DNA of 64,000 nt, from NCBI GenBank assembly GCA_002898355.1, contig BEHD01000005.1, forward strand, positions 34,411 to 98,410. Direction: 5' to 3'. The notes under the pieces are model-generated. The model had not been told where the DNA came from. It saw only the letters and a program-made list of their open reading frames with translations, and made no database searches. Source of the stretch: an archaeon HR01 (GTDB lineage: Archaea > Thermoproteota > Nitrososphaeria_A > Caldarchaeales > Caldarchaeaceae). Each line of letters starts with the position of its first letter. Position 1 is the stretch's first letter. This document shows, one piece after another, positions 1 to 64,000 of this stretch. Made by a program: the position numbers and the translations under genes.

Positions 1-1340
1 TCCTCACATCCTTGCAGAGGTGGCAGTCGGAGATTTCGAAGACATAGGTATCCTCATCTTTCTCCACTATTGATATGTCCAGGTCCCAGCCGGTCTTCAG
101 GGTTAGAGCCACTATCTTGGGTAGGTGTTCAGGCTTAAAGACCGTGTAGGGTGTCCCCTCCAGTATCTTCACATACTTGAGGGCCGTCTCCCTGGCCGAG
201 AGCTCGCCGAAAAACCTAGTGGACTGCTGAACTTCAAGCTTGAGGTCAGGCCTATCCCCGAAGACAAAGTCTACCACGTTTTTCATAGCGGTCAGAACCG
301 CTATGTGGGCGTCTAGGGGGACGGTTCTAACCCTGCTACCTATAAAGCCTCTGGACATCCTAATGAGCTTCAGGGATAGGGATGAAGGTATTGAGAGTAG
401 CAGACGGCTTTTCAGCTTCAGAGAGTTCCTCTGCCCAAGCTTAGGCTCAGGCTCCACCTCCACCAGCTTGACCATCCCGGCCAAAACCCATCGGGACAGC
501 TTCTCCACAATCTCATCCCATCTATCGGGGAAGAGCTGCCTAACCTCCGAGACCCTACGGCCGTTCAAAGACGTCAGCAGCAGATAGTCGTTGAAGCTGA
601 TATTCTCGATGCTCACCTCCTTCTTCTCTATTACGTAGCCCTCCGAACGCTCCGTCAGAGCCCTCAAAATCTCCTCAGGGCTGGCCGGGCCTGGAAGCTT
701 GTCGATAAACTGGCCCTCCCACTCGATGAGGAGGCTGCCGCCCACGAGCTTGTACTGGAAGGTTTTGAGGTGGTATTGGGGGTCGCATACCCTTATCGGC
801 GTGAAATAGTAGTTGAAGATGTTCTCCTTCCTCACCACAGATATCTCCAACACACCGTCCAGCACAGCCATCAGCTTCTTCTCCAAATCCTCAAAGGTCC
901 CCTTGGGCAGCAGGTAGAACTCCAGATGGTTGGTCTGGGCCACGTCTTTCTTCCAAATCTCGAGGAGCCGGAGCACCTCGTCGGAGCCCCTCCTTATCAA
1001 AAGCTCAGGCAGATAGCTGTGGACCAAGACCCTGCTCTGGATAGTCCTCCTCAGCTGATTGACCTGTATAGAGACATCCTGAAGCGATTCAAGGGATATG
1101 GCTATCCTGCTCTTCTCAGGGACGGCATAGTGGGATGAGTGTATCTCGGTAAGCATCTCAGGGTCTCTAAACAGTGTTTTAATCAGGTTCCGGCCCTCCG
1201 AGAAGGTCTCGTCAAGCACTAGGACAGACATGCCGGGGTAGAGATGGACTATGTGGTCGAAGAGGGAGTGGCCGGTATATATTCGGGCCTCATGCACAGC
1301 TGTATGGGAGCCTCCTATATCCCCGCCCTGTAGATGCATT
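1..1340 (-). CDS. Hypothetical protein, truncated at the window edge. The N-terminus (MHLQGGDIGGSHTAVHEARIYTGHSLFDHIVHLYPGMSVLVLDE...) lies near 1340. The C-terminal part ends ...EISDCHLCKDVR, possibly a V4R-like Cys pair
   Basis: My own minus-strand translation gives one long open frame across 1..1340. The plus-strand ORFs listed here (125..316, 240..587, 770..1138) are short and look like antisense artefacts. No confident family assignment. Confidence 0.35.
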
Positions 1341-1378
1341 TATTACGTAGAGGATGGGCCTACTCAGTATTTTAGTTT

Positions 1379-2101
1379 TTATGCCTGGGGAGACCGCCCC
1401 TTCAAAGGGTTCAACGCCCTAACGATGACTACGCCGCCCAGCATCCTCTCAGAAACCGCCACTGAGCCAAAATATCGGGATATAAGGGATTTGAGACGGC
1501 TTGTCCTAGGATGCCTCCTGTAGGTGGGGTAGATTTTGGCCACCTCAAGCCCCCTCCTTCCCAGGTATAGGGCGGCGAGGAGGGGGGCGAAGACCCTCCA
1601 GTAGAGGCCGATTATGGTGGAGCGTACCCTGCTGTCGGGCTTCCCCAAATCCACTACAGTAAACCTCCCACCATCCGCCTTGGATACTCTATTCACCTCC
1701 TCCACAGCCTCCTCAAGCCGGAGGGAGTCCCTGAGGGAGAAACCCATAATCACCAAGTCGAAGCATGAGTCCCTGAAGGGAAGATGCTCGAAGACCCCCT
1801 GGACCCTGTGGGTTCTTCCATCATCACCCACCCTCGCAAGCATCTCAGCCAGAAAATCAGCCATCACAACATCACCCAGCCCCGGCCTGAGGGATAGGGC
1901 AACCCTGCCGAACACCCCGGTACCGCATCCTAGGTCTAGGACCCTGTCACCATCCCTCAGGCAGCCGGTCAAAGCCTCAACCCTGAAGAAAATATCGGTA
2001 TTGAAGGAGATAACCCTGTTGACACTGTCGTATATGTCGGCTATGTTTCTGAGGGAGTTGATGACGGCTTGCCAGTCATCCCGGAGGCCTAGACCCTCCA
2101 T
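1379..2101 (-). CDS. Class I SAM-dependent methyltransferase, UbiE/COQ5-like
   Basis: Motif VLDLGCGTGV (SAM-binding motif I) followed by acidic motif II, in a 240-aa protein. Confidence 0.6.
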   Translation of the reverse strand: MEGLGLRDDWQAVINSLRNIADIYDSVNRVISFNTDIFFRVEALTGCLRDGDRVLDLGCGTGVFGRVALSLRPGLGDVVMADFLAEMLARVGDDGRTHRVQGVFEHLPFRDSCFDLVIMGFSLRDSLRLEEAVEEVNRVSKADGGRFTVVDLGKPDSRVRSTIIGLYWRVFAPLLAALYLGRRGLEVAKIYPTYRRHPRTSRLKSLISRYFGSVAVSERMLGGVVIVRALNPLKGRSPQA

Positions 2102-2164
2102 CGGGCCGCTAGAAGCTACAGCACCATTTTAGTCTAAATAGCTCTCAACACCCGCTGATATGGG

Positions 2165-2935
2165 TTGAGCAGGTCCAGCAGCCTAGAGGAGGCGGCCCAG
2201 ATTCTCAGAACCCATTTCGGGATGAATAACTACCAGGCCAAGGCGTATCTAGCCCTTCTGAGGGGCTACACCACAGCCAGGGATATCTCTAGGAAGGCCG
2301 GCATACCCATCTCAAGGGTCTACGATATCTTAGAGAGCCTTGAGAGGGCGGGACTGGTGATAAGGTCTGAGGAAGGCTATCACGCCGCAGAGACGGCGAC
2401 AGCTCTTAGGAATAGGCTGGAGCAGATGCGGCAGATATTTGAGCGGCAGCAGGGTGAGAGGGAGACGGCGCTGGAGCGTTTTCTCTCCATCGTCTCCTCC
2501 CTATCTAGACATGAGACGGTGCAGCCTGAGTCTGCCGTGTTGAGGGGGCTGGAGGCCGTGGTGGTGAAGATGTTGGAGGCCTGTGGAAGGGCTGACGAGC
2601 TGGTCTTCACCGTCAGGAAAGCTGTGAAGCTCAAGGAGGAGTTTAAACGTGTCCTCACACCGCTGCCGAGGAAGAGGGTACTATTCCTCCTCCACCCCAA
2701 CGTCATGCTCGATGATGGAGATGCCGTCTTCCTAGAAAGGATGGGCGCCAGAATAGCTAGGAGCCAGGCTGTCCTAATGGATATGCTGGTGACAGATAGG
2801 GGTGAGGCCCTGATAGGGCTTCCCCTCGACGATGAGGAGCCTGTCGCTGTGTGGGTTAGGCATAAGGGCTTCGCAGACTCCCTCTATAAGGCCATCATGG
2901 AGGCTGCTGGCTGGGCTGCTGGACCGGCATCGTGA
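2165..2935 (+). CDS. TrmB-family transcriptional regulator (N-terminal winged HTH plus C-terminal sensor domain)
   Basis: N-terminus NYQAKAYLALLRGYTTARDISRKAGIPISRVYDILESLERAGLV is typical of a TrmB HTH. Confidence 0.55.
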   Translation: MSRSSSLEEAAQILRTHFGMNNYQAKAYLALLRGYTTARDISRKAGIPISRVYDILESLERAGLVIRSEEGYHAAETATALRNRLEQMRQIFERQQGERETALERFLSIVSSLSRHETVQPESAVLRGLEAVVVKMLEACGRADELVFTVRKAVKLKEEFKRVLTPLPRKRVLFLLHPNVMLDDGDAVFLERMGARIARSQAVLMDMLVTDRGEALIGLPLDDEEPVAVWVRHKGFADSLYKAIMEAAGWAAGPAS

Positions 2936-3488
2936 AAAAGGCTATAGTGAGGATTATAGATGCGACAAATATTATTATGAATCCAACCACCACAACCACT
3001 AGGACCGCGCCTATCAGGTAGAGTAGCCCCGCTGTCTTGAAGTATCCGGCCCCCATCCTCTCGCCGATGGCGTTTAACCCCCTCCTGAAGAAGATGGTGG
3101 ATACGATGAGGAAGACCCAGACAGCCAGCAGACCTATCAGCAGGGTTATGATGAAGAGGGGAATCCGGCCCCTAAAAAGCTCCCAGAACTCCTCAACCCT
3201 TGCCGGAGGCCCGCCAAGCCTGAAGAAGGAGAAGAACCCAGAGAACCCTACGGCCAAGCCCACCGCCAATCCCACAATACCCAGTATCACGGCGATGAGG
3301 ACGTCGTTGAATATCTTCTGCTCCCTCAAGGCGTCGGCTATCTGCTTTACGGCCACAAGAACCAGCACCAGACCGACAATGTAGAGGACGCCACCTGCGC
3401 TGGGCACTATGGAGAGAACCATAAGGAGGGAGCCTATCCCACCGAGAATCCTGGCCTGATCTAACCCATTCATAGTCTTCTCTATCAA
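2895..3488 (-). CDS. Polytopic membrane protein, unknown function
   Basis: Several hydrophobic helices, a Gly-rich segment, and a Q/P-rich C-terminus. Confidence 0.4.
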   Translation of the reverse strand: MIEKTMNGLDQARILGGIGSLLMVLSIVPSAGGVLYIVGLVLVLVAVKQIADALREQKIFNDVLIAVILGIVGLAVGLAVGFSGFFSFFRLGGPPARVEEFWELFRGRIPLFIITLLIGLLAVWVFLIVSTIFFRRGLNAIGERMGAGYFKTAGLLYLIGAVLVVVVVGFIIIFVASIILTIAFFTMPVQQPSQQPP

Positions 3489-3533
3489 TAGGGGAAATAT
3501 AAATTCTGGCTTCTTGGATTTGTTTAGAGGCTT

Positions 3534-5441
3534 ATGCTACCGTATGCTCCATGGCTATCATGGGTTATTCCCATCGTGGGAAGCCTTTTCATCCCGGCCT
3601 TCTTCCGTGCGGGTAAGAGGGCGGGTGAGATATATGCTGTGGCTGTGGCTTTTCTCGCAGCAGCCTTCAGTATCTCCATGCTGCCCGACGTCTATGGTGT
3701 TGGAGCCCACGGCATAACCATCAGCATTGACTGGATACCTTTGGGCCTTGACCGGTGGATAGATGCAAGCCTTCTCGTGGACCCCCTCAGCGTCCTGATG
3801 GCTAGCATAGCCACAGGTATAGGAGCCCTCATAATCCTATACAGCTTGGGCTACATGGCCCATGAGGAGGGGCTGCCACGCTACTACTTCTTCATGCTTT
3901 TCTTCATAGGTGGGATGACACTTCTCGTCATGTCCGAAAACTTCCTCATGCTCTACATCGGCTGGGAGATTGTGGGGCTATGCTCATACGCTCTGATAAG
4001 CTTCTACAACAAAAAGCCTGAAGCCAACCACGCAGGCATCAAAGCATTCGTTACGACAAGGATAGGGGATGCATCGATGCTCATAGGGATAGTTATGCTC
4101 TTCTCCCTCTTCGGCACCTTCAGCTTCACAGGCCTTGAGAAGGCTATGGCGTCCGCGCTGGAGAGCGGAGCAGTCTCAGCCGGGCTTCTAACCGTCGCCT
4201 TCCTCCTAATATTCGGCGGTGCGGTGGGCAAGTCAGCCCAGTTCCCCCTCCACGTCTGGCTGCCCGACGCCATGGAGGGGCCGACACCTGTCAGCGCCCT
4301 CATACACGCAGCCACGATGGTGAAGGCCGGCATATACCTCGTGGCCAGGATGATATTCACGGTGATTCCATTCGAAGCCTTCCCACCAGCCCTCTTCACC
4401 CAGTGGTACACCGTTATAGCGCTGATAGCCGGGTTCACAGCTCTCATGGCAGCCTCGATGGGCCTGGTCTCCTCAGACATTAAACGGGTCATCGCCTACT
4501 CCACCATAAGCCAGCTGGCCCTTATGCTGGCGGCTCTGGGCATGGCTTCTGAGATGGGATGGTTCGGAGGAGTATTCCATCTCCTAAGCCACTCCATCTT
4601 CAAAGCCCTCCTCTTCCTAGCGGCTGGAGCTGTCATACACGCGGTCCACACCAACAGCCTAGACGAGATGGGAGGTCTTAGGAGGCATATGCCCATAACC
4701 TTCTGGACATCTCTAATAGGTGTCCTCGCCCTAGCGGGACTTCCACCCCTCAGCGGGTTCTGGAGCAAGGATGTCGTCATCCAGTCCACGGTCGAGGCAG
4801 GGAACACCCTCGTCTACCTACTAGTTGCGGCCACATCCATACTAACATTCGTCTACGGTCTGAGATGGGTCTACAAGGTCTTCCTCGCACCACCAGCCAC
4901 CCACCACCACGAAGTCCACGAAGCCCCCAAAGTGATGACCATACCCCTAATAATCCTAGCAACACTCTCGCTTGGTATAGGCCTCTCAGGCCCGGTATTC
5001 GAGCCCCTCTTCGGAGAATATCTGGGGCTGGAGCACCATATAGAGGTCAGCCCTGTAACATATTTGACCTCTGGAATCATCCTAGCCCTCGGCGGCGGGT
5101 TGGGATATCTCTTCTATCTAGGCGGGAGAGCAAGTCCGGAGGCAGTTAGGTCTACGGCTCTGGGAGCCGCACTCCACAAACTACTAGTCAACAGATACTA
5201 TATCGACGCATTCTACTACAGGGTCTTCGTGGACGGCCTGGATAGGCTATCCTCCCTCACCCACCGCTTCCTTGAGCTGAAGGTGATAGACGGCTTCAAC
5301 TACGCCCTCACACGGGCCACAGCCTACATAGTCCAAGGCTTCCGAAACATACAGACAGGAGAGAGCAACATCAACATCAGCGGCCTTGTAATAGGGCTGA
5401 TAATACTCCTCCTACTCTTCATAAGACTCCTAACAGGGTAG
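3534..5441 (+). CDS. NuoL/MrpA-like proton-pumping antiporter subunit (complex I subunit L family), not embedded in a nuo operon
   Basis: Signature WLPDAMEGPTPVSALIHAATMVKAGIYL; about 16 TM helices; 635 aa. TATA-like element aaatataaatt lies about 40 nt upstream. Confidence 0.8.
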   Translation: MLPYAPWLSWVIPIVGSLFIPAFFRAGKRAGEIYAVAVAFLAAAFSISMLPDVYGVGAHGITISIDWIPLGLDRWIDASLLVDPLSVLMASIATGIGALIILYSLGYMAHEEGLPRYYFFMLFFIGGMTLLVMSENFLMLYIGWEIVGLCSYALISFYNKKPEANHAGIKAFVTTRIGDASMLIGIVMLFSLFGTFSFTGLEKAMASALESGAVSAGLLTVAFLLIFGGAVGKSAQFPLHVWLPDAMEGPTPVSALIHAATMVKAGIYLVARMIFTVIPFEAFPPALFTQWYTVIALIAGFTALMAASMGLVSSDIKRVIAYSTISQLALMLAALGMASEMGWFGGVFHLLSHSIFKALLFLAAGAVIHAVHTNSLDEMGGLRRHMPITFWTSLIGVLALAGLPPLSGFWSKDVVIQSTVEAGNTLVYLLVAATSILTFVYGLRWVYKVFLAPPATHHHEVHEAPKVMTIPLIILATLSLGIGLSGPVFEPLFGEYLGLEHHIEVSPVTYLTSGIILALGGGLGYLFYLGGRASPEAVRSTALGAALHKLLVNRYYIDAFYYRVFVDGLDRLSSLTHRFLELKVIDGFNYALTRATAYIVQGFRNIQTGESNINISGLVIGLIILLLLFIRLLTG

Positions 5442-5444
5442 GTG

Positions 5445-5849
5445 TTAGTGGCTGCGGGGGTTGATCGGCGATATCACCGCCGTCACCACGTTGTTGACTA
5501 TTTTCATGTTCTTCAATATCCCTGACCAAGGCAGCTTGACAAACTCCCTCTTACCGCCTCCCACTATCTTGACCGTGTTGCCCACAACCTCCACCGACAC
5601 CAGTCCCCTAGCCTGTATGATTAGATGGAGGAGGCCGTTCTCCTCCCTCATCTCATAGTAGATATCTTTCTGCCTGGCCTCCGAAGCCCCTCCGCCTCCC
5701 CTGAGGAGGAGGAAGAGTATAGCTGACAGCCCTCCGACGATGGCCAGATGTAGGGGGTGGAGATATATGGCCATGAAGACAGCCGCCACCGATAGTAGTG
5801 TCAGAAGCGTCAGAAGCCTCAGGACACCCAACCACGCCACCACAGCCAA
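5445..5849 (-). CDS. Hypothetical membrane-anchored protein
   Basis: N-terminal TM helices plus a Gly-rich soluble C-terminal domain; convergent with the NuoL-like gene. Confidence 0.3.
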   Translation of the reverse strand: MAVVAWLGVLRLLTLLTLLSVAAVFMAIYLHPLHLAIVGGLSAILFLLLRGGGGASEARQKDIYYEMREENGLLHLIIQARGLVSVEVVGNTVKIVGGGKREFVKLPWSGILKNMKIVNNVVTAVISPINPRSH

Positions 5850-5976
5850 CCTCTACATAAGGCATGATATATCCTCTAAGCCTTCTAGAGAACTCAATAT
5901 TCCCCGGATATTTTTTGGAAAATCTCTAGAGGTGTAGAGCGGGTTGTTCCAGGGTAGAGCCTATATCGCTGCTGGC

Positions 5977-6543
5977 CTAACCCAATTTAAAAATTTCCTT
6001 CAGGGTTTTATAGGAATATTCGGCGTGCCCGTTAGATAAAAAGACTATCTCATATCTCTTCTTATCTCCACCCAGCTTGAACCGCATATCGAGCCTGTTC
6101 CCTCTGAGCTTCATCTTCAACTCGTCGAGCTCACCGTAACCCGCTTTATACCCCACCATTACACGGGAGACCCTCCAAAACTTTTCCATCAGCTGTTGGA
6201 TGATCTGGGCAGCGTGGGTGTATTTGAGGCCGCTAAGCCTCGCTAACTCCGCATACCACGCCCTATCCTTCTCTTCGGCCCCTCGAATTCTCGCAAATAT
6301 CTGGCCTATAGCACTCCAGAACACATCCTCCTCAACGCTGCCGCTTCTATGGGTGAACCGTCCGGATTCAGGCCCCCTATCCGGCGCAAAACTCCGTACT
6401 TCATCCGTCACCAGCTCCACGAGGCTATTCTGGCAGAAGACGAGTAGACACCTTACTACCCCGCCGCCGAGCGTTCTCAGTGAGAAAGTCCGCCTCCACG
6501 CCTCCAGAACTATTCTCACCACATCATCGCCGGCTCCGCTCAT
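5977..6543 (-). CDS. Hypothetical protein
   Basis: 188-aa ORF with no recognisable motif. Confidence 0.3.
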   Translation of the reverse strand: MSGAGDDVVRIVLEAWRRTFSLRTLGGGVVRCLLVFCQNSLVELVTDEVRSFAPDRGPESGRFTHRSGSVEEDVFWSAIGQIFARIRGAEEKDRAWYAELARLSGLKYTHAAQIIQQLMEKFWRVSRVMVGYKAGYGELDELKMKLRGNRLDMRFKLGGDKKRYEIVFLSNGHAEYSYKTLKEIFKLG

Positions 6544-6688
6544 CAGCCATCCTCCAAAACCGGTTTCGGAAATAAATCTTTGCCATCCCAGTAAAATCTG
6601 GCCCCCGTTAGTGTGGCCGCCTCTTATAACAAGGGCCTACCCACATTATTATCGGTTTATATTCTGGCCGGTGACGGATAGGTGGTAG

Positions 6689-7270
6689 ATGCCGAGAAAA
6701 GGCAGGAACGGTGGAAGGAACGTTTTCAGAGTCCTTATACCCATCATACCCGCCGCATTACTCGTGGCTTTCATAGTCTACCTCATAACGATACCTCCCA
6801 ACCCGCCTCCCACAACAGTTCCCACCACGGCCAGCCAAGGTGATTTGGCGCCGGACTTCACCCTCAGAATCATAGACGGCGAGGGGTTGAAAGACCAGTC
6901 ATTCTCACTATCCGAAGTGAAGGGGAGACCGATCTTCATCGACTTCATCCATGAATGGTGCCCCCACTGCAACAACATGGCCAGCACAATTGACAGGCTT
7001 CACAGCCAATACGGCGATAGAGTGTTCTTCATCACCGTCGCAGGAAGCTCCAACACCACACCCGAGAAGACCGCCGAATATATTAGACGCCATCATATCT
7101 CCTGGACAACGGTCTACGACGACGGATTGAATGTCTTCAGACAGTTCGGCGTCCGTGGAACACCGACCTATATTGTCATCGGCCCTAACGGGATAATAGT
7201 AGGTAAGCTCGAGGGTGAGCAGCCATACACAGTATTGGAGCAGCTAGTCAAGAACGTAATAGGCGGCTGA
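6689..7270 (+). CDS. Membrane-anchored thioredoxin-like thiol-disulfide oxidoreductase (TlpA/ResA/DsbE-like)
   Basis: N-terminal signal anchor (VLIPIIPAALLVAFIVYLITI) and a WCPHC active-site motif in a thioredoxin fold. Confidence 0.65.
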   Translation: MPRKGRNGGRNVFRVLIPIIPAALLVAFIVYLITIPPNPPPTTVPTTASQGDLAPDFTLRIIDGEGLKDQSFSLSEVKGRPIFIDFIHEWCPHCNNMASTIDRLHSQYGDRVFFITVAGSSNTTPEKTAEYIRRHHISWTTVYDDGLNVFRQFGVRGTPTYIVIGPNGIIVGKLEGEQPYTVLEQLVKNVIGG

Positions 7271-7674
7271 GAAGCATCTACCTGACGTCAGCACTTCTAT
7301 CAGCCGCAGGCCTACTACTCTCAATATATCTAACCCTTCTGCCACCGCCAACCTTCTGCGATATCAACAGCTTCTTCTCATGCGACACCGTTCTCTCAAG
7401 CCCCTACGCCAAGATAGGCGGCATACCCACAGCCTTCCTAGGGGTTGCCTGGTTCGCAGCAGCTACAGCACTTTCACCACTATCCATCAGGTCCGCCAGA
7501 GCCTCGAAAACCCTCCTAACGCTGTCAGTGTTCGCAGCCGCAGGCGTGTCGGTGCTGGTCTATGTCGAGCTCGCCCTGATAGGCTCAGTATGTCTGCTAT
7601 GCACAGCAGCCCACCTCCTAGGCGTGGGTGTGCTGGCCACATCCATAGTAGGTCTGAGGTCTAGCCGCGTCTGA
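7267..7674 (+). CDS. VKOR (vitamin K epoxide reductase)-family membrane oxidoreductase. Open frame with no ATG/GTG/TTG at its 5' end. It overlaps the stop of the upstream thioredoxin-like gene in another frame.
   Basis: My translation: LRSIYLTSALLSAAGLLLSIYLTLLPPPTFCDINSFFSCDTVLSSPYAKIGGIPTAFLGVAWF...GSVCLLCTAAHLL. It has the VKOR loop Cys pair (Cx7C), the S.YA..GIP.A.LG motif and the TM4 CxxC (CLLC). It is missing from the ORF track because it lacks a canonical start. Confidence 0.5.
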   Translation: MRSIYLTSALLSAAGLLLSIYLTLLPPPTFCDINSFFSCDTVLSSPYAKIGGIPTAFLGVAWFAAATALSPLSIRSARASKTLLTLSVFAAAGVSVLVYVELALIGSVCLLCTAAHLLGVGVLATSIVGLRSSRV

Positions 7675-8017
7675 CAGCCGATAGGGATAGGGATGCTGCA
7701 CTGGCCGCCACAACGAAGAAGGAGAGGAATAGGTGGATTGCTTTCGCAACCTCAGGCCCTTCGGCGAATATCACCAGCCCGAAGACACCCTGTATGATGT
7801 ATAGGGCTAGGGTGAAGGAGACATCGTTGGCTGACGTGTGCCCCGATTTCCTGGCCGAATAAACAACACCCAGCAGTATCAGGAATGTGAGGAAGCCGAG
7901 GCCGACGTGGCCGAGGGTGTAGAGCTCACCCTCAACAAGCTTCAGATTGAATGCGATACCCTGAGCGAGCTGCAGGATTGTAAGGAGGGTCACTAGGCCC
8001 AAGGCTCTGGTTATCAT
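7661..8017 (-). CDS. Small integral membrane protein (3-4 TM), unknown function
   Basis: Hydrophobic 118-aa ORF. Confidence 0.35.
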   Translation of the reverse strand: MITRALGLVTLLTILQLAQGIAFNLKLVEGELYTLGHVGLGFLTFLILLGVVYSARKSGHTSANDVSFTLALYIIQGVFGLVIFAEGPEVAKAIHLFLSFFVVAASAASLSLSAVRRG

Positions 8018-8129
8018 GGGGACGGCGTCTACATGGCGCTATAAATTTTTGATGTGGCGCCGCTGGATTTGTTTATCCGCCCAAAAGATGGGGAGTGGTG
8101 GTTTTTCATGTTATTCTGCCATGTTCAAG

Positions 8130-8137
8130 TATAAATA
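8130..8137 (+). promoter_or_regulatory. TATA box (tataaata) about 33-45 nt upstream of the glnA start
   Basis: AT-rich octamer in an otherwise GC-rich intergenic region, at the expected archaeal promoter distance. Confidence 0.4.
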
Positions 8138-8170
8138 CTGCGTTTTACGTTAGTTGCAACTTGTTTAGGA

Positions 8171-9649
8171 GTGGTTGAGGACATGTTCCCGGCATACACC
8201 GACGCAGGGTTAAAGCCCTGGAGCTTCACCAAGGAGCAGGTACTGGAGATAATCAAGAAGGAGGGTGTTAGATTCATAGACCTGCAGTTTACGGACCTGC
8301 CCGGTAAGCTCCAGCATATAACAATCTCCTCCGGCTACCTTGACGCTGAGATGTTCTCCGAGGGCGTGCCAAAACTGGACGGCTCTTCGATAAGGGGCTT
8401 CGCAGAGATCTACGAGTCGGATATGCTTCTCAGGCCAGACCCAACCACCTTCGCAGTTCTGCCTTGGAGCCTCGACGGAAAGAAGACCGCCAGGATGATA
8501 TGTGATGTATACCGGGGGTTCGGGGGTGGAAGGTTCTCGAGAGACCCGAGGCTGGCAGCCCAGAGGGCTGAGGAATATCTGCGGGCCCAAGGATATGAGC
8601 CGTCGTACTGGGGTCCCGAGATAGAGTTCTTCGTCTTCGACAGAGTTAGCTGGGATGTCTCCACACCCTACCGGGGGCAGAGCTACGTGATAGAATCCCG
8701 GGAGGCCCCCTGGGAGGTGGACGGCAAATCGTTCCCAATCAGGTTTAAGGAGGGGTACTATCCCACGCCGCCGCAGGATACGTTGATGGAGTATAGGAAC
8801 GAGGTCTGCAGGCTCTTAACAGACTACTTCGGCGTTGAGGTTGATGCCCACCACCACGAGGTCGCCACCGCAGGGCAGTGCGAGATAGACATGAAGTATG
8901 ACACGTTGACGAGGATGGCTGACAAAGCCCAGACATACAAATATGTTACGAAGAATGTGGCCAGCCAGATGGGGATGGTGGCAACCTTCATGCCCAAACC
9001 CATCTTCGGCGATAACGCCTCCGGGATGCATATCCACATAAGCCTCTGGAGCGGTAGCAAAAACCTGTTCTACGACCCTGACGATGACTACGCCGAGCTG
9101 AGCCAGCTGGGCCGCTATTTTGTGGGAGGACTACTAGAGCATAGCAGAGCTCTCACAGCAATCGTCACACCCACCACCAACTCATTTAGGAGGCTGGTGC
9201 CTGGTTATGAGGCCCCTGTCTTTATCGCATGGAGCAGGTCCAACCGCTCAGCCAACATAAGAATACCCGTCTACCAGAGGGGTGCTGGCTCAGCCAAGAG
9301 GAAGAGGGTTGAGTTTAGGACGCCTGACCCATCGTGTAACCCCTACCTATGTTTTGCAGCGTTAGCTGCTGCCGGTGTTGACGGCATCAAGAAGAAGATG
9401 GACCCGGGAGACCCCGTCAACGAGGACATCTACAGGCTCAGCAGCGAGAAGAGGAGGGAGCTAAACATTAGAGAGCTACCCGGCAGCTTGAAGGAGGCGG
9501 TGGAATCTCTGGAGAGCGATAGGGAGTTTCTGAAACCCGTCATGGCCGACGACCTAGTGGATACGCTGATGGAGCTGGAGATGAAAAACTTCGTAGAGGT
9601 GAGCTCTAGGCCCCATCCATACGAGTTCTATCTCTACGCAGACGTTTAA
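8171..9649 (+). CDS. glnA: Glutamine synthetase type I
   Basis: FMPKPIFGDNASGMHIHISLW and other GS signatures; 492 aa. Confidence 0.9.
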   Translation: MVEDMFPAYTDAGLKPWSFTKEQVLEIIKKEGVRFIDLQFTDLPGKLQHITISSGYLDAEMFSEGVPKLDGSSIRGFAEIYESDMLLRPDPTTFAVLPWSLDGKKTARMICDVYRGFGGGRFSRDPRLAAQRAEEYLRAQGYEPSYWGPEIEFFVFDRVSWDVSTPYRGQSYVIESREAPWEVDGKSFPIRFKEGYYPTPPQDTLMEYRNEVCRLLTDYFGVEVDAHHHEVATAGQCEIDMKYDTLTRMADKAQTYKYVTKNVASQMGMVATFMPKPIFGDNASGMHIHISLWSGSKNLFYDPDDDYAELSQLGRYFVGGLLEHSRALTAIVTPTTNSFRRLVPGYEAPVFIAWSRSNRSANIRIPVYQRGAGSAKRKRVEFRTPDPSCNPYLCFAALAAAGVDGIKKKMDPGDPVNEDIYRLSSEKRRELNIRELPGSLKEAVESLESDREFLKPVMADDLVDTLMELEMKNFVEVSSRPHPYEFYLYADV

Positions 9650-9699
9650 AAACCGGATTAAGTCCTTTTATATCAGCTCACACCATCAACAGTCAGGGA

Positions 9700-9933
9700 A
9701 TGCCATTAGCTTTTCTACTCCTCAACGTAAAACCCGGCAAGGAGGAAGACGTCTTAAAGGCGCTCGCCGAGATTAAGGAGGTGAAAGAAGCCCATCGGGT
9801 ATACGGTGTCTATGACACCCTCGTGAAGGTTCAGGCGGATACAATGGAGAATCTCAAGAGTATATTAAATAATAGGGTGAAGAGGATCGAGAACATCACC
9901 TCAGTCGTCTCCCTCATAGTGACCTCGGGTTGA
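9700..9933 (+). CDS. Stand-alone RAM/ACT-like (Lrp/AsnC C-terminal ligand-binding) domain protein, 77 aa
   Basis: The beta-alpha-beta-beta-alpha-beta pattern LLLNVKPGKEEDVLKALAEIKEVKEAHRVYGVYDTLVKV is typical of an AsnC-type RAM domain; no HTH is present. Confidence 0.5.
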   Translation: MPLAFLLLNVKPGKEEDVLKALAEIKEVKEAHRVYGVYDTLVKVQADTMENLKSILNNRVKRIENITSVVSLIVTSG

Positions 9934-11507
9934 GTAGGAGATTCACCATACCGGCCACGGAGTCGGACCATATAGAGTTCAAGGAGAAGCTTCTCTCCTC
10001 CGTACATCTCAGGCCTGAGAAGATGCAGAAGCTGGCCAGCCAGATGAAGCACAGGCTCCAGATGGGGAATGGGAAGGCCGTCTATGTCTTGGGCGTGAGC
10101 GATGATGGCAGGAGTGTTGGCCTCTCCGAGATTGAGCTGGAGGAGAGTCTGAATGTTTTGAAGGCTGTGGCCATCGAATGCGGTGCCGTGATAGACAGGG
10201 TTGAGCGGTTTGAGGAGAACAATTTGTCGATTGCCAAGGTGATAATCTCCAGCGTCGCTGAGCCTAGCAGAAACCATATAACAGTTGCTGTGGCGGGTCA
10301 TGTAAACCACGGCAAGTCAACTCTTCTAGCCTGCCTTATAACAGGTGAGCGGGACGATGGAAAGAAGTGGCTCTACCTAGACACCCTACCCCACGAGGTT
10401 GAACGCAACCTCTCGGCCGACATACATTTCGCCCTTCTCGGCTTCAACGGCTCAAAACCTATACTGCTGTCCAACCCCCTCGACAGGGTGGAGCGCAGCC
10501 GTGTGGCAGGTGAGGCTCAGAAGCTTGTGAGCTTCGTGGATACTGTAGGGCATGAGCCATGGCTCCGGACAACCATCCGCGGGATTCTGGGCCAGGAGAT
10601 AGACTACGGCATACTGGTTGTGGCTGCGGACGACGGCCCAACCCATATTACGAGGGAGCATCTGGGGATAATGCTGGCCACGGGGCTTCCAGTCATAGTC
10701 TGTATCACCAAGTCCGACAAGGTGGCTGCTGAGAGGCTGGAATACGTTGTGGATGTTACGGGAGGCCTTCTCAAACGTGTAGGCCGTATCCCCTATGTCA
10801 TCAGGCGGGAGGAGGATATCAACCTAGTCATGGACAAGCTCTCAGTGGTGGTTCCAATAATCAAAACCTCCTCAGTCACCCGTGAAGGCTTCGACCTTCT
10901 CTACTCCATACTCAGAAGCCTACCAGCCCGTCCTAAGGTCTCTGACAAGCCTCTCCTACTCTACATAGACCGGGTCTACAACGTGGAGGGTGTGGGCAGT
11001 GTTGTCTCTGGCTCTGTCAGGCAGGGCAAGCTGACGGCTGGGAGCGAGGTTCTTGTGGGGCCAGACCCGAAAGGCGTCTTCAGGATGGTGAAGGTGAGAA
11101 GCATAGAGACACACTACGCCCGAATCCCTGAGGCCGAGCCGGGATATATCGTAGGCGCAGCCTTGAGGGGTGTGAAGCATGAGCTCCTCCACAGAGGGAT
11201 GGTCCTATGCGACCCAGCCCTAAAACCTCAGGCAGTCTACAGCTTCGAGGCCGAGGTCACGGTCCTATCCCATCCCACACGGATCGGCAACGGATACGAG
11301 CCGGTTCTCCACTGCCACACGATAGCCTCATCCGTCAAGCTAACACTCTTGGATAGGGATTATCTGAAGGCTGGCGAGACGGGAAGGGTTGTCATGAGGT
11401 TCAAGTATAGGCCTTGGTATGTCGTGGAGGGTGATAAGTTCATCTTCCGGGAAGGCAAGACCAAGGGTATAGGGACGATAACTAGGATTCTAGAAACAGC
11501 GGGCTAG
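9930..11507 (+). CDS. EF-Tu/EF1A-family translational GTPase with a roughly 110-aa N-terminal extension (GTPBP1-like). TTG start overlaps the upstream stop (tTGa).
   Basis: G1 AGHVNHGKSTLLACLITGERDDGK, G3 DTVGHEPW, NKxD-like TKSD, followed by beta-barrel domains 2 and 3. Confidence 0.7.
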   Translation: MSRRFTIPATESDHIEFKEKLLSSVHLRPEKMQKLASQMKHRLQMGNGKAVYVLGVSDDGRSVGLSEIELEESLNVLKAVAIECGAVIDRVERFEENNLSIAKVIISSVAEPSRNHITVAVAGHVNHGKSTLLACLITGERDDGKKWLYLDTLPHEVERNLSADIHFALLGFNGSKPILLSNPLDRVERSRVAGEAQKLVSFVDTVGHEPWLRTTIRGILGQEIDYGILVVAADDGPTHITREHLGIMLATGLPVIVCITKSDKVAAERLEYVVDVTGGLLKRVGRIPYVIRREEDINLVMDKLSVVVPIIKTSSVTREGFDLLYSILRSLPARPKVSDKPLLLYIDRVYNVEGVGSVVSGSVRQGKLTAGSEVLVGPDPKGVFRMVKVRSIETHYARIPEAEPGYIVGAALRGVKHELLHRGMVLCDPALKPQAVYSFEAEVTVLSHPTRIGNGYEPVLHCHTIASSVKLTLLDRDYLKAGETGRVVMRFKYRPWYVVEGDKFIFREGKTKGIGTITRILETAG

Positions 11508-12745
11508 TTCTTCATCCGTGCCAGCGTGAGGAGGGCGGCGGACTGAGTCGCCAGTATGTAGGCTATAACGACCTGAGATGGGGCTCCGAAATCCATTAAC
11601 ATCCCATATATCACGCCGCTGAGGAAGGCTGAAACACCCAACCCGGTGTTGAGAAGCCCGTAGGATGTGGCCGTACCACCCATCTCCGACACAGCCGCCC
11701 TATATACAGACTCTTGCATACCCAGAACAGAGCCGAAGAAGGCCGCCGAAAGAAGTAGCGTGAAGAAGTCTTGGGCGAGGAAGGCGGTAGCCGAGGAAGG
11801 TATAGTCAGTATCAGGGGTATTGCTAGGGTCTTCAAGCCGTATCTGTCGTATAGGAAGCCTACGGCAGGCGCTACAGCCATGTCGACCAGCTGCACCACT
11901 AGATAGATTAGCGGGACGAGATATGTCTGCCCCGACGGCGAAAGTATGGCCGAGGCCCTGTAGAGGATGAGGGGCGCATATACCAGCCCCACCGAGTTGA
12001 GGGAGGCCAGCAGAGTGAGGAGTCCAACACGGCCGGCCGGAGCCCCGCCACACCCAACCTCTGGCTTGACGGCTCCAAGCCTTCCATAGGCTACGGCCAT
12101 GATTGCAAGGAGCGCTGCATAGGCTGGAAGGGTTGAGGCGAAGGCCACACCATATCCTCCGGGGAATAGGGCCAGCAACACCAGCATAAGAGCGGGCCCA
12201 GCTACAGCTCCCAGCTGGTCCACGGCCTCATGCAGGCCGAAGGCTTTCCCAGCACCCATACTCCGGCTGACTGCTGAGAGAACGGCGTCCCGTGGAGCTG
12301 TCCGCAGGGCCTTCCCAAGCCTCTCCACAACTATGAGGGCTGCGGCCAATTCCCAGCTGCTGGCCAGTGAGAGGAGGGGTATGGCCAGTATTGCTCCGTA
12401 TCCTAGAAATATGAGATGCCAGTGTGTTCGGGTTCTGTCGGCCAGAGCCCCCGAGCCAAGCTTCACAACCTGCATCACCATCTCGCCCAGACCAGTCACA
12501 ACACCCACCACAAGGGCTGAAGCGCCCAAAACTCTCAGATAGTCGGGTATGATGCTTCTACCACCCTCGTAGATGAGGTCTCCTAGAAGGCTGACAAGTC
12601 CTAGGAGCAAGACAGCCCTAAAACCTCCCATCATCCAGAAGCCACCCATAACATCCAACAACAAACGTGTTGGGAGCGGCCTGCGACACCACCATAGCGT
12701 ACACAACCAAAAGCATAAATAAATACCCCCCACATCCAAGGCCAA
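11504..12745 (-). CDS. Major facilitator superfamily transporter
   Basis: 12-TM pattern, 413 aa, MFS-like loop motifs. Confidence 0.65.
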   Translation of the reverse strand: MALDVGGIYLCFWLCTLWWCRRPLPTRLLLDVMGGFWMMGGFRAVLLLGLVSLLGDLIYEGGRSIIPDYLRVLGASALVVGVVTGLGEMVMQVVKLGSGALADRTRTHWHLIFLGYGAILAIPLLSLASSWELAAALIVVERLGKALRTAPRDAVLSAVSRSMGAGKAFGLHEAVDQLGAVAGPALMLVLLALFPGGYGVAFASTLPAYAALLAIMAVAYGRLGAVKPEVGCGGAPAGRVGLLTLLASLNSVGLVYAPLILYRASAILSPSGQTYLVPLIYLVVQLVDMAVAPAVGFLYDRYGLKTLAIPLILTIPSSATAFLAQDFFTLLLSAAFFGSVLGMQESVYRAAVSEMGGTATSYGLLNTGLGVSAFLSGVIYGMLMDFGAPSQVVIAYILATQSAALLTLARMKN

Positions 12746-13681
12746 GTGTGGCTGGTGAAAGCTAAGCCTTTTTTTGTTTTAGGTTCACTGGCTGTACTCA
12801 TCCAGGCCGTATCCGGATGGTGGGATGTCTTCTCCCACAGGATAGAATTTGTAGATGAGGACCCTTTGCTAAATCCAGCCCATGTCGGCCTCTTCGCCGG
12901 CGTTCTCCTACTGTCGGTGAGCGTCTCGAGGAAGGCCGGCGGCCCGGTTAGGCCGTCTGGCCTGGGCCTGTTGAGGCTTTTCGTCATAATTCAGTTAATG
13001 TCCGGTGTGGCTAATGAGATTATCCATAGGATACCTCATCTGGAGGCTGTACTCGATTTCTACATACATAGCCTATTTACTTTGGGGATGCTACTCGCAT
13101 CGCTGCTATTATTCGTCGGCGCCAGCCTCAGCTATCTGGTGACAGGGAGGGTGGGGAGGGACCTCGTTATGCTGTGGTCTATCTCTATGTCTGGCGCAGC
13201 CCTATGGCTAATCTCATCAGGCTCCATACTCTATCTTTTCCACCAAAACATGACAGCCACGGCGCTAATGCTGGGGTTTATAGCCTCGATAATCCTGAAC
13301 ACAGCTACAGCAGCATCTATGCGTGTTGGTGTGGCGGCTTTAACATCTGCCACATACTTCACCGCATCATATCTTGTGCTGGTATTGTATGCAGGGGTGA
13401 ACCCATACCCACCCTCTGGCCCCTCCACAGTCCTTCTGGTAGAGTCTATGGTGGCGCTGATAGCTGTGAAGGCTGGGCGGGTGAAGACATCCCTGCTGTC
13501 CGGCGGGGCCTTGTACGGGCTGTTAACGGAGATAATCTACTACCCTATGCTGGGAAGACCGTGGACGGTGATAGAGGCATCTATGTGGGGCCTCATCGGC
13601 GGTATTCTGGGAGCCCTCCCCATACTACTCCTCGGCGGACACATATCCCAACTCTATAGAAGTAAGATACCGGTAGTTTAG
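12746..13681 (+). CDS. Polytopic membrane protein, unknown function (start uncertain)
   Basis: At least eight hydrophobic helices; no motif recognised. Confidence 0.35.
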   Translation: MWLVKAKPFFVLGSLAVLIQAVSGWWDVFSHRIEFVDEDPLLNPAHVGLFAGVLLLSVSVSRKAGGPVRPSGLGLLRLFVIIQLMSGVANEIIHRIPHLEAVLDFYIHSLFTLGMLLASLLLFVGASLSYLVTGRVGRDLVMLWSISMSGAALWLISSGSILYLFHQNMTATALMLGFIASIILNTATAASMRVGVAALTSATYFTASYLVLVLYAGVNPYPPSGPSTVLLVESMVALIAVKAGRVKTSLLSGGALYGLLTEIIYYPMLGRPWTVIEASMWGLIGGILGALPILLLGGHISQLYRSKIPVV

Positions 13682-14111
13682 GACTTGCTGGATGGGGCTC
13701 CGGCAATATACCCTAGGCTACCGGCTGTTGTTCATGTCATATTTAATCCCTACATGTATTTCTTTGAAGGATGTTGAGGAGGTTATGGAATAAGGCCATG
13801 GTCCCGATGATAGAGTCTCCTCAAGAGGTGTAGACAGCCGATGTATCGCCTGAATCTACATCTACCGCTGACCATACATATGATTTATTACCACTATTCT
13901 TGATTACCTTATCGTCTTAGCTATAACCCTCCTAAACTCCCTAGATGGATTGAATAAACTTTAGACCTGGCTCCCCAATGTCTCCCTAGAAGCGCTGACC
14001 AGGAAATACCTTCCGGAAGATATCCCTCAAGCTTAATCCACCCATATTAGAGAATAAACGTGTAGGCCTCCCAAGTAGTTATGAAACCTGACAGGGGTAG
14101 TGAGCCTGGCT

Positions 14112-14804
14112 CTAGACTTCTATTTCCAGTTCTTTGGCTAGCCTGTATGCCTCCTCCTCTATGTAGGGTGTTACTATTAGTAATCTATCAGGTCTCTTGC
14201 CTGTGACTTCCTCGTATAGCTTGGATTTCCTCATGAATGTGGATACGTTAGCCCTCCTAACGTTGGAGGATACCTCTATCAATATGGTTTTCCCGTCGTG
14301 GATGCTTACGTCGACCTCAACGTTGCTTGGGTAGCCATAGACCACACCCTTAGCGTCTAAGTGGCTCCACCTCTCAACCCTAACACCTAGCTCCCTGCCT
14401 AAGAGACCCCTAATCCCCTCCCTGAACGCCTCCTCCGTCATAATCCCCCACCTAGCCCCCAAAGCAGAGAGCCTCCTCTCTATCAAGTCGAAGCCCCTAT
14501 TCATGTCCTCCCTGAGCTTGCCCACCTCCTCCCAAAGCTTGTTCTGACCCTCCCTAAGTGATTTAACCTCTTCCCATAGCTTGTTCTGGTTTTCTTCTAG
14601 CTTTAACATCCTCTCCTCTAGAACCAACATCCTTTCCTCTAAAGCAAGCATCCTCTCCTCCATCTTGTCCATCCTCTTGAGGACCTCGGATAAACCTAGG
14701 TAGCCTGCAACCGTGTACCTAAACTCTACGTCCTTCTCCAGCAGCTCTATGAACTCCTTCCTCAGCTTCCCAGACATCCTCTTGATTGGCCCTGAGAAAA
14801 ACAT
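14112..14804 (-). CDS. Coiled-coil protein with a C-terminal PD-(D/E)XK-like/DUF3782-type domain (crenarchaeal family sometimes annotated as chordopoxvirus-fusion-protein-like)
   Basis: Heptad repeats EERMLALEERMLVLEERMLKLEE and NQNKLWEEVKSLREGQNKLWEEVGKLRE. The C-terminus has D...EVDVSIHDGKTILIEVSSNV, resembling a D-(D/E)xK nuclease core. An isolated gene with AT-richer flanks. Confidence 0.5.
   Translation of the reverse strand: MFFSGPIKRMSGKLRKEFIELLEKDVEFRYTVAGYLGLSEVLKRMDKMEERMLALEERMLVLEERMLKLEENQNKLWEEVKSLREGQNKLWEEVGKLREDMNRGFDLIERRLSALGARWGIMTEEAFREGIRGLLGRELGVRVERWSHLDAKGVVYGYPSNVEVDVSIHDGKTILIEVSSNVRRANVSTFMRKSKLYEEVTGKRPDRLLIVTPYIEEEAYRLAKELEIEV
14529..14682. repeat. In-frame DNA tandem repeats inside the coiled-coil gene: three 21-bp units (aacatcctctcctctagaacc-like) and two roughly 39-bp units
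   Basis: Direct inspection: aacatcctctcctctagaacc / aacatcctttcctctaaagca / agcatcctctcctccatcttg, and cccaaagcttgttctgaccctccctaag / cccatagcttgttctggttttcttctag. Confidence 0.55.
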
Positions 14805-15033
14805 TTTATATAATGCTTATTTAACGTTTCCCATTGTGTTCAGATAAGCTGATATAATTAAACCCTGGGGTTTGATTGTTGTTTGCATGGATATTGTGGC
14901 CTTGGTCTCTAGCCAGAGAATATAGAACGGTTTAAACTGTTACCCTTTACAGCATCCGGCTGCCCATAAGTGTGTAGCGGCTAAAGATTTGGACATGTAT
15001 AAGACTATATAACGGCTAGACCGCTATGAGGCG

Positions 15034-16497
<1,464 letters not shown>

Positions 16498-16509
<12 letters not shown>

Positions 16510-17262
16510 ACCCCTCATCCTCTCCATCAAATCCCTTATCCGGTTCTCCAGCTCCGACTTCAAAACATCCCTCTTCTCCGGCTCTGCAGCTAGAAGGCTG
16601 AGCTCCAGCTCAACCACACGCTGAACTCTATCCTTCACGGTAATCATCGGAGGGAACCGCTGGTCTAGACGGGTTCTATACTTGTTGCATAGCTTTAGTA
16701 TCTCGGCCTCTACGGTCGCTATGTCGGCACCCTCGGGTACTGCTATGGGTATGACGATTCTCTGGGCTGCGTAAGGTGACACGTTGACCGAGGTGTGGCG
16801 GAGGAAGAGGGAGTTGGGGACTGTTATGACTGAGCCGTCCTCACCCCATAATACCGTGGCCACCATATTAATCTCGATAACCTTACCCCGCTGGCCAGCC
16901 ACATGTATGTCGTCGCCAACCTTGACCGGGATGAAGCTCCCCATAAAATATCTAGCGGCCACATTCACTAGAACATCTCTAGCAGCCACTAGGAATGCTA
17001 TTCCGGCTAGGGCTAATATGAGCAGGAGGAGGTCTAGGCTTAGCCCTAGATAGTTCACCACCAGCAGGATGCCGACGAGCCAGATGAAGATGGATGCGCC
17101 CCGGGACACCTGCTCAACTATCAACGGTGGAACCCTGTAGAGAAGCCTCCTGAGGAGGGCTGAAACGAGACGGGATATCAGGGCTGTGGCCAAGAGTATG
17201 GCTGCTATTATGGCCAGGCTGAAAACTATGGCGGTTATCTCGGGGATTTCAACGGCTATCAA
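16498..17262 (-). CDS. Small-conductance mechanosensitive channel (MscS family)
   Basis: Three TM helices plus an MscS beta-domain (GDDIHVAGQRGKVIEINMVATVL); 4-nt overlap with the upstream GT gene. Confidence 0.75.
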
Positions 17263-18608
17263 CCCGACATCGACTCCAGAATCCTAACCTCATCCTTGAA
17301 ACCCCTCTCCATGCTGCAAAGTTTGGAGGTCTCGTATCCGGCCTCTCCCATCACCTGCCTAAGATTTTCATCGGCTAGTAGCGTCATCATCCTCCCAGCC
17401 AGCTCCTCTACATCGTCGGGACTCACCAGAAAGCCGTTGACACCGTCCTCGATTAGCTCCGATATCCCTGCGGCCCTGCTCACGATAGCAGGCTTCCTGT
17501 AGAGCCAGCTCTCCACCACCACCAGCCCGAAACCCTCCATTATGGATGGGAGTATCGTGAAATCCGAGAGTGTGTAGGCTGCCTCCAGCTCTCTCTGGCT
17601 CACATGCCCCGTAAATATTACACGCCCCCTCAGGCCGAGACGCTCCACCATAGATGTCAACCTATCCCTCCATATCTCACCTTTGGAGAGGCCGAGGCCC
17701 TGCCTAGAGCTGGAGAAGCTACCGTTACCCACAATAAGGAGCTTCACATCACCAACCCTGTTGGCTATTCTAGCAAATGCACGTATGGCGCGGTCATGTC
17801 CCTTCATAGGGTCTAGCCTGGCCACCATAGAGATGATACGTTCATCACCCAGCCCAAACTTGTCCCTGAACGCATCTAGCTCAGCCCTAGACGGCACCCC
17901 ATACTCTTTCTCATTAATGTAGGGATAGATGTGGTAAACGCTGCCCCGATAACCTCTCTTCAGAAGGGTCTCCACATAGCGCTTACAGCTTACTATTACG
18001 ATGTCGTATGCGTTAAGATATCTGCTGAGGAAGTCAGTCCATTCGACGGGTATCAACGTCTCATCAAAGGGAATATGCCAACGGAAGATCTTCGGCTTCA
18101 TCGTGCTCAGCATACTCCCTGTTGGCAGCTGTTGGAAGTCATGTATGTAGAAGAGGTCGAAATCCACTTCCCTATCCAGCTCCATTATCTTTTCACTACA
18201 AACCCTGTTATACTGGGTGTAGTAGGCGTAGTCGTCGGCCCACGCGATATCTAACAGCGATAGTGGATACTCGTCCTGTAGGCCGTGGAGGAGGCGCCAT
18301 AGTCGTTCCTTAGAGACGCCATAGCCTTTGAGGACCTCACCGCTAAGCCTGATGTAGTGGAGCCTGAGTCCGTTAAAGATAACCTTCTCAGGCCCTGACG
18401 GGTTTAGGGAGACCCAGTGGGCCTCCTCCACAACACCCCTATCGATCATATGCATAAGTAGCGGGTAAACCATCCTCGTCACACCTCCCGGCGAGAAGAC
18501 GAAATCAACCCCTTCAACCATCTTCGAAGCCTCCACAGCTTCATTAAAGCCCTGAAAAGAATGGGTGAAACGCAGTAAAGGCGTCTGCGAACAGACCAAG
18601 AGCTTCAT
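17259..18608 (-). CDS. GT4-family glycosyltransferase, TreT (trehalose glycosyltransferring synthase)-like
   Basis: C-terminal GT1/GT4 motif EGFGLVVVESWLYRKPAIVSRAAGISELIEDGVNGFLV. Its pairing with MscS resembles the treT-gt-msc operon described in Thermoproteus tenax. Confidence 0.7.
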   Translation of the reverse strand: MKLLVCSQTPLLRFTHSFQGFNEAVEASKMVEGVDFVFSPGGVTRMVYPLLMHMIDRGVVEEAHWVSLNPSGPEKVIFNGLRLHYIRLSGEVLKGYGVSKERLWRLLHGLQDEYPLSLLDIAWADDYAYYTQYNRVCSEKIMELDREVDFDLFYIHDFQQLPTGSMLSTMKPKIFRWHIPFDETLIPVEWTDFLSRYLNAYDIVIVSCKRYVETLLKRGYRGSVYHIYPYINEKEYGVPSRAELDAFRDKFGLGDERIISMVARLDPMKGHDRAIRAFARIANRVGDVKLLIVGNGSFSSSRQGLGLSKGEIWRDRLTSMVERLGLRGRVIFTGHVSQRELEAAYTLSDFTILPSIMEGFGLVVVESWLYRKPAIVSRAAGISELIEDGVNGFLVSPDDVEELAGRMMTLLADENLRQVMGEAGYETSKLCSMERGFKDEVRILESMSG

Positions 18609-18706
18609 TGTGCATATCTCTGATTTGGCGTTTTTAAATCTTTACAATTTAGAGGAAAATAGAGCCCGCGTTTGATGGCTGTTGACCCATAAAAAATAGG
18701 GGTTGT

Positions 18707-19243
18707 TTATTTTGTTAGGAATTTCGTCCCCTCCTTTATGCCCTCCCATGATTCGAGTATTTGGTTGGCCGAGTCTACCTTGCATCCGTAGACTATCAGC
18801 GTGTGGCCTTTCTTTTCTAGGATGTGGCGTATCACTGCGTTGAGGGGGCATGAGAGGAAGGGGTCTGGATATCTCTTCGACAGCTCCTCATACGCCCTCA
18901 GCCCGAGTAGGTTGCGCCAGACAGCCCTGTTACCCCTGTCCTTCGTAGGCTCCACCAGCTCAAGCTCTGCGAAATCGAGCTTCTCGATAAACGTCTTTAC
19001 GATATGCTCTGTTATCTCCTGCGGTGTCTCACCCCGACCCAGCTCTACACCATTCTTCGTCAAGTATTCGTAGATGTATTTGCCGAAGCTTCTGTGTATC
19101 TCCTCGGCTACGACCGCTTTTGAGGGTGTTTTGGCCAGCTCGCCCAGCGTGGCGCCTAAGCCATAGAGGACGGCGTCGTATACTAGCTCTCTTCTGTTGA
19201 AGGGTTCTGCCTCTGCCATGGCTGTTTTTGTGGTTTTGCCCAT
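18707..19243 (-). CDS. Hypothetical protein, possibly a V4R-domain (hydrocarbon-binding-like) protein
   Basis: C-terminal PFLSCPLNAVIRHILEKKGHTLIVYGCKVD resembles the V4R Cys-containing motif; weak. Confidence 0.3.
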   Translation of the reverse strand: MGKTTKTAMAEAEPFNRRELVYDAVLYGLGATLGELAKTPSKAVVAEEIHRSFGKYIYEYLTKNGVELGRGETPQEITEHIVKTFIEKLDFAELELVEPTKDRGNRAVWRNLLGLRAYEELSKRYPDPFLSCPLNAVIRHILEKKGHTLIVYGCKVDSANQILESWEGIKEGTKFLTK

Positions 19244-19312
19244 ATTTATACTATATTATATTACACTAATAATTATATTATTCCACTATAACGTTTATGA
19301 CCCCAAGCCCAC

Positions 19313-20008
19313 TCACTCCTTCTCCCTTCCACCCACCAACGGCGCGGCTAGAATGGATGTATCATCACTACGGCCCAGCTCGGGGTAATTCTCCCTCAAG
19401 TAGAGGCGTATCAGATAGATTGCGGCCAGAACTGCAAGAACCCCTGGAATCACCAAGGCCCATCTCGGGAAGAAGATGGATTCCGTCAGGAAGAGGGAGA
19501 TCCCAACCCAGAGGGTGGGTGAGAGGATGAAGAAGATAGCCACAATGATTTTGACCAGTAGCTCTGTGTCGGCCAATATCCGTGCTATTGAGGCCTGCCA
19601 TCCATCAGCCAACTCCAGCTGGGACTGGAGTGTCGGCGATATATTGTAGAGGGTCCTACCCACCTCCTCGAAGAGACGCGCCGAGGCAGTAGCGAAGGAG
19701 TTGGCCCGCAGCCAGGCCACACGCCTCCCCTCCTTATCCAAGAGGAAGACATCATCGCCGACAACCTCCATGGTCAGCCCACGCCTCTTCCCAAACTTCT
19801 CGATAAGCCTGAGAGTATCCCTGTTGACGGATAGCTGGACATTCTTCCCCGACATGCCTAGTAGGGCTTGATGACCGGGTATGTAGAGGTTGACTGTGAA
19901 GGCCCCATCCCTGAACTCAGGCATCTTGCTCTGTATGACGGCGTCGGCCACACCTTTACTCTTCTGGTCCCGGACATGGTTGAGGGCTTTAATGAAGGCC
20001 TCGGACAT
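19313..20008 (-). CDS. Hypothetical protein with an N-terminal soluble domain and two C-terminal TM helices
   Basis: ORF and hydropathy only. Confidence 0.3.
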   Translation of the reverse strand: MSEAFIKALNHVRDQKSKGVADAVIQSKMPEFRDGAFTVNLYIPGHQALLGMSGKNVQLSVNRDTLRLIEKFGKRRGLTMEVVGDDVFLLDKEGRRVAWLRANSFATASARLFEEVGRTLYNISPTLQSQLELADGWQASIARILADTELLVKIIVAIFFILSPTLWVGISLFLTESIFFPRWALVIPGVLAVLAAIYLIRLYLRENYPELGRSDDTSILAAPLVGGREKE

Positions 20009-20037
20009 GTAAAGCCAGAGTAAATACGAGAATATAG

Positions 20038-21417
20038 CTATAACCTCAGACTGGGTGTTCCCATTTTTCTGGCAGCCTGGTGGGCTATCCTGAGTATCGT
20101 AACTTCGTCGTAGAGCCGGCCGGCTATCTGGACACCTATAGGCAGCCCTCTGGATGATAGGCCCGCAGGTATTGAGATAGATGGAATGCCTATTATGTTG
20201 TGGAGTATTGTCTGGCTGGTGAGGGCTGAGTAGATGTCTATATTCTTACCATCTATCTCCGACTCTGTTACACCTATCTCTACAGCTGTTAACGGTGTTG
20301 TGGGTGATACGATGGCGTGATACTGGTCCAATATTCTGAGGACGCCACCCCTTATCATGTGTCTCAGCCTCACAGCCTTCACATAATCTACAGCCGTGTA
20401 GCGTCCACCCCTCTCCAGCATCGACAACACATCAGGCCCATATTCTCCCCGACGGCTTCTGAGCCACTCGTCATGAAATGCCGCGGCCTCTCCAAGCCTT
20501 ATTGGGGCCCAGCACTCCCTAACCCTTCCTGCATACTCGAACTCTACCTCATCCACCGTCATGCCTAGCCCCTCGAGAACCCTGACAAATCTCTTGAAGG
20601 CCGACAATACTTCAGCATCTACCGGCCCCATACCGCCGAGGAGGCAGACCTTCAGACCCTCCACATCTTTCTCCAACAACGATGGATAGTCTGGAACCTC
20701 CGCATAGACCGAGTACTCGTCTTCCGGGTCGTAGCCTGCCACAGCCTTCAGAGTAACAGCTGCATCGGCAACGGTGCCGGCTAGGATGCCGACATGGTCT
20801 AGGCTCCAGCTGAGGGGGATGACGCCATGCTTGCTGACACGTCCGAAGGAGGGTTTCAGACCTACCACACCGCATAGGGAGGCCGGTATCCTCACCGAGC
20901 CGCTCGTATCTGTCCCTATAGATACCGTTGAGAGACCTGCAGCCACAGCTGCTGCTGAGCCGCCGCTGGACCCGCCCGCGATAAACCTTGTGTTCCACGG
21001 GTTACGGACCGGGCCGTAGTGGGGGTTGATGCTGGTCACACCGGAGGCGAATTCGTGGAGGTTGTTGGTCCCCACAATAACCGCCCCCGCCTCCTTCAGC
21101 CTCCTAGTCACCGTAGCATCATAGGGCGCTACATGCTGGGCCAGTATCTTGGAGCCGGCCGTACATCTCACACCTCCTATGAATACGATGTCTTTGACGG
21201 AGACGGGTATGCCGTGAAGAGGCCCCCTATACCTACCTTCCGCTATCTCCTTCTCGGCCTTGGAGGCCTCGAGGCGTGCATGCTCCTCCAAAACCGTGAT
21301 GAAGGCGTTTACCTCTGGGTTTACCCTGCCTATCCTCTCAAGGGTCTTCTCCACAAGCTCTGTCGGCTTCAGCCCACCCGTCAAAATCTCTTGGGAAAGC
21401 TCCACCAGAGATTCCAC
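20038..21417 (-). CDS. Amidase-signature family enzyme (GatA-like amidase)
   Basis: GGSSGGSAAAVAAGL amidase signature and the Ser-cisSer-Lys catalytic context; 459 aa. No gatB/gatC adjacent. Confidence 0.8.
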   Translation of the reverse strand: MESLVELSQEILTGGLKPTELVEKTLERIGRVNPEVNAFITVLEEHARLEASKAEKEIAEGRYRGPLHGIPVSVKDIVFIGGVRCTAGSKILAQHVAPYDATVTRRLKEAGAVIVGTNNLHEFASGVTSINPHYGPVRNPWNTRFIAGGSSGGSAAAVAAGLSTVSIGTDTSGSVRIPASLCGVVGLKPSFGRVSKHGVIPLSWSLDHVGILAGTVADAAVTLKAVAGYDPEDEYSVYAEVPDYPSLLEKDVEGLKVCLLGGMGPVDAEVLSAFKRFVRVLEGLGMTVDEVEFEYAGRVRECWAPIRLGEAAAFHDEWLRSRRGEYGPDVLSMLERGGRYTAVDYVKAVRLRHMIRGGVLRILDQYHAIVSPTTPLTAVEIGVTESEIDGKNIDIYSALTSQTILHNIIGIPSISIPAGLSSRGLPIGVQIAGRLYDEVTILRIAHQAARKMGTPSLRL

Positions 21418-21490
21418 GGCTATCTAAAGAGTTTGGATGGGATTTAGGTGTTGAGGCAAGGTCAAATAGCGGGGCGAGCTCCATCTGGTT

Positions 21491-22141
21491 ATGAAGCTTC
21501 TGCAGGTCTCGGATATTCATGGAAGTGTTGAGATGGCTAACCGCGTGGCTGAGATGGCTTCCAAAGGTTTTGACGCCGTACTGGCCGCAGGCGATATAAC
21601 ACATTTCGGCAACACGGCACAGGCCGAAGACATCTTAGGGAGGATTGGCAGGGCGGGCGTCCCAGTGTACTTTGTGGCGGGCAACTGCGACCCCGAGATT
21701 CTTCTCAGCTGGCGGCCGAGACTAGAAAACGTCTTCAACATCCATCTAGGCCGTGAAAAGCTGGGCGGGCTGGAGCTCCTCGGGCTTGGAGGCGGGAACA
21801 CCTCACCCTTCAACACCATCATAGAGTTCACTGAGGACCAGTTCAAGGACATGCTGGCCAGCCTAAACCCCTCAGGCCGGGCCATACTGGTAAGCCATAC
21901 ACCACCCTACGGCACCGCAGCAGACTTCGCCCGGGGTAGACATCTGGGCAGCAAGGCCATAAGGGAATATGTAGAGCGGGCCAAACCCCTCGCCGTCTGC
22001 TGCGGCCACATCCACGAGGGGAGGGCTGTGGATAGCATAGGTGCCACCAAGGTGGTTAACGCCGGACCAGCCAAGGACGGCTACTGTGCATCCATATCCT
22101 TCAGCCACGACCGCCTAGAAGTCTCACTTCTCAGGCTTTAA
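21491..22141 (+). CDS. Calcineurin-like metallophosphoesterase
   Basis: MKLLQVSDIHGS... GDITHFG... GNCD... GHIHEG metal-binding motifs. Confidence 0.65.
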   Translation: MKLLQVSDIHGSVEMANRVAEMASKGFDAVLAAGDITHFGNTAQAEDILGRIGRAGVPVYFVAGNCDPEILLSWRPRLENVFNIHLGREKLGGLELLGLGGGNTSPFNTIIEFTEDQFKDMLASLNPSGRAILVSHTPPYGTAADFARGRHLGSKAIREYVERAKPLAVCCGHIHEGRAVDSIGATKVVNAGPAKDGYCASISFSHDRLEVSLLRL

Positions 22142-22681
22142 CCCCATCAGATAGCCTGCAAAGGCCACACCCCACATCAGGGGCGGATAGGCTATCAGCC
22201 TCTCCATCCCTCCGGGGCCAAGCCCTAGGTAGACTCCTGCCGCGAAGAGGGAGAGGGCGGCCAGGGTCAGCACTCCCATGACAGCTGAGAAGATGTTGAG
22301 GGGCATGGATACAAGCCTCGAGGTGTAGAGGGCTGAGACACCTGCAAAGAAAAAAACTATGAAGGACATCAGGGTGTGGAGACCGTAGGGGCTTCCCTCC
22401 GGAAATACGCCGACACCCGCAGCGCCCAGGCCGGCTAGGAAGAGGAGGGGTGGTAGGAGACGGTCCCTGAATATGGGTCGGATGAGATATGATGAGACTG
22501 CCACCGCCAAACCCAGCAATATGATGGATGTATTGAAGACCGGTGCCGCAGGCCCTACTCCCAAGTCACTGATATAGTTGCCTGAGATGCTGTATCCCGG
22601 GTATATGGATTCTGCGACCCTGAGGAAGATCACGAACTGGGTGATAGCTGTGAAGAGGAGGCCGCCCACAAGCCTGGCCAT
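22124..22681 (-). CDS. Integral membrane protein, unknown
   Basis: Hydropathy. Confidence 0.3.
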   Translation of the reverse strand: MARLVGGLLFTAITQFVIFLRVAESIYPGYSISGNYISDLGVGPAAPVFNTSIILLGLAVAVSSYLIRPIFRDRLLPPLLFLAGLGAAGVGVFPEGSPYGLHTLMSFIVFFFAGVSALYTSRLVSMPLNIFSAVMGVLTLAALSLFAAGVYLGLGPGGMERLIAYPPLMWGVAFAGYLMGLKPEK

Positions 22682-22717
22682 GTTATGATGTTCTGCATGG
22701 TGGTTTATAGCCGTATT

Positions 22718-23140
22718 CTAGATGAGGATGATGACTGCTGGGAGGGCTAGGGCTGGCGGTATCTCAGACATAGCCAGAATGTTGGCCTTCTTTCTGGCAT
22801 GTATGTCTCCTCTGGCGGCCCTAGGCCCGTAGATGAAGGAGTGGATGAAGTCGGCGGCGAAAAGCCCGGAGACTATGAACATACCCGGCAGGGCCAACAC
22901 GTTTTCACCCGTCAAAGCCTTGGGCAGGCCAAGGTAGAAGATCGATATCGTTAAGATGGTTAGGGCGGCCCATGAGTATGGGTTGTAACGTTTCATCATA
23001 CCGGCTGTGAGGAGAATCCGCGTCTGCCTATCCTCCAGTATACGTATCTGCGGTATCGCCGCCAGGGCCAGGTGCAGGATGCCTCCCAACCAGACGACTA
23101 GGGAGTAGGTGGCTACGATGCGGGCTGCCAGCTCAAGCAT
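22718..23140 (-). CDS. Integral membrane protein, unknown
   Basis: Hydropathy. Confidence 0.3.
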   Translation of the reverse strand: MLELAARIVATYSLVVWLGGILHLALAAIPQIRILEDRQTRILLTAGMMKRYNPYSWAALTILTISIFYLGLPKALTGENVLALPGMFIVSGLFAADFIHSFIYGPRAARGDIHARKKANILAMSEIPPALALPAVIILI

Positions 23141-23672
23141 ATCTCCTTAGGATGAGGATTGTGACTGATGACCCCGCCACGCTGAGGACTAGGTTGGCTG
23201 CGATGGCTCCAGCCCATATTATGGCCAGGACCGGGGCCGGGACTTGGAAGAAGCCTAGATAGGTGAGGATGGCCAGAGCCACCACAGATTCGGCGAGGCC
23301 GCTCAGCGTAGCCGCCGACAGAATACGGCCCCTCCTCCTAGCCGATGCTGCATAGGAGCCTCCTACAGCCACCACAGCATCGTATACCAAGCCTGCGGCC
23401 AGCGTTGAGGCGAGGAGATAGGGTGCGGGCGCTGGGACGAGTACGAGAAAGACAAGTCCCGAGATGACGCCCATCAGGGCTGTGCTCCACATCCATCTCG
23501 AATAGGCTGCCGCCATGCTCATCAGAAGTCCCCGGAAAAAGTGGGCTGGATAGCCCCTTAACGCAGGTCCCACCAGAAGGCCTGAGGCTGTTCCGAGGAC
23601 GGAGTATGATGCTGAGATTAGAGCGATAACCGCTATGTTTTTTGCGGTTTTCACCTTTGTAGCCTGATGCAT
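23133..23672 (-). CDS. Integral membrane protein, unknown
   Basis: Hydropathy. Confidence 0.3.
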   Translation of the reverse strand: MHQATKVKTAKNIAVIALISASYSVLGTASGLLVGPALRGYPAHFFRGLLMSMAAAYSRWMWSTALMGVISGLVFLVLVPAPAPYLLASTLAAGLVYDAVVAVGGSYAASARRRGRILSAATLSGLAESVVALAILTYLGFFQVPAPVLAIIWAGAIAANLVLSVAGSSVTILILRRYA

Positions 23673-23771
23673 GTTGTGGATTCCACAGGCTTATATATAA
23701 ACTTATTTCGTTTTCTAATATCCATCAACCTAGCCAAGACGCTTAATACCCACACATAAGACAAAGTATCC

Positions 23772-24749
23772 GTGAGAATCCCAACTCTAGCAGACATCCT
23801 CAACGCCAGGAGAAACGTGGATAGATATCTTAAACGGACGCCCCTCATCTATTCCCGCAGGCTTTCGAGAGTCCTCGGCTTCGACACCTACCTAAAGCTG
23901 GAGAACCTCCAACCCGTGAGGTCCTTCAAGGTCCGTGGCGGCGTCCACTTCATGGTCTCTATGCTGGATGAGGCCTTGAGAAGGGGTGTGATAACAGCGT
24001 CAACGGGGAACCACGCCCAATCCATCGCCTACGCAGGCTCGATTCTAGGCGTCCAAGTGAAGATCGTGATGCCCAGCAACGCCCCCCAGAACAAGGTTGA
24101 GGCGGTGAAGGAGCTGGGCGCCGAGGTGATACACTACGGGGCATACTACGAGGAGGCCCGCGAATATTCTGAGATGCTCGCCGAGAGGCATGGACACCTA
24201 TACGTGCACGGGATAAATGAGCCGCTCCTCTACGAGGGTGTCGGCACCATGCATCTGGAAATCCTTGAGGAGATGCCCTACATCGACGCAGTCATCAACC
24301 CCATCGGCGGAGGCTCAGGGGCGGGCAGCGCAGTCATAGTCTACAAAAGCGTCAACCCAAGGATAAGAATTTACGGGGTTCAGGCTGAGGGCGCCCCTGC
24401 ATTCTACCACTCGTGGAAGACCGGCAGCATCGTGAGGGCTGAGGCGAGAACCAAGGCGGAGGGGCTCGCCACATCCATGGGCTACGAGCTACCCCTCAGA
24501 ATAATGTCAAACAGGATAGACGACGTGGTGTTGGTGAGCGACAGGGAGATGATGGCGGCCGTCAAAACCCTGCTGGAGGCTACGGGACAGCTGGCCGAGC
24601 TGGCGGGCGCAGCCTCTACAGCAGCTGCCTTCAAAATCAGGGACCGGCTACAGGGGTTGAAGATAGCCCTTAACCTGACTGGGGGAAACCTCCCCATGGA
24701 GATGCTGGATAACATACTACACAGCGAATATAGCGGTGTAGGTGATTAG
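23772..24749 (+). CDS. PLP-dependent threonine/serine dehydratase (threonine ammonia-lyase family, short catabolic type)
   Basis: PLP-lysine motif SFKVRGG and Gly-rich GGGSGAG loop; 325 aa. Confidence 0.75.
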   Translation: MRIPTLADILNARRNVDRYLKRTPLIYSRRLSRVLGFDTYLKLENLQPVRSFKVRGGVHFMVSMLDEALRRGVITASTGNHAQSIAYAGSILGVQVKIVMPSNAPQNKVEAVKELGAEVIHYGAYYEEAREYSEMLAERHGHLYVHGINEPLLYEGVGTMHLEILEEMPYIDAVINPIGGGSGAGSAVIVYKSVNPRIRIYGVQAEGAPAFYHSWKTGSIVRAEARTKAEGLATSMGYELPLRIMSNRIDDVVLVSDREMMAAVKTLLEATGQLAELAGAASTAAAFKIRDRLQGLKIALNLTGGNLPMEMLDNILHSEYSGVGD

Positions 24750-25262
24750 GCCTTTCCTGTAGAGGCTTAGCCTGTAGCCCAGCCTTTCAAAGAGCTTTAG
24801 CATCTCTGCAGGGTCTGTCCCATGCCCTAGCATGCGGCCACGTATGGGGTCGACCACCAGAAGGGATGAGTCTTTCCGCATCTTATCCCTCAGAGTCAAC
24901 AGGGCCTTCTCCCTCTCATCTATGTGGTGTAGGCTCAACATCATACACGCCCTATCGACGCCCTGGTCCGGAACCCCATCCAGCTCGGAGGCATCGGTTT
25001 TTAGGAGCTTAACGTTGCCGAGGCCGAGGGACCGTATCCTAGCATCAAGCTCATCAAGATATTTCTCCGACTTGTCCACGGCGTATATCCTTCCCTCAGG
25101 GCCCACCAGATAAGCCGCCGGTATCGTGAGAAAGCCCCGTCCACATCCTATGTCTAGAAAGGTCGCACCCCTACCCAGCCCAATCCACGAGAGTATCTTA
25201 TACGGGTTCTGAAGCCAACGCCTCAGCCGCGAACCTATAACAGGCCCCTCCAACCTCTCCAC
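24717..25262 (-). CDS. Class I SAM-dependent methyltransferase
   Basis: LDIGCGRGFLT motif I. Confidence 0.55.
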   Translation of the reverse strand: MERLEGPVIGSRLRRWLQNPYKILSWIGLGRGATFLDIGCGRGFLTIPAAYLVGPEGRIYAVDKSEKYLDELDARIRSLGLGNVKLLKTDASELDGVPDQGVDRACMMLSLHHIDEREKALLTLRDKMRKDSSLLVVDPIRGRMLGHGTDPAEMLKLFERLGYRLSLYRKGLITYTAIFAV

Positions 25263-25342
25263 GTCTATCCCGGAACATGTTTCAAGATTAAGTTTTGTGG
25301 ATACACTTATATCCGACCGTCGGGGTTTGTGGTTGAGCAGGC

Positions 25343-25459
25343 ATGTGTCACTGTATGAGCGATGAAGAGTATGAGATGTGGCTTGCGAGGCTGAGAGAGG
25401 CTCAGAAGAAGGCTGTGGAAACCCCTAAGAAGGAGATACCGGTGGCCGTCAAGGCCTGA
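25343..25459 (+). CDS. Possible unlisted small ORF (38 aa, or 34 aa from the second ATG): MCHCMSDEEYEMWLARLREAQKKAVETPKKEIPVAVKA
   Basis: Open frame in a 245-bp gap. Charged helical composition; no homology asserted. Confidence 0.15.
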   Translation: MCHCMSDEEYEMWLARLREAQKKAVETPKKEIPVAVKA

Positions 25460-25508
25460 AAAGGTCTAGCCACCCAGTCCACGAGCCCGACAAGCACCGG
25501 AGTGTGAT

Positions 25509-25910
25509 CTATCTACCATTTTTGGCCAAGGCTGTGTTGGCCAGCCTGTCAGCCTCACTATTCTCCTCCCGCCCTACATGGACTATCTTGAAGGTGGAGA
25601 ATTTCGGGATGAGGGCGGCCGCCTTCTCGTAAAGCCTTCTAAGCCGAGGGCTTCTAACACGGTACTCACCCGCCAGCTGTCTGACCAGTAGCTGGCTGTC
25701 CGAGTATACAGTAACCTCCGAGACCCCCATCTCCAAAGCCATCTCCAAACCCCTAATCAACGCGATATACTCGGCCTCGTTGTTCGTCCTCACACCGACA
25801 TACTCCCCAACCTTTCTCACAGCCCCCCCATACTCTAGGACAACACCTATACCAGCCTGCCCAGGGTTACCCCTCGAGGCCCCATCTACGTATAGTCTAG
25901 CTAAGGCCAA
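25509..25910 (-). CDS. rnhA: Ribonuclease HI (type 1 RNase H, archaeal short form)
   Basis: DGASRGNPGQAGIGVV ... EAEYIALIRGLE ... SDSQLLVRQL ... ENSEADRLAN catalytic DEDD layout. Confidence 0.7.
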   Translation of the reverse strand: MALARLYVDGASRGNPGQAGIGVVLEYGGAVRKVGEYVGVRTNNEAEYIALIRGLEMALEMGVSEVTVYSDSQLLVRQLAGEYRVRSPRLRRLYEKAAALIPKFSTFKIVHVGREENSEADRLANTALAKNGR

Positions 25911-25917
25911 AATCTTT

Positions 25918-26424
25918 TCAGCCGAGGGCTTCTACCAGCTTCCTCTCAACGATGTAGTATTTCTTGGGAAGCTTCTTACCTGCCAGCTCCAAGGCCTCCC
26001 TAGCAGCCCTCACACCGTCCGAGTATACCAAAACCCTGAAGACAGGCTCGCCCATCTCAACCCTAGCAGCCCTGCCTATAGGCTTACCGAAAGCCCTCCT
26101 CATCCCCTCCTGCAGCCTGTCGGCGTGGGCGCCGAAGATCATCTTATTCTCCCTAAGCACATGGTGTGGGTGGGCCTTCACCTCAGCGTAGAATCTGTCG
26201 GTGAGCTTCTCGCTCAAAACTTTGTTGAGGGCTATCCTCGCAGATTCCAAGGCCACATCCCTGATCTGGAGAGTGGTCTCGGGCACTAGGAGGAGTTCAT
26301 GGGTATAGTCTGGCCTATAGACGCCGGCAGTGTATTTGGTAATTCTCGAGTCGGGTGGTCCGTGGATATACTCCTTCCTAGCGTAGGTCATACCATCCAC
26401 ACGTCTGTAGTTCTTCGCCTTCAT
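25918..26424 (-). CDS. rpl10e: 50S ribosomal protein L10e (uL16)
   Basis: MKAKNYRRVDGMTYARKEYIHGPPDSRITKY... conserved L10e N-terminus. Confidence 0.85.
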   Translation of the reverse strand: MKAKNYRRVDGMTYARKEYIHGPPDSRITKYTAGVYRPDYTHELLLVPETTLQIRDVALESARIALNKVLSEKLTDRFYAEVKAHPHHVLRENKMIFGAHADRLQEGMRRAFGKPIGRAARVEMGEPVFRVLVYSDGVRAAREALELAGKKLPKKYYIVERKLVEALG

Positions 26425-26459
26425 ACCCCTCTCCTGTGGGTGGGAGGCGGTAAATAAGG

Positions 26460-27050
26460 CTATGCTGCCGACGGCTCCCTGACGAATATCCTGTATTTCT
26501 CCTCCTTGTTGGTTAGCTCATCGAGAATTCTCCTAGTTATCGACTCGGCAGGGTCAATAAGGCCTGTCCTCTTCTTGATATCTTCAAAGCTTTGTAGGGG
26601 CGCCGTCTCCCTCTCCTCCAGAAACTTCTGAAGCATCTTCTTACCTATGCCGGGTATGAGCTCTAATGCGTGAAGACGTGGGGTGATGGGGTTGCTCTTG
26701 TTGAAGAACTCCACAAACCGCATCTCGTTCTGCTCCACAATCTTCTGTATGACGGGTTCTAGGTTGGCCCTCCCATTCTCTGTCAACTCATCCACATTAA
26801 TCCTCCGTATGATTCTAAGGATTTCACGTGGAACATCCCTGCCTATGTATATTCTGGCCCCTATACTTGGTTTGAAACGCTCCGAGACAGCGGCCTCCAG
26901 CAGTGTGAAATATTCCTCACCCAGCAGATGAACTATAACCTCGTTTTTATCGATGGCCTGCCTCATCTGGGCTGGTCTCCTATGGGATGGCGGCAAAACA
27001 TCTAGAACATAGCCGTAGTCCTCATAACGTTTAGCCTTAACCTTCTGCAT
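26460..27050 (-). CDS. DUF655-family protein (OB-fold plus helix-hairpin-helix), conserved partner of Rpo4 and L21e in archaea
   Basis: HhH motif LELIPGIGKKMLQKFLEERE; position in the L21e-Rpo4-DUF655 cluster. Confidence 0.55.
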   Translation of the reverse strand: MQKVKAKRYEDYGYVLDVLPPSHRRPAQMRQAIDKNEVIVHLLGEEYFTLLEAAVSERFKPSIGARIYIGRDVPREILRIIRRINVDELTENGRANLEPVIQKIVEQNEMRFVEFFNKSNPITPRLHALELIPGIGKKMLQKFLEERETAPLQSFEDIKKRTGLIDPAESITRRILDELTNKEEKYRIFVREPSAA

Positions 27051-27075
27051 ATAACATCCATCTACCGGTCTTTCT

Positions 27076-27435
27076 CTAAGACAGCTCTCCGCTGAGGGCT
27101 GCCTTCACCATATCCACGATACGCTGCATCTTATCCTCTGAGAAGAGCAGAGAGGCCACAAGTCTCTTATACCCCCCAAGGACGGCCCGCAGCTCATCCA
27201 CCGTAGTCGGACATATATCCACCACCTGGACAGCCTCCTTCCTCGAAAGCTCAAACTCTTTCATCAGCTTCTCCACCAAAAGCTCGGCCTGCTCAGGAGA
27301 CAGCCGTGAATATTTCCGGGCGTAGCTCAGCACACGCATCTGGAGGGGTGAAAGCCCGACTTCATGCTCGCTCAGCAGCTTGGCGGCCTTGGCCATGGGT
27401 ATCTCCTGTTTACCCAGTATCCTCCTAGGCATCAC
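27076..27435 (-). CDS. rpo4: DNA-directed RNA polymerase subunit Rpo4 (F)
   Basis: Roughly 115-aa helical protein, overlapping start/stop with L21e upstream; conserved synteny. Confidence 0.55.
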   Translation of the reverse strand: MMPRRILGKQEIPMAKAAKLLSEHEVGLSPLQMRVLSYARKYSRLSPEQAELLVEKLMKEFELSRKEAVQVVDICPTTVDELRAVLGGYKRLVASLLFSEDKMQRIVDMVKAALSGELS

Positions 27436-27728
27436 CCAACCACCAGAGGCCTGATATGGTCAGGCATAACAGAGATTTCCTTCTGCTTATCACCTTGGAA
27501 AACCCTGAGAATGTAGCCGCTACCACGCTTCTCAACTATCTCTCCTACAAGGCCGTTGTATCTCCTGTGAGGCATCCCCTTATGGACGCTGGGCTCTATT
27601 ATGACTTGGACCTTCTCACCCACTTTATATTCTCTGAGGTATATGTCGGGAGATGGGCCGCTCCTAGAGCCCCTAGGCTTGGTCATGAGACTTCTAGTCT
27701 TCCTTCTGAATCCACGTGATTTTGCCAA
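27432..27728 (-). CDS. rpl21e: 50S ribosomal protein L21e
   Basis: MAKSRGFRRKTRSLMTKPRGSRSGPSP...RRYNGLVGEIV typical of L21e. Confidence 0.85.
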   Translation of the reverse strand: MAKSRGFRRKTRSLMTKPRGSRSGPSPDIYLREYKVGEKVQVIIEPSVHKGMPHRRYNGLVGEIVEKRGSGYILRVFQGDKQKEISVMPDHIRPLVVG

Positions 27729-27966
27729 TTCCCTAGTCCCCTTCTAAGCACTTAAACAATATATAAATACTTTGTGGCCTAATTCATGGCGTTCTCTTCG
27801 GTCTCTGAGACAGCCATATCAATATTCTGAGAGGAGATTCTAGGAGGCCAAAGTGTAGATGGTGGCAGAGCCAACCACAAAAGCATAGGGGCCACCAATA
27901 CCCAATAATTAAGCCACATGGCAACTCATCTGAAAACTTTAAATCATATTTAGATAATAGTAAGAT

Positions 27967-28401
27967 ATGCCCAAACCTACGGCTGCATTCGTTCTCTCGC
28001 TTATTGGGGGAATATTTGTCATTATAGGCGGGTTGATAGGAGCCCTGATAGGCGCTACGCTCACATTTTTTATCGGTGGAGTCGGAGGAATTTTCGGTGT
28101 TTTAGGCATCATATGGGGTATTTTGATCATCATATTCGCCATTCTACTCTACAACAACCCCAGCCAACGCGTCGCATACAGTGTGCTTATCATAATCTTT
28201 TCAGTGCTAAGCTGGATAGGTGCGATTGGTGGTTTTCTGATTGGATTCGTGCTTGGACTTGTGGGCGGTATTCTGGGCCTCGTTCACGGTCCTGGCGAGA
28301 GCGAACAGATAAGGATATGTCTTAATTGTGGAAGCCAGATACAGGACCGTAATACTTCCTTCTGCCCCCACTGCGGGAATGACCTAAGGATGCAGAAATA
28401 A
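27967..28401 (+). CDS. Membrane protein (3 TM, Gly-rich) with a C-terminal zinc ribbon
   Basis: CLNCGSQIQDRNTSFCPHCGNDL at the C-terminus; GxxxG-rich helices. Confidence 0.45.
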   Translation: MPKPTAAFVLSLIGGIFVIIGGLIGALIGATLTFFIGGVGGIFGVLGIIWGILIIIFAILLYNNPSQRVAYSVLIIIFSVLSWIGAIGGFLIGFVLGLVGGILGLVHGPGESEQIRICLNCGSQIQDRNTSFCPHCGNDLRMQK

Positions 28402-28417
28402 GTAGGCGGAGCATTCT

Positions 28418-29743
28418 TTATAGCTGTTGAGGGGCCTCCACCCCCACTACGGTGAGCTCAATCTTTACAGGCGTGTTTTCAAGAATCTCGGATATGCTGG
28501 GCTTTGTTCTGCCCCCGTCGCCTGTCACCAGCTCTTTAACATATAGGCCGCCCTGGCATCTGACCCTGAAGTTGACCCTCCTAGGACCTGTGACGGTGGC
28601 CTGAACCTCGTAAACCGTCTTCCTCCTAATCCTGTCTGCCCTCCTCCTCAAAACCCTCATAGGAGTCCTCTGCTCGATCACGGCATTTCTCAAAGCCTCA
28701 ACAACCTTAGAGAGGCTCTCGGCATCCACATCCTTCTCAAACTCTACATCGACAGAGTAGGTTTTCACGGTTGAGGGTGATGTGAGTTTCAGCGCCCTCA
28801 TCTCCCTCCTAGACGCATAGCGTAGCCCTCTAACGGTCACCAAGCCTCCGGATTTCTCGTTGATAGTTTCCGTAAGCCTCTCCAAGTCTATAGTTCTTCT
28901 CCTAGGTCTTCTCAGCTCGAGGACGAAGGGCCTACCCTCCCCCACCACTAGGGCGTCCACATCCTCTCTCCCCGCCGCGTGGAACTTGAACCCCTCCGCC
29001 TGAAAGGCTGTGACAGCAGGTAGGCCGATTATCTCGCTTACGCTGGTGGGGTACTCCCTCCCCGTGTGGCCGCATGACTCGCATCCCCTACCCCAGCACC
29101 GCCTACAATGCCAGACTGTCTGGGGGAGGCTCCTACTATGTTTTAGATAGCGGCCGGCTATGAAGACGGGGGCGGGAACAATCTTGAAAGACTCTCTAAA
29201 GATATCCACAACAACCGTTATATCGGGTGTGAGATGGTTTACAGCCGAGCCGGTGGCGGAGGATATTAGCTTCCCTATTTCACGGGTTACATCGTTTTTG
29301 AAGTCCTCGCCGTAAACGAGGCCGAAGGCAGACCTTATGCTATCCTCCCTCTCCCTAACCGATGAGTCAACAGATGCACCCACTAGGAAAGTGTGAAACT
29401 CGTATTCGGAGAGAGCTTTGATTATCTTCTCCCCCAGCATGTGGAATAGATTCTCGTGCAGTTTGTCACCGCATACGGTGCATGGGGCCTTCTCCGGCCT
29501 GGCTCCGTAGAGTTTCTCAGCTTCTTGGGCTGCGGCCTCCCACCCACCGTTGACCGCTAGAATTTTCAGCCTCTCACCGTCCCCGGCTGCTAGGGCGTCC
29601 ATCAGCATGGCCAGCTTCAGGGCCTTACCCCTCTCCCTATTACTGTAGCCTGCCGCGAGACGTGCGAACTGACGGCCTAGACAGTAGTCGCATAGCGGGT
29701 ATCTGGCCAGCACAGCGTAGGCCGTCTCCATTAAACCCCTCAT
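28418..29743 (-). CDS. pus10: tRNA pseudouridine synthase Pus10 (archaeal psi54/psi55 synthase)
   Basis: N-terminal CDYC...C Zn module, second Cys cluster CRRCWGRGCESCGH, THUMP-like middle, catalytic AAGREDVDALVVGEGRPFVLE. Confidence 0.65.
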   Translation of the reverse strand: MRGLMETAYAVLARYPLCDYCLGRQFARLAAGYSNRERGKALKLAMLMDALAAGDGERLKILAVNGGWEAAAQEAEKLYGARPEKAPCTVCGDKLHENLFHMLGEKIIKALSEYEFHTFLVGASVDSSVREREDSIRSAFGLVYGEDFKNDVTREIGKLISSATGSAVNHLTPDITVVVDIFRESFKIVPAPVFIAGRYLKHSRSLPQTVWHCRRCWGRGCESCGHTGREYPTSVSEIIGLPAVTAFQAEGFKFHAAGREDVDALVVGEGRPFVLELRRPRRRTIDLERLTETINEKSGGLVTVRGLRYASRREMRALKLTSPSTVKTYSVDVEFEKDVDAESLSKVVEALRNAVIEQRTPMRVLRRRADRIRRKTVYEVQATVTGPRRVNFRVRCQGGLYVKELVTGDGGRTKPSISEILENTPVKIELTVVGVEAPQQL

Positions 29744-31077
29744 ATCCCCTTCGTCTGGCGAAGCACATGCCTGAGACGTCTATCCTTCATCATCTTACGG
29801 GATAGCTGATAGTTACGTATCAGCTCCTTGACATCCCTCTCCGACACGCCGGCGCCTCTGGCTATCCTCCTAGCCCTCGAGTCATCCACTATCTGGGGGT
29901 TGCTCTTCTCCTCAGCAGTCATCGATTGAATTATCGCCGACCACTTCTTTATCCTCTCCTCAGCCTTCTCCAGCTCCTCCTCCGGCAGATCGGCCATGCC
30001 TGGCAGAGGTAGCTTGGAGAGTATCTTCCTGAGAGGGCCGAGCTTCTTCATCTCTCTGAGCTGGTTCACCATATCCTCGAGGGTGAAGCGGCCTGATAGG
30101 AGGGCTTTAGCCTTCTCCTCACTCACCTCCAGCTCAGCCAGCTTAACCCTCTCCACCAAGCTCTCGATATCTGGAACGCCTAGAAGGGAGGCTATATAGC
30201 CGCTGGGGTTGAAGGCCTCGAAATCCTCCAGGGCCTCTCCCACACCTATAAATTTTATCTGGGCCCCGGTGGCGGAGACAGCCGACAAAGCCCCACCACC
30301 CTTCGCAGAAGTATCCAGCTTCGTCACAATAATGGAGCCAACTCTAGTATTCTCGTGGAAGGATTTGGCGTGGACACCTGCCTGCTGGCCTATGGTTCCA
30401 TCAATCACTAGGAGGTTCTCATCAGGCTTTATAGCCTTCTCCAGCATCTTCATCTCCTCCATCAGGGTGCTCTGCTCCTTATGCCTGCCCGCAGTATCGA
30501 TAATCACCACATCCAGGTCATGGGCCGCCAGCTCTCTGATGCCTTTTACAGCGATGGCAACACTGTCTTTGGAGTCCGGCTCACCATAGACGGGTATATC
30601 CCTAGGTGCTAGGAGCTGCTGTAGCTGCTGGAAGGCGCCCGGCCTATACGTGTCTGCGCAGACCACACCCACCTTGAAGCCGTTCTTTTTAAGATAGTTG
30701 GCCAGCTTGGCCGCTGTAGTGGTCTTCCCTGCCCCCTGAATCCCTAGGAGCATGATTATGTAGGGCTTCTTACCACCTGTGGAGAATTTAGGCGGCCTGC
30801 TTCCAAGAAGGGAGGCGAGCTCCTCATAGACTATCTTGAGGACCGCGTCCTTCCTGCTGACACCTGGCGGAAGCTTCTCGGAGAGGCTGCGCTCCCTAAT
30901 CCTGTCGGAAAGCCGGCTCACAAGCTCCACATTCACATCGCTTACAAGAAGCGCCCTCTGAATCCCCCTCACCAGCTCCTCAACCGCCTGACGGTCGGCG
31001 GAGGGGGATGCCAGAAACCTGCTCAGAACATCCTTGAAGGTCTTAGCCAGCTGAGAGGCCACCATTCCACCCGGCAT
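29740..31077 (-). CDS. srp54: Signal recognition particle protein SRP54
   Basis: GIQGAGKTTTAAKLANYL P-loop, NG domain plus Met-rich M domain. Confidence 0.9.
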   Translation of the reverse strand: MPGGMVASQLAKTFKDVLSRFLASPSADRQAVEELVRGIQRALLVSDVNVELVSRLSDRIRERSLSEKLPPGVSRKDAVLKIVYEELASLLGSRPPKFSTGGKKPYIIMLLGIQGAGKTTTAAKLANYLKKNGFKVGVVCADTYRPGAFQQLQQLLAPRDIPVYGEPDSKDSVAIAVKGIRELAAHDLDVVIIDTAGRHKEQSTLMEEMKMLEKAIKPDENLLVIDGTIGQQAGVHAKSFHENTRVGSIIVTKLDTSAKGGGALSAVSATGAQIKFIGVGEALEDFEAFNPSGYIASLLGVPDIESLVERVKLAELEVSEEKAKALLSGRFTLEDMVNQLREMKKLGPLRKILSKLPLPGMADLPEEELEKAEERIKKWSAIIQSMTAEEKSNPQIVDDSRARRIARGAGVSERDVKELIRNYQLSRKMMKDRRLRHVLRQTKGI

Positions 31078-31090
31078 AGATGTATTCCGG

Positions 31091-32731
31091 CTACTTATAG
31101 GTCACCCATCCCGTCGGCTGGCGCTGTGTCTGCCCCCTCCTCTCTAGGGCGGCCCTCACAAAACCCAGATAGGCCGGCTCAGGCCTGTTGGGTCTTGAGA
31201 GATACTCTGGATGATACTGGGTGGCTAGGAAGAAATAGTTGGCGGGGTTCTCGATGACCTCAATCCTCTCGCCGTCGGGTGAAAACCCGGAGAATACCAG
31301 GCCCTTCTCCTGGAGTAGCTGCCAGAAGCTGCGGTTAACCTCATACCTGTGCCTATGCCTCTGCCTTATCTCGGTCCTCCGGTACAGCCTATGCGCCAGA
31401 GTTCCCTCCCTAATCACTATCGGTAGGGAGCCCAGCCTCATCGTCCCACCCAGCCTCCCCACACCCCTCTGCTCGGGTAGGAGGTCTATCACGGGATAGG
31501 GTGTGGAGGGGTTGAGTTCGGTGGAGTTGGCGTCCCGGAGACCGCATACATTTCGGGCGAACTCCACCACAGAGAGCTGGAGGCCGAAACATATCCCAAG
31601 GAACGGTATATCGTTCACCCTGCTGTATCTGATACATTCTATCATGCCCTCCGTCCCCCGTTTTCCGAATCCTCCTGGGACTAGGACCCCGTCATATTGG
31701 GAGAGCGTATCGATGCTTCCCGGGTCCTCCTCGAACTTCTCAGTCCCTATCCAGTCTATCTCAGCCCTAACACCCAGGTTCACACCCGCATGCTGTAGCG
31801 CCTCCTTGACGCTAACATAAGAGTCCACAAGCTGGGTGTATTTGCCGCATACAGCAATTCTGACAAAGCCCTCAGCACCCATATACAATCCGACGGTCCT
31901 ACGCCATTCAGACCAGTCAGGCTCTCCCACAGCTAACTTTAGACGCCTCACAATATAATCACCCATACCCTGCCCCTCCAGTACAAGTGGGACGGAGTAG
32001 ACGCACTCAACATCGTATGATGAGAAGACGGCCTCCTCGGGCAGGGTGCCGAAGAGGGCTATCTTCCTCCTCGTGGGTTCGTCTATAGGCTTATCGCTCC
32101 GGGCTACGATGAGGTCGGGTTGGATGCCTATGCTCCTCATAGCGTTGACGCTGTGCTGGAGGGCTTTAGTCTTAAACTCGCCGGTGGCCTTAAGGGTTAG
32201 GACCAGAGCCACGTGGACGAATACAGTATTCTCATAACCTTCCTCAAGCCGCATCTGACGGACCGCTTCCAGGAACGGCTGGCTTTCGATGTCTCCCACG
32301 GTCCCACCCACCTCAACAACCACCACGTCAACACCTGAGGCACCAACCTTCCTAATCCGCCGCTTAATCTCATCAGTTACGTGGGGAACAATCTGGACAC
32401 ACTGGCCCAGATAATCGCCACGCCTCTCCTTAGCTATAACCTCCGAATATATCTGGCCGGTAGTTATGTTACACTCCTTGGTGGTGGTGATGTCTAGGAA
32501 ACGTTCATACCATCCAAGGTCTAGGTCGGTCTCCCCACCGTCATCGGTGACGAAGACCTCTCCATGGGAGAATGGGTTAAGCGTCCCAGCGTCCACGTTG
32601 ACGTAGGGGTCTATCTTGATAAACCCCACCCCAAGCCCGCGGACTGAGAGAATCTTACCGATAGAAGCTGCAACAGTCCCCTTGCCTACACTACTCACAA
32701 CGCCGCCCGTCACAAAGATGTACTTGGGCAT
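31091..32731 (-). CDS. pyrG: CTP synthase
   Basis: MPKYIFVTGGVVSSVGKG N-terminus; glutamine amidotransferase GICFGLQ. The ORF-track start 32776 is probably too far upstream. Confidence 0.9.
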   Translation of the reverse strand: MPKYIFVTGGVVSSVGKGTVAASIGKILSVRGLGVGFIKIDPYVNVDAGTLNPFSHGEVFVTDDGGETDLDLGWYERFLDITTTKECNITTGQIYSEVIAKERRGDYLGQCVQIVPHVTDEIKRRIRKVGASGVDVVVVEVGGTVGDIESQPFLEAVRQMRLEEGYENTVFVHVALVLTLKATGEFKTKALQHSVNAMRSIGIQPDLIVARSDKPIDEPTRRKIALFGTLPEEAVFSSYDVECVYSVPLVLEGQGMGDYIVRRLKLAVGEPDWSEWRRTVGLYMGAEGFVRIAVCGKYTQLVDSYVSVKEALQHAGVNLGVRAEIDWIGTEKFEEDPGSIDTLSQYDGVLVPGGFGKRGTEGMIECIRYSRVNDIPFLGICFGLQLSVVEFARNVCGLRDANSTELNPSTPYPVIDLLPEQRGVGRLGGTMRLGSLPIVIREGTLAHRLYRRTEIRQRHRHRYEVNRSFWQLLQEKGLVFSGFSPDGERIEVIENPANYFFLATQYHPEYLSRPNRPEPAYLGFVRAALERRGQTQRQPTGWVTYK

Positions 32732-32747
32732 ATACAACAAATATGCA

Positions 32748-32760
32748 GCTTTTATAAAAA
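32748..32760 (-). promoter_or_regulatory. TATA box (tttttataaaag on the minus strand) 17-29 nt upstream of the pyrG ATG; leaderless-type promoter
   Basis: AT-rich dodecamer at the canonical archaeal distance. Confidence 0.4.
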
Positions 32761-32853
32761 TCCTTCCCATCCACAATTACGGACAGCCGGCCCTAGTTCG
32801 CAGCCCACCCTGCGTCAACGGAGAAAGTTTCCACCCAACCACTAAATAGGGGC

Positions 32854-32927
32854 TGGACCGGGAGGGATTTGAACCCTCGACCTCCGGTGTGCAAAACCGG
32901 CGTTCTCCCAGACTGAACTACCGGCCC
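32854..32927 (-). tRNA. tRNA-Ala (anticodon TGC), 74 nt, CCA not encoded
   Basis: Hand-folded cloverleaf: acceptor GGGCCGG/CCGGTCC with the G3:U70 Ala identity pair; D stem GTTC/GAAC; anticodon stem CCGGT/ACCGG with loop TTTGCAC; T arm GAGGG-TTCAAAT-CCCTC; discriminator A. Confidence 0.85.
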
Positions 32928-32983
32928 CATGTCTGGGGGTGCCAGTATTTATATAAGTTTTCCTGCAGCTGTTCACGGGCCCC

Positions 32984-33784
32984 TCAGTCTGTGAGGTATC
33001 CACCGTCTACGATGAGTACTGCGCCGTTCACGTAGCTTGCTAGGTCTGAGGCGAGGAAGAGGATGGCCCTCGCCACTTCGTCTGGCTCTCCCAGCCTTTT
33101 CAGTGGTATGCGGGAGATGAAGCTCATACCCGTGAGGAAGAATCCGAGCTGGAGTTTTTTGATGGCTTCGTTTCTGACTTTATCTGTTCCGGGTGTGTGA
33201 ATGCCTCCAGGCATTACGGCGTTGACCCTGAAGCCTTTCTCCCCGTACTCCCGTGCTAGGGCTCTACTCAGTGCGACGAGGCCTATTTTGCTCACTCCGT
33301 AGTGGGTTAGGCCTTTGACGAGATGTAGGACAGCCTCGATGGAGCTGACGTTAACTATCACACCACCCCTATTGCCACGCACCCCCACCATGTGCTGACA
33401 CATGTAGAAAGCCGACTTCAAATTCACCTCAAGTGTCCTCTCAAGGAAATCCTCATCAACATCTAGGAAGTCCCGGAACTCGTAGACGCCTGCGTTATTC
33501 ACCAAAATATCCGGGGCCGACACTTTCAACCCAGACCACAGCCCATCTATCTCCCTCTTCTTGGACAGATCAACTTTTTTCACCTCTACTTGAGCCCCAT
33601 ATCTTTCTCTAATGGACGAGGCAACGCTTTCGAGACCGACCTCATTGATGTCCACAAGTATCAGGCTTGCGCCAGCCTCTGCAAACCTCTCCGAGACCGA
33701 CCTCCCTATACCTGAAGCGGCGCCAGTTACCAACGCTTTTCTACCCTTCAGAGAAATCAACTCACTCAAAGGGGTTGAAGCCAT
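32984..33784 (-). CDS. Short-chain dehydrogenase/reductase (SDR)
   Basis: TGAASGIGRSV Rossmann motif, NNAG, and a YxxxK active site. Confidence 0.8.
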   Translation of the reverse strand: MASTPLSELISLKGRKALVTGAASGIGRSVSERFAEAGASLILVDINEVGLESVASSIRERYGAQVEVKKVDLSKKREIDGLWSGLKVSAPDILVNNAGVYEFRDFLDVDEDFLERTLEVNLKSAFYMCQHMVGVRGNRGGVIVNVSSIEAVLHLVKGLTHYGVSKIGLVALSRALAREYGEKGFRVNAVMPGGIHTPGTDKVRNEAIKKLQLGFFLTGMSFISRIPLKRLGEPDEVARAILFLASDLASYVNGAVLIVDGGYLTD

Positions 33785-33906
33785 GTGTTATTCTAAGAGC
33801 TCGTAGGGTGTTTAAAAAGCTTCAACCGTCGCATCTACAGCATTTCTATAACAGCGCGAAACCCTCTCACCGTATATTTTATATGCAAGCTCTCCCCCGT
33901 CTCGTC

Positions 33907-34353
33907 ATGGGACCCAGTATTTTGGTGGCAGTGGATGGCTCCAGCCACTCCCACAAAGTTTTGGACTCTGCCATAAAACTGGCTAAACGTTTTAATGCGA
34001 AAATTTTTCTGATGCATGTGGTGCAGAAGATAGAGGCTCCTGAGGAGTTCGCCCAATATGTCAAGACAGAAAGGATTGATACAGACCCAGATTTCTACTA
34101 TAGGAGGCTGGTGGGTGAGATGATCCTCGAAAAACTGGGCGGTAAAGTCTTTTCCGAGGGGTTGGAGATGGAGAAGCTACTGGAGTTCGGCGATCCGGCG
34201 GAGAGGATTTTGGAGGTGTCAGAAAATCTAAAGCCTGAGTTTATAGTTTTGGGCATAATCGGCCTGAGGGGGGTCAGGAGAGTTGCGGCTCTTGGCAGTG
34301 TTGCCCGCCGTGTGATTGAAAACTCTAGATTTCCTGTGGTGGCGGTGCCTTAG
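33907..34353 (+). CDS. Universal stress protein (UspA family)
   Basis: MGPSILVAVDGSSHS... and C-terminal GSVARRVIENSRFPVVAV; start moved to the first ATG outside the SDR gene. Confidence 0.65.
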   Translation: MGPSILVAVDGSSHSHKVLDSAIKLAKRFNAKIFLMHVVQKIEAPEEFAQYVKTERIDTDPDFYYRRLVGEMILEKLGGKVFSEGLEMEKLLEFGDPAERILEVSENLKPEFIVLGIIGLRGVRRVAALGSVARRVIENSRFPVVAVP

Positions 34354-34360
34354 CCAGTCT

Positions 34361-34879
34361 ATGACTGAGAGAGCTGGCTACTACATAGATAGGTCACCGT
34401 TGGGGTTGCTGGCCGTCGCCGCCTCCGAGAGAGGAATCGTGATGGTTAGACTCCAGACCAGGGGAGATGTTTTCCTCCGAGAATTGGTGGAAAAAGGCTT
34501 CACTCCGTCGAAAGTCGGTTCAGGCCCCGCATTCGAGGCGTTCAACCAAATCGTAGAATATCTGCAAGGTGTTAGGAAACATTTCACCGTTGAACTTGAT
34601 CTAAGGGGCACTGCTTTCCAGAAGAAGATATGGAGGGAGGTGATAAAAATCCCCTACGGCAAGCTGAAGACCTATAGTGAAGTCGCAGCGGCCGCAGGGT
34701 ATCCAAAGGCATACCGTGCGGCGGGAAACGCTGTTGGAGCCAACCCAGCACCCCTCATAGTTCCCTGCCACCGTGTTGTGAGAAGCGGCTGGATAATGGG
34801 TGGATACGGTGGACGGGAAGATATTAAGGAGAAACTTCTGAGGCTGGAGGGGTCTTATTCACAGCTTAAGAAAAAATAA
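34361..34879 (+). CDS. ogt: Methylated-DNA-protein-cysteine methyltransferase
   Basis: IPYGKLKTYSEVAAAAG...NPAPLIVPCHRVV active-site PCHRV. Confidence 0.8.
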   Translation: MTERAGYYIDRSPLGLLAVAASERGIVMVRLQTRGDVFLRELVEKGFTPSKVGSGPAFEAFNQIVEYLQGVRKHFTVELDLRGTAFQKKIWREVIKIPYGKLKTYSEVAAAAGYPKAYRAAGNAVGANPAPLIVPCHRVVRSGWIMGGYGGREDIKEKLLRLEGSYSQLKKK

Positions 34880-34884
34880 TGGGT

Positions 34885-36510
34885 TTAGAACTCCGGTGTT
34901 TCTCCTTCGCCGGGCTTCTTTTCTTCCTTCTTCTTGGAAGCCGCAACTACGTCGTCTATCCGCAGTATCATCGATGCTGCTTCAAAGGCGGACTTGATGG
35001 CGTGGGCCTTGACCTTAGCCGGCTCCAGCACCCCATGCTCCAGCATATCCGCCACCCCGCCACCGTAGATATTGACTCCGTAGGAGCTCTTGCCAGTCTC
35101 GTGGGCGTGTCTAAGCTGGGCCATAACCTCGACCGGCTCCAATCCAGCATTCTCGCTTAAGGTTCTCGGAATCACTTCAAGGGCGTCCGCAAAAGCAAGG
35201 AAAGCCATCTGCTCCTTACCTGAGAGTTTGCCGGCATTCTGTCTAAGATATCTGCTGGCCTCAGACTCGAAAGCCCCTCCACCAGTCACGTATCGTGGGT
35301 CGTCCACTATATCTATCATGTTCATGATGGCGTCGTTTATGGCCCTCTCGGCTTCATCCAGCTGTCTCTCGAGACCGGCCCGTATCAATATGGCCACTGA
35401 TTTGGGGTTCTCACATTTCTCGATAAACACCATCCTATCCTCGCCTATCTTACGCTCCTCAACCAGCCCAGCCTTCCCGAGGTCCTTCGGCGATAGGTCT
35501 TCGAAGTTTGTGACAATCCGGCCGCCGGTAGCCTTGGCCAGCTTCTCCATGTCGCTCTTCTTCACACGCCTAACCGCGAGGATGCCCTCCTTCGCTAGGA
35601 AGAACTGTGCGGCGTCGTCGATTCCCTTCTGGCAGAAGACCACGTTGGCTCCAGCCGCCTTAACTCTGTCAACCATACCCTTAAGGATGTTGGTCTCCTC
35701 ATCGAGAAACTCTTTGATCTTTAACGGGTCTCTGATTCTTATCTCTGCGCTAAACTCGGTCTTCTCAATCTCGAAGGGTGCGTCCACCAGGGCTATACGG
35801 GCGTTTTCAATCCTCTTCGGCATCGCTGCATGGACAACCTCCTTATCCACCACAACACCTTTAACAAGCTCCGACTCCAGCAGGCTCTTACCTATCTTCT
35901 TCACAATCTGGATGTCGTCTTTGTCAGCTTTGAGCTGGCCATTCACCTCCTTAACCACATTCAAGACAGCATCTATGGCTATGTCTGTTATGTGGTCCAA
36001 GGCAAAGCCTAGTGACTTGCTTCCCAGAGAGGTCTTCACAATTTTCCTCAGAGTCTCTCTGTCCTTGAGGTCTATCTTCTTTGACATCTTGTCGAGGACT
36101 TCCAGCGACATATCTACGGCCTTCTTATAGCCTGAGATTATAGTGCTGGCGTGTATCTTCTGCTCTATCAGCTCCTCAGCTTTCTTGAGGAGCTCGCCCG
36201 CTATAACCACGGCGGATGTCGTCCCGTCACCTACCACATGGTCCTGGGTCTTGGCCACCTCAATAATCATCTTGGCAGCCGGATGCTCGACATCCATCTT
36301 CTCGAGAATTGTTGCACCATCGTTAGTCACTATTACGTCGCCTATATTGTCGACCAGCAGCTTATCCATCCCCTTAGGTCCAAGGGTTGTCTTCACGATT
36401 TCAGCGATTATCTTTGCGGCAGCTATGTTATTCCTCTGGGCGATTCTTCCCTGGGTTCTACTAGTGCCCTCTTTCAAAACTATTACAGGTTGACCTGCAG
36501 CTAGAGCCAT
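34885..36510 (-). CDS. ths: Thermosome subunit (group II chaperonin)
   Basis: GDGTTS ATP motif, KEGTSRTQG, apical domain, C-terminal GGM-like tail; 541 aa. Confidence 0.9.
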
Positions 36511-36566
36511 ATTCCATCTCCAAGATTATGGGATTCTAACGAGCTGGATATAAGGTTAAACTAGTA

Positions 36567-36815
36567 TTATGATGGGTATATTCCCCTTAAAACGGTTTTC
36601 GCCGCCCTATCGATGTCTTCACGTTTTACGGTGCGTCTCCCAGCATACTGGGCCAATCCAATGGCCTCCTTCGCTATTATCTGGCCTACAGTCTCTAAAA
36701 CCCTCCTCAACTCCTCTGCAGCATCCTCACTAACACGGGTTGCCCCCGCCTTCTTTATCAAGCGGTGAATGGGGGCTGATGAGAGTTCGTTCTCCCGAAT
36801 ACTCATACATGACAC
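36567..36815 (-). CDS. Archaeal histone (HMf-type histone fold)
   Basis: PIHRLIKKAGATRVSEDAAEELRRVLETVGQIIAKEAIGLAQYAGRRTVKREDIDRA aligns with HMfB L1/L2 and the RT/RKT DNA-binding residues. Confidence 0.8.
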   Translation of the reverse strand: MSCMSIRENELSSAPIHRLIKKAGATRVSEDAAEELRRVLETVGQIIAKEAIGLAQYAGRRTVKREDIDRAAKTVLRGIYPS

Positions 36816-37065
36816 CCTATAAAATGGCCTAGATAGTTGCTTAAAGGCTTTTAACAGGTTTTGGAGTCCAACAGCCCGAGAATATGACGTGGGTAATGGC
36901 TTAGTTCTGGGAGGCCCGGTCCAAATGGCTTGGAGAAGGATTTTATGGGCCTATTTCCCGGGAAATACGTTAATAGGTCTCCTGTATATCTTCTGGTAAA
37001 TAAATTTTTCTGCAAAAACAAATTTTTAATATTTGCCGGATAGAGAATACCCAGCAGTGAAATAG

Positions 37066-37926
37066 ATGTCGTCCACCCGTATAACGTGTCCCAACTGCGG
37101 CCGGTCAACTATTAAGGGTAAATTCTGCATATACTGTGGATACACCCTAGAGCCTGCTCCTACCCCTGTGGAGCCTCCAGAGGTTTCTGAGGAGCTTCTG
37201 ACCAAGGCTGAGCAACAGGCCGCTGATATAGTGGCTACTCCATCCCCAGAGGCCAAGCCATCCGAGCCTATTGCTACGGCCGAGGAGACACCTGTTGAAG
37301 AGAAGCGCCTCACAGACCAGATAGCCAGCATATATAATTGGTGGTTAAGGTTGGTGGATATCTTCCTCAACAAGGAGGCTGATGCGGAGATTTTCACCGA
37401 ACTCCATAAAGAATACAAGTCGAGGCTAGACGCACTAAATCAGAAGCGGGAGGCTGAGATTAGGAAGACTGAGGAGAGGATAAACGAGCTGACGAGTAAT
37501 CTGGAGAAGCTCAAGGTAAAACATGAGATTGGCGAGGTCCCTGACAGGGTTTACATCACGCAGAAGCTGGAGATCGATAGGGAGATAGGCAGGCTAAGGC
37601 CCAAGCTTGGAATTTTACAGAACCCATTCAACATAAGACTGGGAGACCTCCCCTCGTTCAAAGAACAGCTGGAGGAGAGGCTGGAAAAGTTTAACGCCAA
37701 CATTAAGAACTTAGGACTGTCTGATGGTATAGCTGCCGAGGTTGCGGGGGAGCTTCAAAAGGCGCTGAAGATATTAGAGGTTTTGATGTCCCAGCACAGG
37801 AAGATCAGCAAGGAGCTGGAGAAGCTGGAGATAAGATTTAAGATAGGTGAGCTGAAGCAGAGCGAATATCTTTCACAGAAGCAGAAGCTGGAGAGACAGC
37901 TGGAGCTAACGGCGGGAAGCGTTTAA
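37066..37926 (+). CDS. Zinc-ribbon plus long coiled-coil protein, unknown function
   Basis: N-terminal CPNCGRSTIKGKFCIYCGY, an acidic P/E/T-rich linker, then about 190 aa of heptad repeats. Confidence 0.4.
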   Translation: MSSTRITCPNCGRSTIKGKFCIYCGYTLEPAPTPVEPPEVSEELLTKAEQQAADIVATPSPEAKPSEPIATAEETPVEEKRLTDQIASIYNWWLRLVDIFLNKEADAEIFTELHKEYKSRLDALNQKREAEIRKTEERINELTSNLEKLKVKHEIGEVPDRVYITQKLEIDREIGRLRPKLGILQNPFNIRLGDLPSFKEQLEERLEKFNANIKNLGLSDGIAAEVAGELQKALKILEVLMSQHRKISKELEKLEIRFKIGELKQSEYLSQKQKLERQLELTAGSV

Positions 37927-37952
37927 AGCTGGGCCTGAGGACTTGGAGCCGA

Positions 37953-38573
37953 GTGCAATTGTCTAGGCTAGTGGTGGTTGTTGTAGCTCTCCCCGGCTCC
38001 GGGAAGAGCACAGTACTTGCAAGGCTTTCGGAGAGTTTGCCAGATGTAAAGGTGGTGAACTTCGGCGACCTGATGCTCTCCGAGGCGTCCAGAATCTACG
38101 GCGTCAGACATAGAGATGATATGAGGCGGCTCCTAGTATTAGACGACTACCGACGGCTTCAGGTGGAGGCTGCGAAACGGATTTCAGAGATTGACGGCGT
38201 GGTCGTAGTCGATACCCACGCTGTTATCAAGACAGAGCACGGGCTTTACCCCGGTCTGCCCACAGAGGTTGTGAAGCTGATAAATCCCACGATAATTTTC
38301 TTCATTGAGCCAAGGCCTGAGGATGTCCTAGAGCGGAGGATGAAGGATGAAACCAGCCGGAAGAGGGAGATAACAAGCGCTGACGAGATTGCCCGAGACC
38401 TAGATATCAGTAAGCAGTTTACAGTTGCAGCAGCTAATGAGGCCATGTGCTATCTCAAGATAATCCGCCAGACATATCCCCAGGAGTATCCCTTCCAACA
38501 CGCCGTAGAAGCCGCCAGAGAAATAGCTGGGACGATTAAGACCCTTGCTCAGCTTGTCCGCCAGCAAACATGA
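37953..38573 (+). CDS. adkA: Archaeal-type adenylate kinase (AdkA family)
   Basis: VVVALPGSGKST P-loop, KVVNFGDLM, VVVDTHAVIKTEHGLYPGLP, NPTIIFFIE resembling methanococcal AdkA. Confidence 0.65.
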   Translation: MQLSRLVVVVVALPGSGKSTVLARLSESLPDVKVVNFGDLMLSEASRIYGVRHRDDMRRLLVLDDYRRLQVEAAKRISEIDGVVVVDTHAVIKTEHGLYPGLPTEVVKLINPTIIFFIEPRPEDVLERRMKDETSRKREITSADEIARDLDISKQFTVAAANEAMCYLKIIRQTYPQEYPFQHAVEAAREIAGTIKTLAQLVRQQT

Positions 38574-38693
38574 TATAGATTATCGCTGCAAGGAGAATTA
38601 TAATTCCTATGAATGCGGATGCGGGTTGCCCACTTCCCGCACGCCATGCTAGATAACTGGCGATGGGCGATACTAGCAGTATTACTGCAAAGA

Positions 38694-39524
38694 CTATGTA
38701 GGTGAGATGTTTTCGTTCCATGTGTCGTCAGTGATATGGCGTGAATTTATCTCTGACTTTCTCGCCGAGACTATGTAGGCTGTATGTCCTCTCATCAGGA
38801 ATTCGGGCCTAGTCATACCCCTCTTCACCCTGATGTCACGTACCAGTATCTCCACACATGATATATCGTCAAAACCACCTACCCGCAGATTCTCCACGGT
38901 CTCCACCACCTGCTCTATGGTTGGGCTGAGGGAGAGGAGCCTACCGCTGGGTTTGAGGGCTTTCCAGGCGTTGCCAACCGCTTTCCACGGCTCGGGGACG
39001 TCAAGGAAGACTGCGTCCACATCCTTCTCGGACACCTCACTGTAGACATCTCCATGTTTGAGCTCGACATATTCCCGTAGCCCAAGCCTTTCCAAGGTGT
39101 AGTGGGCGGCCTCGAGATATTCCTGGTTTATGTCATAGCTGAAAACCCTTCCTGTCGGTCTGACGTAGTAGGCTAAGGTGGCTGTTAAAACACCTGTCCC
39201 AGTCCCAGCCTCCAGGACCACGCTCCCCGGACCTATACCGGAGATAAGAACCATGTATCCCAGGTCCTTCGGATACACTATCTGTGTTATTCGCCTGACC
39301 TTGCTGAGGAGGTCTTGGAGGAGTGGTTTATGGGCTGTCATACGGACGCCGGTGTTGCTTCTGACTACGCATCCATACTCTCTCCCCACCAGCTCGCCTA
39401 GATCTATATACCCCTCGCTACTGTGAAATTTCTTGCCCCTACGCACGGCCACGAGATATTTTTTCCCCGACTCAGTCAAGATAAGCACCGTGCACCCTTC
39501 CTCAATCCTTGACATGGCTAGCAT
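38694..39524 (-). CDS. trmI: tRNA (adenine-N1)-methyltransferase TrmI (Gcd14 family)
   Basis: VLEAGTGTGVLTATLA SAM motif and overall TrmI layout. Confidence 0.7.
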   Translation of the reverse strand: MLAMSRIEEGCTVLILTESGKKYLVAVRRGKKFHSSEGYIDLGELVGREYGCVVRSNTGVRMTAHKPLLQDLLSKVRRITQIVYPKDLGYMVLISGIGPGSVVLEAGTGTGVLTATLAYYVRPTGRVFSYDINQEYLEAAHYTLERLGLREYVELKHGDVYSEVSEKDVDAVFLDVPEPWKAVGNAWKALKPSGRLLSLSPTIEQVVETVENLRVGGFDDISCVEILVRDIRVKRGMTRPEFLMRGHTAYIVSARKSEINSRHITDDTWNENISPT

Positions 39525-39702
39525 TGATACGGCTGGGCGGGTATAAACATGACTGGGGAAAACCTAATGAGAACGGATGTAATGGGAGGTATATGCGGCG
39601 GTGATGTCTCAGAGTTACTAGGATATGGTGAATGGAAGGCATTTGACTGAGCCGCAAAAAGGGATCTGGGCTCATATTTTTAAGTCATACTGTGAGGAGA
39701 GA

Positions 39703-42291
39703 ATGCAGATGAAAACGGCGAGGGCCATATGCGCCATATCACTCCTACTGCTGGTCGTATGGCCCTCTATACTAGCCCAGCCCACAGTAGAATATACAGT
39801 ATACCTAAGTCCCTCTGAGGCAGTTGCAGAGCAGGATTCTTCGATTGAACTCCTAGGATCATGGAGTAAGAAACAGCTCCAAATCTATGTCTATCCGTCA
39901 GGTGATGAAAGGTTTGATGAGGCTGCTGAAAAAGGTGTGGAGATCTGGTATGCGGTTATGAGAGAGTTCACATCGAAATACGGCTACGACTATCTAACCC
40001 AGCTCTCCTATGTTATAAGCTCGTCATCAAGCGGTGCAGACGTAACCTTGAGATATGTGGCCAGCCTGGAGGAAGATGCGTGCGGTGTTACACGGTATGG
40101 TTTGAGATGGGGTAGCATGATTACCTATGCTAGGATTGAGGTCTCCAGGGCTTGTGTGGGTTCTGACGCCGTATTGGCCTTCAAGGTGATGGCTCATGAA
40201 TATGGCCATGCTCTCGGCTTGGGGCACAGCACCTATTCAAGGGATTTAATGTATCCCTACATCAACTCTGCAGACAAGCCCTCCACCCTCAACGTATATG
40301 CTTTGGCGATTGCCTATCGGTGGATTCCCTCGGGCTCATTCGCTCCACCTTTACAGGATACCGTTAGGCTTCCCAGCATTATCCCCTTCGAATATCTGTC
40401 AGGCATAGCCATGCGCCACCTGGTTAGAGTTTTGATGGATACAGGTCTGGGCCAGTCTGTTCTGGCTGAGGATGTGGTTGAGCACGGCAGCCGCTTCAAC
40501 TATTTTGCCGAGGAGGTTATCCGCCTCGAGAATGATACCGAGTTTAGGTTTACGGGCTGGTTTAAGGATGGGCTGCTGATAAACCCCAATCCGGAGCTGG
40601 ATTTAAGCGTCAACAACGACCTCACCCTAGTCGCCAGATACAGTCCATTCTACCGGGCTGTCATACGTATCTCGGAGGACAATATCTTAGAAGAGTGGGT
40701 CAGACGCGGGGACCTACTGACATTTTCCGCACCCCAGACGGAGTCAATCGGTAGCGGTGTGAGAAGAGTCTTCAAGGGATGGAGTGACGGCGTCAACGAA
40801 TCCTACAGGGCTGTGGAGATGCTGGCACCCCTATATCTTGAGGCTGTCTGGCAAACCCAATACTTCCTCGAGCTAGTGGATGGTTATAATGTCTTGAAAG
40901 GGCAGGGCTGGTATGACACGGACACTTGGGGATACGTATACTCTGAAACGAACATAGTTAACCTAAGTTACGGAGAGAGAGTAAGACTGGTAGGGCTTTC
41001 TGGCGGCAACGCCACAATTGAATATTTGGGGGATAACGGGTTCCGTGTTCTAGTGTCCTCCCCGATGCGGTTGGAGGCTTTATGGGTTAGAGAGTATCTT
41101 GTAAGGGTTTCCGCCACACACGGAGAATCCATACTCCTTGAGGAGTGGGTGGCGGAGGGGGAGAGCATCCTAGTAAGTGCTCCGCCAAGGCATGTCTGGC
41201 AAAATGATACGATGGCGGTTTTCTCCAAGTGGGTTGAATCGGCGGAGCTAGGCAACCCCACCCTAATCTCTGTGAATTCGCCGGTATCCCTCACAGCATC
41301 CTACAAGGTCTACTATCTGGTGCGGGTGATATCCGATATCCCAATAAATTCGGCGAGCGGCTGGGTTGAGAGAGGTGGAGACTACATTCTAGACGCTGGA
41401 GAGCCTATCAGAGCTGAGCAAGATGGCGGGAGACATAGATTTATCGGCTGGGATGACGGAACCCTACCCGCCAGCCCATACATCATAGTTAGGGATGTGG
41501 AATCGCCGAAAACGGTTATGGCATTATGGGTTCATGAGTACCCTGTAGTTATAGAAATGCCTGACCAGGTTGTCACTGAGTGGGTTGGGGTGGGCCAGAT
41601 CTTCCAATATACCGTCCCCCAAGTTATGGAGCTAGGTGCGGGGAGGAGGCTGGTCTTCACAGGCTGGGGCCCCGAAACATCCTGGGCTGACTATCCAACG
41701 GTGGATGTACGGGTTGAAGGCCCCATATATCTCAAGCCAAGATATGTGGAGGAGGTCCTTATACGTCCCGTCTTCAGAGACTCCAACGGAGTTGAAGTAA
41801 CTGCTCAGGCGACGCTTTCTCTCCAAGGCCGTCATTGGATTCTAGAGTCCGGAGGTGAATACTGGATGCCGACAGGTTTCTACAATGTTGATGAAGTCGT
41901 CTTCAGGGGGGTGGATGTGAAATCTGAGGAGCATCTCATACTCTCTATGCCCGGTGTTCAGGATGTGGTGGTTGAGGTGCATAATGTTGAGGTGGGCGTG
42001 ACTGATTTCCTAGGCATACCCTTCTCATGGGCCACGCTGACGCTGTCAAACCCTTACACCGTTGAGGCTGAGATGACTTTGGATGGCTTGGGTAGGGCTG
42101 AGATAGGACAGTTGACAAGCTATGCCGACAAAGGGGTTGTCAGGGTAGGGCCGCTAACCTACGAGTTTAGGCTCGACCCACGGCAGGCAAGAATCAACAT
42201 AGTTCTTCCCATATCTCTGATGAGTATACAGCTTCTGGGCCTGGTCAGCGTCCTAGGCTTCCTCGCATATAGAAGCCGCTTCAATAGGTGA
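39703..42291 (+). CDS. Large secreted, C-terminally membrane-anchored metzincin (matrixin-like zinc metalloprotease) followed by six or more Listeria/Bacteroides-type (Flg_new-like) repeat domains
   Basis: Signal peptide MQMKTARAICAISLLLLVVWPSILAQ. Zinc site VMAHEYGHALGLGHS (HExxHxxGxxH) with a downstream Met-turn (LMYP). Roughly 75-aa repeats with F.GW ... L.A.W pattern (FTGW..LVARY, FKGW..LEAVW, ..LEALW, FSKW..LTASY, FIGW..VMALW, FTGW..LKPRY). C-terminal TM plus basic tail (LLGLVSVLGFLAYRSRFNR). Confidence 0.6.
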   Translation: MQMKTARAICAISLLLLVVWPSILAQPTVEYTVYLSPSEAVAEQDSSIELLGSWSKKQLQIYVYPSGDERFDEAAEKGVEIWYAVMREFTSKYGYDYLTQLSYVISSSSSGADVTLRYVASLEEDACGVTRYGLRWGSMITYARIEVSRACVGSDAVLAFKVMAHEYGHALGLGHSTYSRDLMYPYINSADKPSTLNVYALAIAYRWIPSGSFAPPLQDTVRLPSIIPFEYLSGIAMRHLVRVLMDTGLGQSVLAEDVVEHGSRFNYFAEEVIRLENDTEFRFTGWFKDGLLINPNPELDLSVNNDLTLVARYSPFYRAVIRISEDNILEEWVRRGDLLTFSAPQTESIGSGVRRVFKGWSDGVNESYRAVEMLAPLYLEAVWQTQYFLELVDGYNVLKGQGWYDTDTWGYVYSETNIVNLSYGERVRLVGLSGGNATIEYLGDNGFRVLVSSPMRLEALWVREYLVRVSATHGESILLEEWVAEGESILVSAPPRHVWQNDTMAVFSKWVESAELGNPTLISVNSPVSLTASYKVYYLVRVISDIPINSASGWVERGGDYILDAGEPIRAEQDGGRHRFIGWDDGTLPASPYIIVRDVESPKTVMALWVHEYPVVIEMPDQVVTEWVGVGQIFQYTVPQVMELGAGRRLVFTGWGPETSWADYPTVDVRVEGPIYLKPRYVEEVLIRPVFRDSNGVEVTAQATLSLQGRHWILESGGEYWMPTGFYNVDEVVFRGVDVKSEEHLILSMPGVQDVVVEVHNVEVGVTDFLGIPFSWATLTLSNPYTVEAEMTLDGLGRAEIGQLTSYADKGVVRVGPLTYEFRLDPRQARINIVLPISLMSIQLLGLVSVLGFLAYRSRFNR

Positions 42292-43369
42292 TGAACCCCG
42301 CTCTCAGGGCATGGTCCGCCAACACTATAGCCACTACAGACTCGACAACCGGAACGGCTCTCGGAACCACGGTGGGGTCATGTCTCCCAGGCACCCTCAG
42401 CTCGGTCTCGGTCATCGTTGACAGGTCCACGGTCTTCTGGCTCTTACCTATAGAGGATGCAGGCTTGAAAGCCACCCTAATAATCAAAGGCTCGCCTGTG
42501 GAAATGCCTCCTATTATCCCCCCAGACCTGTTTGTCGCCTGTCTTACCTTACCCTCGGAGACTACGTAGGGGTCATTATGCTCTGAACCCCTCATGGTTA
42601 CACATCTGAAACCTTCACCAAATTCTACGGCTTTCACAGCAGGTATTGAAAAGAGAGCCCGGCTTAGATCCGAGTCTAGGCTGCTGAAAACAGGCTCGCC
42701 CAGGCCAATTGGCATGTTGAGAGCTATACATTCAACCACTCCTCCAACGCTGTCGCCCTTCCCTCTCTCCTCCAATATGACTCTACGCATCTCATCAGCG
42801 GCCACCGGGTCAGGGCATCTCACCTCGTTGCTGTATCGTAGCTCTCTAATCTGGTCTATTGTGAGGGGGCCAGCCTTCACACCCCCAATCTCCTTAGAGT
42901 AGGCCAGTATCTCAATCCCAAGTCTATCCATCAACAGTTTCTTGGCTACAGCCCCAGCCATCACAAAGCCGGCGGTTATTCTCCCCGAAAACCTCCCTCC
43001 ACCCCTGTAGTCGTTGAATCCCCTATACTTCACTCTGGCCACGTAGTCGGCGTGCCCTGGCCTTGGTGTGTTAATAATCTTCATGTATGGGGTGGAGTCC
43101 ACATCCTTGTTCCATATCAGCATGAGGATGGGGGCGCCTGTGGTGTACCCCTCGAAAACACCCGTCAGTATCTGCACCCTATCCTCCTCTCTTCTGGTGG
43201 TCGTGACTAGCGACTGCCCAGGCTTCCTACGGTCCAGCTCAACCTGTATGTGGTCCTCTGATATCTCCAAGCCTGGAGGACAGCCATCCACCAAAGCACC
43301 CACACACTTGCCGTGGCTTTCTCCAAAACTTACCACGACAAACCTTTCACCCAGAATATTTCCCGTCAA
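42281..43369 (-). CDS. aroC: Chorismate synthase
   Basis: MTGNILGERFVVVSFGESHGKCVGALVDGCPPGLEI N-terminal signature. Confidence 0.9.
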   Translation of the reverse strand: MTGNILGERFVVVSFGESHGKCVGALVDGCPPGLEISEDHIQVELDRRKPGQSLVTTTRREEDRVQILTGVFEGYTTGAPILMLIWNKDVDSTPYMKIINTPRPGHADYVARVKYRGFNDYRGGGRFSGRITAGFVMAGAVAKKLLMDRLGIEILAYSKEIGGVKAGPLTIDQIRELRYSNEVRCPDPVAADEMRRVILEERGKGDSVGGVVECIALNMPIGLGEPVFSSLDSDLSRALFSIPAVKAVEFGEGFRCVTMRGSEHNDPYVVSEGKVRQATNRSGGIIGGISTGEPLIIRVAFKPASSIGKSQKTVDLSTMTETELRVPGRHDPTVVPRAVPVVESVVAIVLADHALRAGFITY

Positions 43370-43592
43370 ACCCCTGACACATCCATAACATGCCTTGCTT
43401 TAACAGTTACTCTCATAGTGCGGCTTTTTCAGCCCGCATCCTATGTCAGCACGTCGGACACCACGTCCCAACTGTTGTGCCGAGAGCCGTCCCCATCGTC
43501 GAAGCGGTGGCCGCATCCGTTCTCTCAGACCTCATACAATAACATGTTGTAGCAAACCAAAGCATATATCATCTCAACCCATATAAGGCATC

Positions 43593-43892
43593 ATGTCGAT
43601 GGACGAATACAGACTACTCGGCGAAGAGGAGCTCGAAAAAGCCCTAGAAAAGCTTGAGGGGTGGAGCCTACGCAAGGGAAAACTCTACAGGGTTATCGAG
43701 TTCAGAGATTTTGTGGAATGTTTCGGGTTCATGTCCAAGGTGGCGATGGAGGCTGAGAAGATGCAGCACCACCCCGAATGGTTCAACGTATACAACCGTC
43801 TGGAGATTTGGCTTGTCACACACGACCTCGGCGGCATAAGCACCTACGACCTGAAGCTGGCGCAGAAAATAAACGAGCTACTTGCTAAATGA
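43593..43892 (+). CDS. Pterin-4a-carbinolamine dehydratase (PCD/DCoH)
   Basis: EGWSL...HHPEW...YNRLEIWLVTHDLGGIS motif. Confidence 0.8.
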   Translation: MSMDEYRLLGEEELEKALEKLEGWSLRKGKLYRVIEFRDFVECFGFMSKVAMEAEKMQHHPEWFNVYNRLEIWLVTHDLGGISTYDLKLAQKINELLAK

Positions 43893-44960
43893 ATCCTTCG
43901 TCGCGAGGTTGATAGCCGCCTCCGAGATGTCTGCAGCATACTCAGCAACCCTCCGCACACTGTTTATCACGACAAGCTCCGTCAGCCTCCGCTCCAAATC
44001 CAAATACTTCTTCTGTGAATTGAGGTAGGCGTTCATCTCCGACGATATCGCTGCAATCTGAGAGAGCGTCTTGTTCGCAAGCTCGGTGCTCGGATAGAGG
44101 AAGGAGGCCAAGGAAGTATCGAAGAGCTCCGCCACCTTTGCGTTTATCTTAATGATGCGCTGGTCTGGTTTGGAGTTGTTAGTTGTGGAGAGGGTTATGT
44201 TGCTGATTGTGACGGCGTGGTCTGCCGCCCTCTCTATGCTCTTGGCTACAAGCACGTAGCTTATGCAGTCGCTTGGGTCGGAGAGGTTAATGTTCCTCAG
44301 CTTCGCATAATCCCGCACAGCTATGTTGAGCTGTCTCGTGATAAAGTGGTAAAACCTGTCAACCTCATCATCCCGTCTCACAACATCTTCTGCGAGTGCT
44401 TTGTCATTTCTGGAGAACGCTGTCATGGCCTCCACCAGCATGTGAGACGTGATTTCCCCCATTCTCTCCAGCGATGTATGTAGGGGCAGCTTGTCACTCA
44501 CGGGCAGAACCTGAGCCGTGAGCTCCGTGGCTGTTTCGCCGATTATCTCCACGCCCACAAGCCATCGCCTTATCCTATCCTTTAACACCGATATTGCCTG
44601 CGGTAAGTAAGAGGAGAGCTCGACTCGTATCCTGTCGCTTCCGTCGAGATATTTTGAGAAGAAGAGGCGCACAACCTCGTCAGGTGTCTCGTTTCCACTA
44701 AGGCGTATAACCGATTCACGACCCTGCTCATGACCATCTGTCGTGACGAGCAGCCCAAACGGCAGCGTAACAATCTTCACTGTGTCAAGCTTCTTGAGAC
44801 TAGTCTTCTCCACCCATTCTTTGGGAAGGGATATTATGAAGGTGGAGCGGCCTGTTTTCTGTACGCGTCTGGTGTATGTTTCTTGCACACCGTTATTGTT
44901 TTTTACCGGTATATAGATATGTTGCAGGAAAATATTCAACCGTACCAATCTATATATCAT
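43878..44960 (-). CDS. PhoU-domain phosphate-uptake regulator with an N-terminal AbrB/SpoVT-like DNA-binding domain (start uncertain, possibly downstream of the ORF-track start at 45014)
   Basis: RRVQKTGRSTFIISLPKEWV swapped-hairpin motif followed by two PhoU repeats; divergent from pstS. Confidence 0.6.
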   Translation of the reverse strand: MIYRLVRLNIFLQHIYIPVKNNNGVQETYTRRVQKTGRSTFIISLPKEWVEKTSLKKLDTVKIVTLPFGLLVTTDGHEQGRESVIRLSGNETPDEVVRLFFSKYLDGSDRIRVELSSYLPQAISVLKDRIRRWLVGVEIIGETATELTAQVLPVSDKLPLHTSLERMGEITSHMLVEAMTAFSRNDKALAEDVVRRDDEVDRFYHFITRQLNIAVRDYAKLRNINLSDPSDCISYVLVAKSIERAADHAVTISNITLSTTNNSKPDQRIIKINAKVAELFDTSLASFLYPSTELANKTLSQIAAISSEMNAYLNSQKKYLDLERRLTELVVINSVRRVAEYAADISEAAINLATKDSFSK

Positions 44961-44983
44961 CGTATCCCAGAGGTTCAGCCGCC

Positions 44984-46075
44984 ATGAGAAACCGAACAAA
45001 AGCTGTATCAACATCCGTTGTAGGGGGTGTCGTAGCGGCTTTGGTCGTAGGTCTCGTCATGGGCCTCATAGCTGGGCCAGCTTTGCTGGGGACAGGACAA
45101 CTACAGGTATCCACGGTTACGTCAACAGTAACTTCAACGGTTACGGTAGGTGGAACACAGACAGCTGTTGAGCTTGTTGGAGACATCGAAGTCGACGGCT
45201 CTAGCACGGTGTATCCGATAACGGAGGCCGCCGCCGAGGAGTTCATGAACCTACACAAAAAGGTAACAATCAGCGTCGGCATATCGGGGACTGGGGGAGG
45301 GTTCAAACGCTTCGTGATAGGTGAAACCGACATTAACGACGCTTCAAGGCCAATACTCAAGGCCGAGGCGGATACGGCGGCCAGCAACGGTGTCGAATGG
45401 ATAGAGGTTCCAGTGGCCATCGACGCGCTCGTCGTAGTTGTGCATCCTTCGAACAACTGGGTTGACTGCATAACCATCTCGGAGCTGAGAGAGATATGGA
45501 AGCCTGACAGCACTGTGAAAATGTGGAGCGACATCAGACCCGAATGGCCAAGAGAGCCGATAAAGCTTTACGGGCCCGGCCCAGACAGCGGAACATTCGA
45601 CTACTTCACGGAGAAAGTTGTAGGCAAGACAAAGGACAGCCGAACAGACTACGTAGCTTCAGAGGATGACAACGTCCTCGTAGCGGGAGTGGAGTCCGAC
45701 AGGCTTTCTCTGGGGTACTTTGGATTCGCATACTATTCCGAGGCCAAAGACAGAATCAAAGTTCTGAAAGTTCGAGACGACGCCGTTGGAGGAGAATGCA
45801 TTCAGCCAAGCGACGATACAGCCAGCACCTTCGTCTATCCTCTCTCGAGGCCGCTCTTCATCTACGTCAACAAAAAATCGTGGGACACCAAACCCCATCT
45901 AAGAGAGTTCGTGATGTACTATGTCGAAAACGGAGCCAAGCTGGCCAAAAAGGTAGCCTACACACCATTCCCAGACCACTACTACCAGAAAGCAGCCGCC
46001 CTCCTCAAAGCAGGAATAACCACGGGCCTCTACGAGCTGACAACCTTAAAGAACAGGAACGCAGGACCACATTAG
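44984..46075 (+). CDS. pstS: Phosphate ABC transporter substrate-binding protein
   Basis: N-terminal TM/signal anchor, IEVDGSSTVYPITEAAAEEF, NDASRP. Confidence 0.8.
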   Translation: MRNRTKAVSTSVVGGVVAALVVGLVMGLIAGPALLGTGQLQVSTVTSTVTSTVTVGGTQTAVELVGDIEVDGSSTVYPITEAAAEEFMNLHKKVTISVGISGTGGGFKRFVIGETDINDASRPILKAEADTAASNGVEWIEVPVAIDALVVVVHPSNNWVDCITISELREIWKPDSTVKMWSDIRPEWPREPIKLYGPGPDSGTFDYFTEKVVGKTKDSRTDYVASEDDNVLVAGVESDRLSLGYFGFAYYSEAKDRIKVLKVRDDAVGGECIQPSDDTASTFVYPLSRPLFIYVNKKSWDTKPHLREFVMYYVENGAKLAKKVAYTPFPDHYYQKAAALLKAGITTGLYELTTLKNRNAGPH

Positions 46076-46085
46076 TGAGGAAAAA

Positions 46086-47012
46086 ATGTCCAAAAACCTT
46101 TTCCTTAACCAAAATTTTTTAGAGAATCTTAGAAGGAGACAGCGCGCTACAAAGTTTGTAAACATACTCGTGTTATCGGCTTCCTCGGTGGCTTTTATAG
46201 CTATCATGGTGATAGTTAGCTCGCTCATCATCGAGTCATCTCTTTTCTTTAGAGAGGTATCCATAACAGAATTTTTGACCGGAACAGAGTGGACGGTTCT
46301 ATTCAGTGTGAAAAAGTTCGGTGTACTGCCGCTATTGACTGCAACCGCGCTCACATCAGCGATAGCCCTCGTGATAGCCATCCCAGCTGGCCTCGCTACA
46401 GCCATCTACCTAAGCGAGTATGCGAGACCCGCAATCAGAGGCCCTGTAAAAAACATCGTCGAACTGTTGGCGGGGATACCGACAGTCGTCTACGGATATT
46501 TCGCCCTCTACTTCATATCACCAAAAATCTTGATGCCGCTCATACAGGGAACAGGTGTCTTCAGCGCCTTGGCAGTGGGGCTGATGATAGGAGTGCTTAT
46601 CATCCCCATAGTAGCTTCTCTCAGCGAGGATGCACTGTATTCCGTGCCCGAGGATTTCAGGCTCGCGGCCTACAGCCTAGGCGCGAGAAAAATAGATGTC
46701 GTATTCCGGGTTGTGGTTCCGGCGGCGCTGTCCGGAATACTTGCTTCAATTATCCTCGCCTTCACAAGAGCCATGGGAGAGACAATGATCGCCGCGATAG
46801 CGGGGGGATTCAGACCCTTCTACAGCTTCGACCCACGTGAATCCATGCAAACCATGACCAGTTTCATCGCACAGGTTGCGACAGGCGACGCCCCTCATGG
46901 AACCATCGAATACCAATCAATATTTGCTGTCGGAATCCTTCTCTTCATCATAACCATGGTCTTCAACCTTGTTGCCTTAGCTATTGTGAGGAGGTGGCAG
47001 ATACGTTACTAA
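46086..47012 (+). CDS. pstC: Phosphate ABC transporter permease
   Basis: EAA-loop permease; follows pstS. Confidence 0.85.
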   Translation: MSKNLFLNQNFLENLRRRQRATKFVNILVLSASSVAFIAIMVIVSSLIIESSLFFREVSITEFLTGTEWTVLFSVKKFGVLPLLTATALTSAIALVIAIPAGLATAIYLSEYARPAIRGPVKNIVELLAGIPTVVYGYFALYFISPKILMPLIQGTGVFSALAVGLMIGVLIIPIVASLSEDALYSVPEDFRLAAYSLGARKIDVVFRVVVPAALSGILASIILAFTRAMGETMIAAIAGGFRPFYSFDPRESMQTMTSFIAQVATGDAPHGTIEYQSIFAVGILLFIITMVFNLVALAIVRRWQIRY

Positions 47013-47884
47013 ACACGGCCCTTCGCGGGAGACGGGACAGGGCTAGACAGTTTCTCGACCGTTTCACACCTGTTCTCCTGTCTCTGGGGGTTTTCGTCGG
47101 AGTAGCAGCTGTAACCTCTCTTCTCTTCACAGTCATCTCAACCGGCTGGCATAGATTGTCGTGGAACCTGCTATTCGGGTATCCCTCAGCGAATCCGCAG
47201 ATAGCTGGGATGCGGTCAGCGTTTCTTGGCAGCTTCTGGACAGTCGGGCTCTCGGCTCTCGTCAGCATACCTCTCGGGGTTGCATCAGCCCTCTATCTCG
47301 CAGAGTGGTCGCAGCACCGGAGACTAAGAAGATTCATCGAGTTCAACATAGCCAACCTCGCCGGCGTGCCTTCGATAATCTTCGGACTGGTGGGGCTAAG
47401 CCTGCTCACATACGGACTGGGGCTCGGCCGCTCCATAATCGCAGGAGCGTTCACCCTCGGTATCATGACTCTGCCGCTTGTCACAGTCTCCGCCGTCGAG
47501 GCCATTAAATCTATACCCGAGGCCCTCAAGCAAGGCGCCTACGCCCTTGGCGCCACAAAACTGCAGGTAACACGCTACATAATTCTTCCGAGAGCAGTTC
47601 CCATGATGATGACAGGCGCCATACTGGCGATATCGAGAGCGATAGGCGAGGCGGCGCCCATACTCGTCATCAGCGGCCTGCTGTTCATACGCACCGACCC
47701 AACATCTATCTTCGACAGGTTCACCGTCATGCCGCTCCAGATCTTCAACTGGGTGAGCAGGCCGCAGCAGGCTTTTCAGGAACTATCCTCCGCAGCCATC
47801 ATAGTCCTGCTAGCCATGTTGATGATGTTGAACGCCGCTGCAATAGTTATAAGGTATCGCTACCAGAGGAGGGTGATGCTATAA
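46994..47884 (+). CDS. pstA: Phosphate ABC transporter permease
   Basis: Second permease of the operon. Confidence 0.85.
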   Translation: MADTLLNTALRGRRDRARQFLDRFTPVLLSLGVFVGVAAVTSLLFTVISTGWHRLSWNLLFGYPSANPQIAGMRSAFLGSFWTVGLSALVSIPLGVASALYLAEWSQHRRLRRFIEFNIANLAGVPSIIFGLVGLSLLTYGLGLGRSIIAGAFTLGIMTLPLVTVSAVEAIKSIPEALKQGAYALGATKLQVTRYIILPRAVPMMMTGAILAISRAIGEAAPILVISGLLFIRTDPTSIFDRFTVMPLQIFNWVSRPQQAFQELSSAAIIVLLAMLMMLNAAAIVIRYRYQRRVML

Positions 47885-48715
47885 ATGACGATGCTGAAGA
47901 ACCTCTTTACAGAGGAGAGGGATGTGGCCATCTCCGACAGGGGGAAGATTGTAGTAGAGACGGTTGGACTCTCGGTGATGTATGGAAGAAAGTACGCTAT
48001 CAAGGACATCAGCCTGAAGTTTGAGCGTTCACGCATCACGGCGATCATAGGGCCCTCGGGATGCGGCAAGTCGACGCTGCTTCGATGCATCAACAGGATG
48101 AACGACCTCATACCCGATGCAAAGGTGGAGGGAAAAGTCTTCTACAGAGGTGTGGACATCTACGCCAAGGGCATAGACCCGGTGGCCGTGAGAACAGCCA
48201 TCGGAATGGTTTTCCAAAGGCCCAACCCGTTTCCGATGTCTATCTTCGACAACGTGGCTTTCGGGCTCAGGGTTAACGGCATAAAGCTCTCGAAACAGGC
48301 CCTGCATGAGAAGGTTAAGGACGCTCTTGAGAAGGCGGTTCTCTGGGACGAGGTGAAGGACAGGCTCGAAGCCCAGGCGTTTTCGCTTTCAGGTGGACAG
48401 CAGCAGCGTCTCTGCATCGCACGGGCCCTCGCAGTAGACCCCGACGTCATCCTACTCGACGAGCCAACAGTCTCCCTCGACCCCATATCGACGGCGAAAA
48501 TCGAGCAGCTTCTCCGCAACATCTCACAGGACTACACTATCATCATAGTAACCCACAACATGCAGCAGGCCGCACGCGTATCAGACTACACCGCCGTCTT
48601 GATGCCCGACGAGAACATGATCGGCAGGCTTATCGAATTCGGGCCCACCAAAGAGATATTCACCAACCCGAAAGACAAGAAGACGGAAGACTATATCTCG
48701 GGCAGGATAGGCTGA
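47885..48715 (+). CDS. pstB: Phosphate ABC transporter ATP-binding protein
   Basis: GPSGCGKST Walker [23 protein letters not shown]. Confidence 0.9.
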
Positions 48716-48722
48716 GGATGGT

Positions 48723-49355
48723 ATGCCGCGTCTGATGGACATAGGGCTTGAAAGGCTCGTCAACATGCTCAACGACATGTCTCACCTCAGCAGAACCGCT
48801 GTCGAGGCCGCTGTCGAAGGTTTTCTAAAAGGCACACCCACCGAGGACGAGGTTTTCCAGCTCTCGGAGAAGCTACGCTGGCTACAGGACGAGGTGGCAG
48901 ACCTCGCCGTCGAGCTTATCGCACGCTACCAGCCTGTCGCTACAGACCTCAGGTTTCTCCGTTCATGCATGGAGGTTGCATATGGGTTTTCACGGTTCGG
49001 AAGATATGCCTACGACATCTCACAAGTAATAACCACCTTCGGGGACCTGCACGAATGCGAGAAAAAAGAGGTGGTGGAAGTGGCTGAGGTGGTCAAGACA
49101 ATGATAGAGAAAAGCGTCAGGAGCTTTGTTGATAGAAACGTAGAGCTCGCCGGAGAGCTTGAAAAGCTCGACTCACTGGTTGACAGAGCCTACAAAAACC
49201 ATCTTGTGAGAAGCTTGGGTACACAGGGGTCTAAGAAATGTGATATGGCGACTATGCTGATTCTCCGGTATCTAGAGAGGATAGCGGACCACGCTACCTA
49301 CATCGGAGAAGCAGTACAATATGTAGTGATTGGTGAGAGAGCGCCTAGGAAATAG
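48723..49355 (+). CDS. phoU: Phosphate transport system regulator PhoU
   Basis: Two PhoU repeats (ExxxDxxxD-like), 210 aa, terminal gene of the pst operon. Confidence 0.8.
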   Translation: MPRLMDIGLERLVNMLNDMSHLSRTAVEAAVEGFLKGTPTEDEVFQLSEKLRWLQDEVADLAVELIARYQPVATDLRFLRSCMEVAYGFSRFGRYAYDISQVITTFGDLHECEKKEVVEVAEVVKTMIEKSVRSFVDRNVELAGELEKLDSLVDRAYKNHLVRSLGTQGSKKCDMATMLILRYLERIADHATYIGEAVQYVVIGERAPRK

Positions 49356-49396
49356 TTTGTTGTAGAGGTGCGCGTGATTCTCTGAAATCCAATATA

Positions 49397-49487
49397 TGGG
49401 GTCGCCCGGATTTGAACCGGGGATCTCCCGCGCTCCCGAAACATGTTCCCGAGGCGGGTGTCATAGACCATGCTAGACCACGACCCC
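49397..49487 (-). tRNA. tRNA-Pro (anticodon CGG) with a 15-nt intron at the canonical 37/38 position; D-arm unusually long
   Basis: Hand fold: acceptor GGGGTCG/CGACCCC, discriminator A. T arm CCCGG-TTCAAAT-CCGGG. Anticodon stem CCCGC/GCGGG with 22 nt between. Exon C32-U33-C34-G35 can pair with intron CGGG to form the 4-bp helix of a bulge-helix-bulge. The 3-nt bulges are G36-G37-a and a-g-C38. A direct TCGGGA duplication flanks the palindromic intron core AACATGTT. Confidence 0.6.
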
Positions 49488-49543
49488 CTACATACCTCAA
49501 ATACTTACCCTATTTAGGATTTTTCGTCAGACTTGAGTGGTGG

Positions 49544-50434
49544 CTAGGTGGGTATGCCGAGGGCTGCTCTTACCATGGCGGCTGTGGCCCTGTAGTCACC
49601 CATTTTGAAGACGAAGGCTGAGAGCTGGTTTAAAACTAGGAAGGTCACGAGAAGAACTATTAGTATCCAATCTGTTCTTGTGAGCTTCAACTCCTTCAGC
49701 GATGTCCGCTTGGATGGATTGTAGCCATAACCTCTAGACGCCATGGCGGCAGCGATAAATTCAGACCTGCTGATTGAGCGGCTAATGATAGGTAGTACGG
49801 TGGGGACAAACCTTTTGAGAGCTTTTAGTGGATTTCTGCTACTGACGCTCCAACCCCTCGAACGCTGGGCCTCAAAAATTGATGTTACCTGCTGAATCAT
49901 GGCTGGAACCATGCCGAAAGCCACACTCACGGCAACCGCCATCTCCACAGGGGCCCTCAGCTTTGTAAGTGTCGCAGGAATCTCCGAGGGAGAGGTAGTG
50001 CTCAGCAGGACCCTGCCCGCAAGCGTGATTATGAAGAACCTCATCATAGCTCCCGATGCAAAGATTAGAGACTCGAGGCTTACATAGCCGTATGGTCCGA
50101 AGCTTTCTATCTTGGGTATTACATAGCCTAGGTAGAAGAGCGGCCACGGCGGGCGACTAGCTGTAACAGTCTGCTCGAAAAAGAAGATGTTGAACAGCAG
50201 TATGACAAACATCGCCGGTGTGAGGAGTATCAGTATCTTGAGAGCTCCTCTGAAAGGCATCTTCGCCACACCATTAAATACAAGGACAACCGCCAGCACA
50301 CCAAGAAGCCAGAGAGGGTCGTTCCAAGCCACAGCAGGGAGAGAAAGCGCGAGAAACCAGAGTATCTTAACCCTTGGGTCGCGTCTATGCATGAAGGTGT
50401 TGAGAGGTCTATAGCCTATTATGTCATAGGCCAA
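49544..50434 (-). CDS. ECF-transporter transmembrane component (EcfT/CbiQ family)
   Basis: 296-aa polytopic protein immediately downstream of a duplicated ABC ATPase; conserved Arg-rich C-terminal coupling helices. Confidence 0.65.
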   Translation of the reverse strand: MAYDIIGYRPLNTFMHRRDPRVKILWFLALSLPAVAWNDPLWLLGVLAVVLVFNGVAKMPFRGALKILILLTPAMFVILLFNIFFFEQTVTASRPPWPLFYLGYVIPKIESFGPYGYVSLESLIFASGAMMRFFIITLAGRVLLSTTSPSEIPATLTKLRAPVEMAVAVSVAFGMVPAMIQQVTSIFEAQRSRGWSVSSRNPLKALKRFVPTVLPIISRSISRSEFIAAAMASRGYGYNPSKRTSLKELKLTRTDWILIVLLVTFLVLNQLSAFVFKMGDYRATAAMVRAALGIPT

Positions 50435-50436
50435 TC

Positions 50437-52188
50437 CTATCCCACCACCCTGCTTAGATATTCAAACATCTCCGGGATTGTGATTATATCGCCGGGAAAG
50501 CCGATGTCTCTAAGTTGACGGCATATCGAGGTGACTTGTGGGGGTTTGAGAGATGTTTTGGCCAGCACATCCTCTCTCTGGAAGACTTCACGGGGTGGCC
50601 CACTATCTATCACCTGTCCATCATAGAAGACGAACACTCTGTGGCAGTAGGCCGCTATAAGGTCCATATTATGGCTTATGACTATTACTGTGGTCCCTTT
50701 CTCGTTGAGCTTTTTAGCCAGCATCATCATCGCAGAGGCCCTTGCGAAATCTTGGCCTGTAGTAGGTTCATCAACCACCAGAATCTTAGGATTCATCGTA
50801 ACAGCAGACGCTACCACAACCCTCTGCTTGAGACCCTGACTCAGCTTGAAAGGCGATACATCAAGATAAGGCTTCAACTCCAGTTCCTCGGCAACGGCTT
50901 CCACACGTCTCATCACCTCATCCTCTGGCACACCCAAATTCCTAGGCCCGAAGGCCAGCTCCTCCCTCACCGTCTTGGCAAAAAGCTGGTCGTCAGGCAT
51001 CTGAGCAACGTAAGCCACCTGCGATGCCAACTCCTGTACACTTAGTGTCCTCGTATCACGGCCGAAGACAGTAACACGCCCTTTAGTTGGCTTGTAGAGC
51101 CCGTTAAACAGCTTTGCGGTCGTGGTCTTCCCCGACCCGTTCTTACCTATAAAGCCCACAAACTCGCCATGGTATATGGCATCTATATTGACACCCTTCA
51201 AAGCCATACTACCATCCTTGTATTGGTACCACACATCCTCGCACTTGACCGCAACCTCTGAGAATACAGGATTATCCCCGGTATTTCTCTGAAATGTGGG
51301 ATTATTTGGGATATGCTTGGAATTGAAGAGATTCCTCAGAGACCTGACCCCCTCATCGACGGTTATAGGTATCTCTTTAAATCTATAGCCTCTCTTCCTC
51401 AGCCAATAGCTTATCTCAGTAGCGTGAGGTATTTGCAGGTCCAGCTCCTCCATCAACTCAACCTTATCCAACACATCCAACGGCCTGCCATAGGCAACTA
51501 TCTCACCGTTATTCATCACAGCAAGATAGTCCGCTAAGGGTAGTGCATAATCCAGCTTGTGCTCTATTATCACCATCGTCTTATGCTGGGTTTCAGCTAT
51601 CTCCCTAATTCTGTTGAAAACAAGCTCAGTCCCCTCAGGGTCTAGGTTTGCTGTTGGCTCGTCCAACACAAAAATATCGGGCATCATCGCCACGATAGCG
51701 GCTATGGCACATGCCTGCTGTTGACCTCCTGAGAGAAGGTACGGGCTTTTATTCTCAAGTCCGTTAAGCCTGCTGAACTGGAGCGCATAGTTCACCCTAC
51801 GCATAATCTCATCTCTTGGTAAGCAGTAATTCTCAGGCCCGAAGGCCAGCTCCTCTAGAACAGTGGATGTGAAGAGTTGGTTGGCGGGATTGTCGAAGAC
51901 TAGGCCAACCTTAGAGGCCAGAACCGACACATCAAAGTCACGCACACGTAAGCCCTTGATATAGGCTTCACCACTCATTTCACCCCTGTAAAAATGTGGT
52001 ATGAGACCGTTTAGGATGCGGGATAACGTTGTCTTACCCGCACCGCTGGGTCCTGTGACGACTAGTATCTCACCACTTTTAACATGCAAACTGATGTTCT
52101 TGATAGCAGGTTCTGAGGAGCCGCTATACGTCCAAGTAACATTTTCCAGTACAATATCAAACTGCTCTTGCTTTTGCTCTAAGGTCAT
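50437..52188 (-). CDS. Fused duplicated ABC ATPase (EcfA1-EcfA2-like, two nucleotide-binding domains)
   Basis: Two Walker A sites (GPSGAGKTT, GKNGSGKTT), two LSGGQ signatures (LSGGQQQACAIA, LSQGLKQRVVVA), two Walker B sites. Confidence 0.85.
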   Translation of the reverse strand: MTLEQKQEQFDIVLENVTWTYSGSSEPAIKNISLHVKSGEILVVTGPSGAGKTTLSRILNGLIPHFYRGEMSGEAYIKGLRVRDFDVSVLASKVGLVFDNPANQLFTSTVLEELAFGPENYCLPRDEIMRRVNYALQFSRLNGLENKSPYLLSGGQQQACAIAAIVAMMPDIFVLDEPTANLDPEGTELVFNRIREIAETQHKTMVIIEHKLDYALPLADYLAVMNNGEIVAYGRPLDVLDKVELMEELDLQIPHATEISYWLRKRGYRFKEIPITVDEGVRSLRNLFNSKHIPNNPTFQRNTGDNPVFSEVAVKCEDVWYQYKDGSMALKGVNIDAIYHGEFVGFIGKNGSGKTTTAKLFNGLYKPTKGRVTVFGRDTRTLSVQELASQVAYVAQMPDDQLFAKTVREELAFGPRNLGVPEDEVMRRVEAVAEELELKPYLDVSPFKLSQGLKQRVVVASAVTMNPKILVVDEPTTGQDFARASAMMMLAKKLNEKGTTVIVISHNMDLIAAYCHRVFVFYDGQVIDSGPPREVFQREDVLAKTSLKPPQVTSICRQLRDIGFPGDIITIPEMFEYLSRVVG

Positions 52189-52260
52189 ACTCTGGCTCTA
52201 GACCTTTTCATGCTAGGTAATAGCCGTTTAGAGGGATAAAATAAAAAGAAAATAGGGTTA

Positions 52261-52404
52261 TTAACTCTGCTGCTTCCTACGTCGTGTGAAGACATAGGCT
52301 ATCACGAACGTCAGTATTATTAGGATGATGGCGCCTATCTGCTGGGTTGTTGTAGGACCTGCCTGCGCAAGGGCGAGGATTCCGGAAAGAAGACCCATCT
52401 GCAT
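52261..52404 (-). CDS. Possible unlisted 47-aa single-TM protein (MQMGLLSGILALAQAGPTTTQQIGAIILIILTFVIAYVFTRRRKQQS) wedged between the ECF S-component and the ATPase genes
   Basis: Open frame whose start lies 4 nt after the upstream stop; one hydrophobic helix plus a basic tail. Below the ORF-track length cutoff. Confidence 0.25.
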   Translation of the reverse strand: MQMGLLSGILALAQAGPTTTQQIGAIILIILTFVIAYVFTRRRKQQS

Positions 52405-52407
52405 CAC

Positions 52408-53049
52408 CTACGCTGGCGCACCGGGGAAGAGGATTATCGCTATCACGATTATCACCGCTGCGGCAACGGTTATGTGGGGAAGGTATGGGAACCTCCACTC
52501 AGGCTTGACGAAGTCGGGGAATGTGGCTAAAACTATCGAGGGGATTAGCGCGTAGATGAGGAGGAAGACCCAGTAGGCTCCGCCAAGGAAGTTGAAGGCA
52601 GCCAACACCCATATGTTGGGGAAGAACCTGAAGACGTAGACGTAGAGGAAGAACCACGCCCAGTACTGGAAGAACAGAGCGACAGCCGTCAAGGCCCAGT
52701 ATGCTGCTATCCTCACACCCCTATTGGATACATTATAGAGTCTCTTGTAGCCCAAGGCGAGTAGGAATATGTGGGGCCAGTAAAGGGGCCATCCGTAAAA
52801 GCCTACGGGTGAGACGAAAGACTCTAGGAAGGTCACTATTATTCCTCCTAGAGGACCTGCTGCCATGGTGGCTATGGATAAGAAAGTGCCTACCAGATTG
52901 AAGTTCACGCCTGGGAGATAGCCTGGAAGCTGGAGACCAAGACCTGTAGCAGCCATAGCCAAAGCTCCGAATATTGCAGCAACAGATATTTGGCGTGTTG
53001 TCAGAAGTGGTTTTCTTACTTCAGGCTTGGTTTCGCCTGCCATACGCAA
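52408..53049 (-). CDS. Putative ECF-transporter substrate-specific (S) component
   Basis: 213-aa, 6-TM small membrane protein at the head of the A-A'-T genes. Confidence 0.45.
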   Translation of the reverse strand: MRMAGETKPEVRKPLLTTRQISVAAIFGALAMAATGLGLQLPGYLPGVNFNLVGTFLSIATMAAGPLGGIIVTFLESFVSPVGFYGWPLYWPHIFLLALGYKRLYNVSNRGVRIAAYWALTAVALFFQYWAWFFLYVYVFRFFPNIWVLAAFNFLGGAYWVFLLIYALIPSIVLATFPDFVKPEWRFPYLPHITVAAAVIIVIAIILFPGAPA

Positions 53050-53090
53050 CTATTTAGATGTTAGCGGGCATATAAGCATTTTTAACCGTA

Positions 53091-54824
53091 TCACGGGGAT
53101 GGCTGACTCCTCTCCCACCCAGTGGCTTCCCAGTCGATTTCAAGGTTCTCCCTTAGCACGACGCGGTATATCCTCTTGGCATCATCCACGGTGATGTAAC
53201 CTTCCATAACATCCTCACGCACCTTCTCTGGATCTCTCTTCCTCGGGTCACCCCATCCACCGCCGCCTGCGGTTCTTATACTTACCAAGTCACCTGCTTT
53301 AAGCCGCTCACCAGAAACTTTTCTCACACGTGTCTCGCTTCCGTCAGACTTTATTATCAGCATGTAATTGTAGGTGCCAGGCAGTCCGCCGTTAACACCC
53401 CATGGTGGGAACTTAGAACGGTTGACCGCTGTCGTGAACTCTGCGTCTGCTAGAAGCCTGTAGTCTTTGACTATTCCGAATCCTCCCCTAAACTCGCCAT
53501 GTCCTACTCCGTCTTCCGTGTTGAGCTGATATCTCTCCACTATGATGGGGTACCTCTGTTCTATCACCTCGATAGAGGTAATGAATGTCTCCCCGTCAGC
53601 AAACGAGACTAGGGCGCTCTCCCCATCCTTGTCATAGCCTGCACCCCATCCACCAGGGTTTGGCTCCACTAATGCAAAAGCCTCGCCGTTTCTAGGGTTG
53701 ATTCCAGCAATTGTCTCAGCCACAACGCTGAGGAAGTGACCGGCCGTTAAACGGTCGGGTATGTATGGTGCCAGCGCTTTCCACACCAAGTCGGCTGCAT
53801 AAGTCATCGTCTCCCAGTAAATACCAACAGGATATGGCTTCTTCGCATTGAATACCGTGTTCTCCGGTATGGTTATCCTTAGCGGCTTGACAAATCCCTG
53901 GCAATATCTAACATGGGGATCTAGCACAGCCGCATACACTATTCTCACGGCGGCGACGGTGGCTGGATATGTTGTGTTAATTGCGGCACGTACTGCGGGC
54001 GGATTTCCTGAAAGATCGACATCAAACTTGTCATCGTCAATCTCTACCTTAACGGTCAGCTTCATCGGATCTTCACTCACTCCGCTGTCATCGTAATAAT
54101 CCTCTGCCCTAAAAACTCCCTTGGGCAGCATCTTTATACGATTCCATGCCACAGTCTCACCATCACGCTGTATCTTATCCATATTGGCCTTCACTGTATC
54201 CAGGCCATATTTTGATACTAGCGCCTTGAGCCTTCTCTCCGCCAGCTTCATCGAGGCGGTCTGAGCCTCGATATCCCCCAATACGTATGAGGGCAGCCTG
54301 CTATTTTCCAGTAGGAGGTCTAGAACATCCTTGTTCAACCTATTCTCTTCATATAGCTTCACAGGTGGAATAAGTATCCCCTCATGATAGACCTCCGAAC
54401 CCTTAGGCCCCCAGCTTCCGAAGACCATACCGCCTATGTCATAATAATGTCCTTTGTTTACACCGATGGCCAAGAGCTCGTCTTTATGGAAGAACGGCGC
54501 CACGATTGCTACATCGTTGAGATGTGTTCCAGAGATGTATGGGTCGTTGACGATTATTACATCGCCTGGCTGCAGTCCATCTTTCCCGAACTTGTCGAGT
54601 GGTGCTTTAGCGTTGAAGTCAAGCATTCCTATGAATAGCGGTATGCCAGTAGCCTGTGAGACAACATCCCCTTCTGCGTCTGTAAGTCCGGTGGAGAAAT
54701 CCAAAACATCATATATTATTGGACTCTTAGATGTTTTAGCAGTTACTGTGAACATTTCCTCCGCTATAGCTATCAGAGAGTTTTTAACAATCTCCATCTC
54801 TATAAGGTCTGGCATCTCATTCAC
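53091..54824 (-). CDS. hyuB: Hydantoinase B/oxoprolinase family protein (HyuB; N-methylhydantoinase B or acetone-carboxylase-alpha-like), copy 1
   Basis: VKNSLIAIAEEM..., DPYISGTHLNDVAIVAPFF, GGWGAGYDKDGESALV, GGGGWGDP typical of the HyuB family. Confidence 0.85.
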   Translation of the reverse strand: MNEMPDLIEMEIVKNSLIAIAEEMFTVTAKTSKSPIIYDVLDFSTGLTDAEGDVVSQATGIPLFIGMLDFNAKAPLDKFGKDGLQPGDVIIVNDPYISGTHLNDVAIVAPFFHKDELLAIGVNKGHYYDIGGMVFGSWGPKGSEVYHEGILIPPVKLYEENRLNKDVLDLLLENSRLPSYVLGDIEAQTASMKLAERRLKALVSKYGLDTVKANMDKIQRDGETVAWNRIKMLPKGVFRAEDYYDDSGVSEDPMKLTVKVEIDDDKFDVDLSGNPPAVRAAINTTYPATVAAVRIVYAAVLDPHVRYCQGFVKPLRITIPENTVFNAKKPYPVGIYWETMTYAADLVWKALAPYIPDRLTAGHFLSVVAETIAGINPRNGEAFALVEPNPGGWGAGYDKDGESALVSFADGETFITSIEVIEQRYPIIVERYQLNTEDGVGHGEFRGGFGIVKDYRLLADAEFTTAVNRSKFPPWGVNGGLPGTYNYMLIIKSDGSETRVRKVSGERLKAGDLVSIRTAGGGGWGDPRKRDPEKVREDVMEGYITVDDAKRIYRVVLRENLEIDWEATGWERSQPSP

Positions 54825-56892
54825 CTCCTTTCCTCACGTGTAGATTACCATACTGGTCTACGGATATCTTCTGACCGGGTAATACAATTGCCGTGGATGT
54901 GGGATCCTCTACTATCATTGGTCCTTTGAGGGTTGCACCCGGTGGAAGCCTACCTCTTTCGTAAACTTCAACTCTAACCCAGCCCCTCTTAGCGTCCAAG
55001 TAAGCTTCCCTCTCCCCCTTAAAGGCTTTGGAGACAGATGTGTCTTCGCGGGGAAGAAGCTTTAGAATCGGCTTCCTAACTTTGAGGAGCGCCACTACAT
55101 GGTAGTTCACTATCTCGATTGGACTGTCAAGCTTGAATGAATAGTATTTGTAGTGATTTTCATGGAACCTCCGCTCCAGCTCTTCAATAAGCTGTCTATC
55201 GACTTCGCCGTTAGGCACTCCCACCTTCAGCACATGCTCCTGCCCATAGTACCTCATATCTGCGTATCTAGCCAGAACGATATCGCCTTTCTTCCCGCCG
55301 TTATGCTGTATACCCCTCGCCCTAACCTCTAACTCGCTGTATGTGTTGGCGACCCTCTCTATGGCCTGTGGGTGGTCCAGCCTCGTCACGGAGGTTTTAA
55401 CGAAGTCGTGACGTAAGTCTGTCATCAGAAGCCCCCATGCTGAGAAAACACCCGGCGGTATTGAGGGGATGATAACATTTCCCACCTCCAACTCCTCAGC
55501 TATGAATGATGCGAACATAGGTCCAGAGCCTCCGAAAGCCACGATCGTGAAATCCCTTGGGTCATAGCCTCTCTCTATCGATATACGCCTAATCACTTGT
55601 GAGGCATTATCGTTACCTAGTCTTACAACTCCGAAGGCCGTCTCATCGACAGTCATATCCAGCCGCTCAGCCAATTCTCCCATTGCCTTCTTAGCGAGAT
55701 GTATATCTAGTCGGAGCGCTCCACCGAGAAAATAGTTGGGGTTTATGATTCCTGTTATTAGATAGGCATCCGTGAGGGTGGGCTTCTGCCCGCCTCTTCC
55801 ATAGCATGCCGGTCCAGGGTCAGCACCTGCGCTGGCCGGCCCAACCCTCATACTTCCTGTCTCATCAATCCAGGCTATGCTTCCCCCACCATTTCCAACC
55901 TCAACAATATCGATCACAGGGACCTTCACAGGGTATCCGGCGTTGAACTGGTCCCTCTCCACATAATAATCTGTCAGAACCCTCGGCATTAGTTCTTCAA
56001 CGAGGCTTGCTTTAGTGGTTGTACTTCCACCATCCAAAGCTATGATATTTTTAATTCCTAGGAGCTCACCTATTGTGATCGCTCCCACAACGCCCGCAGC
56101 TGGCCCTGACTCGATGGAGAGGATGGGGTAGTCCGCCGCATATCGGAAGGTTGAGACCCCTCCGCTAGAGAGCATCATGAACAGCTCACCTCTAACACCT
56201 TTCCTTCTCAATATCTCCTCCAAATTTCTCAGATAGTTGTCCATCTGAGGGTGGACATAGGCATTCAACACCGTGGTGCTTGTTCTCTCATACTCGCGCC
56301 ACTCACCGGTTATCTCGCTTGATACGCTGACATAAGGCCTGACACCCATATTCTCGAGGACTCTGACTATAAGCTCCTTAGACCTAGCCTCGTTAGATTG
56401 ATTGGCGTAGCTGTTGATGTAACATACTGCTATAGATTGGACACCAAGCGAGACTAGACTCTTTGTTGCAGCCTCCACATCTCCCTCATTAAGAGGTTTA
56501 AGAACGGTGCCATCATATCCAACCCTCTCGTCCACCTCCCTGATCAGATGCCGTGGTACGAAACTGGCTGGCTTCCTATATCTGAGGTTGTATATATCAC
56601 GTCTATTCGATCTTGTTATCAGGATTACATCTCTAAAGCCCTTGGTGGTTATCAAGCCGACTTTGCTGCCGCGCCTAGTGATAATGGTGTTGATTACAAG
56701 GGTCTGCCCGTGGAGCAGGCTGGACACAGTAGATGGATCTACACCTGACTTGGAAAAAACCCTCATCACACCCTCTGAATAGTTGGCAGGGGTTGTCTCA
56801 TCCTTGGACCATGCGATCTCGCCTGTTTCCTCATCTATTGCAAAAAGGTCTGTGAACCCTCCTCCTATGTCAATCGCAACCCTTTTAGACAT
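54817..56892 (-). CDS. hyuA: Hydantoinase A/oxoprolinase family protein (HyuA, ATP-binding ASKHA fold), copy 1. Start trimmed to MSKRVAIDIGGGFTD.
   Basis: AIDIGGGFTDLFA, ITTKGFRDVILITR, ALDGGSTTTKASLV motifs. Confidence 0.85.
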   Translation of the reverse strand: MSKRVAIDIGGGFTDLFAIDEETGEIAWSKDETTPANYSEGVMRVFSKSGVDPSTVSSLLHGQTLVINTIITRRGSKVGLITTKGFRDVILITRSNRRDIYNLRYRKPASFVPRHLIREVDERVGYDGTVLKPLNEGDVEAATKSLVSLGVQSIAVCYINSYANQSNEARSKELIVRVLENMGVRPYVSVSSEITGEWREYERTSTTVLNAYVHPQMDNYLRNLEEILRRKGVRGELFMMLSSGGVSTFRYAADYPILSIESGPAAGVVGAITIGELLGIKNIIALDGGSTTTKASLVEELMPRVLTDYYVERDQFNAGYPVKVPVIDIVEVGNGGGSIAWIDETGSMRVGPASAGADPGPACYGRGGQKPTLTDAYLITGIINPNYFLGGALRLDIHLAKKAMGELAERLDMTVDETAFGVVRLGNDNASQVIRRISIERGYDPRDFTIVAFGGSGPMFASFIAEELEVGNVIIPSIPPGVFSAWGLLMTDLRHDFVKTSVTRLDHPQAIERVANTYSELEVRARGIQHNGGKKGDIVLARYADMRYYGQEHVLKVGVPNGEVDRQLIEELERRFHENHYKYYSFKLDSPIEIVNYHVVALLKVRKPILKLLPREDTSVSKAFKGEREAYLDAKRGWVRVEVYERGRLPPGATLKGPMIVEDPTSTAIVLPGQKISVDQYGNLHVRKGGE

Positions 56893-56946
56893 TGTCTGAT
56901 ATATATTGGCGAGACTTAAAAAGTTGGTGCTCGAATTCTTCATATC

Positions 56947-57288
56947 ATGGTGGAAGTATTTCATATAGATGAGAAAACCTGGGATAGTTCAAGTGGTAAA
57001 GTTTCTGTCCTAGTGGATGAAAGTCTGAGCGGAAGGTTAATAGCTGGTGTGGTGGTTTTAGAGCCTGGCCAGAGACTTCCTGCAAAGGGGTTCAGCCAAC
57101 ACCTCGAAAGCGATGAGCTAGCCTATGTAGTTGAAGGATCAGCCATCTTCGGGAAAGAAGACGGCGAGTTTTTAATAAAAGAGTCTGACCTAGTTTTTAA
57201 TCCGAGAGGAACCAAGCATTACGTCATAAACCCCGGCGACAAACCCTGCAAAATCATTTGGGCTCTTGCACCACCTATCAAGCTTTAG
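56947..57288 (+). CDS. Cupin-domain protein (cupin_2)
   Basis: 113 aa, two-motif beta-barrel pattern (G..H.H...E..YVVEG, NPRGTKHYVINPGD); lies between the two hyuAB pairs on the opposite strand. Confidence 0.5.
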   Translation: MVEVFHIDEKTWDSSSGKVSVLVDESLSGRLIAGVVVLEPGQRLPAKGFSQHLESDELAYVVEGSAIFGKEDGEFLIKESDLVFNPRGTKHYVINPGDKPCKIIWALAPPIKL

Positions 57289-58976
57289 CTTCTACTCCTA
57301 CGCCTAACCTTAACACCATATTTGGCACGGGCCTCAGCTGCTGTAATGTAGCCGTTCCTAACGTCGTCTAACACACGCTCTTGATCACGTTCCTTCGGGT
57401 TCCCATATCCTCCACCTCCGCCTGTCACTAGGCGTATGAGATCTCCACGCTGCAGTTGCACGGCTGCGGCTTTCCTAGTCTTTAAAGGCGGCTTTCCCTT
57501 TCTGTAGATGATGAAGTAGTTGGGTGTGCCATCACCTCCTCCAGCCATACCCCACGGCGGGAATTTAGATCTCCCGAACGAGGCTGTAAATATCGCATGG
57601 GAGTTGAGGACCCTGTAGTCCTTTATTATCCCATGGCCGCCCCGGAACTTCCCGGCTCCAGGTTTATCCCTGAGGTTTAGGCTATACTGCTCCACCCTAA
57701 TCGGATACCGCACCTCAATCACCTCGTTGGACATAATGTAGGTCTCGCCGTCTAGGCTGCAGACCATTCCACTCTCTCCATCCTTGTTATATCCGGCACC
57801 CCAACCACCAGGCTGCGGCTCCACGATAGCGAAGGGCTCTCCAGTGCGGTCATCCACACCACCCACTATTGTGGCGCACACACTGAGAAAATGGCCTGCT
57901 GTCAGCTTGTCCGGCACATGTGGCGCTAGGGCTTTCCATATTAGCTCCGCTGCAAATGAGCCTGCCTCCCAGAAAGTGGCGACGGGTGCTGGGGGCTTTG
58001 GGTGGAAGACTGTTCCTTCGGGTGCAATAACCTGCACGGGTCTGAAGGCCCCCTCGTTGGCTGGGGACTGAGGGTCTGTAACTGCTTTAAACATAACCTT
58101 AGCAGCGGCTATGGTCATTGAGTAGGGCGAGTTAATAGGCCCTCTCGCCTGGGGTGATGAGCCGCTATAGTCAACTATGAAGCTCTCATCCGATATAGTC
58201 ACGCGAGCCCTCACATAAACCGGATTATCGGAGATACCGTCATCATCGATATAATCCTCAGCCTCGAATGAACCATGGGGTAGCTTACGTAGCTCGTTAT
58301 AGGCTTTCTCCTCACCATCCCTTATGATAGCCTCCATAGCCCTCGCTATTGTGGATGGTCCGTATTTAGCGCAAAGCTGTGCTATCCTCCTACCTCCTAA
58401 CCTCAGGGCTGCCGCCTGTGCCTCCATATCTCCCAGCGTCATATCAGGCGTCCTTACGTTGGTAAGTATGAGGTCGAAGAGGTCCCTGTTTGGTTCCCCC
58501 GCTATGTATAGCTTGAGAAGTGGGAACTGAACGCCCTCTTGGTAGATCTCTGTCGAGTCCGTGGTCCAGCTTCCGAATCTCATTCCTCCCACCTCGCTCC
58601 AGTGGCCCTTGTTGACTGAGAAGGCTATGAGCTGGCCGTCGAAGAATACTGGGCTAATCAGTGTTACATCGTTGAGATGTGTGCCGTGTGTGTATGGTAT
58701 GTTGGTTATTATGATGTCGCCGTCAGAGAACCCGTCAACACCATATTTTTTGATGCAGTCTTTTACAGCTAGGTCCAGCACGCCTAGAAATCCCGGAACC
58801 CCGTTTGCCTGCGCCACCAGCTCACCCTTACTGTTGGTTATGGCCACGGCGTAGTCGAGGACCTCATATATGACAGGGCTCTTGCTGGTCCTGCCAAAAG
58901 CTATGAATTCCTCCTCGGCTATGGCTATGAGACTGTTTTTAACCACTTCCAGTGTAAACGGGTCTAGATCAGACAT
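57285..58976 (-). CDS. hyuB: Hydantoinase B/oxoprolinase family protein (HyuB), copy 2
   Basis: Paralogous to 53091..54824 with the same motif set (VKNSLIAIAEEEF, GGWGAGYNKDGESGMV, GGGGGYGNP). Confidence 0.85.
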   Translation of the reverse strand: MSDLDPFTLEVVKNSLIAIAEEEFIAFGRTSKSPVIYEVLDYAVAITNSKGELVAQANGVPGFLGVLDLAVKDCIKKYGVDGFSDGDIIITNIPYTHGTHLNDVTLISPVFFDGQLIAFSVNKGHWSEVGGMRFGSWTTDSTEIYQEGVQFPLLKLYIAGEPNRDLFDLILTNVRTPDMTLGDMEAQAAALRLGGRRIAQLCAKYGPSTIARAMEAIIRDGEEKAYNELRKLPHGSFEAEDYIDDDGISDNPVYVRARVTISDESFIVDYSGSSPQARGPINSPYSMTIAAAKVMFKAVTDPQSPANEGAFRPVQVIAPEGTVFHPKPPAPVATFWEAGSFAAELIWKALAPHVPDKLTAGHFLSVCATIVGGVDDRTGEPFAIVEPQPGGWGAGYNKDGESGMVCSLDGETYIMSNEVIEVRYPIRVEQYSLNLRDKPGAGKFRGGHGIIKDYRVLNSHAIFTASFGRSKFPPWGMAGGGDGTPNYFIIYRKGKPPLKTRKAAAVQLQRGDLIRLVTGGGGGYGNPKERDQERVLDDVRNGYITAAEARAKYGVKVRRRSRS

Positions 58977-61030
58977 TAGTCCACCCCTCCATATCTAATA
59001 ACTATATTACCAAAATTGTCTATCTTGAATGTATCGCCTGGCATTACAAGGGTTGTTGATGTTTTCTCCTCTATTATTGCTGGTCCTTGTTTTGTATTGC
59101 CGATGGGAAGCTTCTCCCTTTCGTAAACTGGTACCTCTGTAAAGCCTACTCCAGGCAGATAAGCCCTCCTATATCCCTTACTGGCCTCCTCAAAATCTTG
59201 GGTATCCCCTTGAAGAACAGCGATTCGGGGTTTGCTAACTTTTGCGAAGGCGGCGAGATGGAGGTTGACAACCTCCACAGGACTGTCAAGCCTGAAGGTA
59301 TATTCTTTCTCATGTGCTTTATGGAATCTTTCTGTAATCTCCTGAATTAATCCTCTGTTAAACATTCCTGAAGGAACTTCAATGCTGACGGTATGCTCCT
59401 GCCCATAGTATCTAAGGTCAAGTGTCCTGACGAAGTACATGTCCACTTCATTTATGCCTTGAGCGGTCAGTACCTGGCGCCCCTCTTCCTCTAAAGTGTT
59501 GAACAGATTGTTCAAGATGTCTATATGCGCGTCATCCAATTTCATAACTCTTGTCATCTTAAAATCATGCCTCAGATCCGTCATCAACATTCCCCACGCT
59601 GAGAAGACGCCTGGAATCCTAGGTATTACGGTCTTGGATACCTGTAGCTCTCTTGCAAGAAGCGTAGCGAACATGGGGCCTGCTCCTCCGAAGGCCACAA
59701 GTGTGAAATCCCTTGGGTCATGCCCCCTTGCTACCGATACCAGCCTGAGGAGGTTGACCATGTTTCCAGCAGCCACCTTGATTATACCTGCCGCAGCCTC
59801 CTCCACGCTAGTCCCAAAATGTTCGGATATCTTGGCCACAGCTTTCTCCGCTGCATGTTTGTCAAGCCTTATTTCGCCTCCCAGAAAATATTCGGGGTTA
59901 AGTATTCCTGAGACCACGAATGCGTCTGTGACGGTGGGCTGCTCACCACCTTTTCCATAACACGCCGGACCTGGATATGCTCCTGCACTTCTTGGCCCGA
60001 CCTTTAAACTCCCCACATCATCTATCCAAGCTATGCTTCCGCCTCCGGCCCCTATTTCAACGATATCTACAACAGGTGTTTTCACAGGATATCCTGCGTA
60101 TGTAGGTGTTCTCTCCACCCTGTAATCTGGGTTTAGCCTGATTCTGCCATTCTCCACCAGCGACGCCTTGGCCGTTGTCCCGCCCACATCCAAGCTTATC
60201 ACATTCGATTCACCCACCGCAACACCCAGCTCCCTCGCACCAATAACACCGCCTGCTGGGCCCGACTCGACCTGGAGTATGGGTGTCTCCCTAGCTTTCT
60301 CCAATACAGCAACACCGCCGTTGGACTGTATAACGTGGATAGGGATTCTAATGCCAAGCTCCCGCATCTTCATCTCCAAGTCTTTCAAATAAGTCTCAAG
60401 CAAAGGCTTCACATAGGCATCCAAGACTGTGGTATTCATCCTCTCATACTCCCGCCACTCACGTGTAATCTCATGTGAGGATGAAACATACTTGAAGTGG
60501 CCCCTAGCAATCTTCGCAACCTCTTTTTCATGGTCCGGGTTAGCGTATGAGTTGTAAAGACATATGGCTATTGATTCGGCGCCGTAGCTACGGGCTTTTC
60601 TTAGGGCCTCCAGCACACTTTTCTTCGCCAGCTTTAATACCACGGAGCCGTCTGAGGCGATGCGCTCCAACACCTCAAACCTTAGATACCGGGGGACAAA
60701 GGGCACCGGCTTCCTATAAGAGTAGTTGTACATGTCAGGCCTATTAGAGCGTTGAATCTCTAGAACATCTCTAAAGCCTTTGGTGGTTATCAGGGCCGTT
60801 TTAACACCTTTTCTTTCTATTATTGCATTGATGACGAGGGTGGAGCCTGTACCCACGAAACGTGTTACATCTTCCCCTCTTATACCGCTGGATTTAAAAG
60901 TGTTCACAACCCCTTCAGAGAAGTCATGGGCTGTCGTGAGACCCTTACCGAGAACAATTTCACCAGTCACCTCATTCAGAGCGCATAGATCGGTGAAGGT
61001 TCCACCCACGTCAATTGCTACCCTAAACAT
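58976..61030 (-). CDS. hyuA: Hydantoinase A/oxoprolinase family protein (HyuA), copy 2
   Basis: MFRVAIDVGGTFTDLCAL, ITTKGFRDVLEIQR, paralogous to copy 1. Confidence 0.85.
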   Translation of the reverse strand: MFRVAIDVGGTFTDLCALNEVTGEIVLGKGLTTAHDFSEGVVNTFKSSGIRGEDVTRFVGTGSTLVINAIIERKGVKTALITTKGFRDVLEIQRSNRPDMYNYSYRKPVPFVPRYLRFEVLERIASDGSVVLKLAKKSVLEALRKARSYGAESIAICLYNSYANPDHEKEVAKIARGHFKYVSSSHEITREWREYERMNTTVLDAYVKPLLETYLKDLEMKMRELGIRIPIHVIQSNGGVAVLEKARETPILQVESGPAGGVIGARELGVAVGESNVISLDVGGTTAKASLVENGRIRLNPDYRVERTPTYAGYPVKTPVVDIVEIGAGGGSIAWIDDVGSLKVGPRSAGAYPGPACYGKGGEQPTVTDAFVVSGILNPEYFLGGEIRLDKHAAEKAVAKISEHFGTSVEEAAAGIIKVAAGNMVNLLRLVSVARGHDPRDFTLVAFGGAGPMFATLLARELQVSKTVIPRIPGVFSAWGMLMTDLRHDFKMTRVMKLDDAHIDILNNLFNTLEEEGRQVLTAQGINEVDMYFVRTLDLRYYGQEHTVSIEVPSGMFNRGLIQEITERFHKAHEKEYTFRLDSPVEVVNLHLAAFAKVSKPRIAVLQGDTQDFEEASKGYRRAYLPGVGFTEVPVYEREKLPIGNTKQGPAIIEEKTSTTLVMPGDTFKIDNFGNIVIRYGGVD

Positions 61031-61104
61031 ATCGCAGATACTGGAAAGTTAACTTTTATTCTTTACCCTCAAACCTTTATATCCGCTACTCATCGAGTTC
61101 ATCC

Positions 61105-62205
61105 ATGAACAATCGCCCCAAGCTCGTCAAGCTATTGGATAGATGTAGAGAATCAGGCATAGATGGTGTAATCATAATTCCAGGCCCAAATATGAGATAT
61201 CTTATTGACTTTACATTGGAGGTGTTCGAGAGACCTGCCTTCCTATTGGCTGGCTTCGGGCTGAAGCCTACACTATTAGTCCCACAGCTTGACGAGGAGA
61301 GGGCCAGAGAAGCTCTAGACTTATCATGTGAAGTAGTCTCATACACTGATGATATGGGGCCATGGCATTGGATGGGCCGGCTGTTATCTGACTTGACCGG
61401 CAATGTGGGTGTGGAAGATAGGATGCCCCTTGGACTGTATAGAATGCTGGAAAATCGTGGTAAGCGGCTGAGATTTGTAGAGGTTGACGCTATCTTACGC
61501 CTCCTCAGAGTCTCTAAGGATTCTGAAGAGATAGATAGGCATAGAGAAGCCGCTAGGATACTGCAGGAAGCCATGCTGAGAACTTTTGCGGATTTGAGTG
61601 GGGGAGAGAGTGAGAGGGAGCTCATGTTCACATTCCACCGACACGCATACGAACTCGGAGCCGATACATCCTACTGCCTAATCCAGTCAGGTCCTAACAG
61701 CGCAAAACCCCATATGGAACCCACTACTAGGCAGATAAGATCGGACGATGTGATAGTCTTCGACGCAGCGGTAACATACCGTGGATACTACGCCGACATA
61801 ACCCGGACAATCACTATAAAAAAACCAGCCGAGTCACAGATGAAAATATTCAACATAGTATTGGAGGCCCAGCAGGCTGCAATACAAGCATCTAGGACTG
61901 GCATACCTGCGGAGGAGGTAGACCGTGCGGCGAGAAAACATATTGCCGATGCAGGATTTGCAGAATATTTCATACATAGGACAGGGCATGGCTTAGGTGT
62001 TGAGGTCCATGAAGAACCATACATCCGCGAAGGTAACAAATCCCCTCTAGCCAACGGAATGATTTTCACTGTTGAGCCAGGCATCTACCTGCCAGGCAGA
62101 TTCGGCGTAAGGCTTGAAGACAACATCATAATCACACCGTCAGGAATAGAGAATACAACCAGGCTTCCCAAAACCTTAGCTCTACATGAAACACTACGCT
62201 CTTAG
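61105..62205 (+). CDS. M24-family metallopeptidase (Xaa-Pro dipeptidase/aminopeptidase or creatinase-type) with an N-terminal creatinase/prolidase domain
   Basis: Pita-bread metal ligands: D (VIVFDAAV.YRGYYADITRT), HRTGHGLGVEVHEEP, and E..FTVEPGIY. Confidence 0.8.
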   Translation: MNNRPKLVKLLDRCRESGIDGVIIIPGPNMRYLIDFTLEVFERPAFLLAGFGLKPTLLVPQLDEERAREALDLSCEVVSYTDDMGPWHWMGRLLSDLTGNVGVEDRMPLGLYRMLENRGKRLRFVEVDAILRLLRVSKDSEEIDRHREAARILQEAMLRTFADLSGGESERELMFTFHRHAYELGADTSYCLIQSGPNSAKPHMEPTTRQIRSDDVIVFDAAVTYRGYYADITRTITIKKPAESQMKIFNIVLEAQQAAIQASRTGIPAEEVDRAARKHIADAGFAEYFIHRTGHGLGVEVHEEPYIREGNKSPLANGMIFTVEPGIYLPGRFGVRLEDNIIITPSGIENTTRLPKTLALHETLRS

Positions 62206-62517
62206 TCCAAGAAGTTCATATGCAGGGACATTCCTAAAGCTTTAGCCTAGAAAACTAGGTGTAGGACGTAAAGTTACAAATCTGTGAAGACCACGGACTT
62301 CGGAGGAGGTAGAGTGAGCTGTGGTGGAGCGCATAGTGATTGGGCCAAGCCATACTAGATCCTACCATCCCCCAGATATTTGCAGGAAAGACGCTCATCA
62401 AGTAAACAGACATCAAATCCGAAAATACCACAAGAAACCCCTCATAACAGACACCGTTCTCACGGAAAACACAGCAGTAAAAACCTAAAAGAAAGCATAA
62501 AAAACCCAGCCCAGAAA

Positions 62518-62618
62518 GGGGGCGTAGCCGAGCAAGGCCAAGGCGTCGGGCTCCAGATCACACGGCCAAGGTCAGAGGCGCAACCCGAAGACCGTGGGTT
62601 CAAGTCCCACCGCCCCCA
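62518..62618 (+). tRNA. Intron-containing tRNA, most likely tRNA-Trp (anticodon CCA) with a 26-nt intron in or next to the anticodon loop
   Basis: Hand fold: acceptor GGGGGCG/CGCCCCC, discriminator A. D arm GCCG-AGCAAGGCCA-AGGC. Anticodon stem TCGGG/CCCGA separated by 33 nt beginning CTCCAGA (the Trp-type loop). Variable loop AGACC. T arm GTGGG-TTCAAGT-CCCAC. A canonical BHB could not be drawn by eye. Confidence 0.6.
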
Positions 62619-63380
62619 GCTAAAAAATATAAGTGGAGAAAAGGAGGGAGTGGTGGGCTGGTTGTGTCTTCTGAGGTTGTCCTCAAGATGGTGAAGCCGA
62701 CTTTGGAGCTAATGCGTAAATGCAAGTGGTAGCAGTCTTTTCTTTTCTGCCGGTTCTCCTTTCGACGTTGTTGTTCTTGAAGTTCTTTAAGATGGTGTCG
62801 GCTGTGTTGGGGGTGTTCTTGAATTGGTTGAGGCATAGGCGGAGTATCCCATCCTGGCCATCCGGAAGTGCTTCCCGGCTATCGTCGTCAAGTTGCCTGG
62901 GCTGCTGATGACGGGCTTTCCGTATCGGGTGCTGTATGGCGGATGTGTGATTATCACCCTCAGCCTGAAGCCCGAAACAACCCCCGGGCCTTAGGCGCTC
63001 GTATAGTGTTGCTGCATTCAGGGTGTTGTAGTTGATAAGGCGTCTCCGTAGGCAGTTCCTCGGAGAATTTGGCAAGCGGCAGAAGTAGAGCGTCTTCGGC
63101 CTTCTCCGCCTCGAAAGACAGAAGGCTTTGTTCGGGAAGCTCTTAAGCATCGCCCTGTCAACCAGCATGTATGGTCACCCCCCTTTGGACGCCCGGCGAA
63201 GCCTCGGCCTGAAGGTGCGTCCACCCCAGACCACGCCTACATCCTTAACCCAGAAACTGGTAGCGAATATGTGCGGGGGATGGGATTATTGCTCAAACCT
63301 ATGGATGGGGAAAACCAGTGTCGTGGGTGTTCGTGTATTATCTGTGTAAGCTTATTTTGAGGATCATCAACATTTAACAC

Positions 63381-63614
63381 ATGCCTAGTGAGGGGTTGAA
63401 ACCCAAACCATGGGGCATGCTTGACGTGAAAGTCTTTACGTCGGAGGATAGGAAGCAGAAATTCATCGTCTTCAAGACCCCAAACGGTGCCTATCATGTC
63501 TTTACGGAGGTGGAGGCAAAGGATGCCGCCATAAAATGCGGAATGAAAATGGAACCAACCAGGGCAAACACACGACAATTCTGGGACAAGCTCTGGAAAG
63601 AAGGCAAGAACTGA
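63381..63614 (+). CDS. Hypothetical small protein (77 aa) in the AT-rich region downstream of tRNA-Trp
   Basis: ORF with balanced composition. TATA-like cttatttt lies about 30 nt upstream of the ATG, suggesting a leaderless transcript. Confidence 0.25.
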   Translation: MPSEGLKPKPWGMLDVKVFTSEDRKQKFIVFKTPNGAYHVFTEVEAKDAAIKCGMKMEPTRANTRQFWDKLWKEGKN

Positions 63615-64000
63615 AATGTGTCATTTCGAAAAAGGGAATGGGTTTCATTTCTCTTTCATATAATGGTTTAGATTCGCTTAATCTGTATGTTGTGTTTTTA
63701 ACATCGTGTTTAATACAATTGTTGTGTGTTGGGACTGGTTTAGATCCTTAAAAAAGAGTTGATATTATGCTGTTCGGAGTTCTAATTTCACCTCCTACTG
63801 GGGTTGAGACAATGCTAAGAGAAATGCTTAAAAACCCCACAGAAAAAAATAAAAGCAGATATGAATGGCCAAGAGTTATTTGAGATTATTGTTAATAGAT
63901 TGGCACAAACAGAGAGCCTACCTAGTCATATTCAGACTGTAGGTCTGGCCGTTCTAGGAATTCTTATTCCATTAGCGATAGCCATTCTGACCGAATTGTA

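What the first reader, a model, noticed from the sequence alone, without database searches (positions are those of the whole stretch)
50437..62205. Tandemly duplicated HyuA/HyuB (ATP-dependent hydantoinase/oxoprolinase) pairs flanking a cupin, next to an M24 peptidase and an ECF-type importer
Layout in the sequence, all within 12 kb:
- two complete hyuA-hyuB pairs on the minus strand (58976..61030 + 57285..58976, and 54817..56892 + 53091..54824)
- a 113-aa cupin on the opposite strand exactly between them
- an M24 pita-bread peptidase on one side
- a complete ECF-type transporter on the other side (S, fused A-A', T, plus a 47-aa extra TM ORF)

What is known about the families:
- HyuA/HyuB is the ATP-dependent cyclic-amide hydrolase family. 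Its members include N-methylhydantoinase, 5-oxoprolinase and the acetone/acetophenone carboxylases.
- M24 includes creatinase and prolidase.
- In bacterial creatinine degradation, N-methylhydantoinase and creatinase act in alternative branches.

The paralogs differ substantially (estimated by eye at about 50-60% identity), so this is an old duplication, possibly with two substrate specificities. The combination with a dedicated ECF importer suggests an uptake-plus-ring-opening module for a small cyclic amide (hydantoin, lactam or oxoproline-like). The substrate is unknown.
Basis: partly seen in the sequence, partly recalled or inferred. Interest (0 to 1): 0.65.

Follow-up and report, generated by a model that had tools for sequence, protein, structure and literature searches.

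The report
ECF importer coupled to cyclic-amide hydrolases
An archaeal gene block joins an unannotated type of ECF uptake system to two pairs of ATP-driven ring-opening amidases, a linkage kept in about 80 archaeal and bacterial loci, so it probably imports and opens a still-unidentified small cyclic amide.

Summary
The window holds M24 peptidase, HyuA1-HyuB1, a cupin, HyuA2-HyuB2, an S component, a 48-aa TM ORF, a fused ECF A-A' ATPase and an ECF T gene. All ORFs are intact. The T gene (49544-50434) lies just outside the stated range. The paralogs are 50-51% identical.

New here: the 213-aa S protein belongs to a small, unannotated ECF S-component family. Its model has pLDDT 89.6, and ThiT and RibU are the top fold matches at 21% identity or less. 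In 80 loci from Caldarchaeales, Nitrososphaerales, Bathyarchaeia, Ktedonobacteria and Rubrobacter, this S gene sits beside A-A'/T and HyuAB. All 30 loci with at least 4 kb on both flanks have HyuAB. Two HyuAB pairs recur. A cupin recurs too, stand-alone in archaea and fused to an HTH in bacteria. A prolidase-like M24 occurs in 12 loci.

The uptake-plus-ring-opening reading is therefore supported by comparative genomics. The creatinine/creatinase hint is not: the M24 keeps all prolidase metal ligands. The source is a Caldarchaeum relative, not Thermoproteales. The substrate is unknown. Candidates are X-Pro diketopiperazines, hydantoins and 5-oxoproline. Every part belongs to a known kind. The linkage was not found in the literature searched.

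The parts
49544..50434 (-). ECF transmembrane coupling (T) component, 296 aa
   Evidence: PF02361 CbiQ at 89 bits against a cut-off of 25. Two xRG coupling motifs, SRG at residues 192 and 233. Conserved next to A-A' in 61 loci.
50437..52188 (-). Fused ECF A-A' ATPase, 583 aa
   Evidence: TIGR04520 at 466 bits (cut-off 315) and TIGR04521 at 460 bits (cut-off 330). Two Walker A and two Walker B motifs. The N half has a canonical LSGGQ signature. The C half has a degenerate LSQGL signature, and this degeneracy is family-wide.
52261..52407 (-). Small single-pass membrane ORF (44-48 aa), a possible accessory subunit
   Evidence: One predicted TM segment followed by a basic C-terminus. Conserved directly after S in Caldarchaeum relatives (70-90% identity) and in L010/L033 (52%), with a 64-aa analogue in soil archaeal loci. 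No Pfam hit, including none to CbiN.
52408..53049 (-). Substrate-capture (S) component of a previously unannotated ECF S family, 211-213 aa
53091..54824 (-). HyuB2, metal-site (hydrolytic) subunit of pair 2, 577 aa
   Evidence: PF02538 full length, E 9e-169. [quoted passage not shown] 50% identical to HyuB1. Falls in its own clade.
54817..56892 (-). HyuA2, ATP-binding (ASKHA) subunit of pair 2, 691 aa
   Evidence: PF05378 + PF01968 + PF19278. 51% identical to HyuA1. Clade-specific phosphate motifs DIGGGFTD and DGGSTT, with the adenosine motif GADPGP.
56893..56946 (.). Divergent intergenic region between the HyuA2 operon and the cupin gene
   Evidence: 54 bp, A+T-rich, containing 'atatatat' and 'ttaaaaag'. 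Inferred to hold divergent archaeal promoters. Not tested.
56947..57288 (+). Stand-alone Cupin_2 protein, 113 aa
   Evidence: PF07883, E 9e-12. A 113/111-aa Cupin_2 gene sits between the two pairs in Caldarchaeum contigs L027 and L028, and tblastn finds the same in L029-31. 36% identical to the cupin next to HyuAB in Bathyarchaeia L026. Aligns in register with the sensor domain of the bacterial HTH_3-Cupin_2 regulators. Immediately precedes M24 on the same strand in L049 (3-nt gap), so probably co-transcribed.
57285..58976 (-). HyuB1, metal-site subunit of pair 1, 563 aa
   Evidence: PF02538, E 2e-175. The D-H-D-H tetrad is conserved. Belongs to a large archaeal clade.
58976..61030 (-). HyuA1, ATP-binding subunit of pair 1, 684 aa
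   Evidence: Three Hyu_A domains. Canonical DVGGTFTD, DVGGTT and GAYPGP motifs.
61031..61104 (.). Divergent intergenic region between HyuA1 and M24
   Evidence: 74 bp with TATA-like 'ttttatt' and 'tttatat'. Promoter role is inferred.
61105..62205 (+). M24B prolidase-like metallopeptidase, 366 aa
   Evidence: PF00557 + PF01321. Best PDB matches are archaeal Xaa-Pro peptidases (4rgz, E 2e-72), with D-D-H-E-E ligands aligned. Part of the block conserved in L027-L031. M24 genes are also present in L020, L021, L038, L039, L049 and L057.

Best explanation
This is a dedicated uptake-plus-ring-opening module.

Proposed mechanism:
1. A group-I (dedicated) ECF transporter imports a small, probably uncharged, heterocyclic amide. 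The transporter consists of a new S component, a fused A-A' ATPase, a T component and possibly a small single-TM accessory protein.
2. In the cytoplasm, two paralogous HyuA/HyuB enzymes use ATP to open the thermodynamically stable ring. HyuA is the ASKHA ATP-binding subunit and HyuB carries an Asp-His-Asp-His metal site, as in caprolactamase, N-methylhydantoinase and OPLAH.
3. Most loci contain only the transporter, HyuAB and a regulator. The product is therefore probably an ordinary metabolite, either an amino acid or a dipeptide.
4. Where the product is a dipeptide-like compound, the co-located prolidase-like M24 would split it.
5. The two pairs most likely act in parallel on related substrates or stereoisomers rather than in sequence. 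Some genomes carry S with only pair 1, only pair 2, or only a third HyuAB type.
6. The cupin is the ligand-sensing domain of the bacterial HTH-cupin regulators. In archaea it is stand-alone, with an unresolved role (sensor or auxiliary enzyme).

What is shown and what is inferred:
- Shown: the gene content, the motifs, the S-component fold and the cross-domain synteny.
- Inferred: transport direction, hydrolase activity and substrate class.

My ranking of substrate classes is inference only: proline-containing diketopiperazines or other neutral lactams, roughly level with 5-substituted hydantoins/ureides, and both ahead of 5-oxoproline.
For: Family and motif evidence:
- Family assignments and motifs.
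- S-component fold. PF12822 matches 9 of 22 relatives.

Synteny:
- S is adjacent to HyuAB in 67 of 80 loci and in 30 of 30 loci with at least 4 kb on both flanks. The median S-to-Hyu gap is 314 bp.
- The loci come from Caldarchaeales, Nitrososphaerales, Bathyarchaeota, Ktedonobacteria, Chloroflexia and Rubrobacter/Actinobacteria.
- Two loci picked through HyuB2 homologs, not through S, again show S + A-A' + T between two HyuAB pairs.
- The block from M24 to T is kept in five Caldarchaeum-type contigs. The outer flanks, read in L027 and L028, differ from each other and from the window.

Accessory genes:
- HTH_3-Cupin_2 regulators lie upstream in bacterial loci.
- M24 is present in 12 loci.
- Dpp/Opp peptide ABC genes and a Pro_dh gene lie next to related clusters.

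Hydrolase rather than carboxylase:
- Scores to caprolactamase-type models exceed those to carboxylase models.
- HyuB length (563-577 aa) is CapB-like. It lacks the carboxylase C-terminal arm described in PMC8453981.

S binding site:
- The invariant S residues are aromatic or polar (Y42, N47, F48, H91, Y103, F124, Q126, W128, W130, Y134, W183).
- They include a single His and no Cys, Asp or Glu. This fits an organic ligand rather than a metal.

HyuB pocket:
- Positions mapped from CapB are acidic or Trp-rich (E/D38, W136, W336), and no basic residue was detected.
- This weakly favours a neutral over an anionic substrate.
Against: - No biochemical or expression data exist for any member.
- HyuB1- and HyuB2-like proteins are far more widespread in archaea than this S family (thousands of hits). 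They also occur with other transporters: NCS1 in Saccharolobus and Dpp-type ABC in Bathyarchaeia. The enzymes are therefore not exclusive to this importer.
- ECF transporters classically carry micronutrients rather than bulk carbon or nitrogen sources.
- HyuA2 has non-canonical phosphate-binding motifs.
- The substrate ranking rests on weak context and on an alignment-based pocket comparison at about 31-34% identity.
Confidence: 0.7

Rival explanations
1. The HyuAB pairs are housekeeping 5-oxoprolinases that repair spontaneously cyclised glutamate and glutamine, a heavy burden in thermophiles. The ECF system is an unrelated vitamin transporter that merely lies nearby.
For: - 5-oxoprolinase is a bona fide activity of this family. 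Sulfolobaceae have ATP-stimulated 5-oxoprolinase activity and HyuAB-type candidate genes (PMC6507225).
- One close HyuB1 homolog is labelled '5-oxoprolinase' by NCBI (annotation only).
- Several host lineages are thermophiles.
- The minimal module needs no downstream enzyme, which fits 5-oxoproline going directly to glutamate.
Against: - The S family is adjacent to HyuAB in 30 of 30 well-flanked loci across two domains. That cannot be coincidence.
- S matches no vitamin-specific S family.
- The Sulfolobus 5-oxoprolinase candidates are a shorter subtype (505-513 and 640-650 aa, PMC6507225) than the window pairs (563-577 and 684-691 aa).
- A dedicated regulator, M24 and peptide-transport neighbours suggest catabolism of an external compound.
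- The HyuB pocket positions carry acidic residues and no basic ones (weak evidence).
- 5-oxoproline scavenging from outside the cell remains possible. It is counted under the main explanation.
Confidence: 0.07
2. The ECF system imports a metal ion (Zn, Mn, Co or Ni) needed for the HyuB metal site, as the CbiMNQO and NikMNQO group-I ECF transporters do. It does not import the enzyme's organic substrate.
For: - The T component hits the 'CbiQ' Pfam model.
- HyuB has a conserved D-H-D-H metal site.
- The small extra membrane proteins recall CbiN.
Against: - S shows no hit to CbiM or to any other Pfam or NCBIfam family, and the small ORFs show none to CbiN.
- The best fold matches are organic-substrate S components, ThiT and RibU.
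- The N-terminus is variable and lacks the conserved metal-binding N-terminal motif of CbiM/NikM (the motif is from established knowledge).
- The invariant residues include only one His and no Cys, Asp or Glu.
- PF02361 is the generic EcfT model.
Confidence: 0.06
3. The enzymes are ATP-dependent carboxylases of the acetone or acetophenone carboxylase type, acting on an imported ketone rather than hydrolysing an amide.
For: Same superfamily. There are weaker NCBIfam hits to ApcA, ApcC and ApcD and PDB hits to 5l9w, 5svb and 5m45.
Against: - Scores to caprolactamase models are about twice those to carboxylase models.
- No gamma or epsilon subunit genes are present.
- HyuB is 563-577 aa, close to CapB (581 aa). 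It is much shorter than the 684-776 aa carboxylase subunits, whose C-terminal arm binds the gamma subunit (PMC8453981).
- The first metal ligand is Asp, not the Glu of acetone carboxylase.
Confidence: 0.04
4. This is a micronutrient salvage module. The ECF system imports trace amounts of a cofactor-related heterocycle that carries a lactam or ureido ring. HyuAB converts it into a usable precursor rather than feeding bulk catabolism.
For: - Known ECF S components mostly carry vitamins and cofactor precursors, and are often clustered with salvage enzymes (established knowledge).
- The nearest folds are ThiT and RibU.
- The binding-site residues are aromatic, as in vitamin-binding S components.
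Against: - Two or more large ATP-consuming enzyme pairs plus a peptidase is heavy machinery for salvage.
- No cofactor-biosynthesis genes recur in the neighbourhood.
- No riboswitch is present.
- The recurring neighbours are peptide-related: M24, Opp/Dpp and Pro_dh.
Confidence: 0.1

Closest known systems
Caprolactamase CapAB of Pseudomonas jessenii (PDB 6yra) and the P. putida OplAB lactamase
   Same: - Two-subunit A (ASKHA ATP site) plus B (Asp-His-Asp-His metal site) architecture.
- Similar subunit sizes.
- All ATP and metal motifs are present in pair 1 (PMC8453981).
- It is the best-scoring NCBIfam model.
   Different: - Only about 31-34% identity in the B subunit.
- Scores are far below the equivalog cut-offs: 272-556 bits against 1000.
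- The vicinal Cys410-Cys411 and most hydrophobic pocket residues are replaced by Glu/Asp38, Trp136 and Trp336.
- The transporter context differs.
N-methylhydantoinase (PDB 7hk5/9h03, fused 1288-aa protein)
   Same: Best PDB sequence match for all four subunits (E 1e-79 to 1e-126). Shares the acidic residue at CapB position 38.
   Different: - It is fused, whereas the window enzymes are two-subunit.
- 32-34% identity in the B part.
- The fourth metal ligand is Gln in 7hk5 but His in the window proteins.
- No creatinine-pathway genes lie nearby.
- It branches outside the ECF-linked clades in the NJ tree.
pxpR-pxpTABC 5-oxoproline utilisation cluster of Corynebacterium glutamicum (PMC13274462)
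   Same: Same logic: a dedicated importer, an ATP-dependent lactam-opening enzyme and a specific ligand-sensing regulator, all for a spontaneously formed cyclic amide.
   Different: Every protein family is unrelated: an APC-superfamily permease instead of ECF, PxpABC instead of HyuAB, and a GntR regulator instead of a cupin or HTH-cupin. The substrate here is unknown.
Dedicated (group I) ECF transporters with fused A-A' ATPases, e.g. YkoEDC (HMP/thiamine precursor), and the S components ThiT and RibU
   Same: - S, fused A-A' and T are encoded together.
- The T component has two xRG motifs.
   Different: - S is 21% identical or less to any solved S component, and most members hit no Pfam family.
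- It is clustered with large catabolic-type enzymes rather than vitamin genes.
- The C-half ABC signature is degenerate.
- Archaeal versions have an extra conserved single-TM ORF.
Archaeal prolidases (Pyrococcus and Thermococcus Xaa-Pro dipeptidases, PDB 1pv9, 1wy2, 4rgz)
   Same: The M24 gene has the same two-domain architecture and all five metal ligands.
   Different: It scores 203 bits against the 630-bit cut-off of the archaeal PepQ equivalog. It is embedded in the HyuAB/ECF block rather than standing alone.

Membership tests
HyuA/HyuB ATP-dependent hydantoinase/oxoprolinase/lactamase superfamily | A subunit with Hydant_A_N + Hydantoinase_A + Hydant_A_C domains above the Pfam gathering scores | tested here: met
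   Both HyuA1 and HyuA2 have all three domains at full length.
HyuA/HyuB ATP-dependent hydantoinase/oxoprolinase/lactamase superfamily | ATP-site motifs DxGGTxTD (P1), DxGGT (P2) and GxxPGP (adenosine), as defined in PMC8453981 | tested here: met
   HyuA1 has DVGGTFTD, DVGGTT and GAYPGP. HyuA2 keeps both Asp residues and GADPGP, but has the variants DIGGGFTD and DGGSTT, conserved in 16 of 16 pair-2 sequences. The feature is met for pair 1 and is a conserved variant in pair 2.
HyuA/HyuB ATP-dependent hydantoinase/oxoprolinase/lactamase superfamily | B subunit with full-length Hydantoinase_B and the Asp-His-Asp-His metal tetrad | tested here: met
   PF02538 at E 2e-175 and 9e-169. D, H, D and H are conserved in pair 1, pair 2 and type 3.
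HyuA/HyuB ATP-dependent hydantoinase/oxoprolinase/lactamase superfamily | ATP-dependent hydrolysis of a cyclic amide | not testable with these tools
   Needs an enzyme assay.
Caprolactamase CapAB (NCBIfam equivalogs NF050156/NF050157) | Score at or above the equivalog cut-off (1000 bits) | tested here: not met
   HyuA1 556, HyuA2 510, HyuB1 272 and HyuB2 283 bits. The pocket residues and the vicinal disulfide are not conserved.
OPLAH-type 5-oxoprolinase (eukaryotic OPLAH, MJ0963/0964, Saci_0368/0369) | Clustering with verified or candidate 5-oxoprolinases in a phylogeny | not tested
The only indirect evidence is that the Sulfolobus candidates are a shorter subtype (PMC6507225), while the Saccharolobus homolog of HyuB1 (P0142, 579 aa) is of the longer subunit size class and sits in an NCS1/AsnC/DUF917 neighbourhood.
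Acetone/acetophenone carboxylases | Extra gamma (and epsilon) subunits, a long C-terminal arm on the B-type subunit, and equivalog-level scores | tested here: not met
   No such genes are in the block. HyuB is 563-577 aa against 684-776 aa (PMC8453981). Scores are 94-325 bits against cut-offs of 1250-1500.
ECF (energy-coupling factor) transporter, dedicated/group I | EcfA and EcfA' ATPase domains | tested here: met
   TIGR04520 at 466 bits (cut-off 315) and TIGR04521 at 460 bits (cut-off 330) in one fused 583-aa protein. Walker A and B motifs are present in both halves.
ECF (energy-coupling factor) transporter, dedicated/group I | EcfT component with two conserved Arg-containing coupling motifs | tested here: met
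   PF02361 at 89 bits. SRG at residues 192 and 233.
ECF (energy-coupling factor) transporter, dedicated/group I | Small integral-membrane S component with the S-component fold, encoded next to the A and T genes | tested here: met
Known vitamin-specific S-component families (RibU, ThiT, BioY, FolT, PanT, YkoE, CbiM and others) | Sequence-level membership in one of these families | tested here: not met
   The window S protein has no Pfam or NCBIfam hit. Only 1 of 22 relatives gives a marginal PF07155 hit, at E 0.028. Identity to solved S components is 21% or less.
M24B Xaa-Pro peptidase (prolidase) versus creatinase | Pita-bread domain plus Creatinase_N domain, with the D-D-H-E-E dinuclear metal ligands. 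Creatinase lacks the metal centre (established knowledge). | tested here: met
   PF00557 + PF01321. All five ligands align with the Thermococcus Xaa-Pro peptidase 4rgz. The archaeal PepQ equivalog cut-off is not reached, 203 against 630 bits. The gene is therefore prolidase-like, not an orthologous PepQ, and nothing points to creatinase.
Cupin_2 | Cupin barrel motifs | tested here: met
   PF07883, E 9e-12. His52, Glu57, His91 and Asn95 sit in the two cupin motifs, of which Glu57, His91 and Asn95 are invariant across stand-alone and HTH-fused versions. No specific enzyme subfamily is indicated.

The most novel reading that the evidence does not exclude
The module is an ATP-dependent diketopiperazine utilisation system. 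The ECF transporter imports proline-containing cyclic dipeptides, which form spontaneously from peptides, especially at high temperature. The HyuAB pairs open the otherwise very stable DKP ring at the expense of ATP. The prolidase-like M24 then splits the resulting X-Pro dipeptide. These would be the first identified enzymes for DKP ring hydrolysis, and a function for the abundant uncharacterised HyuAB clades of TACK archaea.

The evidence does not exclude this:
- M24B genes occur in 12 loci.
- Opp/Dpp peptide ABC genes, an M29-like gene and a Pro_dh gene lie next to related clusters.
- The mapped HyuB pocket positions are acidic or Trp-rich with no basic residue, which suits a neutral ligand.
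- No downstream enzymes are needed.
- The searchable literature holds no assigned DKP hydrolase of this family.
Probability: 0.15. Interest if true: 0.8.

Novelty: new member of a known kind. Interest (0 to 1): 0.52.

Why it matters
- HyuAB homologs are very numerous in TACK archaea. Each window subunit returned more than 2,600 hits among the 8,000 candidates scored. Almost none has a known substrate.
- A strictly co-inherited importer, and in bacteria a ligand-sensing HTH-cupin regulator, give three independent binding proteins (S component, regulator, enzyme) that can be screened for the ligand.
- The module occurs in cultivated bacteria (Thermogemmatispora carboxidivorans, T. tikiterensis, T. 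aurantia, Rubrobacter taiwanensis), so the question can be tested directly.
- It adds a new S-component specificity family to ECF transporters.
- It would be an unusual case of an ECF system tied to ATP-dependent catabolic or scavenging enzymes rather than to vitamin metabolism.

Tried and rejected
- Exact-sequence look-up of window HyuA1 found nothing on record. The organism was inferred from near-identical MAG proteins instead.
- Creatinine pathway and creatinase idea: rejected. The M24 is prolidase-like with its metal ligands, and no creatinine deaminase or carbamoylsarcosine amidase gene is in the block.
- Caprolactamase orthology: rejected on NCBIfam cut-offs and pocket residues.
- Carboxylase reading: rejected (see rival explanations).
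- Metal-importing ECF reading: considered unlikely. There is no hit to CbiM for S or to CbiN for the small ORFs, and the invariant residues in S are unsuitable.
- Riboswitch control: none found in 49000-63000 at E 0.1 or better. Only two tRNAs were reported.
- Genomic-island idea from the flanking tRNAs: the tRNAs are not kept next to the block in relatives, so it was left as a note.
- Literature searches for hydantoinase + ECF, oxoprolinase + energy-coupling factor, diketopiperazine + hydantoinase, and HyuA + HyuB gave nothing relevant. The source and substrate work behind PDB 7hk5/9h03 could not be found.
- The AFDB fold library was unavailable.
- A direct comparison with OPLAH-type 5-oxoprolinases could not be made, because no reference sequence was obtainable.
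- The cupin gave only generic matches in the PDB.

Full report

Yes. The ORF map and the Pfam and NCBIfam scans show the following genes.

On the minus strand:
- ECF T component (49544-50434; PF02361).
- Fused ECF A-A' ATPase (50437-52188; TIGR04520 and TIGR04521, both above their cut-offs).
- A 48-codon single-TM ORF (52261-52407).
- A 213-aa multi-TM protein with no family hit (52408-53049).
- HyuB2 (53091-54824) and HyuA2 (54817-56892).
- HyuB1 (57285-58976) and HyuA1 (58976-61030).

On the plus strand:
- A 113-aa Cupin_2 protein (56947-57288), lying between the two pairs.
- A two-domain M24 peptidase (61105-62205).

All ORFs are intact with full-length domain coverage. Family E-values reach 1e-175, so chance is not an issue. 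The paralogs are 51% (A) and 50% (B) identical.

Three corrections apply:
- The T gene lies just outside the finding's start coordinate.
- The left neighbour is an unrelated pstSCAB-phoU operon. The block therefore runs from 49544 to 62205.

**2. Source organism**

The window proteins are 84-99% identical to proteins of MAGs labelled Candidatus Caldarchaeum sp. or Nitrososphaerota, and to hot-spring metagenome proteins. The source is a Caldarchaeum relative ('Aigarchaeota'), not Thermoproteales.

**3. The S component is real and belongs to an unannotated family**

- A database search found only 33 protein clusters. Nearly all were unnamed or labelled 'hypothetical'; one JGI record calls a member 'riboflavin transporter FmnP'.
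- 9 of 22 aligned members, though not the window protein, hit the generic PF12822 ECF S-component model.
- An AlphaFold model built on the family alignment is confident (pLDDT 89.6, pTM 0.86).
- The family's invariant residues are mostly aromatic or polar (Y42, N47, F48, H91, Y103, F124, Q126, W128, W130, Y134, W183). They include a single His and no Cys, Asp or Glu. This fits an organic heterocycle better than a metal ion.
- The T component has two SRG coupling motifs. The A-A' protein has two Walker A/B sets.

**4. The key new result: S and HyuAB are co-inherited**

I used the S alignment to pull loci from one-genome-per-species contigs (19 loci) and from metagenomes (60 loci). I mapped the window proteins onto them with tblastn.

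- Of 80 S loci, 67 carry HyuA/HyuB within 3.2 kb or less (median gap 314 bp), and 69 carry A-A' and/or T.
- All 30 loci with at least 4 kb on both sides of S have HyuAB. The 13 loci without it are contigs that end at or near S on at least one side.
- The hosts span Caldarchaeales, Nitrososphaerales, Bathyarchaeota, a 'Thermoprotei' MAG, a Promethearchaeota MAG, Ktedonobacteria (three cultured Thermogemmatispora species), Chloroflexia, Rubrobacter taiwanensis and other Actinobacteria.
- Two further loci chosen through HyuB2 homologs, not through S, again show S (66-67% identity) + A-A' + T between two HyuAB pairs.
- The reverse does not hold. HyuB1- and HyuB2-like proteins are very numerous in archaea and also occur with other importers: NCS1 plus an AsnC regulator in Saccharolobus islandicus, and a Dpp-type ABC system plus a cupin in Bathyarchaeia.

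**5. Recurrent accessories**

- Two HyuAB pairs are common. Archaea have pair 1 + pair 2. Bacteria have a pair-1-like pair plus a third, deeper type at about 41%/35% identity.
- Some genomes have S with only pair 1 (L013), only pair 2 (L047, L050) or only type 3 (Rubrobacter L020). The pairs therefore look like parallel specificities, not obligate sequential steps.
- A cupin recurs. It is stand-alone in archaea, and in L049 it immediately precedes M24 on the same strand. In bacteria it is fused to an XRE-type HTH, giving an HTH_3-Cupin_2 regulator.
- The stand-alone cupin aligns in register with the regulator's sensor domain. Glu57, His91 and Asn95 are invariant.
- A prolidase-like M24 occurs in 12 loci.
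- In five Caldarchaeum-type contigs the whole block from M24 to T is conserved. The outer flanks, read in two of them (L027, L028), differ from each other and from the window. This argues that M24 belongs to the unit.
- Archaeal versions also keep the small single-TM ORF after S. Eight archaeal loci also carry a 75-102-aa two-TM ORF.

**6. What the enzymes are**

- Both pairs have the defining features of the ATP-dependent lactamase/hydantoinase/oxoprolinase family as laid out for caprolactamase (PMC8453981). These are the ASKHA ATP motifs in the A subunit and the Asp-His-Asp-His metal tetrad in the B subunit.
- HyuA2 carries a clade-wide variant of the two phosphate motifs (DIGG[G/A]FTD and DGGSTT, 16 of 16 sequences). 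Pair 1 and type 3 are canonical.
- The closest solved relatives are a fused N-methylhydantoinase (7hk5/9h03) and CapAB (6yra). Identity in the B subunit is only 31-34%.
- Both references fall outside all ECF-linked clades in a neighbour-joining tree.
- Caprolactamase equivalog cut-offs are missed by a wide margin. The CapB pocket residues, including the vicinal disulfide, are replaced by Glu/Asp38, Trp136, Trp336 and, in pair 2 only, Glu368.
- Carboxylase features are absent: no gamma subunit, no long C-terminal arm, and no Glu as first metal ligand.

**7. The M24 is not creatinase-like**

Its best matches are archaeal Xaa-Pro peptidases (4rgz, E 2e-72; Pyrococcus prolidases). All five D-D-H-E-E metal ligands align. 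It is, however, far below the archaeal PepQ equivalog cut-off. There are no creatinine-pathway genes in the block.

**8. Mechanism proposed**

The ECF system imports a small cyclic amide. The HyuAB enzymes spend ATP to open a ring whose hydrolysis is thermodynamically unfavourable, as shown for caprolactam in PMC8453981.

The universal core is only the transporter, HyuAB and a regulator. The product should therefore be a normal metabolite.

Substrate candidates:
- **5-oxoproline, giving glutamate.** It is a known burden and a growth substrate in thermoacidophiles (PMC6507225). In Corynebacterium it is the object of an analogous but non-homologous uptake/enzyme/sensor cluster, pxpR-pxpTABC (PMC13274462).
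- **X-Pro diketopiperazines, giving dipeptides for the M24 to split.** The peptide-related neighbours favour this: M24 in 12 loci, Opp/Dpp ABC genes, an M29-like gene and Pro_dh. The acidic, Trp-rich pocket with no detected basic residue also fits (weak evidence).
- **Hydantoin-like ureides.** NCS1 permease neighbours in Sulfolobales and some actinobacterial loci point this way. However, no carbamoylase recurs.

None of this is decisive, and the substrate remains unknown.

**9. Rivals**

- Coincidental adjacency of housekeeping oxoprolinases and a vitamin transporter is excluded by the 30-of-30 linkage.
- Metal import is unlikely, given the fold matches, the invariant residues, and the absence of any CbiM or CbiN hit.
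- Carboxylase function is unlikely.
- Micronutrient salvage cannot be excluded.

**10. Novelty and limits**

Every component family is known, and the operon logic (importer + enzyme + sensor) is ordinary. What is new:
- The S-component family itself.
- Its strict, cross-domain coupling to HyuAB, frequently to two paralogous pairs.
- The recurrent cupin and M24 accessories.

I found no description of this in the searchable literature. That library is incomplete.

The main gap is that I could not place the pairs relative to true OPLAH-type 5-oxoprolinases. All functional statements are inferences from sequence, predicted fold and synteny.

Noticed in passing
window 49397-49487 (-) and 62518-62618 (+): Two tRNA genes of intron-containing length (91 and 101 nt; Rfam RF00005 at 52.6 and 57.3 bits) bracket the module, one just beyond T and one beyond M24. 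ARAGORN missed both. Together with the module's lower G+C (about 0.49 against about 0.53 elsewhere in the window), this could mark an insertion hot spot. The tRNAs are not adjacent to the block in relatives.
   Followed up: partly
window 52261-52407 (-); L006, L009, L010, L030, L031, L033, L036-L040: A 44-64-aa single-pass membrane ORF with a basic C-terminus directly follows the S gene in all archaeal versions. Eight archaeal loci also carry a 75-102-aa two-TM ORF between the ECF genes and HyuA1. These may be extra transporter subunits. They have no Pfam family and no CbiN similarity.
   Followed up: partly
window 50437-52188 (-), C-terminal half of the fused ATPase: The second ABC signature motif is degenerate (LSQGL here; LS[QMK]G[LE] across the whole family). 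The first is canonical LSGGQ. This implies one consensus and one degenerate nucleotide site.
   Followed up: partly
window 54817-56892 (-), HyuA2; pair-2 orthologs in L007, L011, L029-L031, L037, L047-L050: The pair-2 HyuA clade has altered phosphate-binding motifs, DIGG[G/A]FTD and DGGSTT, in 16 of 16 sequences. Pair 1 and type 3 keep DxGGTFTD and DxGGT[T/S]. Nucleotide handling may therefore differ.
   Followed up: partly
L015, L022, L051, L052, L054, L056, L060, L072, L073, L083, L086: Eleven bacterial loci carry a large (858-1070 aa) STAND/NB-ARC-TPR-LuxR regulator divergent from the first HyuAB pair, in the position where other bacterial loci have the HTH-cupin gene.
   Followed up: no
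L025 (Saccharolobus islandicus CP001731) and L018: HyuAB1-like genes, or the ECF genes, lie next to NCS1 permeases and to pairs of a short Hydantoinase_A-only protein with an S-Me-THD/DUF917 protein. This is a different hydantoinase-like system that may act on related heterocycles.
   Followed up: no
L090 1-97 and L026 1-4933; L049 4849-7748: A proline dehydrogenase gene abuts HyuB in L090. Opp/Dpp-type peptide ABC transporter genes neighbour the cupin, M24 and HyuAB genes in L026 and L049.
   Followed up: partly
window 39625-42291 (+): An 888-aa ORF whose only family hit is a short Matrixin (M10) zinc-protease motif segment (residues 180-217). Next to it is a chorismate synthase gene at 42281-43369.
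   Followed up: no
window 62683-63168 (-), 63237-63578 (-): Two ORFs of 161 and 113 aa to the right of M24 have no Pfam match. They are not part of the block conserved in relatives.
   Followed up: no

What the first reader, a model, noticed from the sequence alone, without database searches (positions are those of the whole stretch)
62206..64000. Compositional break after an intron-containing tRNA-Trp: T-depleted A/C-rich tract upstream, then an AT-rich, gene-poor stretch to the window end
Three observations around the tRNA:
- Upstream of the tRNA (about 62390..62517) the plus strand is almost devoid of T (aagtaaacagacatcaaatccgaaaataccacaagaaacccctcataacagacacc...). This is an extreme strand asymmetry.
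- After the tRNA the sequence loses the dense, high-GC coding character of the previous 62 kb. Only short, unconvincing ORFs remain.
- The last 400 bp (63600..64000) are markedly AT-rich.

tRNA genes are classic integration sites for archaeal viruses, plasmids and islands, where integrases often partition the tRNA. The window may end just inside an integrated element or a degraded insertion-sequence remnant. The frames around 62700..63170 read like broken ORFs. Separately, the 26-nt tRNA intron does not fold into an obvious canonical bulge-helix-bulge, which is typical of relaxed splicing motifs in Thermoproteales.
Basis: seen in the sequence. Interest (0 to 1): 0.5.

Follow-up and report, generated by a model that had tools for sequence, protein, structure and literature searches.

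The report
Ordinary tRNA-Trp gene beside foreign gene
The window ends with a normal intron-containing tRNA-Trp gene of a hot-spring Caldarchaeales archaeon, then about 1 kb of native-looking DNA and the start of an AT-rich, probably horizontally acquired gene; nothing visible shows a virus or plasmid inserted at the tRNA.

Summary

- **tRNA:** 62518-62618(+) is a tRNA-Trp(CCA), scoring 57 bits in Rfam. It has a 26-nt intron at 37/38.
- **Intron:** it fits the canonical bulge-helix-bulge geometry (3-nt bulge, 4-bp helix, 3-nt bulge) with one U·C mismatch.
- **Host:** "archaeon HR01", a Caldarchaeales/Nitrososphaerota relative. It is not Thermoproteales.
- **T-poor tract:** the A/C-rich tract upstream is the most T-poor spot in the window. 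It holds the likely tRNA promoter.
- **Where the break is:** 62619-63380 has genome-typical GC (0.52) and trinucleotide usage (50th percentile). Its only annotated ORF has no homologue among 1.84 billion representative proteins.
- **77-aa gene:** 63381-63614 is a real small gene under purifying selection.
- **AT-rich part:** only from about 63615 does composition become the most deviant in the window (GC 0.36). An ORF starting at 63861 belongs to an uncharacterised family of about 500 aa. Elsewhere that family sits beside restriction enzymes and toxin-antitoxin genes.
- **Integration test:** I found no integrase fragment, no att-like repeat and no virus or plasmid similarity in 62619-64405. 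The far side could not be retrieved.

Verdict: an ordinary tRNA locus next to a variable, defence-island-like region. A tRNA-integrated element is not excluded. Low interest.

The parts
61105..62205 (+). M24 (Xaa-Pro-type) peptidase gene. It is the last gene syntenic with relatives, and it follows hydantoinase B and A at 57285-61030(-).
   Evidence: Pfam Creatinase_N + Peptidase_M24. 77% identical to MAG L004, where it has the same hydantoinase neighbour.
62390..62517 (+). A/C-rich, T-poor tract in the 312-nt spacer before the tRNA. It contains TATA-like A-rich boxes: CTAAAAG at 62485-62491, centred about -30 from the tRNA 5' end, and CATAAAAAAC at 62496-62505.
   Evidence: T = 14 of 128. The window minimum of 8 T and the AT-skew maximum of +0.72 lie at 62461/62462. 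The promoter assignment is by inspection only.
62518..62618 (+). tRNA-Trp(CCA) gene. 5' exon 62518-62556, 26-nt intron 62557-62582 (position 37/38), 3' exon 62583-62618.
   Evidence: Rfam tRNA 57.3 bits. Exons are identical in two metagenome relatives, L015 and L016, whose introns have the same length but a different loop sequence. The BHB pairs were counted.
62619..63380 (.). 762 bp of orphan DNA with native composition. Its only sizeable ORF is 62683-63168(-), annotated as hypothetical HRbin01_00708, and is probably spurious or lineage-specific.
   Evidence: GC 0.52 and trinucleotide usage at the 50th percentile. The ORF has no homologue among 1.84e9 representatives other than itself. Its codon score lies at or below the 5th percentile of true genes. 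No significant family match for the minus-strand pieces, and no PDB match for the three minus-strand frames. No RNA family match. No structure signal: best z is -2.0 over 20 windows. No repeat elsewhere in the window.
63381..63614 (+). Real 77-aa protein gene of unknown function (HRbin01_00709, GBC69018.1).
   Evidence: 100% match to the NCBI protein of archaeon HR01. One 74%-identical homologue, P0011/L023. Of the nucleotide differences, 41 of 68 fall at codon position 3, with 31 synonymous and 19 non-synonymous codon changes. Native-like codon score.
63615..63860 (.). AT-rich spacer. The real compositional break starts here.
   Evidence: GC of 63615-64000 is 0.358, the lowest 400-nt value in the window. 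Trinucleotide deviation rises from the 80th percentile to above the 99th between 62891 and 63081 and onwards.
63861..64000 (+). 5' end of an AT-rich gene (GC 0.34) that continues to at least 64405 in Logan contig L002. It encodes the N-terminal membrane part of an uncharacterised family of about 500 aa.
   Evidence: Nine homologues at E of 1e-46 to 3e-8, eight of them with E <= 1e-28. The eight aligned with the query share 27 invariant columns. The family is usually fused to a ~320-aa all-alpha domain. Homologues lie in AT-rich contigs beside type III Res-like, type IIG and Mrr restriction genes, HEPN_AbiU2 and PIN toxin-antitoxin genes.

Best explanation
This is an ordinary chromosomal locus of a Caldarchaeales archaeon ('archaeon HR01').

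- **tRNA and intron:** a tRNA-Trp(CCA) gene carries a 26-nt intron at the canonical 37/38 position. The pre-tRNA can form the standard splicing motif. The anticodon stem is followed by a 3-nt bulge (C-A|A38). Next comes a 4-bp helix, C32-U33-C34-C35 paired with G-G-C-G of the intron, with one U·C mismatch. A second 3-nt bulge (A36-G37|A) and a short inner helix follow. The archaeal splicing endonuclease is therefore expected to remove the intron in the usual way (inferred).
- **T-poor tract:** the A-rich, T-poor tract upstream is the spacer that carries the tRNA promoter (inferred from TATA-like boxes at about -30).
- **After the tRNA:** there are about 760 bp of compositionally native DNA with no supported gene, then a small conserved gene.
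- **The break:** only at about 63.6 kb does the edge of an AT-rich, horizontally acquired accessory region begin. Its first gene belongs to an uncharacterised membrane-anchored family that elsewhere sits in defence-island-like neighbourhoods.

The compositional break is the boundary of that acquired gene. It is not an attachment site in the tRNA.
For: - tRNA model hit with the intron position.
- BHB geometry is kept in three relatives, and the conserved intron bases are those of the helices. It matches the published definition: a 4-bp helix that includes the first two anticodon bases, flanked by 3-nt bulges (PMC4090602).
- Organism identity.
- 62619-63380 is native in GC and trinucleotide usage, while 63615-64405 is the extreme outlier of the window.
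- The 77-aa gene is under purifying selection.
- The AT-rich ORF has homologues in 24-36% GC genes of other archaea and bacteria. These lie next to restriction and toxin genes.
- There are no integrase, att repeat or virus/plasmid matches.
Against: - 760 bp without any gene or RNA is long for this compact genome and remains unexplained.
- Homology with the tRNA flanks of relatives stops exactly at the tRNA ends, and synteny stops here too. This is also what an insertion would give.
- tRNA genes are the commonest integration targets in this lineage, and att sites can be as short as 8 bp (PMC6563490).
- Sequence beyond 64405 was not available, so an integrase or a second att copy further on cannot be ruled out.
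- The promoter assignment and the splicing are inferred, not shown.
Confidence: 0.62

Rival explanations
1. A mobile element, or its decayed remnant or genomic island, integrated by a tyrosine recombinase into the 3' end of tRNA-Trp. It would begin at 62619 and extend beyond the window end. The orphan 760 bp, the 77-aa gene and the AT-rich gene would all be its cargo.
For: - It lies directly after a tRNA, and synteny with L004 ends here.
- Similarity to the tRNA-Trp loci of L015 and L016 stops exactly after the discriminator base.
- The orphan sequence and the small orphan-like gene have almost no homologues.
- A strongly deviant AT-rich gene of a patchily distributed family lies 1.2 kb downstream.
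- Two independent Logan assemblies end at 64214 and 64405. This fits a variable region.
- There are precedents in the lineage: 39 of 68 thaumarchaeal integrated elements sit in tRNA genes, intron-containing ones included (PMC6563490), and a Caldiarchaeum tRNA-Thr locus shows this kind of heterogeneity (PMC3293823).
Against: - No integrase or integrase fragment overlaps or adjoins the tRNA in the minus-strand frames and ORFs searched.
- No repeat of the tRNA 3' part of more than 10 nt occurs in 62631-64405 or upstream.
- The first 1 kb after the tRNA is compositionally indistinguishable from the host.
- There is no similarity to phages, plasmids or IMG/VR contigs.
- L015 and L016 also differ upstream of the tRNA, so they are not empty-site controls.
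Confidence: 0.22
2. 62619-63380 is functional. Either the 155/161-aa ORF on the minus strand (HRbin01_00708) is a genuine lineage-specific protein, or the segment encodes an undescribed non-coding RNA.
For: - The ORF is open for 161 codons and was called by two gene callers.
- Its 3' part has a marginally positive codon score of 0.13.
- It coincides with the strongest negative AT skew of the window, the polarity expected of a minus-strand gene here.
- A T6 run on the minus strand at 62622-62627 could terminate such a transcript.
Against: - There is no homologue among 1.84 billion representatives.
- The protein is Arg-rich and of low complexity.
- Its codon score is below the 5th percentile of true genes over most of its length.
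- There is no Rfam hit at E<1 and no significant folding signal.
Confidence: 0.12
3. The junction is an assembly artefact. The MAG contig may join two different genomic places, or two strains, through the tRNA-Trp, whose exons are identical in co-occurring relatives.
For: - No Logan contig spans the tRNA. L001 stops at 62545, L002 starts at 62589 and L003 at 62647.
- The exons are 100% identical in L015 and L016 while the flanks differ. This creates branch points in an assembly graph.
Against: - The intron is specific and only 26 nt long, so ordinary reads span the exon-intron-exon stretch.
- 62619-63380 has exactly the host's composition.
- Both flanks are reproduced at 100% identity in two sequencing runs.
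Confidence: 0.05

Closest known systems
Archaeal intron-containing tRNA genes with a canonical bulge-helix-bulge intron at 37/38. For example, 13 of the 45 tRNA genes of Ca. Caldiarchaeum subterraneum contain introns (PMC3293823). The motif is defined in PMC4090602.
   Same: The intron sits one nucleotide 3' of the anticodon. A 4-bp helix includes C34 and C35 and is flanked by two 3-nt bulges that carry the splice sites. The C32:G(-3) pair is present. The lineage is the same (Caldarchaeales).
   Different: There is one U33·C mismatch inside the central helix. The inner helix is very short: 2 bp here and in L015, 4 bp in L016. No covariation is available from three sequences, because the paired positions are invariant.
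tRNA-Trp intron of Haloferax and other Euryarchaeota, which encodes a box C/D guide RNA (from my own knowledge, not checked here).
   Same: Same tRNA species and same intron position.
   Different: The intron here is only 26 nt, too short for a box C/D RNA. I saw no C/D boxes in the intron by eye.
Integrated mobile elements in tRNA genes of Thaumarchaeota and Caldiarchaeum (PMC6563490) and SSV/pNOB8-type integration (PMC3293823).
   Same: Foreign-looking DNA lies on the 3' side of a tRNA gene, and synteny breaks at the tRNA.
   Different: No integrase, no att repeat and no mobile-element hallmark gene is seen in the visible 1.8 kb. The DNA immediately next to the tRNA is compositionally native.
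Defence islands: clusters of restriction-modification, toxin-antitoxin and abortive-infection genes.
   Same: The AT-rich gene's family lies elsewhere beside a type III Res-like helicase (L024), a type IIG restriction-modification enzyme (L029), an Mrr nuclease (L031), HEPN_AbiU2 (L017/L018) and a PIN toxin (L026). It is patchily distributed over bacteria and archaea and is AT-rich.
   Different: The family matches no PADLOC, Pfam or PDB entry. No defence gene is visible in this window itself. In some genomes the gene stands among ordinary genes (L025).

Membership tests
tRNA (Rfam RF00005), tRNA-Trp | Cloverleaf sequence and structure scoring above the curated threshold | tested here: met
   57.3 bits against a gathering score of 29, E = 6e-11, full-length model match 1-71.
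tRNA (Rfam RF00005), tRNA-Trp | Anticodon CCA at positions 34-36 | tested here: met
   The anticodon loop reads C-U-C-C-A-G|intron|A after the 5-bp stem 27-31/39-43.
Canonical archaeal BHB intron | Intron between nucleotides 37 and 38 | tested here: met
   cmscan places a 30-nt stretch (the 26-nt intron plus 4 loop positions) in the anticodon loop. Removing 62557-62582 restores a 7-nt loop, CUCCAGA.
Canonical archaeal BHB intron | A 4-bp helix that includes the first two anticodon bases, flanked by two 3-nt bulges carrying the splice sites (PMC4090602) | tested here: met
   C32:G, U33·C (mismatch), C34:G and C35:G, with bulges A36-G37|A and C-A|A38. Three of the four pairs are invariant in the three relatives. 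88% of cells pair, against 47-56% when the partners are slid. There is one mismatch and no covariation.
Canonical archaeal BHB intron | Cleavage by the splicing endonuclease, followed by ligation | not testable with these tools
   This needs RNA data or an enzyme assay.
tRNA-integrated mobile element (tyrosine-recombinase type) | An integrase gene, or split integrase fragments overlapping the tRNA/att site | tested here: inconclusive
   None in 62619-64405 for the minus-strand frames and ORFs searched against Pfam, PHROGs, NCBIfam, PADLOC or PDB. DNA beyond 64405 was not available.
tRNA-integrated mobile element (tyrosine-recombinase type) | A direct repeat of part of the tRNA (attL/attR) bounding the element | tested here: inconclusive
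   The 23-nt 3' end has no second copy in the window, even with 3 mismatches allowed. The longest exact match downstream is a 10-nt A/T run. The far end would lie outside the available sequence.
tRNA-integrated mobile element (tyrosine-recombinase type) | An empty target site in a related genome | tested here: inconclusive
   L015 and L016 carry the same tRNA followed by an HTH_3 gene, but they also differ upstream. L004 shares the upstream genes but has no tRNA-Trp there.
tRNA-integrated mobile element (tyrosine-recombinase type) | Foreign composition or mobile-element genes starting at the tRNA border | tested here: not met
   62619-63380 is at the 50th percentile of trinucleotide deviation, and the outlier begins at about 63.6 kb. 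There are no phage, plasmid or IMG/VR relatives.
Known anti-phage defence systems (PADLOC) | A match to a model of a described defence protein | tested here: not met
   No PADLOC hit for the window ORFs or for homologues of the AT-rich gene. Only their neighbours match, as type III and type IIG restriction enzymes.

The most novel reading that the evidence does not exclude
The last 2 kb of the window may be the proximal edge of a tRNA-Trp-associated genomic island. Its first AT-rich gene would then represent a new, widely scattered defence-related protein family. That family has an N-terminal membrane anchor and a ~320-aa all-alpha domain, and it has no Pfam, PADLOC or PDB relative. It travels with type IIG, type III and Mrr restriction genes in bacteria and archaea.
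Probability: 0.15. Interest if true: 0.45.

Novelty: already known. Interest (0 to 1): 0.15.

Why it matters
Little hangs on it.

The organism is Caldarchaeales. The intron is canonical. The compositional break is about 1 kb from the tRNA.
- It shows that the locus is a standard tRNA gene next to a variable region.
- The only element of wider interest is the uncharacterised ~500-aa family that starts at the window end. Its repeated position next to restriction enzymes makes it a possible candidate defence gene.
- If an island at tRNA-Trp were confirmed, it would add one more example to a well-documented pattern in this lineage.

Tried and rejected
**Extending the sequence**
- An exact-pattern scan of genome contigs found nothing.
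- The NCBI contig of archaeon HR01 (115,861 bp) is not retrievable through the look-up of encoding contigs. That tool returned only short Logan contigs, giving 405 extra bases.
- Chain-walking through homologues of the expected downstream ORF led to other samples, not DRR101363.

**Pseudogene idea for 62619-63380**
- By eye, pieces resembled methyltransferase (…HPPY…) or metallophosphoesterase motifs.
- No family or PDB search supported this, so I dropped it.

**Other ideas tested on the same stretch**
- A remnant of the HTH gene that follows tRNA-Trp in relatives: tblastn found nothing in the region.
- A structured RNA: no Rfam hit, and z-scores were unremarkable.
- Repeats or IS ends: only chance-level short repeats within the region and none elsewhere in the window.

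**Function of the AT-rich family**
- The AlphaFold model is confident (pLDDT 83.8) but has no structural neighbour in PDB or BFVD.
- The afdb50 library was unavailable.

**The 77-aa protein**
- Its model is too poor to use, with pLDDT 59.6.

**Box C/D RNA**
- By eye I found no convincing C/D boxes in the intron or in the upstream spacer.
Full report
**What is at the coordinates**

Rfam's tRNA model matches 62518-62618(+) over its full length. It scores 57.3 bits against a gathering score of 29, with extra bases inserted in the anticodon loop. ARAGORN does not report this gene and finds only a tRNA-Ala at 32854-32927. The anticodon loop reads CUCCAG|26-nt intron|A, so this is tRNA-Trp(CCA) with an intron at 37/38. 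The 5' exon is 62518-62556, the intron 62557-62582 and the 3' exon 62583-62618.

**The organism**

- The M24 peptidase just upstream (61105-62205; Pfam result) is 77% identical to a Nitrososphaerota MAG (L004). It is 62-69% identical to Caldarchaeales and Nitrososphaerota MAGs.
- The hydantoinase A and B genes before it are syntenic with L004.
- The 77-aa protein of 63381-63614 is identical to HRbin01_00709 (GBC69018.1) of 'archaeon HR01'. The 155-aa version of the minus-strand ORF is HRbin01_00708, on a 115,861-bp contig.
- The host is therefore a Caldarchaeales ('Aigarchaeota') relative, not a member of the Thermoproteales.

**The intron**

Two metagenome contigs, L015 and L016, carry a tRNA-Trp with identical exons. 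Their introns are also 26 nt but differ in sequence.

I propose this structure:
- the anticodon stem 27-31/39-43;
- a 3-nt bulge, i25-i26|A38;
- a 4-bp helix, C32:G, U33·C, C34:G and C35:G;
- a 3-nt bulge, A36-G37|i1;
- an inner helix, U:A and C:G, extended to 4 bp in L016.

Counted on the three sequences, 88% of cells pair, against 47-56% when the partners are slid by 1-3 columns. The conserved intron bases are exactly those in the helices.

This matches the published definition: a 4-bp helix that includes the first two anticodon bases, flanked by two 3-nt bulges that carry the splice sites (PMC4090602). The motif is canonical in geometry, with one internal mismatch. There is no covariation, because the paired positions are invariant. 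Splicing itself is inferred.

**The T-poor tract**

- 62390-62517 has 14 T in 128 nt. Only 0.4% of windows have that few, and six other places in the window do.
- The window minimum, 8 T, is at 62461-62588, where the tract runs into the T-poor tRNA.
- The tract lies in the 312-nt spacer between the peptidase stop and the tRNA. It contains A-rich TATA-like boxes. CTAAAAG at 62485-62491 is centred about 30 nt before the tRNA 5' end.
- For comparison, the tRNA-Ala of the window has a clear TTATATAAAT box ending 19 nt (centred about 25 nt) before the tRNA 5' end.
- I take the tract to be the promoter/leader spacer. This is inference only.
- Both AT-skew extremes of the whole window flank the tRNA: +0.72 at 62462 and -0.55 at 62735. 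I cannot explain this beyond the usual A>T bias of the sense strand in this genome.

**After the tRNA**

*62619-63380.*
- GC is 0.52, equal to the window mean.
- Trinucleotide usage is at the 50th percentile of all 760-nt windows.
- The only long ORF is 62683-63168(-). It is Arg-rich and has codon scores at or below the 5th percentile of true genes.
- It has no homologue among 1.84 billion representative proteins other than itself.
- The minus-strand frame pieces and ORFs of the segment match nothing significant in Pfam, PHROGs, NCBIfam or PADLOC (only chance-level hits at E>=0.14), and the three minus-strand frames match nothing in PDB.
- No Rfam family matches at E<1.
- Folding energies are unremarkable, with a best z of -2.0 over 20 windows.
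- Nothing in the window repeats it.
- It is not related to the HTH_3 gene that follows tRNA-Trp in L015 and L016.
- I conclude that it is orphan DNA of native composition. The 'broken ORF' reading has no support.

*63381-63614.* This is a real gene.
- A 74%-identical homologue exists (P0011, L023).
- Of the 68 nucleotide differences, 41 fall at codon position 3. There are 31 synonymous and 19 non-synonymous codon changes.
- Its flanks in L023 are unrelated to the window.

**The real compositional break**

- From about 63615 the GC falls to 0.36, the lowest 400-nt value in the window.
- The trinucleotide deviation becomes the largest in the window by a factor of 3-4. The chi2-like score is 0.69 for 63615-64405, against a 99th percentile of 0.15.
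- Logan contigs from DRR101363 and DRR101364 reproduce 62589-64405 and 62647-64214 at 100% identity. They extend the window by 405 bp.
- An ORF starts at 63861 and is still open after 181 codons, with GC 0.34.

This ORF belongs to a conserved family:
- It has nine homologues at E of 1e-46 to 3e-8. The eight aligned with it share 27 invariant columns.
- It corresponds to the N-terminal membrane part of proteins that are usually about 500-540 aa. In some genomes they are split into about 200 aa plus about 325 aa.
- The family occurs in bacteria (Nitrospirae, Atribacterota) and archaea (Bathyarchaeia), in genes of 24-36% GC.
- It has no convincing Pfam or PADLOC match: none for the model protein, and only isolated weak Pfam hits in 6 of 35 members.
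- A confident AlphaFold model (pLDDT 83.8) is all-alpha and has no neighbour in PDB or BFVD.

Its neighbours elsewhere are these:
- a type III Res-like helicase in L024;
- a type IIG restriction-modification enzyme in L029, an IMG/VR contig;
- an Mrr nuclease in L031;
- HEPN_AbiU2 (weak) and a BglII fragment in L017/L018;
- a PIN/AF2212 toxin-antitoxin pair and DUF433 in L026;
- ordinary signalling genes in L025.

This is the pattern of a patchily distributed accessory gene of defence-island type. I regard the gene in HR01 as horizontally acquired.

**The integration hypothesis**

For:
- the position next to a tRNA;
- the end of synteny with L004 after the peptidase gene;
- homology to the tRNA-Trp loci of relatives ending exactly at the tRNA;
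- orphan content;
- assemblies ending at 64.2-64.4 kb;
- strong precedents in the lineage. 39 of 68 thaumarchaeal integrated elements sit in tRNA genes, with att sites as short as 8 bp (PMC6563490). Caldiarchaeum tRNA loci show heterogeneity ascribed to integration (PMC3293823).

Against:
- no integrase or fragment in the 1.8 kb next to the tRNA;
- no second copy of the tRNA 3' end in the window or in 62631-64405, where the best match is a 10-nt A/T run;
- native composition of the first kilobase;
- no similarity of the DNA or proteins to phage, plasmid or IMG/VR collections.

L015 and L016 also differ upstream of the tRNA, so they are not empty-site controls. The sequence beyond 64405 could not be obtained.

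I therefore rate an integrated element at about 0.2. The ordinary reading, a tRNA locus adjacent to an acquired accessory gene with the break at about 63.6 kb, gets about 0.6.

A minor rival is a chimeric assembly join through the tRNA. Its exons are identical in co-occurring relatives, and no Logan contig spans it. The native composition on both sides argues against this.

**Verdict**

The features are of known kinds. Interest is low. The only lead worth keeping is the uncharacterised restriction-associated family that begins at the window end.

Noticed in passing
window 62462-62589 and 62735-62862: The highest (+0.72) and lowest (-0.55) AT skew of the whole 64-kb window lie on either side of the tRNA-Trp. 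Both flanks are A/C-rich on the strand that reads towards the tRNA. No explanation was tested.
   Followed up: partly
window 62468-62493 and 62783-62808: An imperfect inverted repeat (19 of 26 nt) flanks the tRNA inside the two A/C-rich tracts. About 25 inverted 8-mer seed matches are expected by chance in 1.8 kb, so it is probably driven by composition.
   Followed up: partly
window 63861-64000, continuing in L002 1273-1815: This ORF starts an uncharacterised family of about 500-540 aa, with an N-terminal membrane part and a ~320-aa all-alpha domain. It has no convincing Pfam, PADLOC, PDB or BFVD match. In other genomes it lies next to type III Res-like, type IIG and Mrr restriction genes, HEPN_AbiU2 and PIN toxin-antitoxin genes. 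It is a possible new defence-island gene.
   Followed up: partly
window 63381-63614: This 77-aa gene has only one homologue cluster among 5.8 billion protein clusters (74% identity, L023). There it lies next to an AAA_14 / MCM_C winged-helix ATPase. It is clearly under purifying selection. Its function is unknown, and its structure model is poor (pLDDT 59.6).
   Followed up: partly
window 62518-62618; L015 7-107; L016 3880-3980: The tRNA-Trp exons are 100% identical in three different Caldarchaeales-like genomes. The introns keep their length of 26 nt and only the bases of the BHB helices. Logan contigs break inside the exons: L001 ends at 62545 and L002 starts at 62589.
   Followed up: yes
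window 62619-62634: There is no oligo-T run on the plus strand directly after the tRNA; the first is at about 62738-62750. The minus strand has a T6 run at 62622-62627, which could terminate a minus-strand transcript arriving from 62683-63168.
   Followed up: no
window 32854-32927: A tRNA-Ala(UGC) on the minus strand has a textbook TTATATAAAT box ending 19 nt (centred about 25 nt) upstream of its 5' end. ARAGORN finds this tRNA but misses the intron-containing tRNA-Trp.
   Followed up: partly
window 57285-62205 and L004 1968-5196: The hydantoinase/oxoprolinase A gene and the M24 peptidase gene are syntenic between the window and MAG QQ_201901_bins_112 (L004); the window also has hydantoinase B just upstream. 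In both genomes the conserved order ends right after the peptidase gene. In both, a gene-poor stretch of about 1 kb and a tRNA follow: tRNA-Pro(-) in L004 and tRNA-Trp(+) here.
   Followed up: partly
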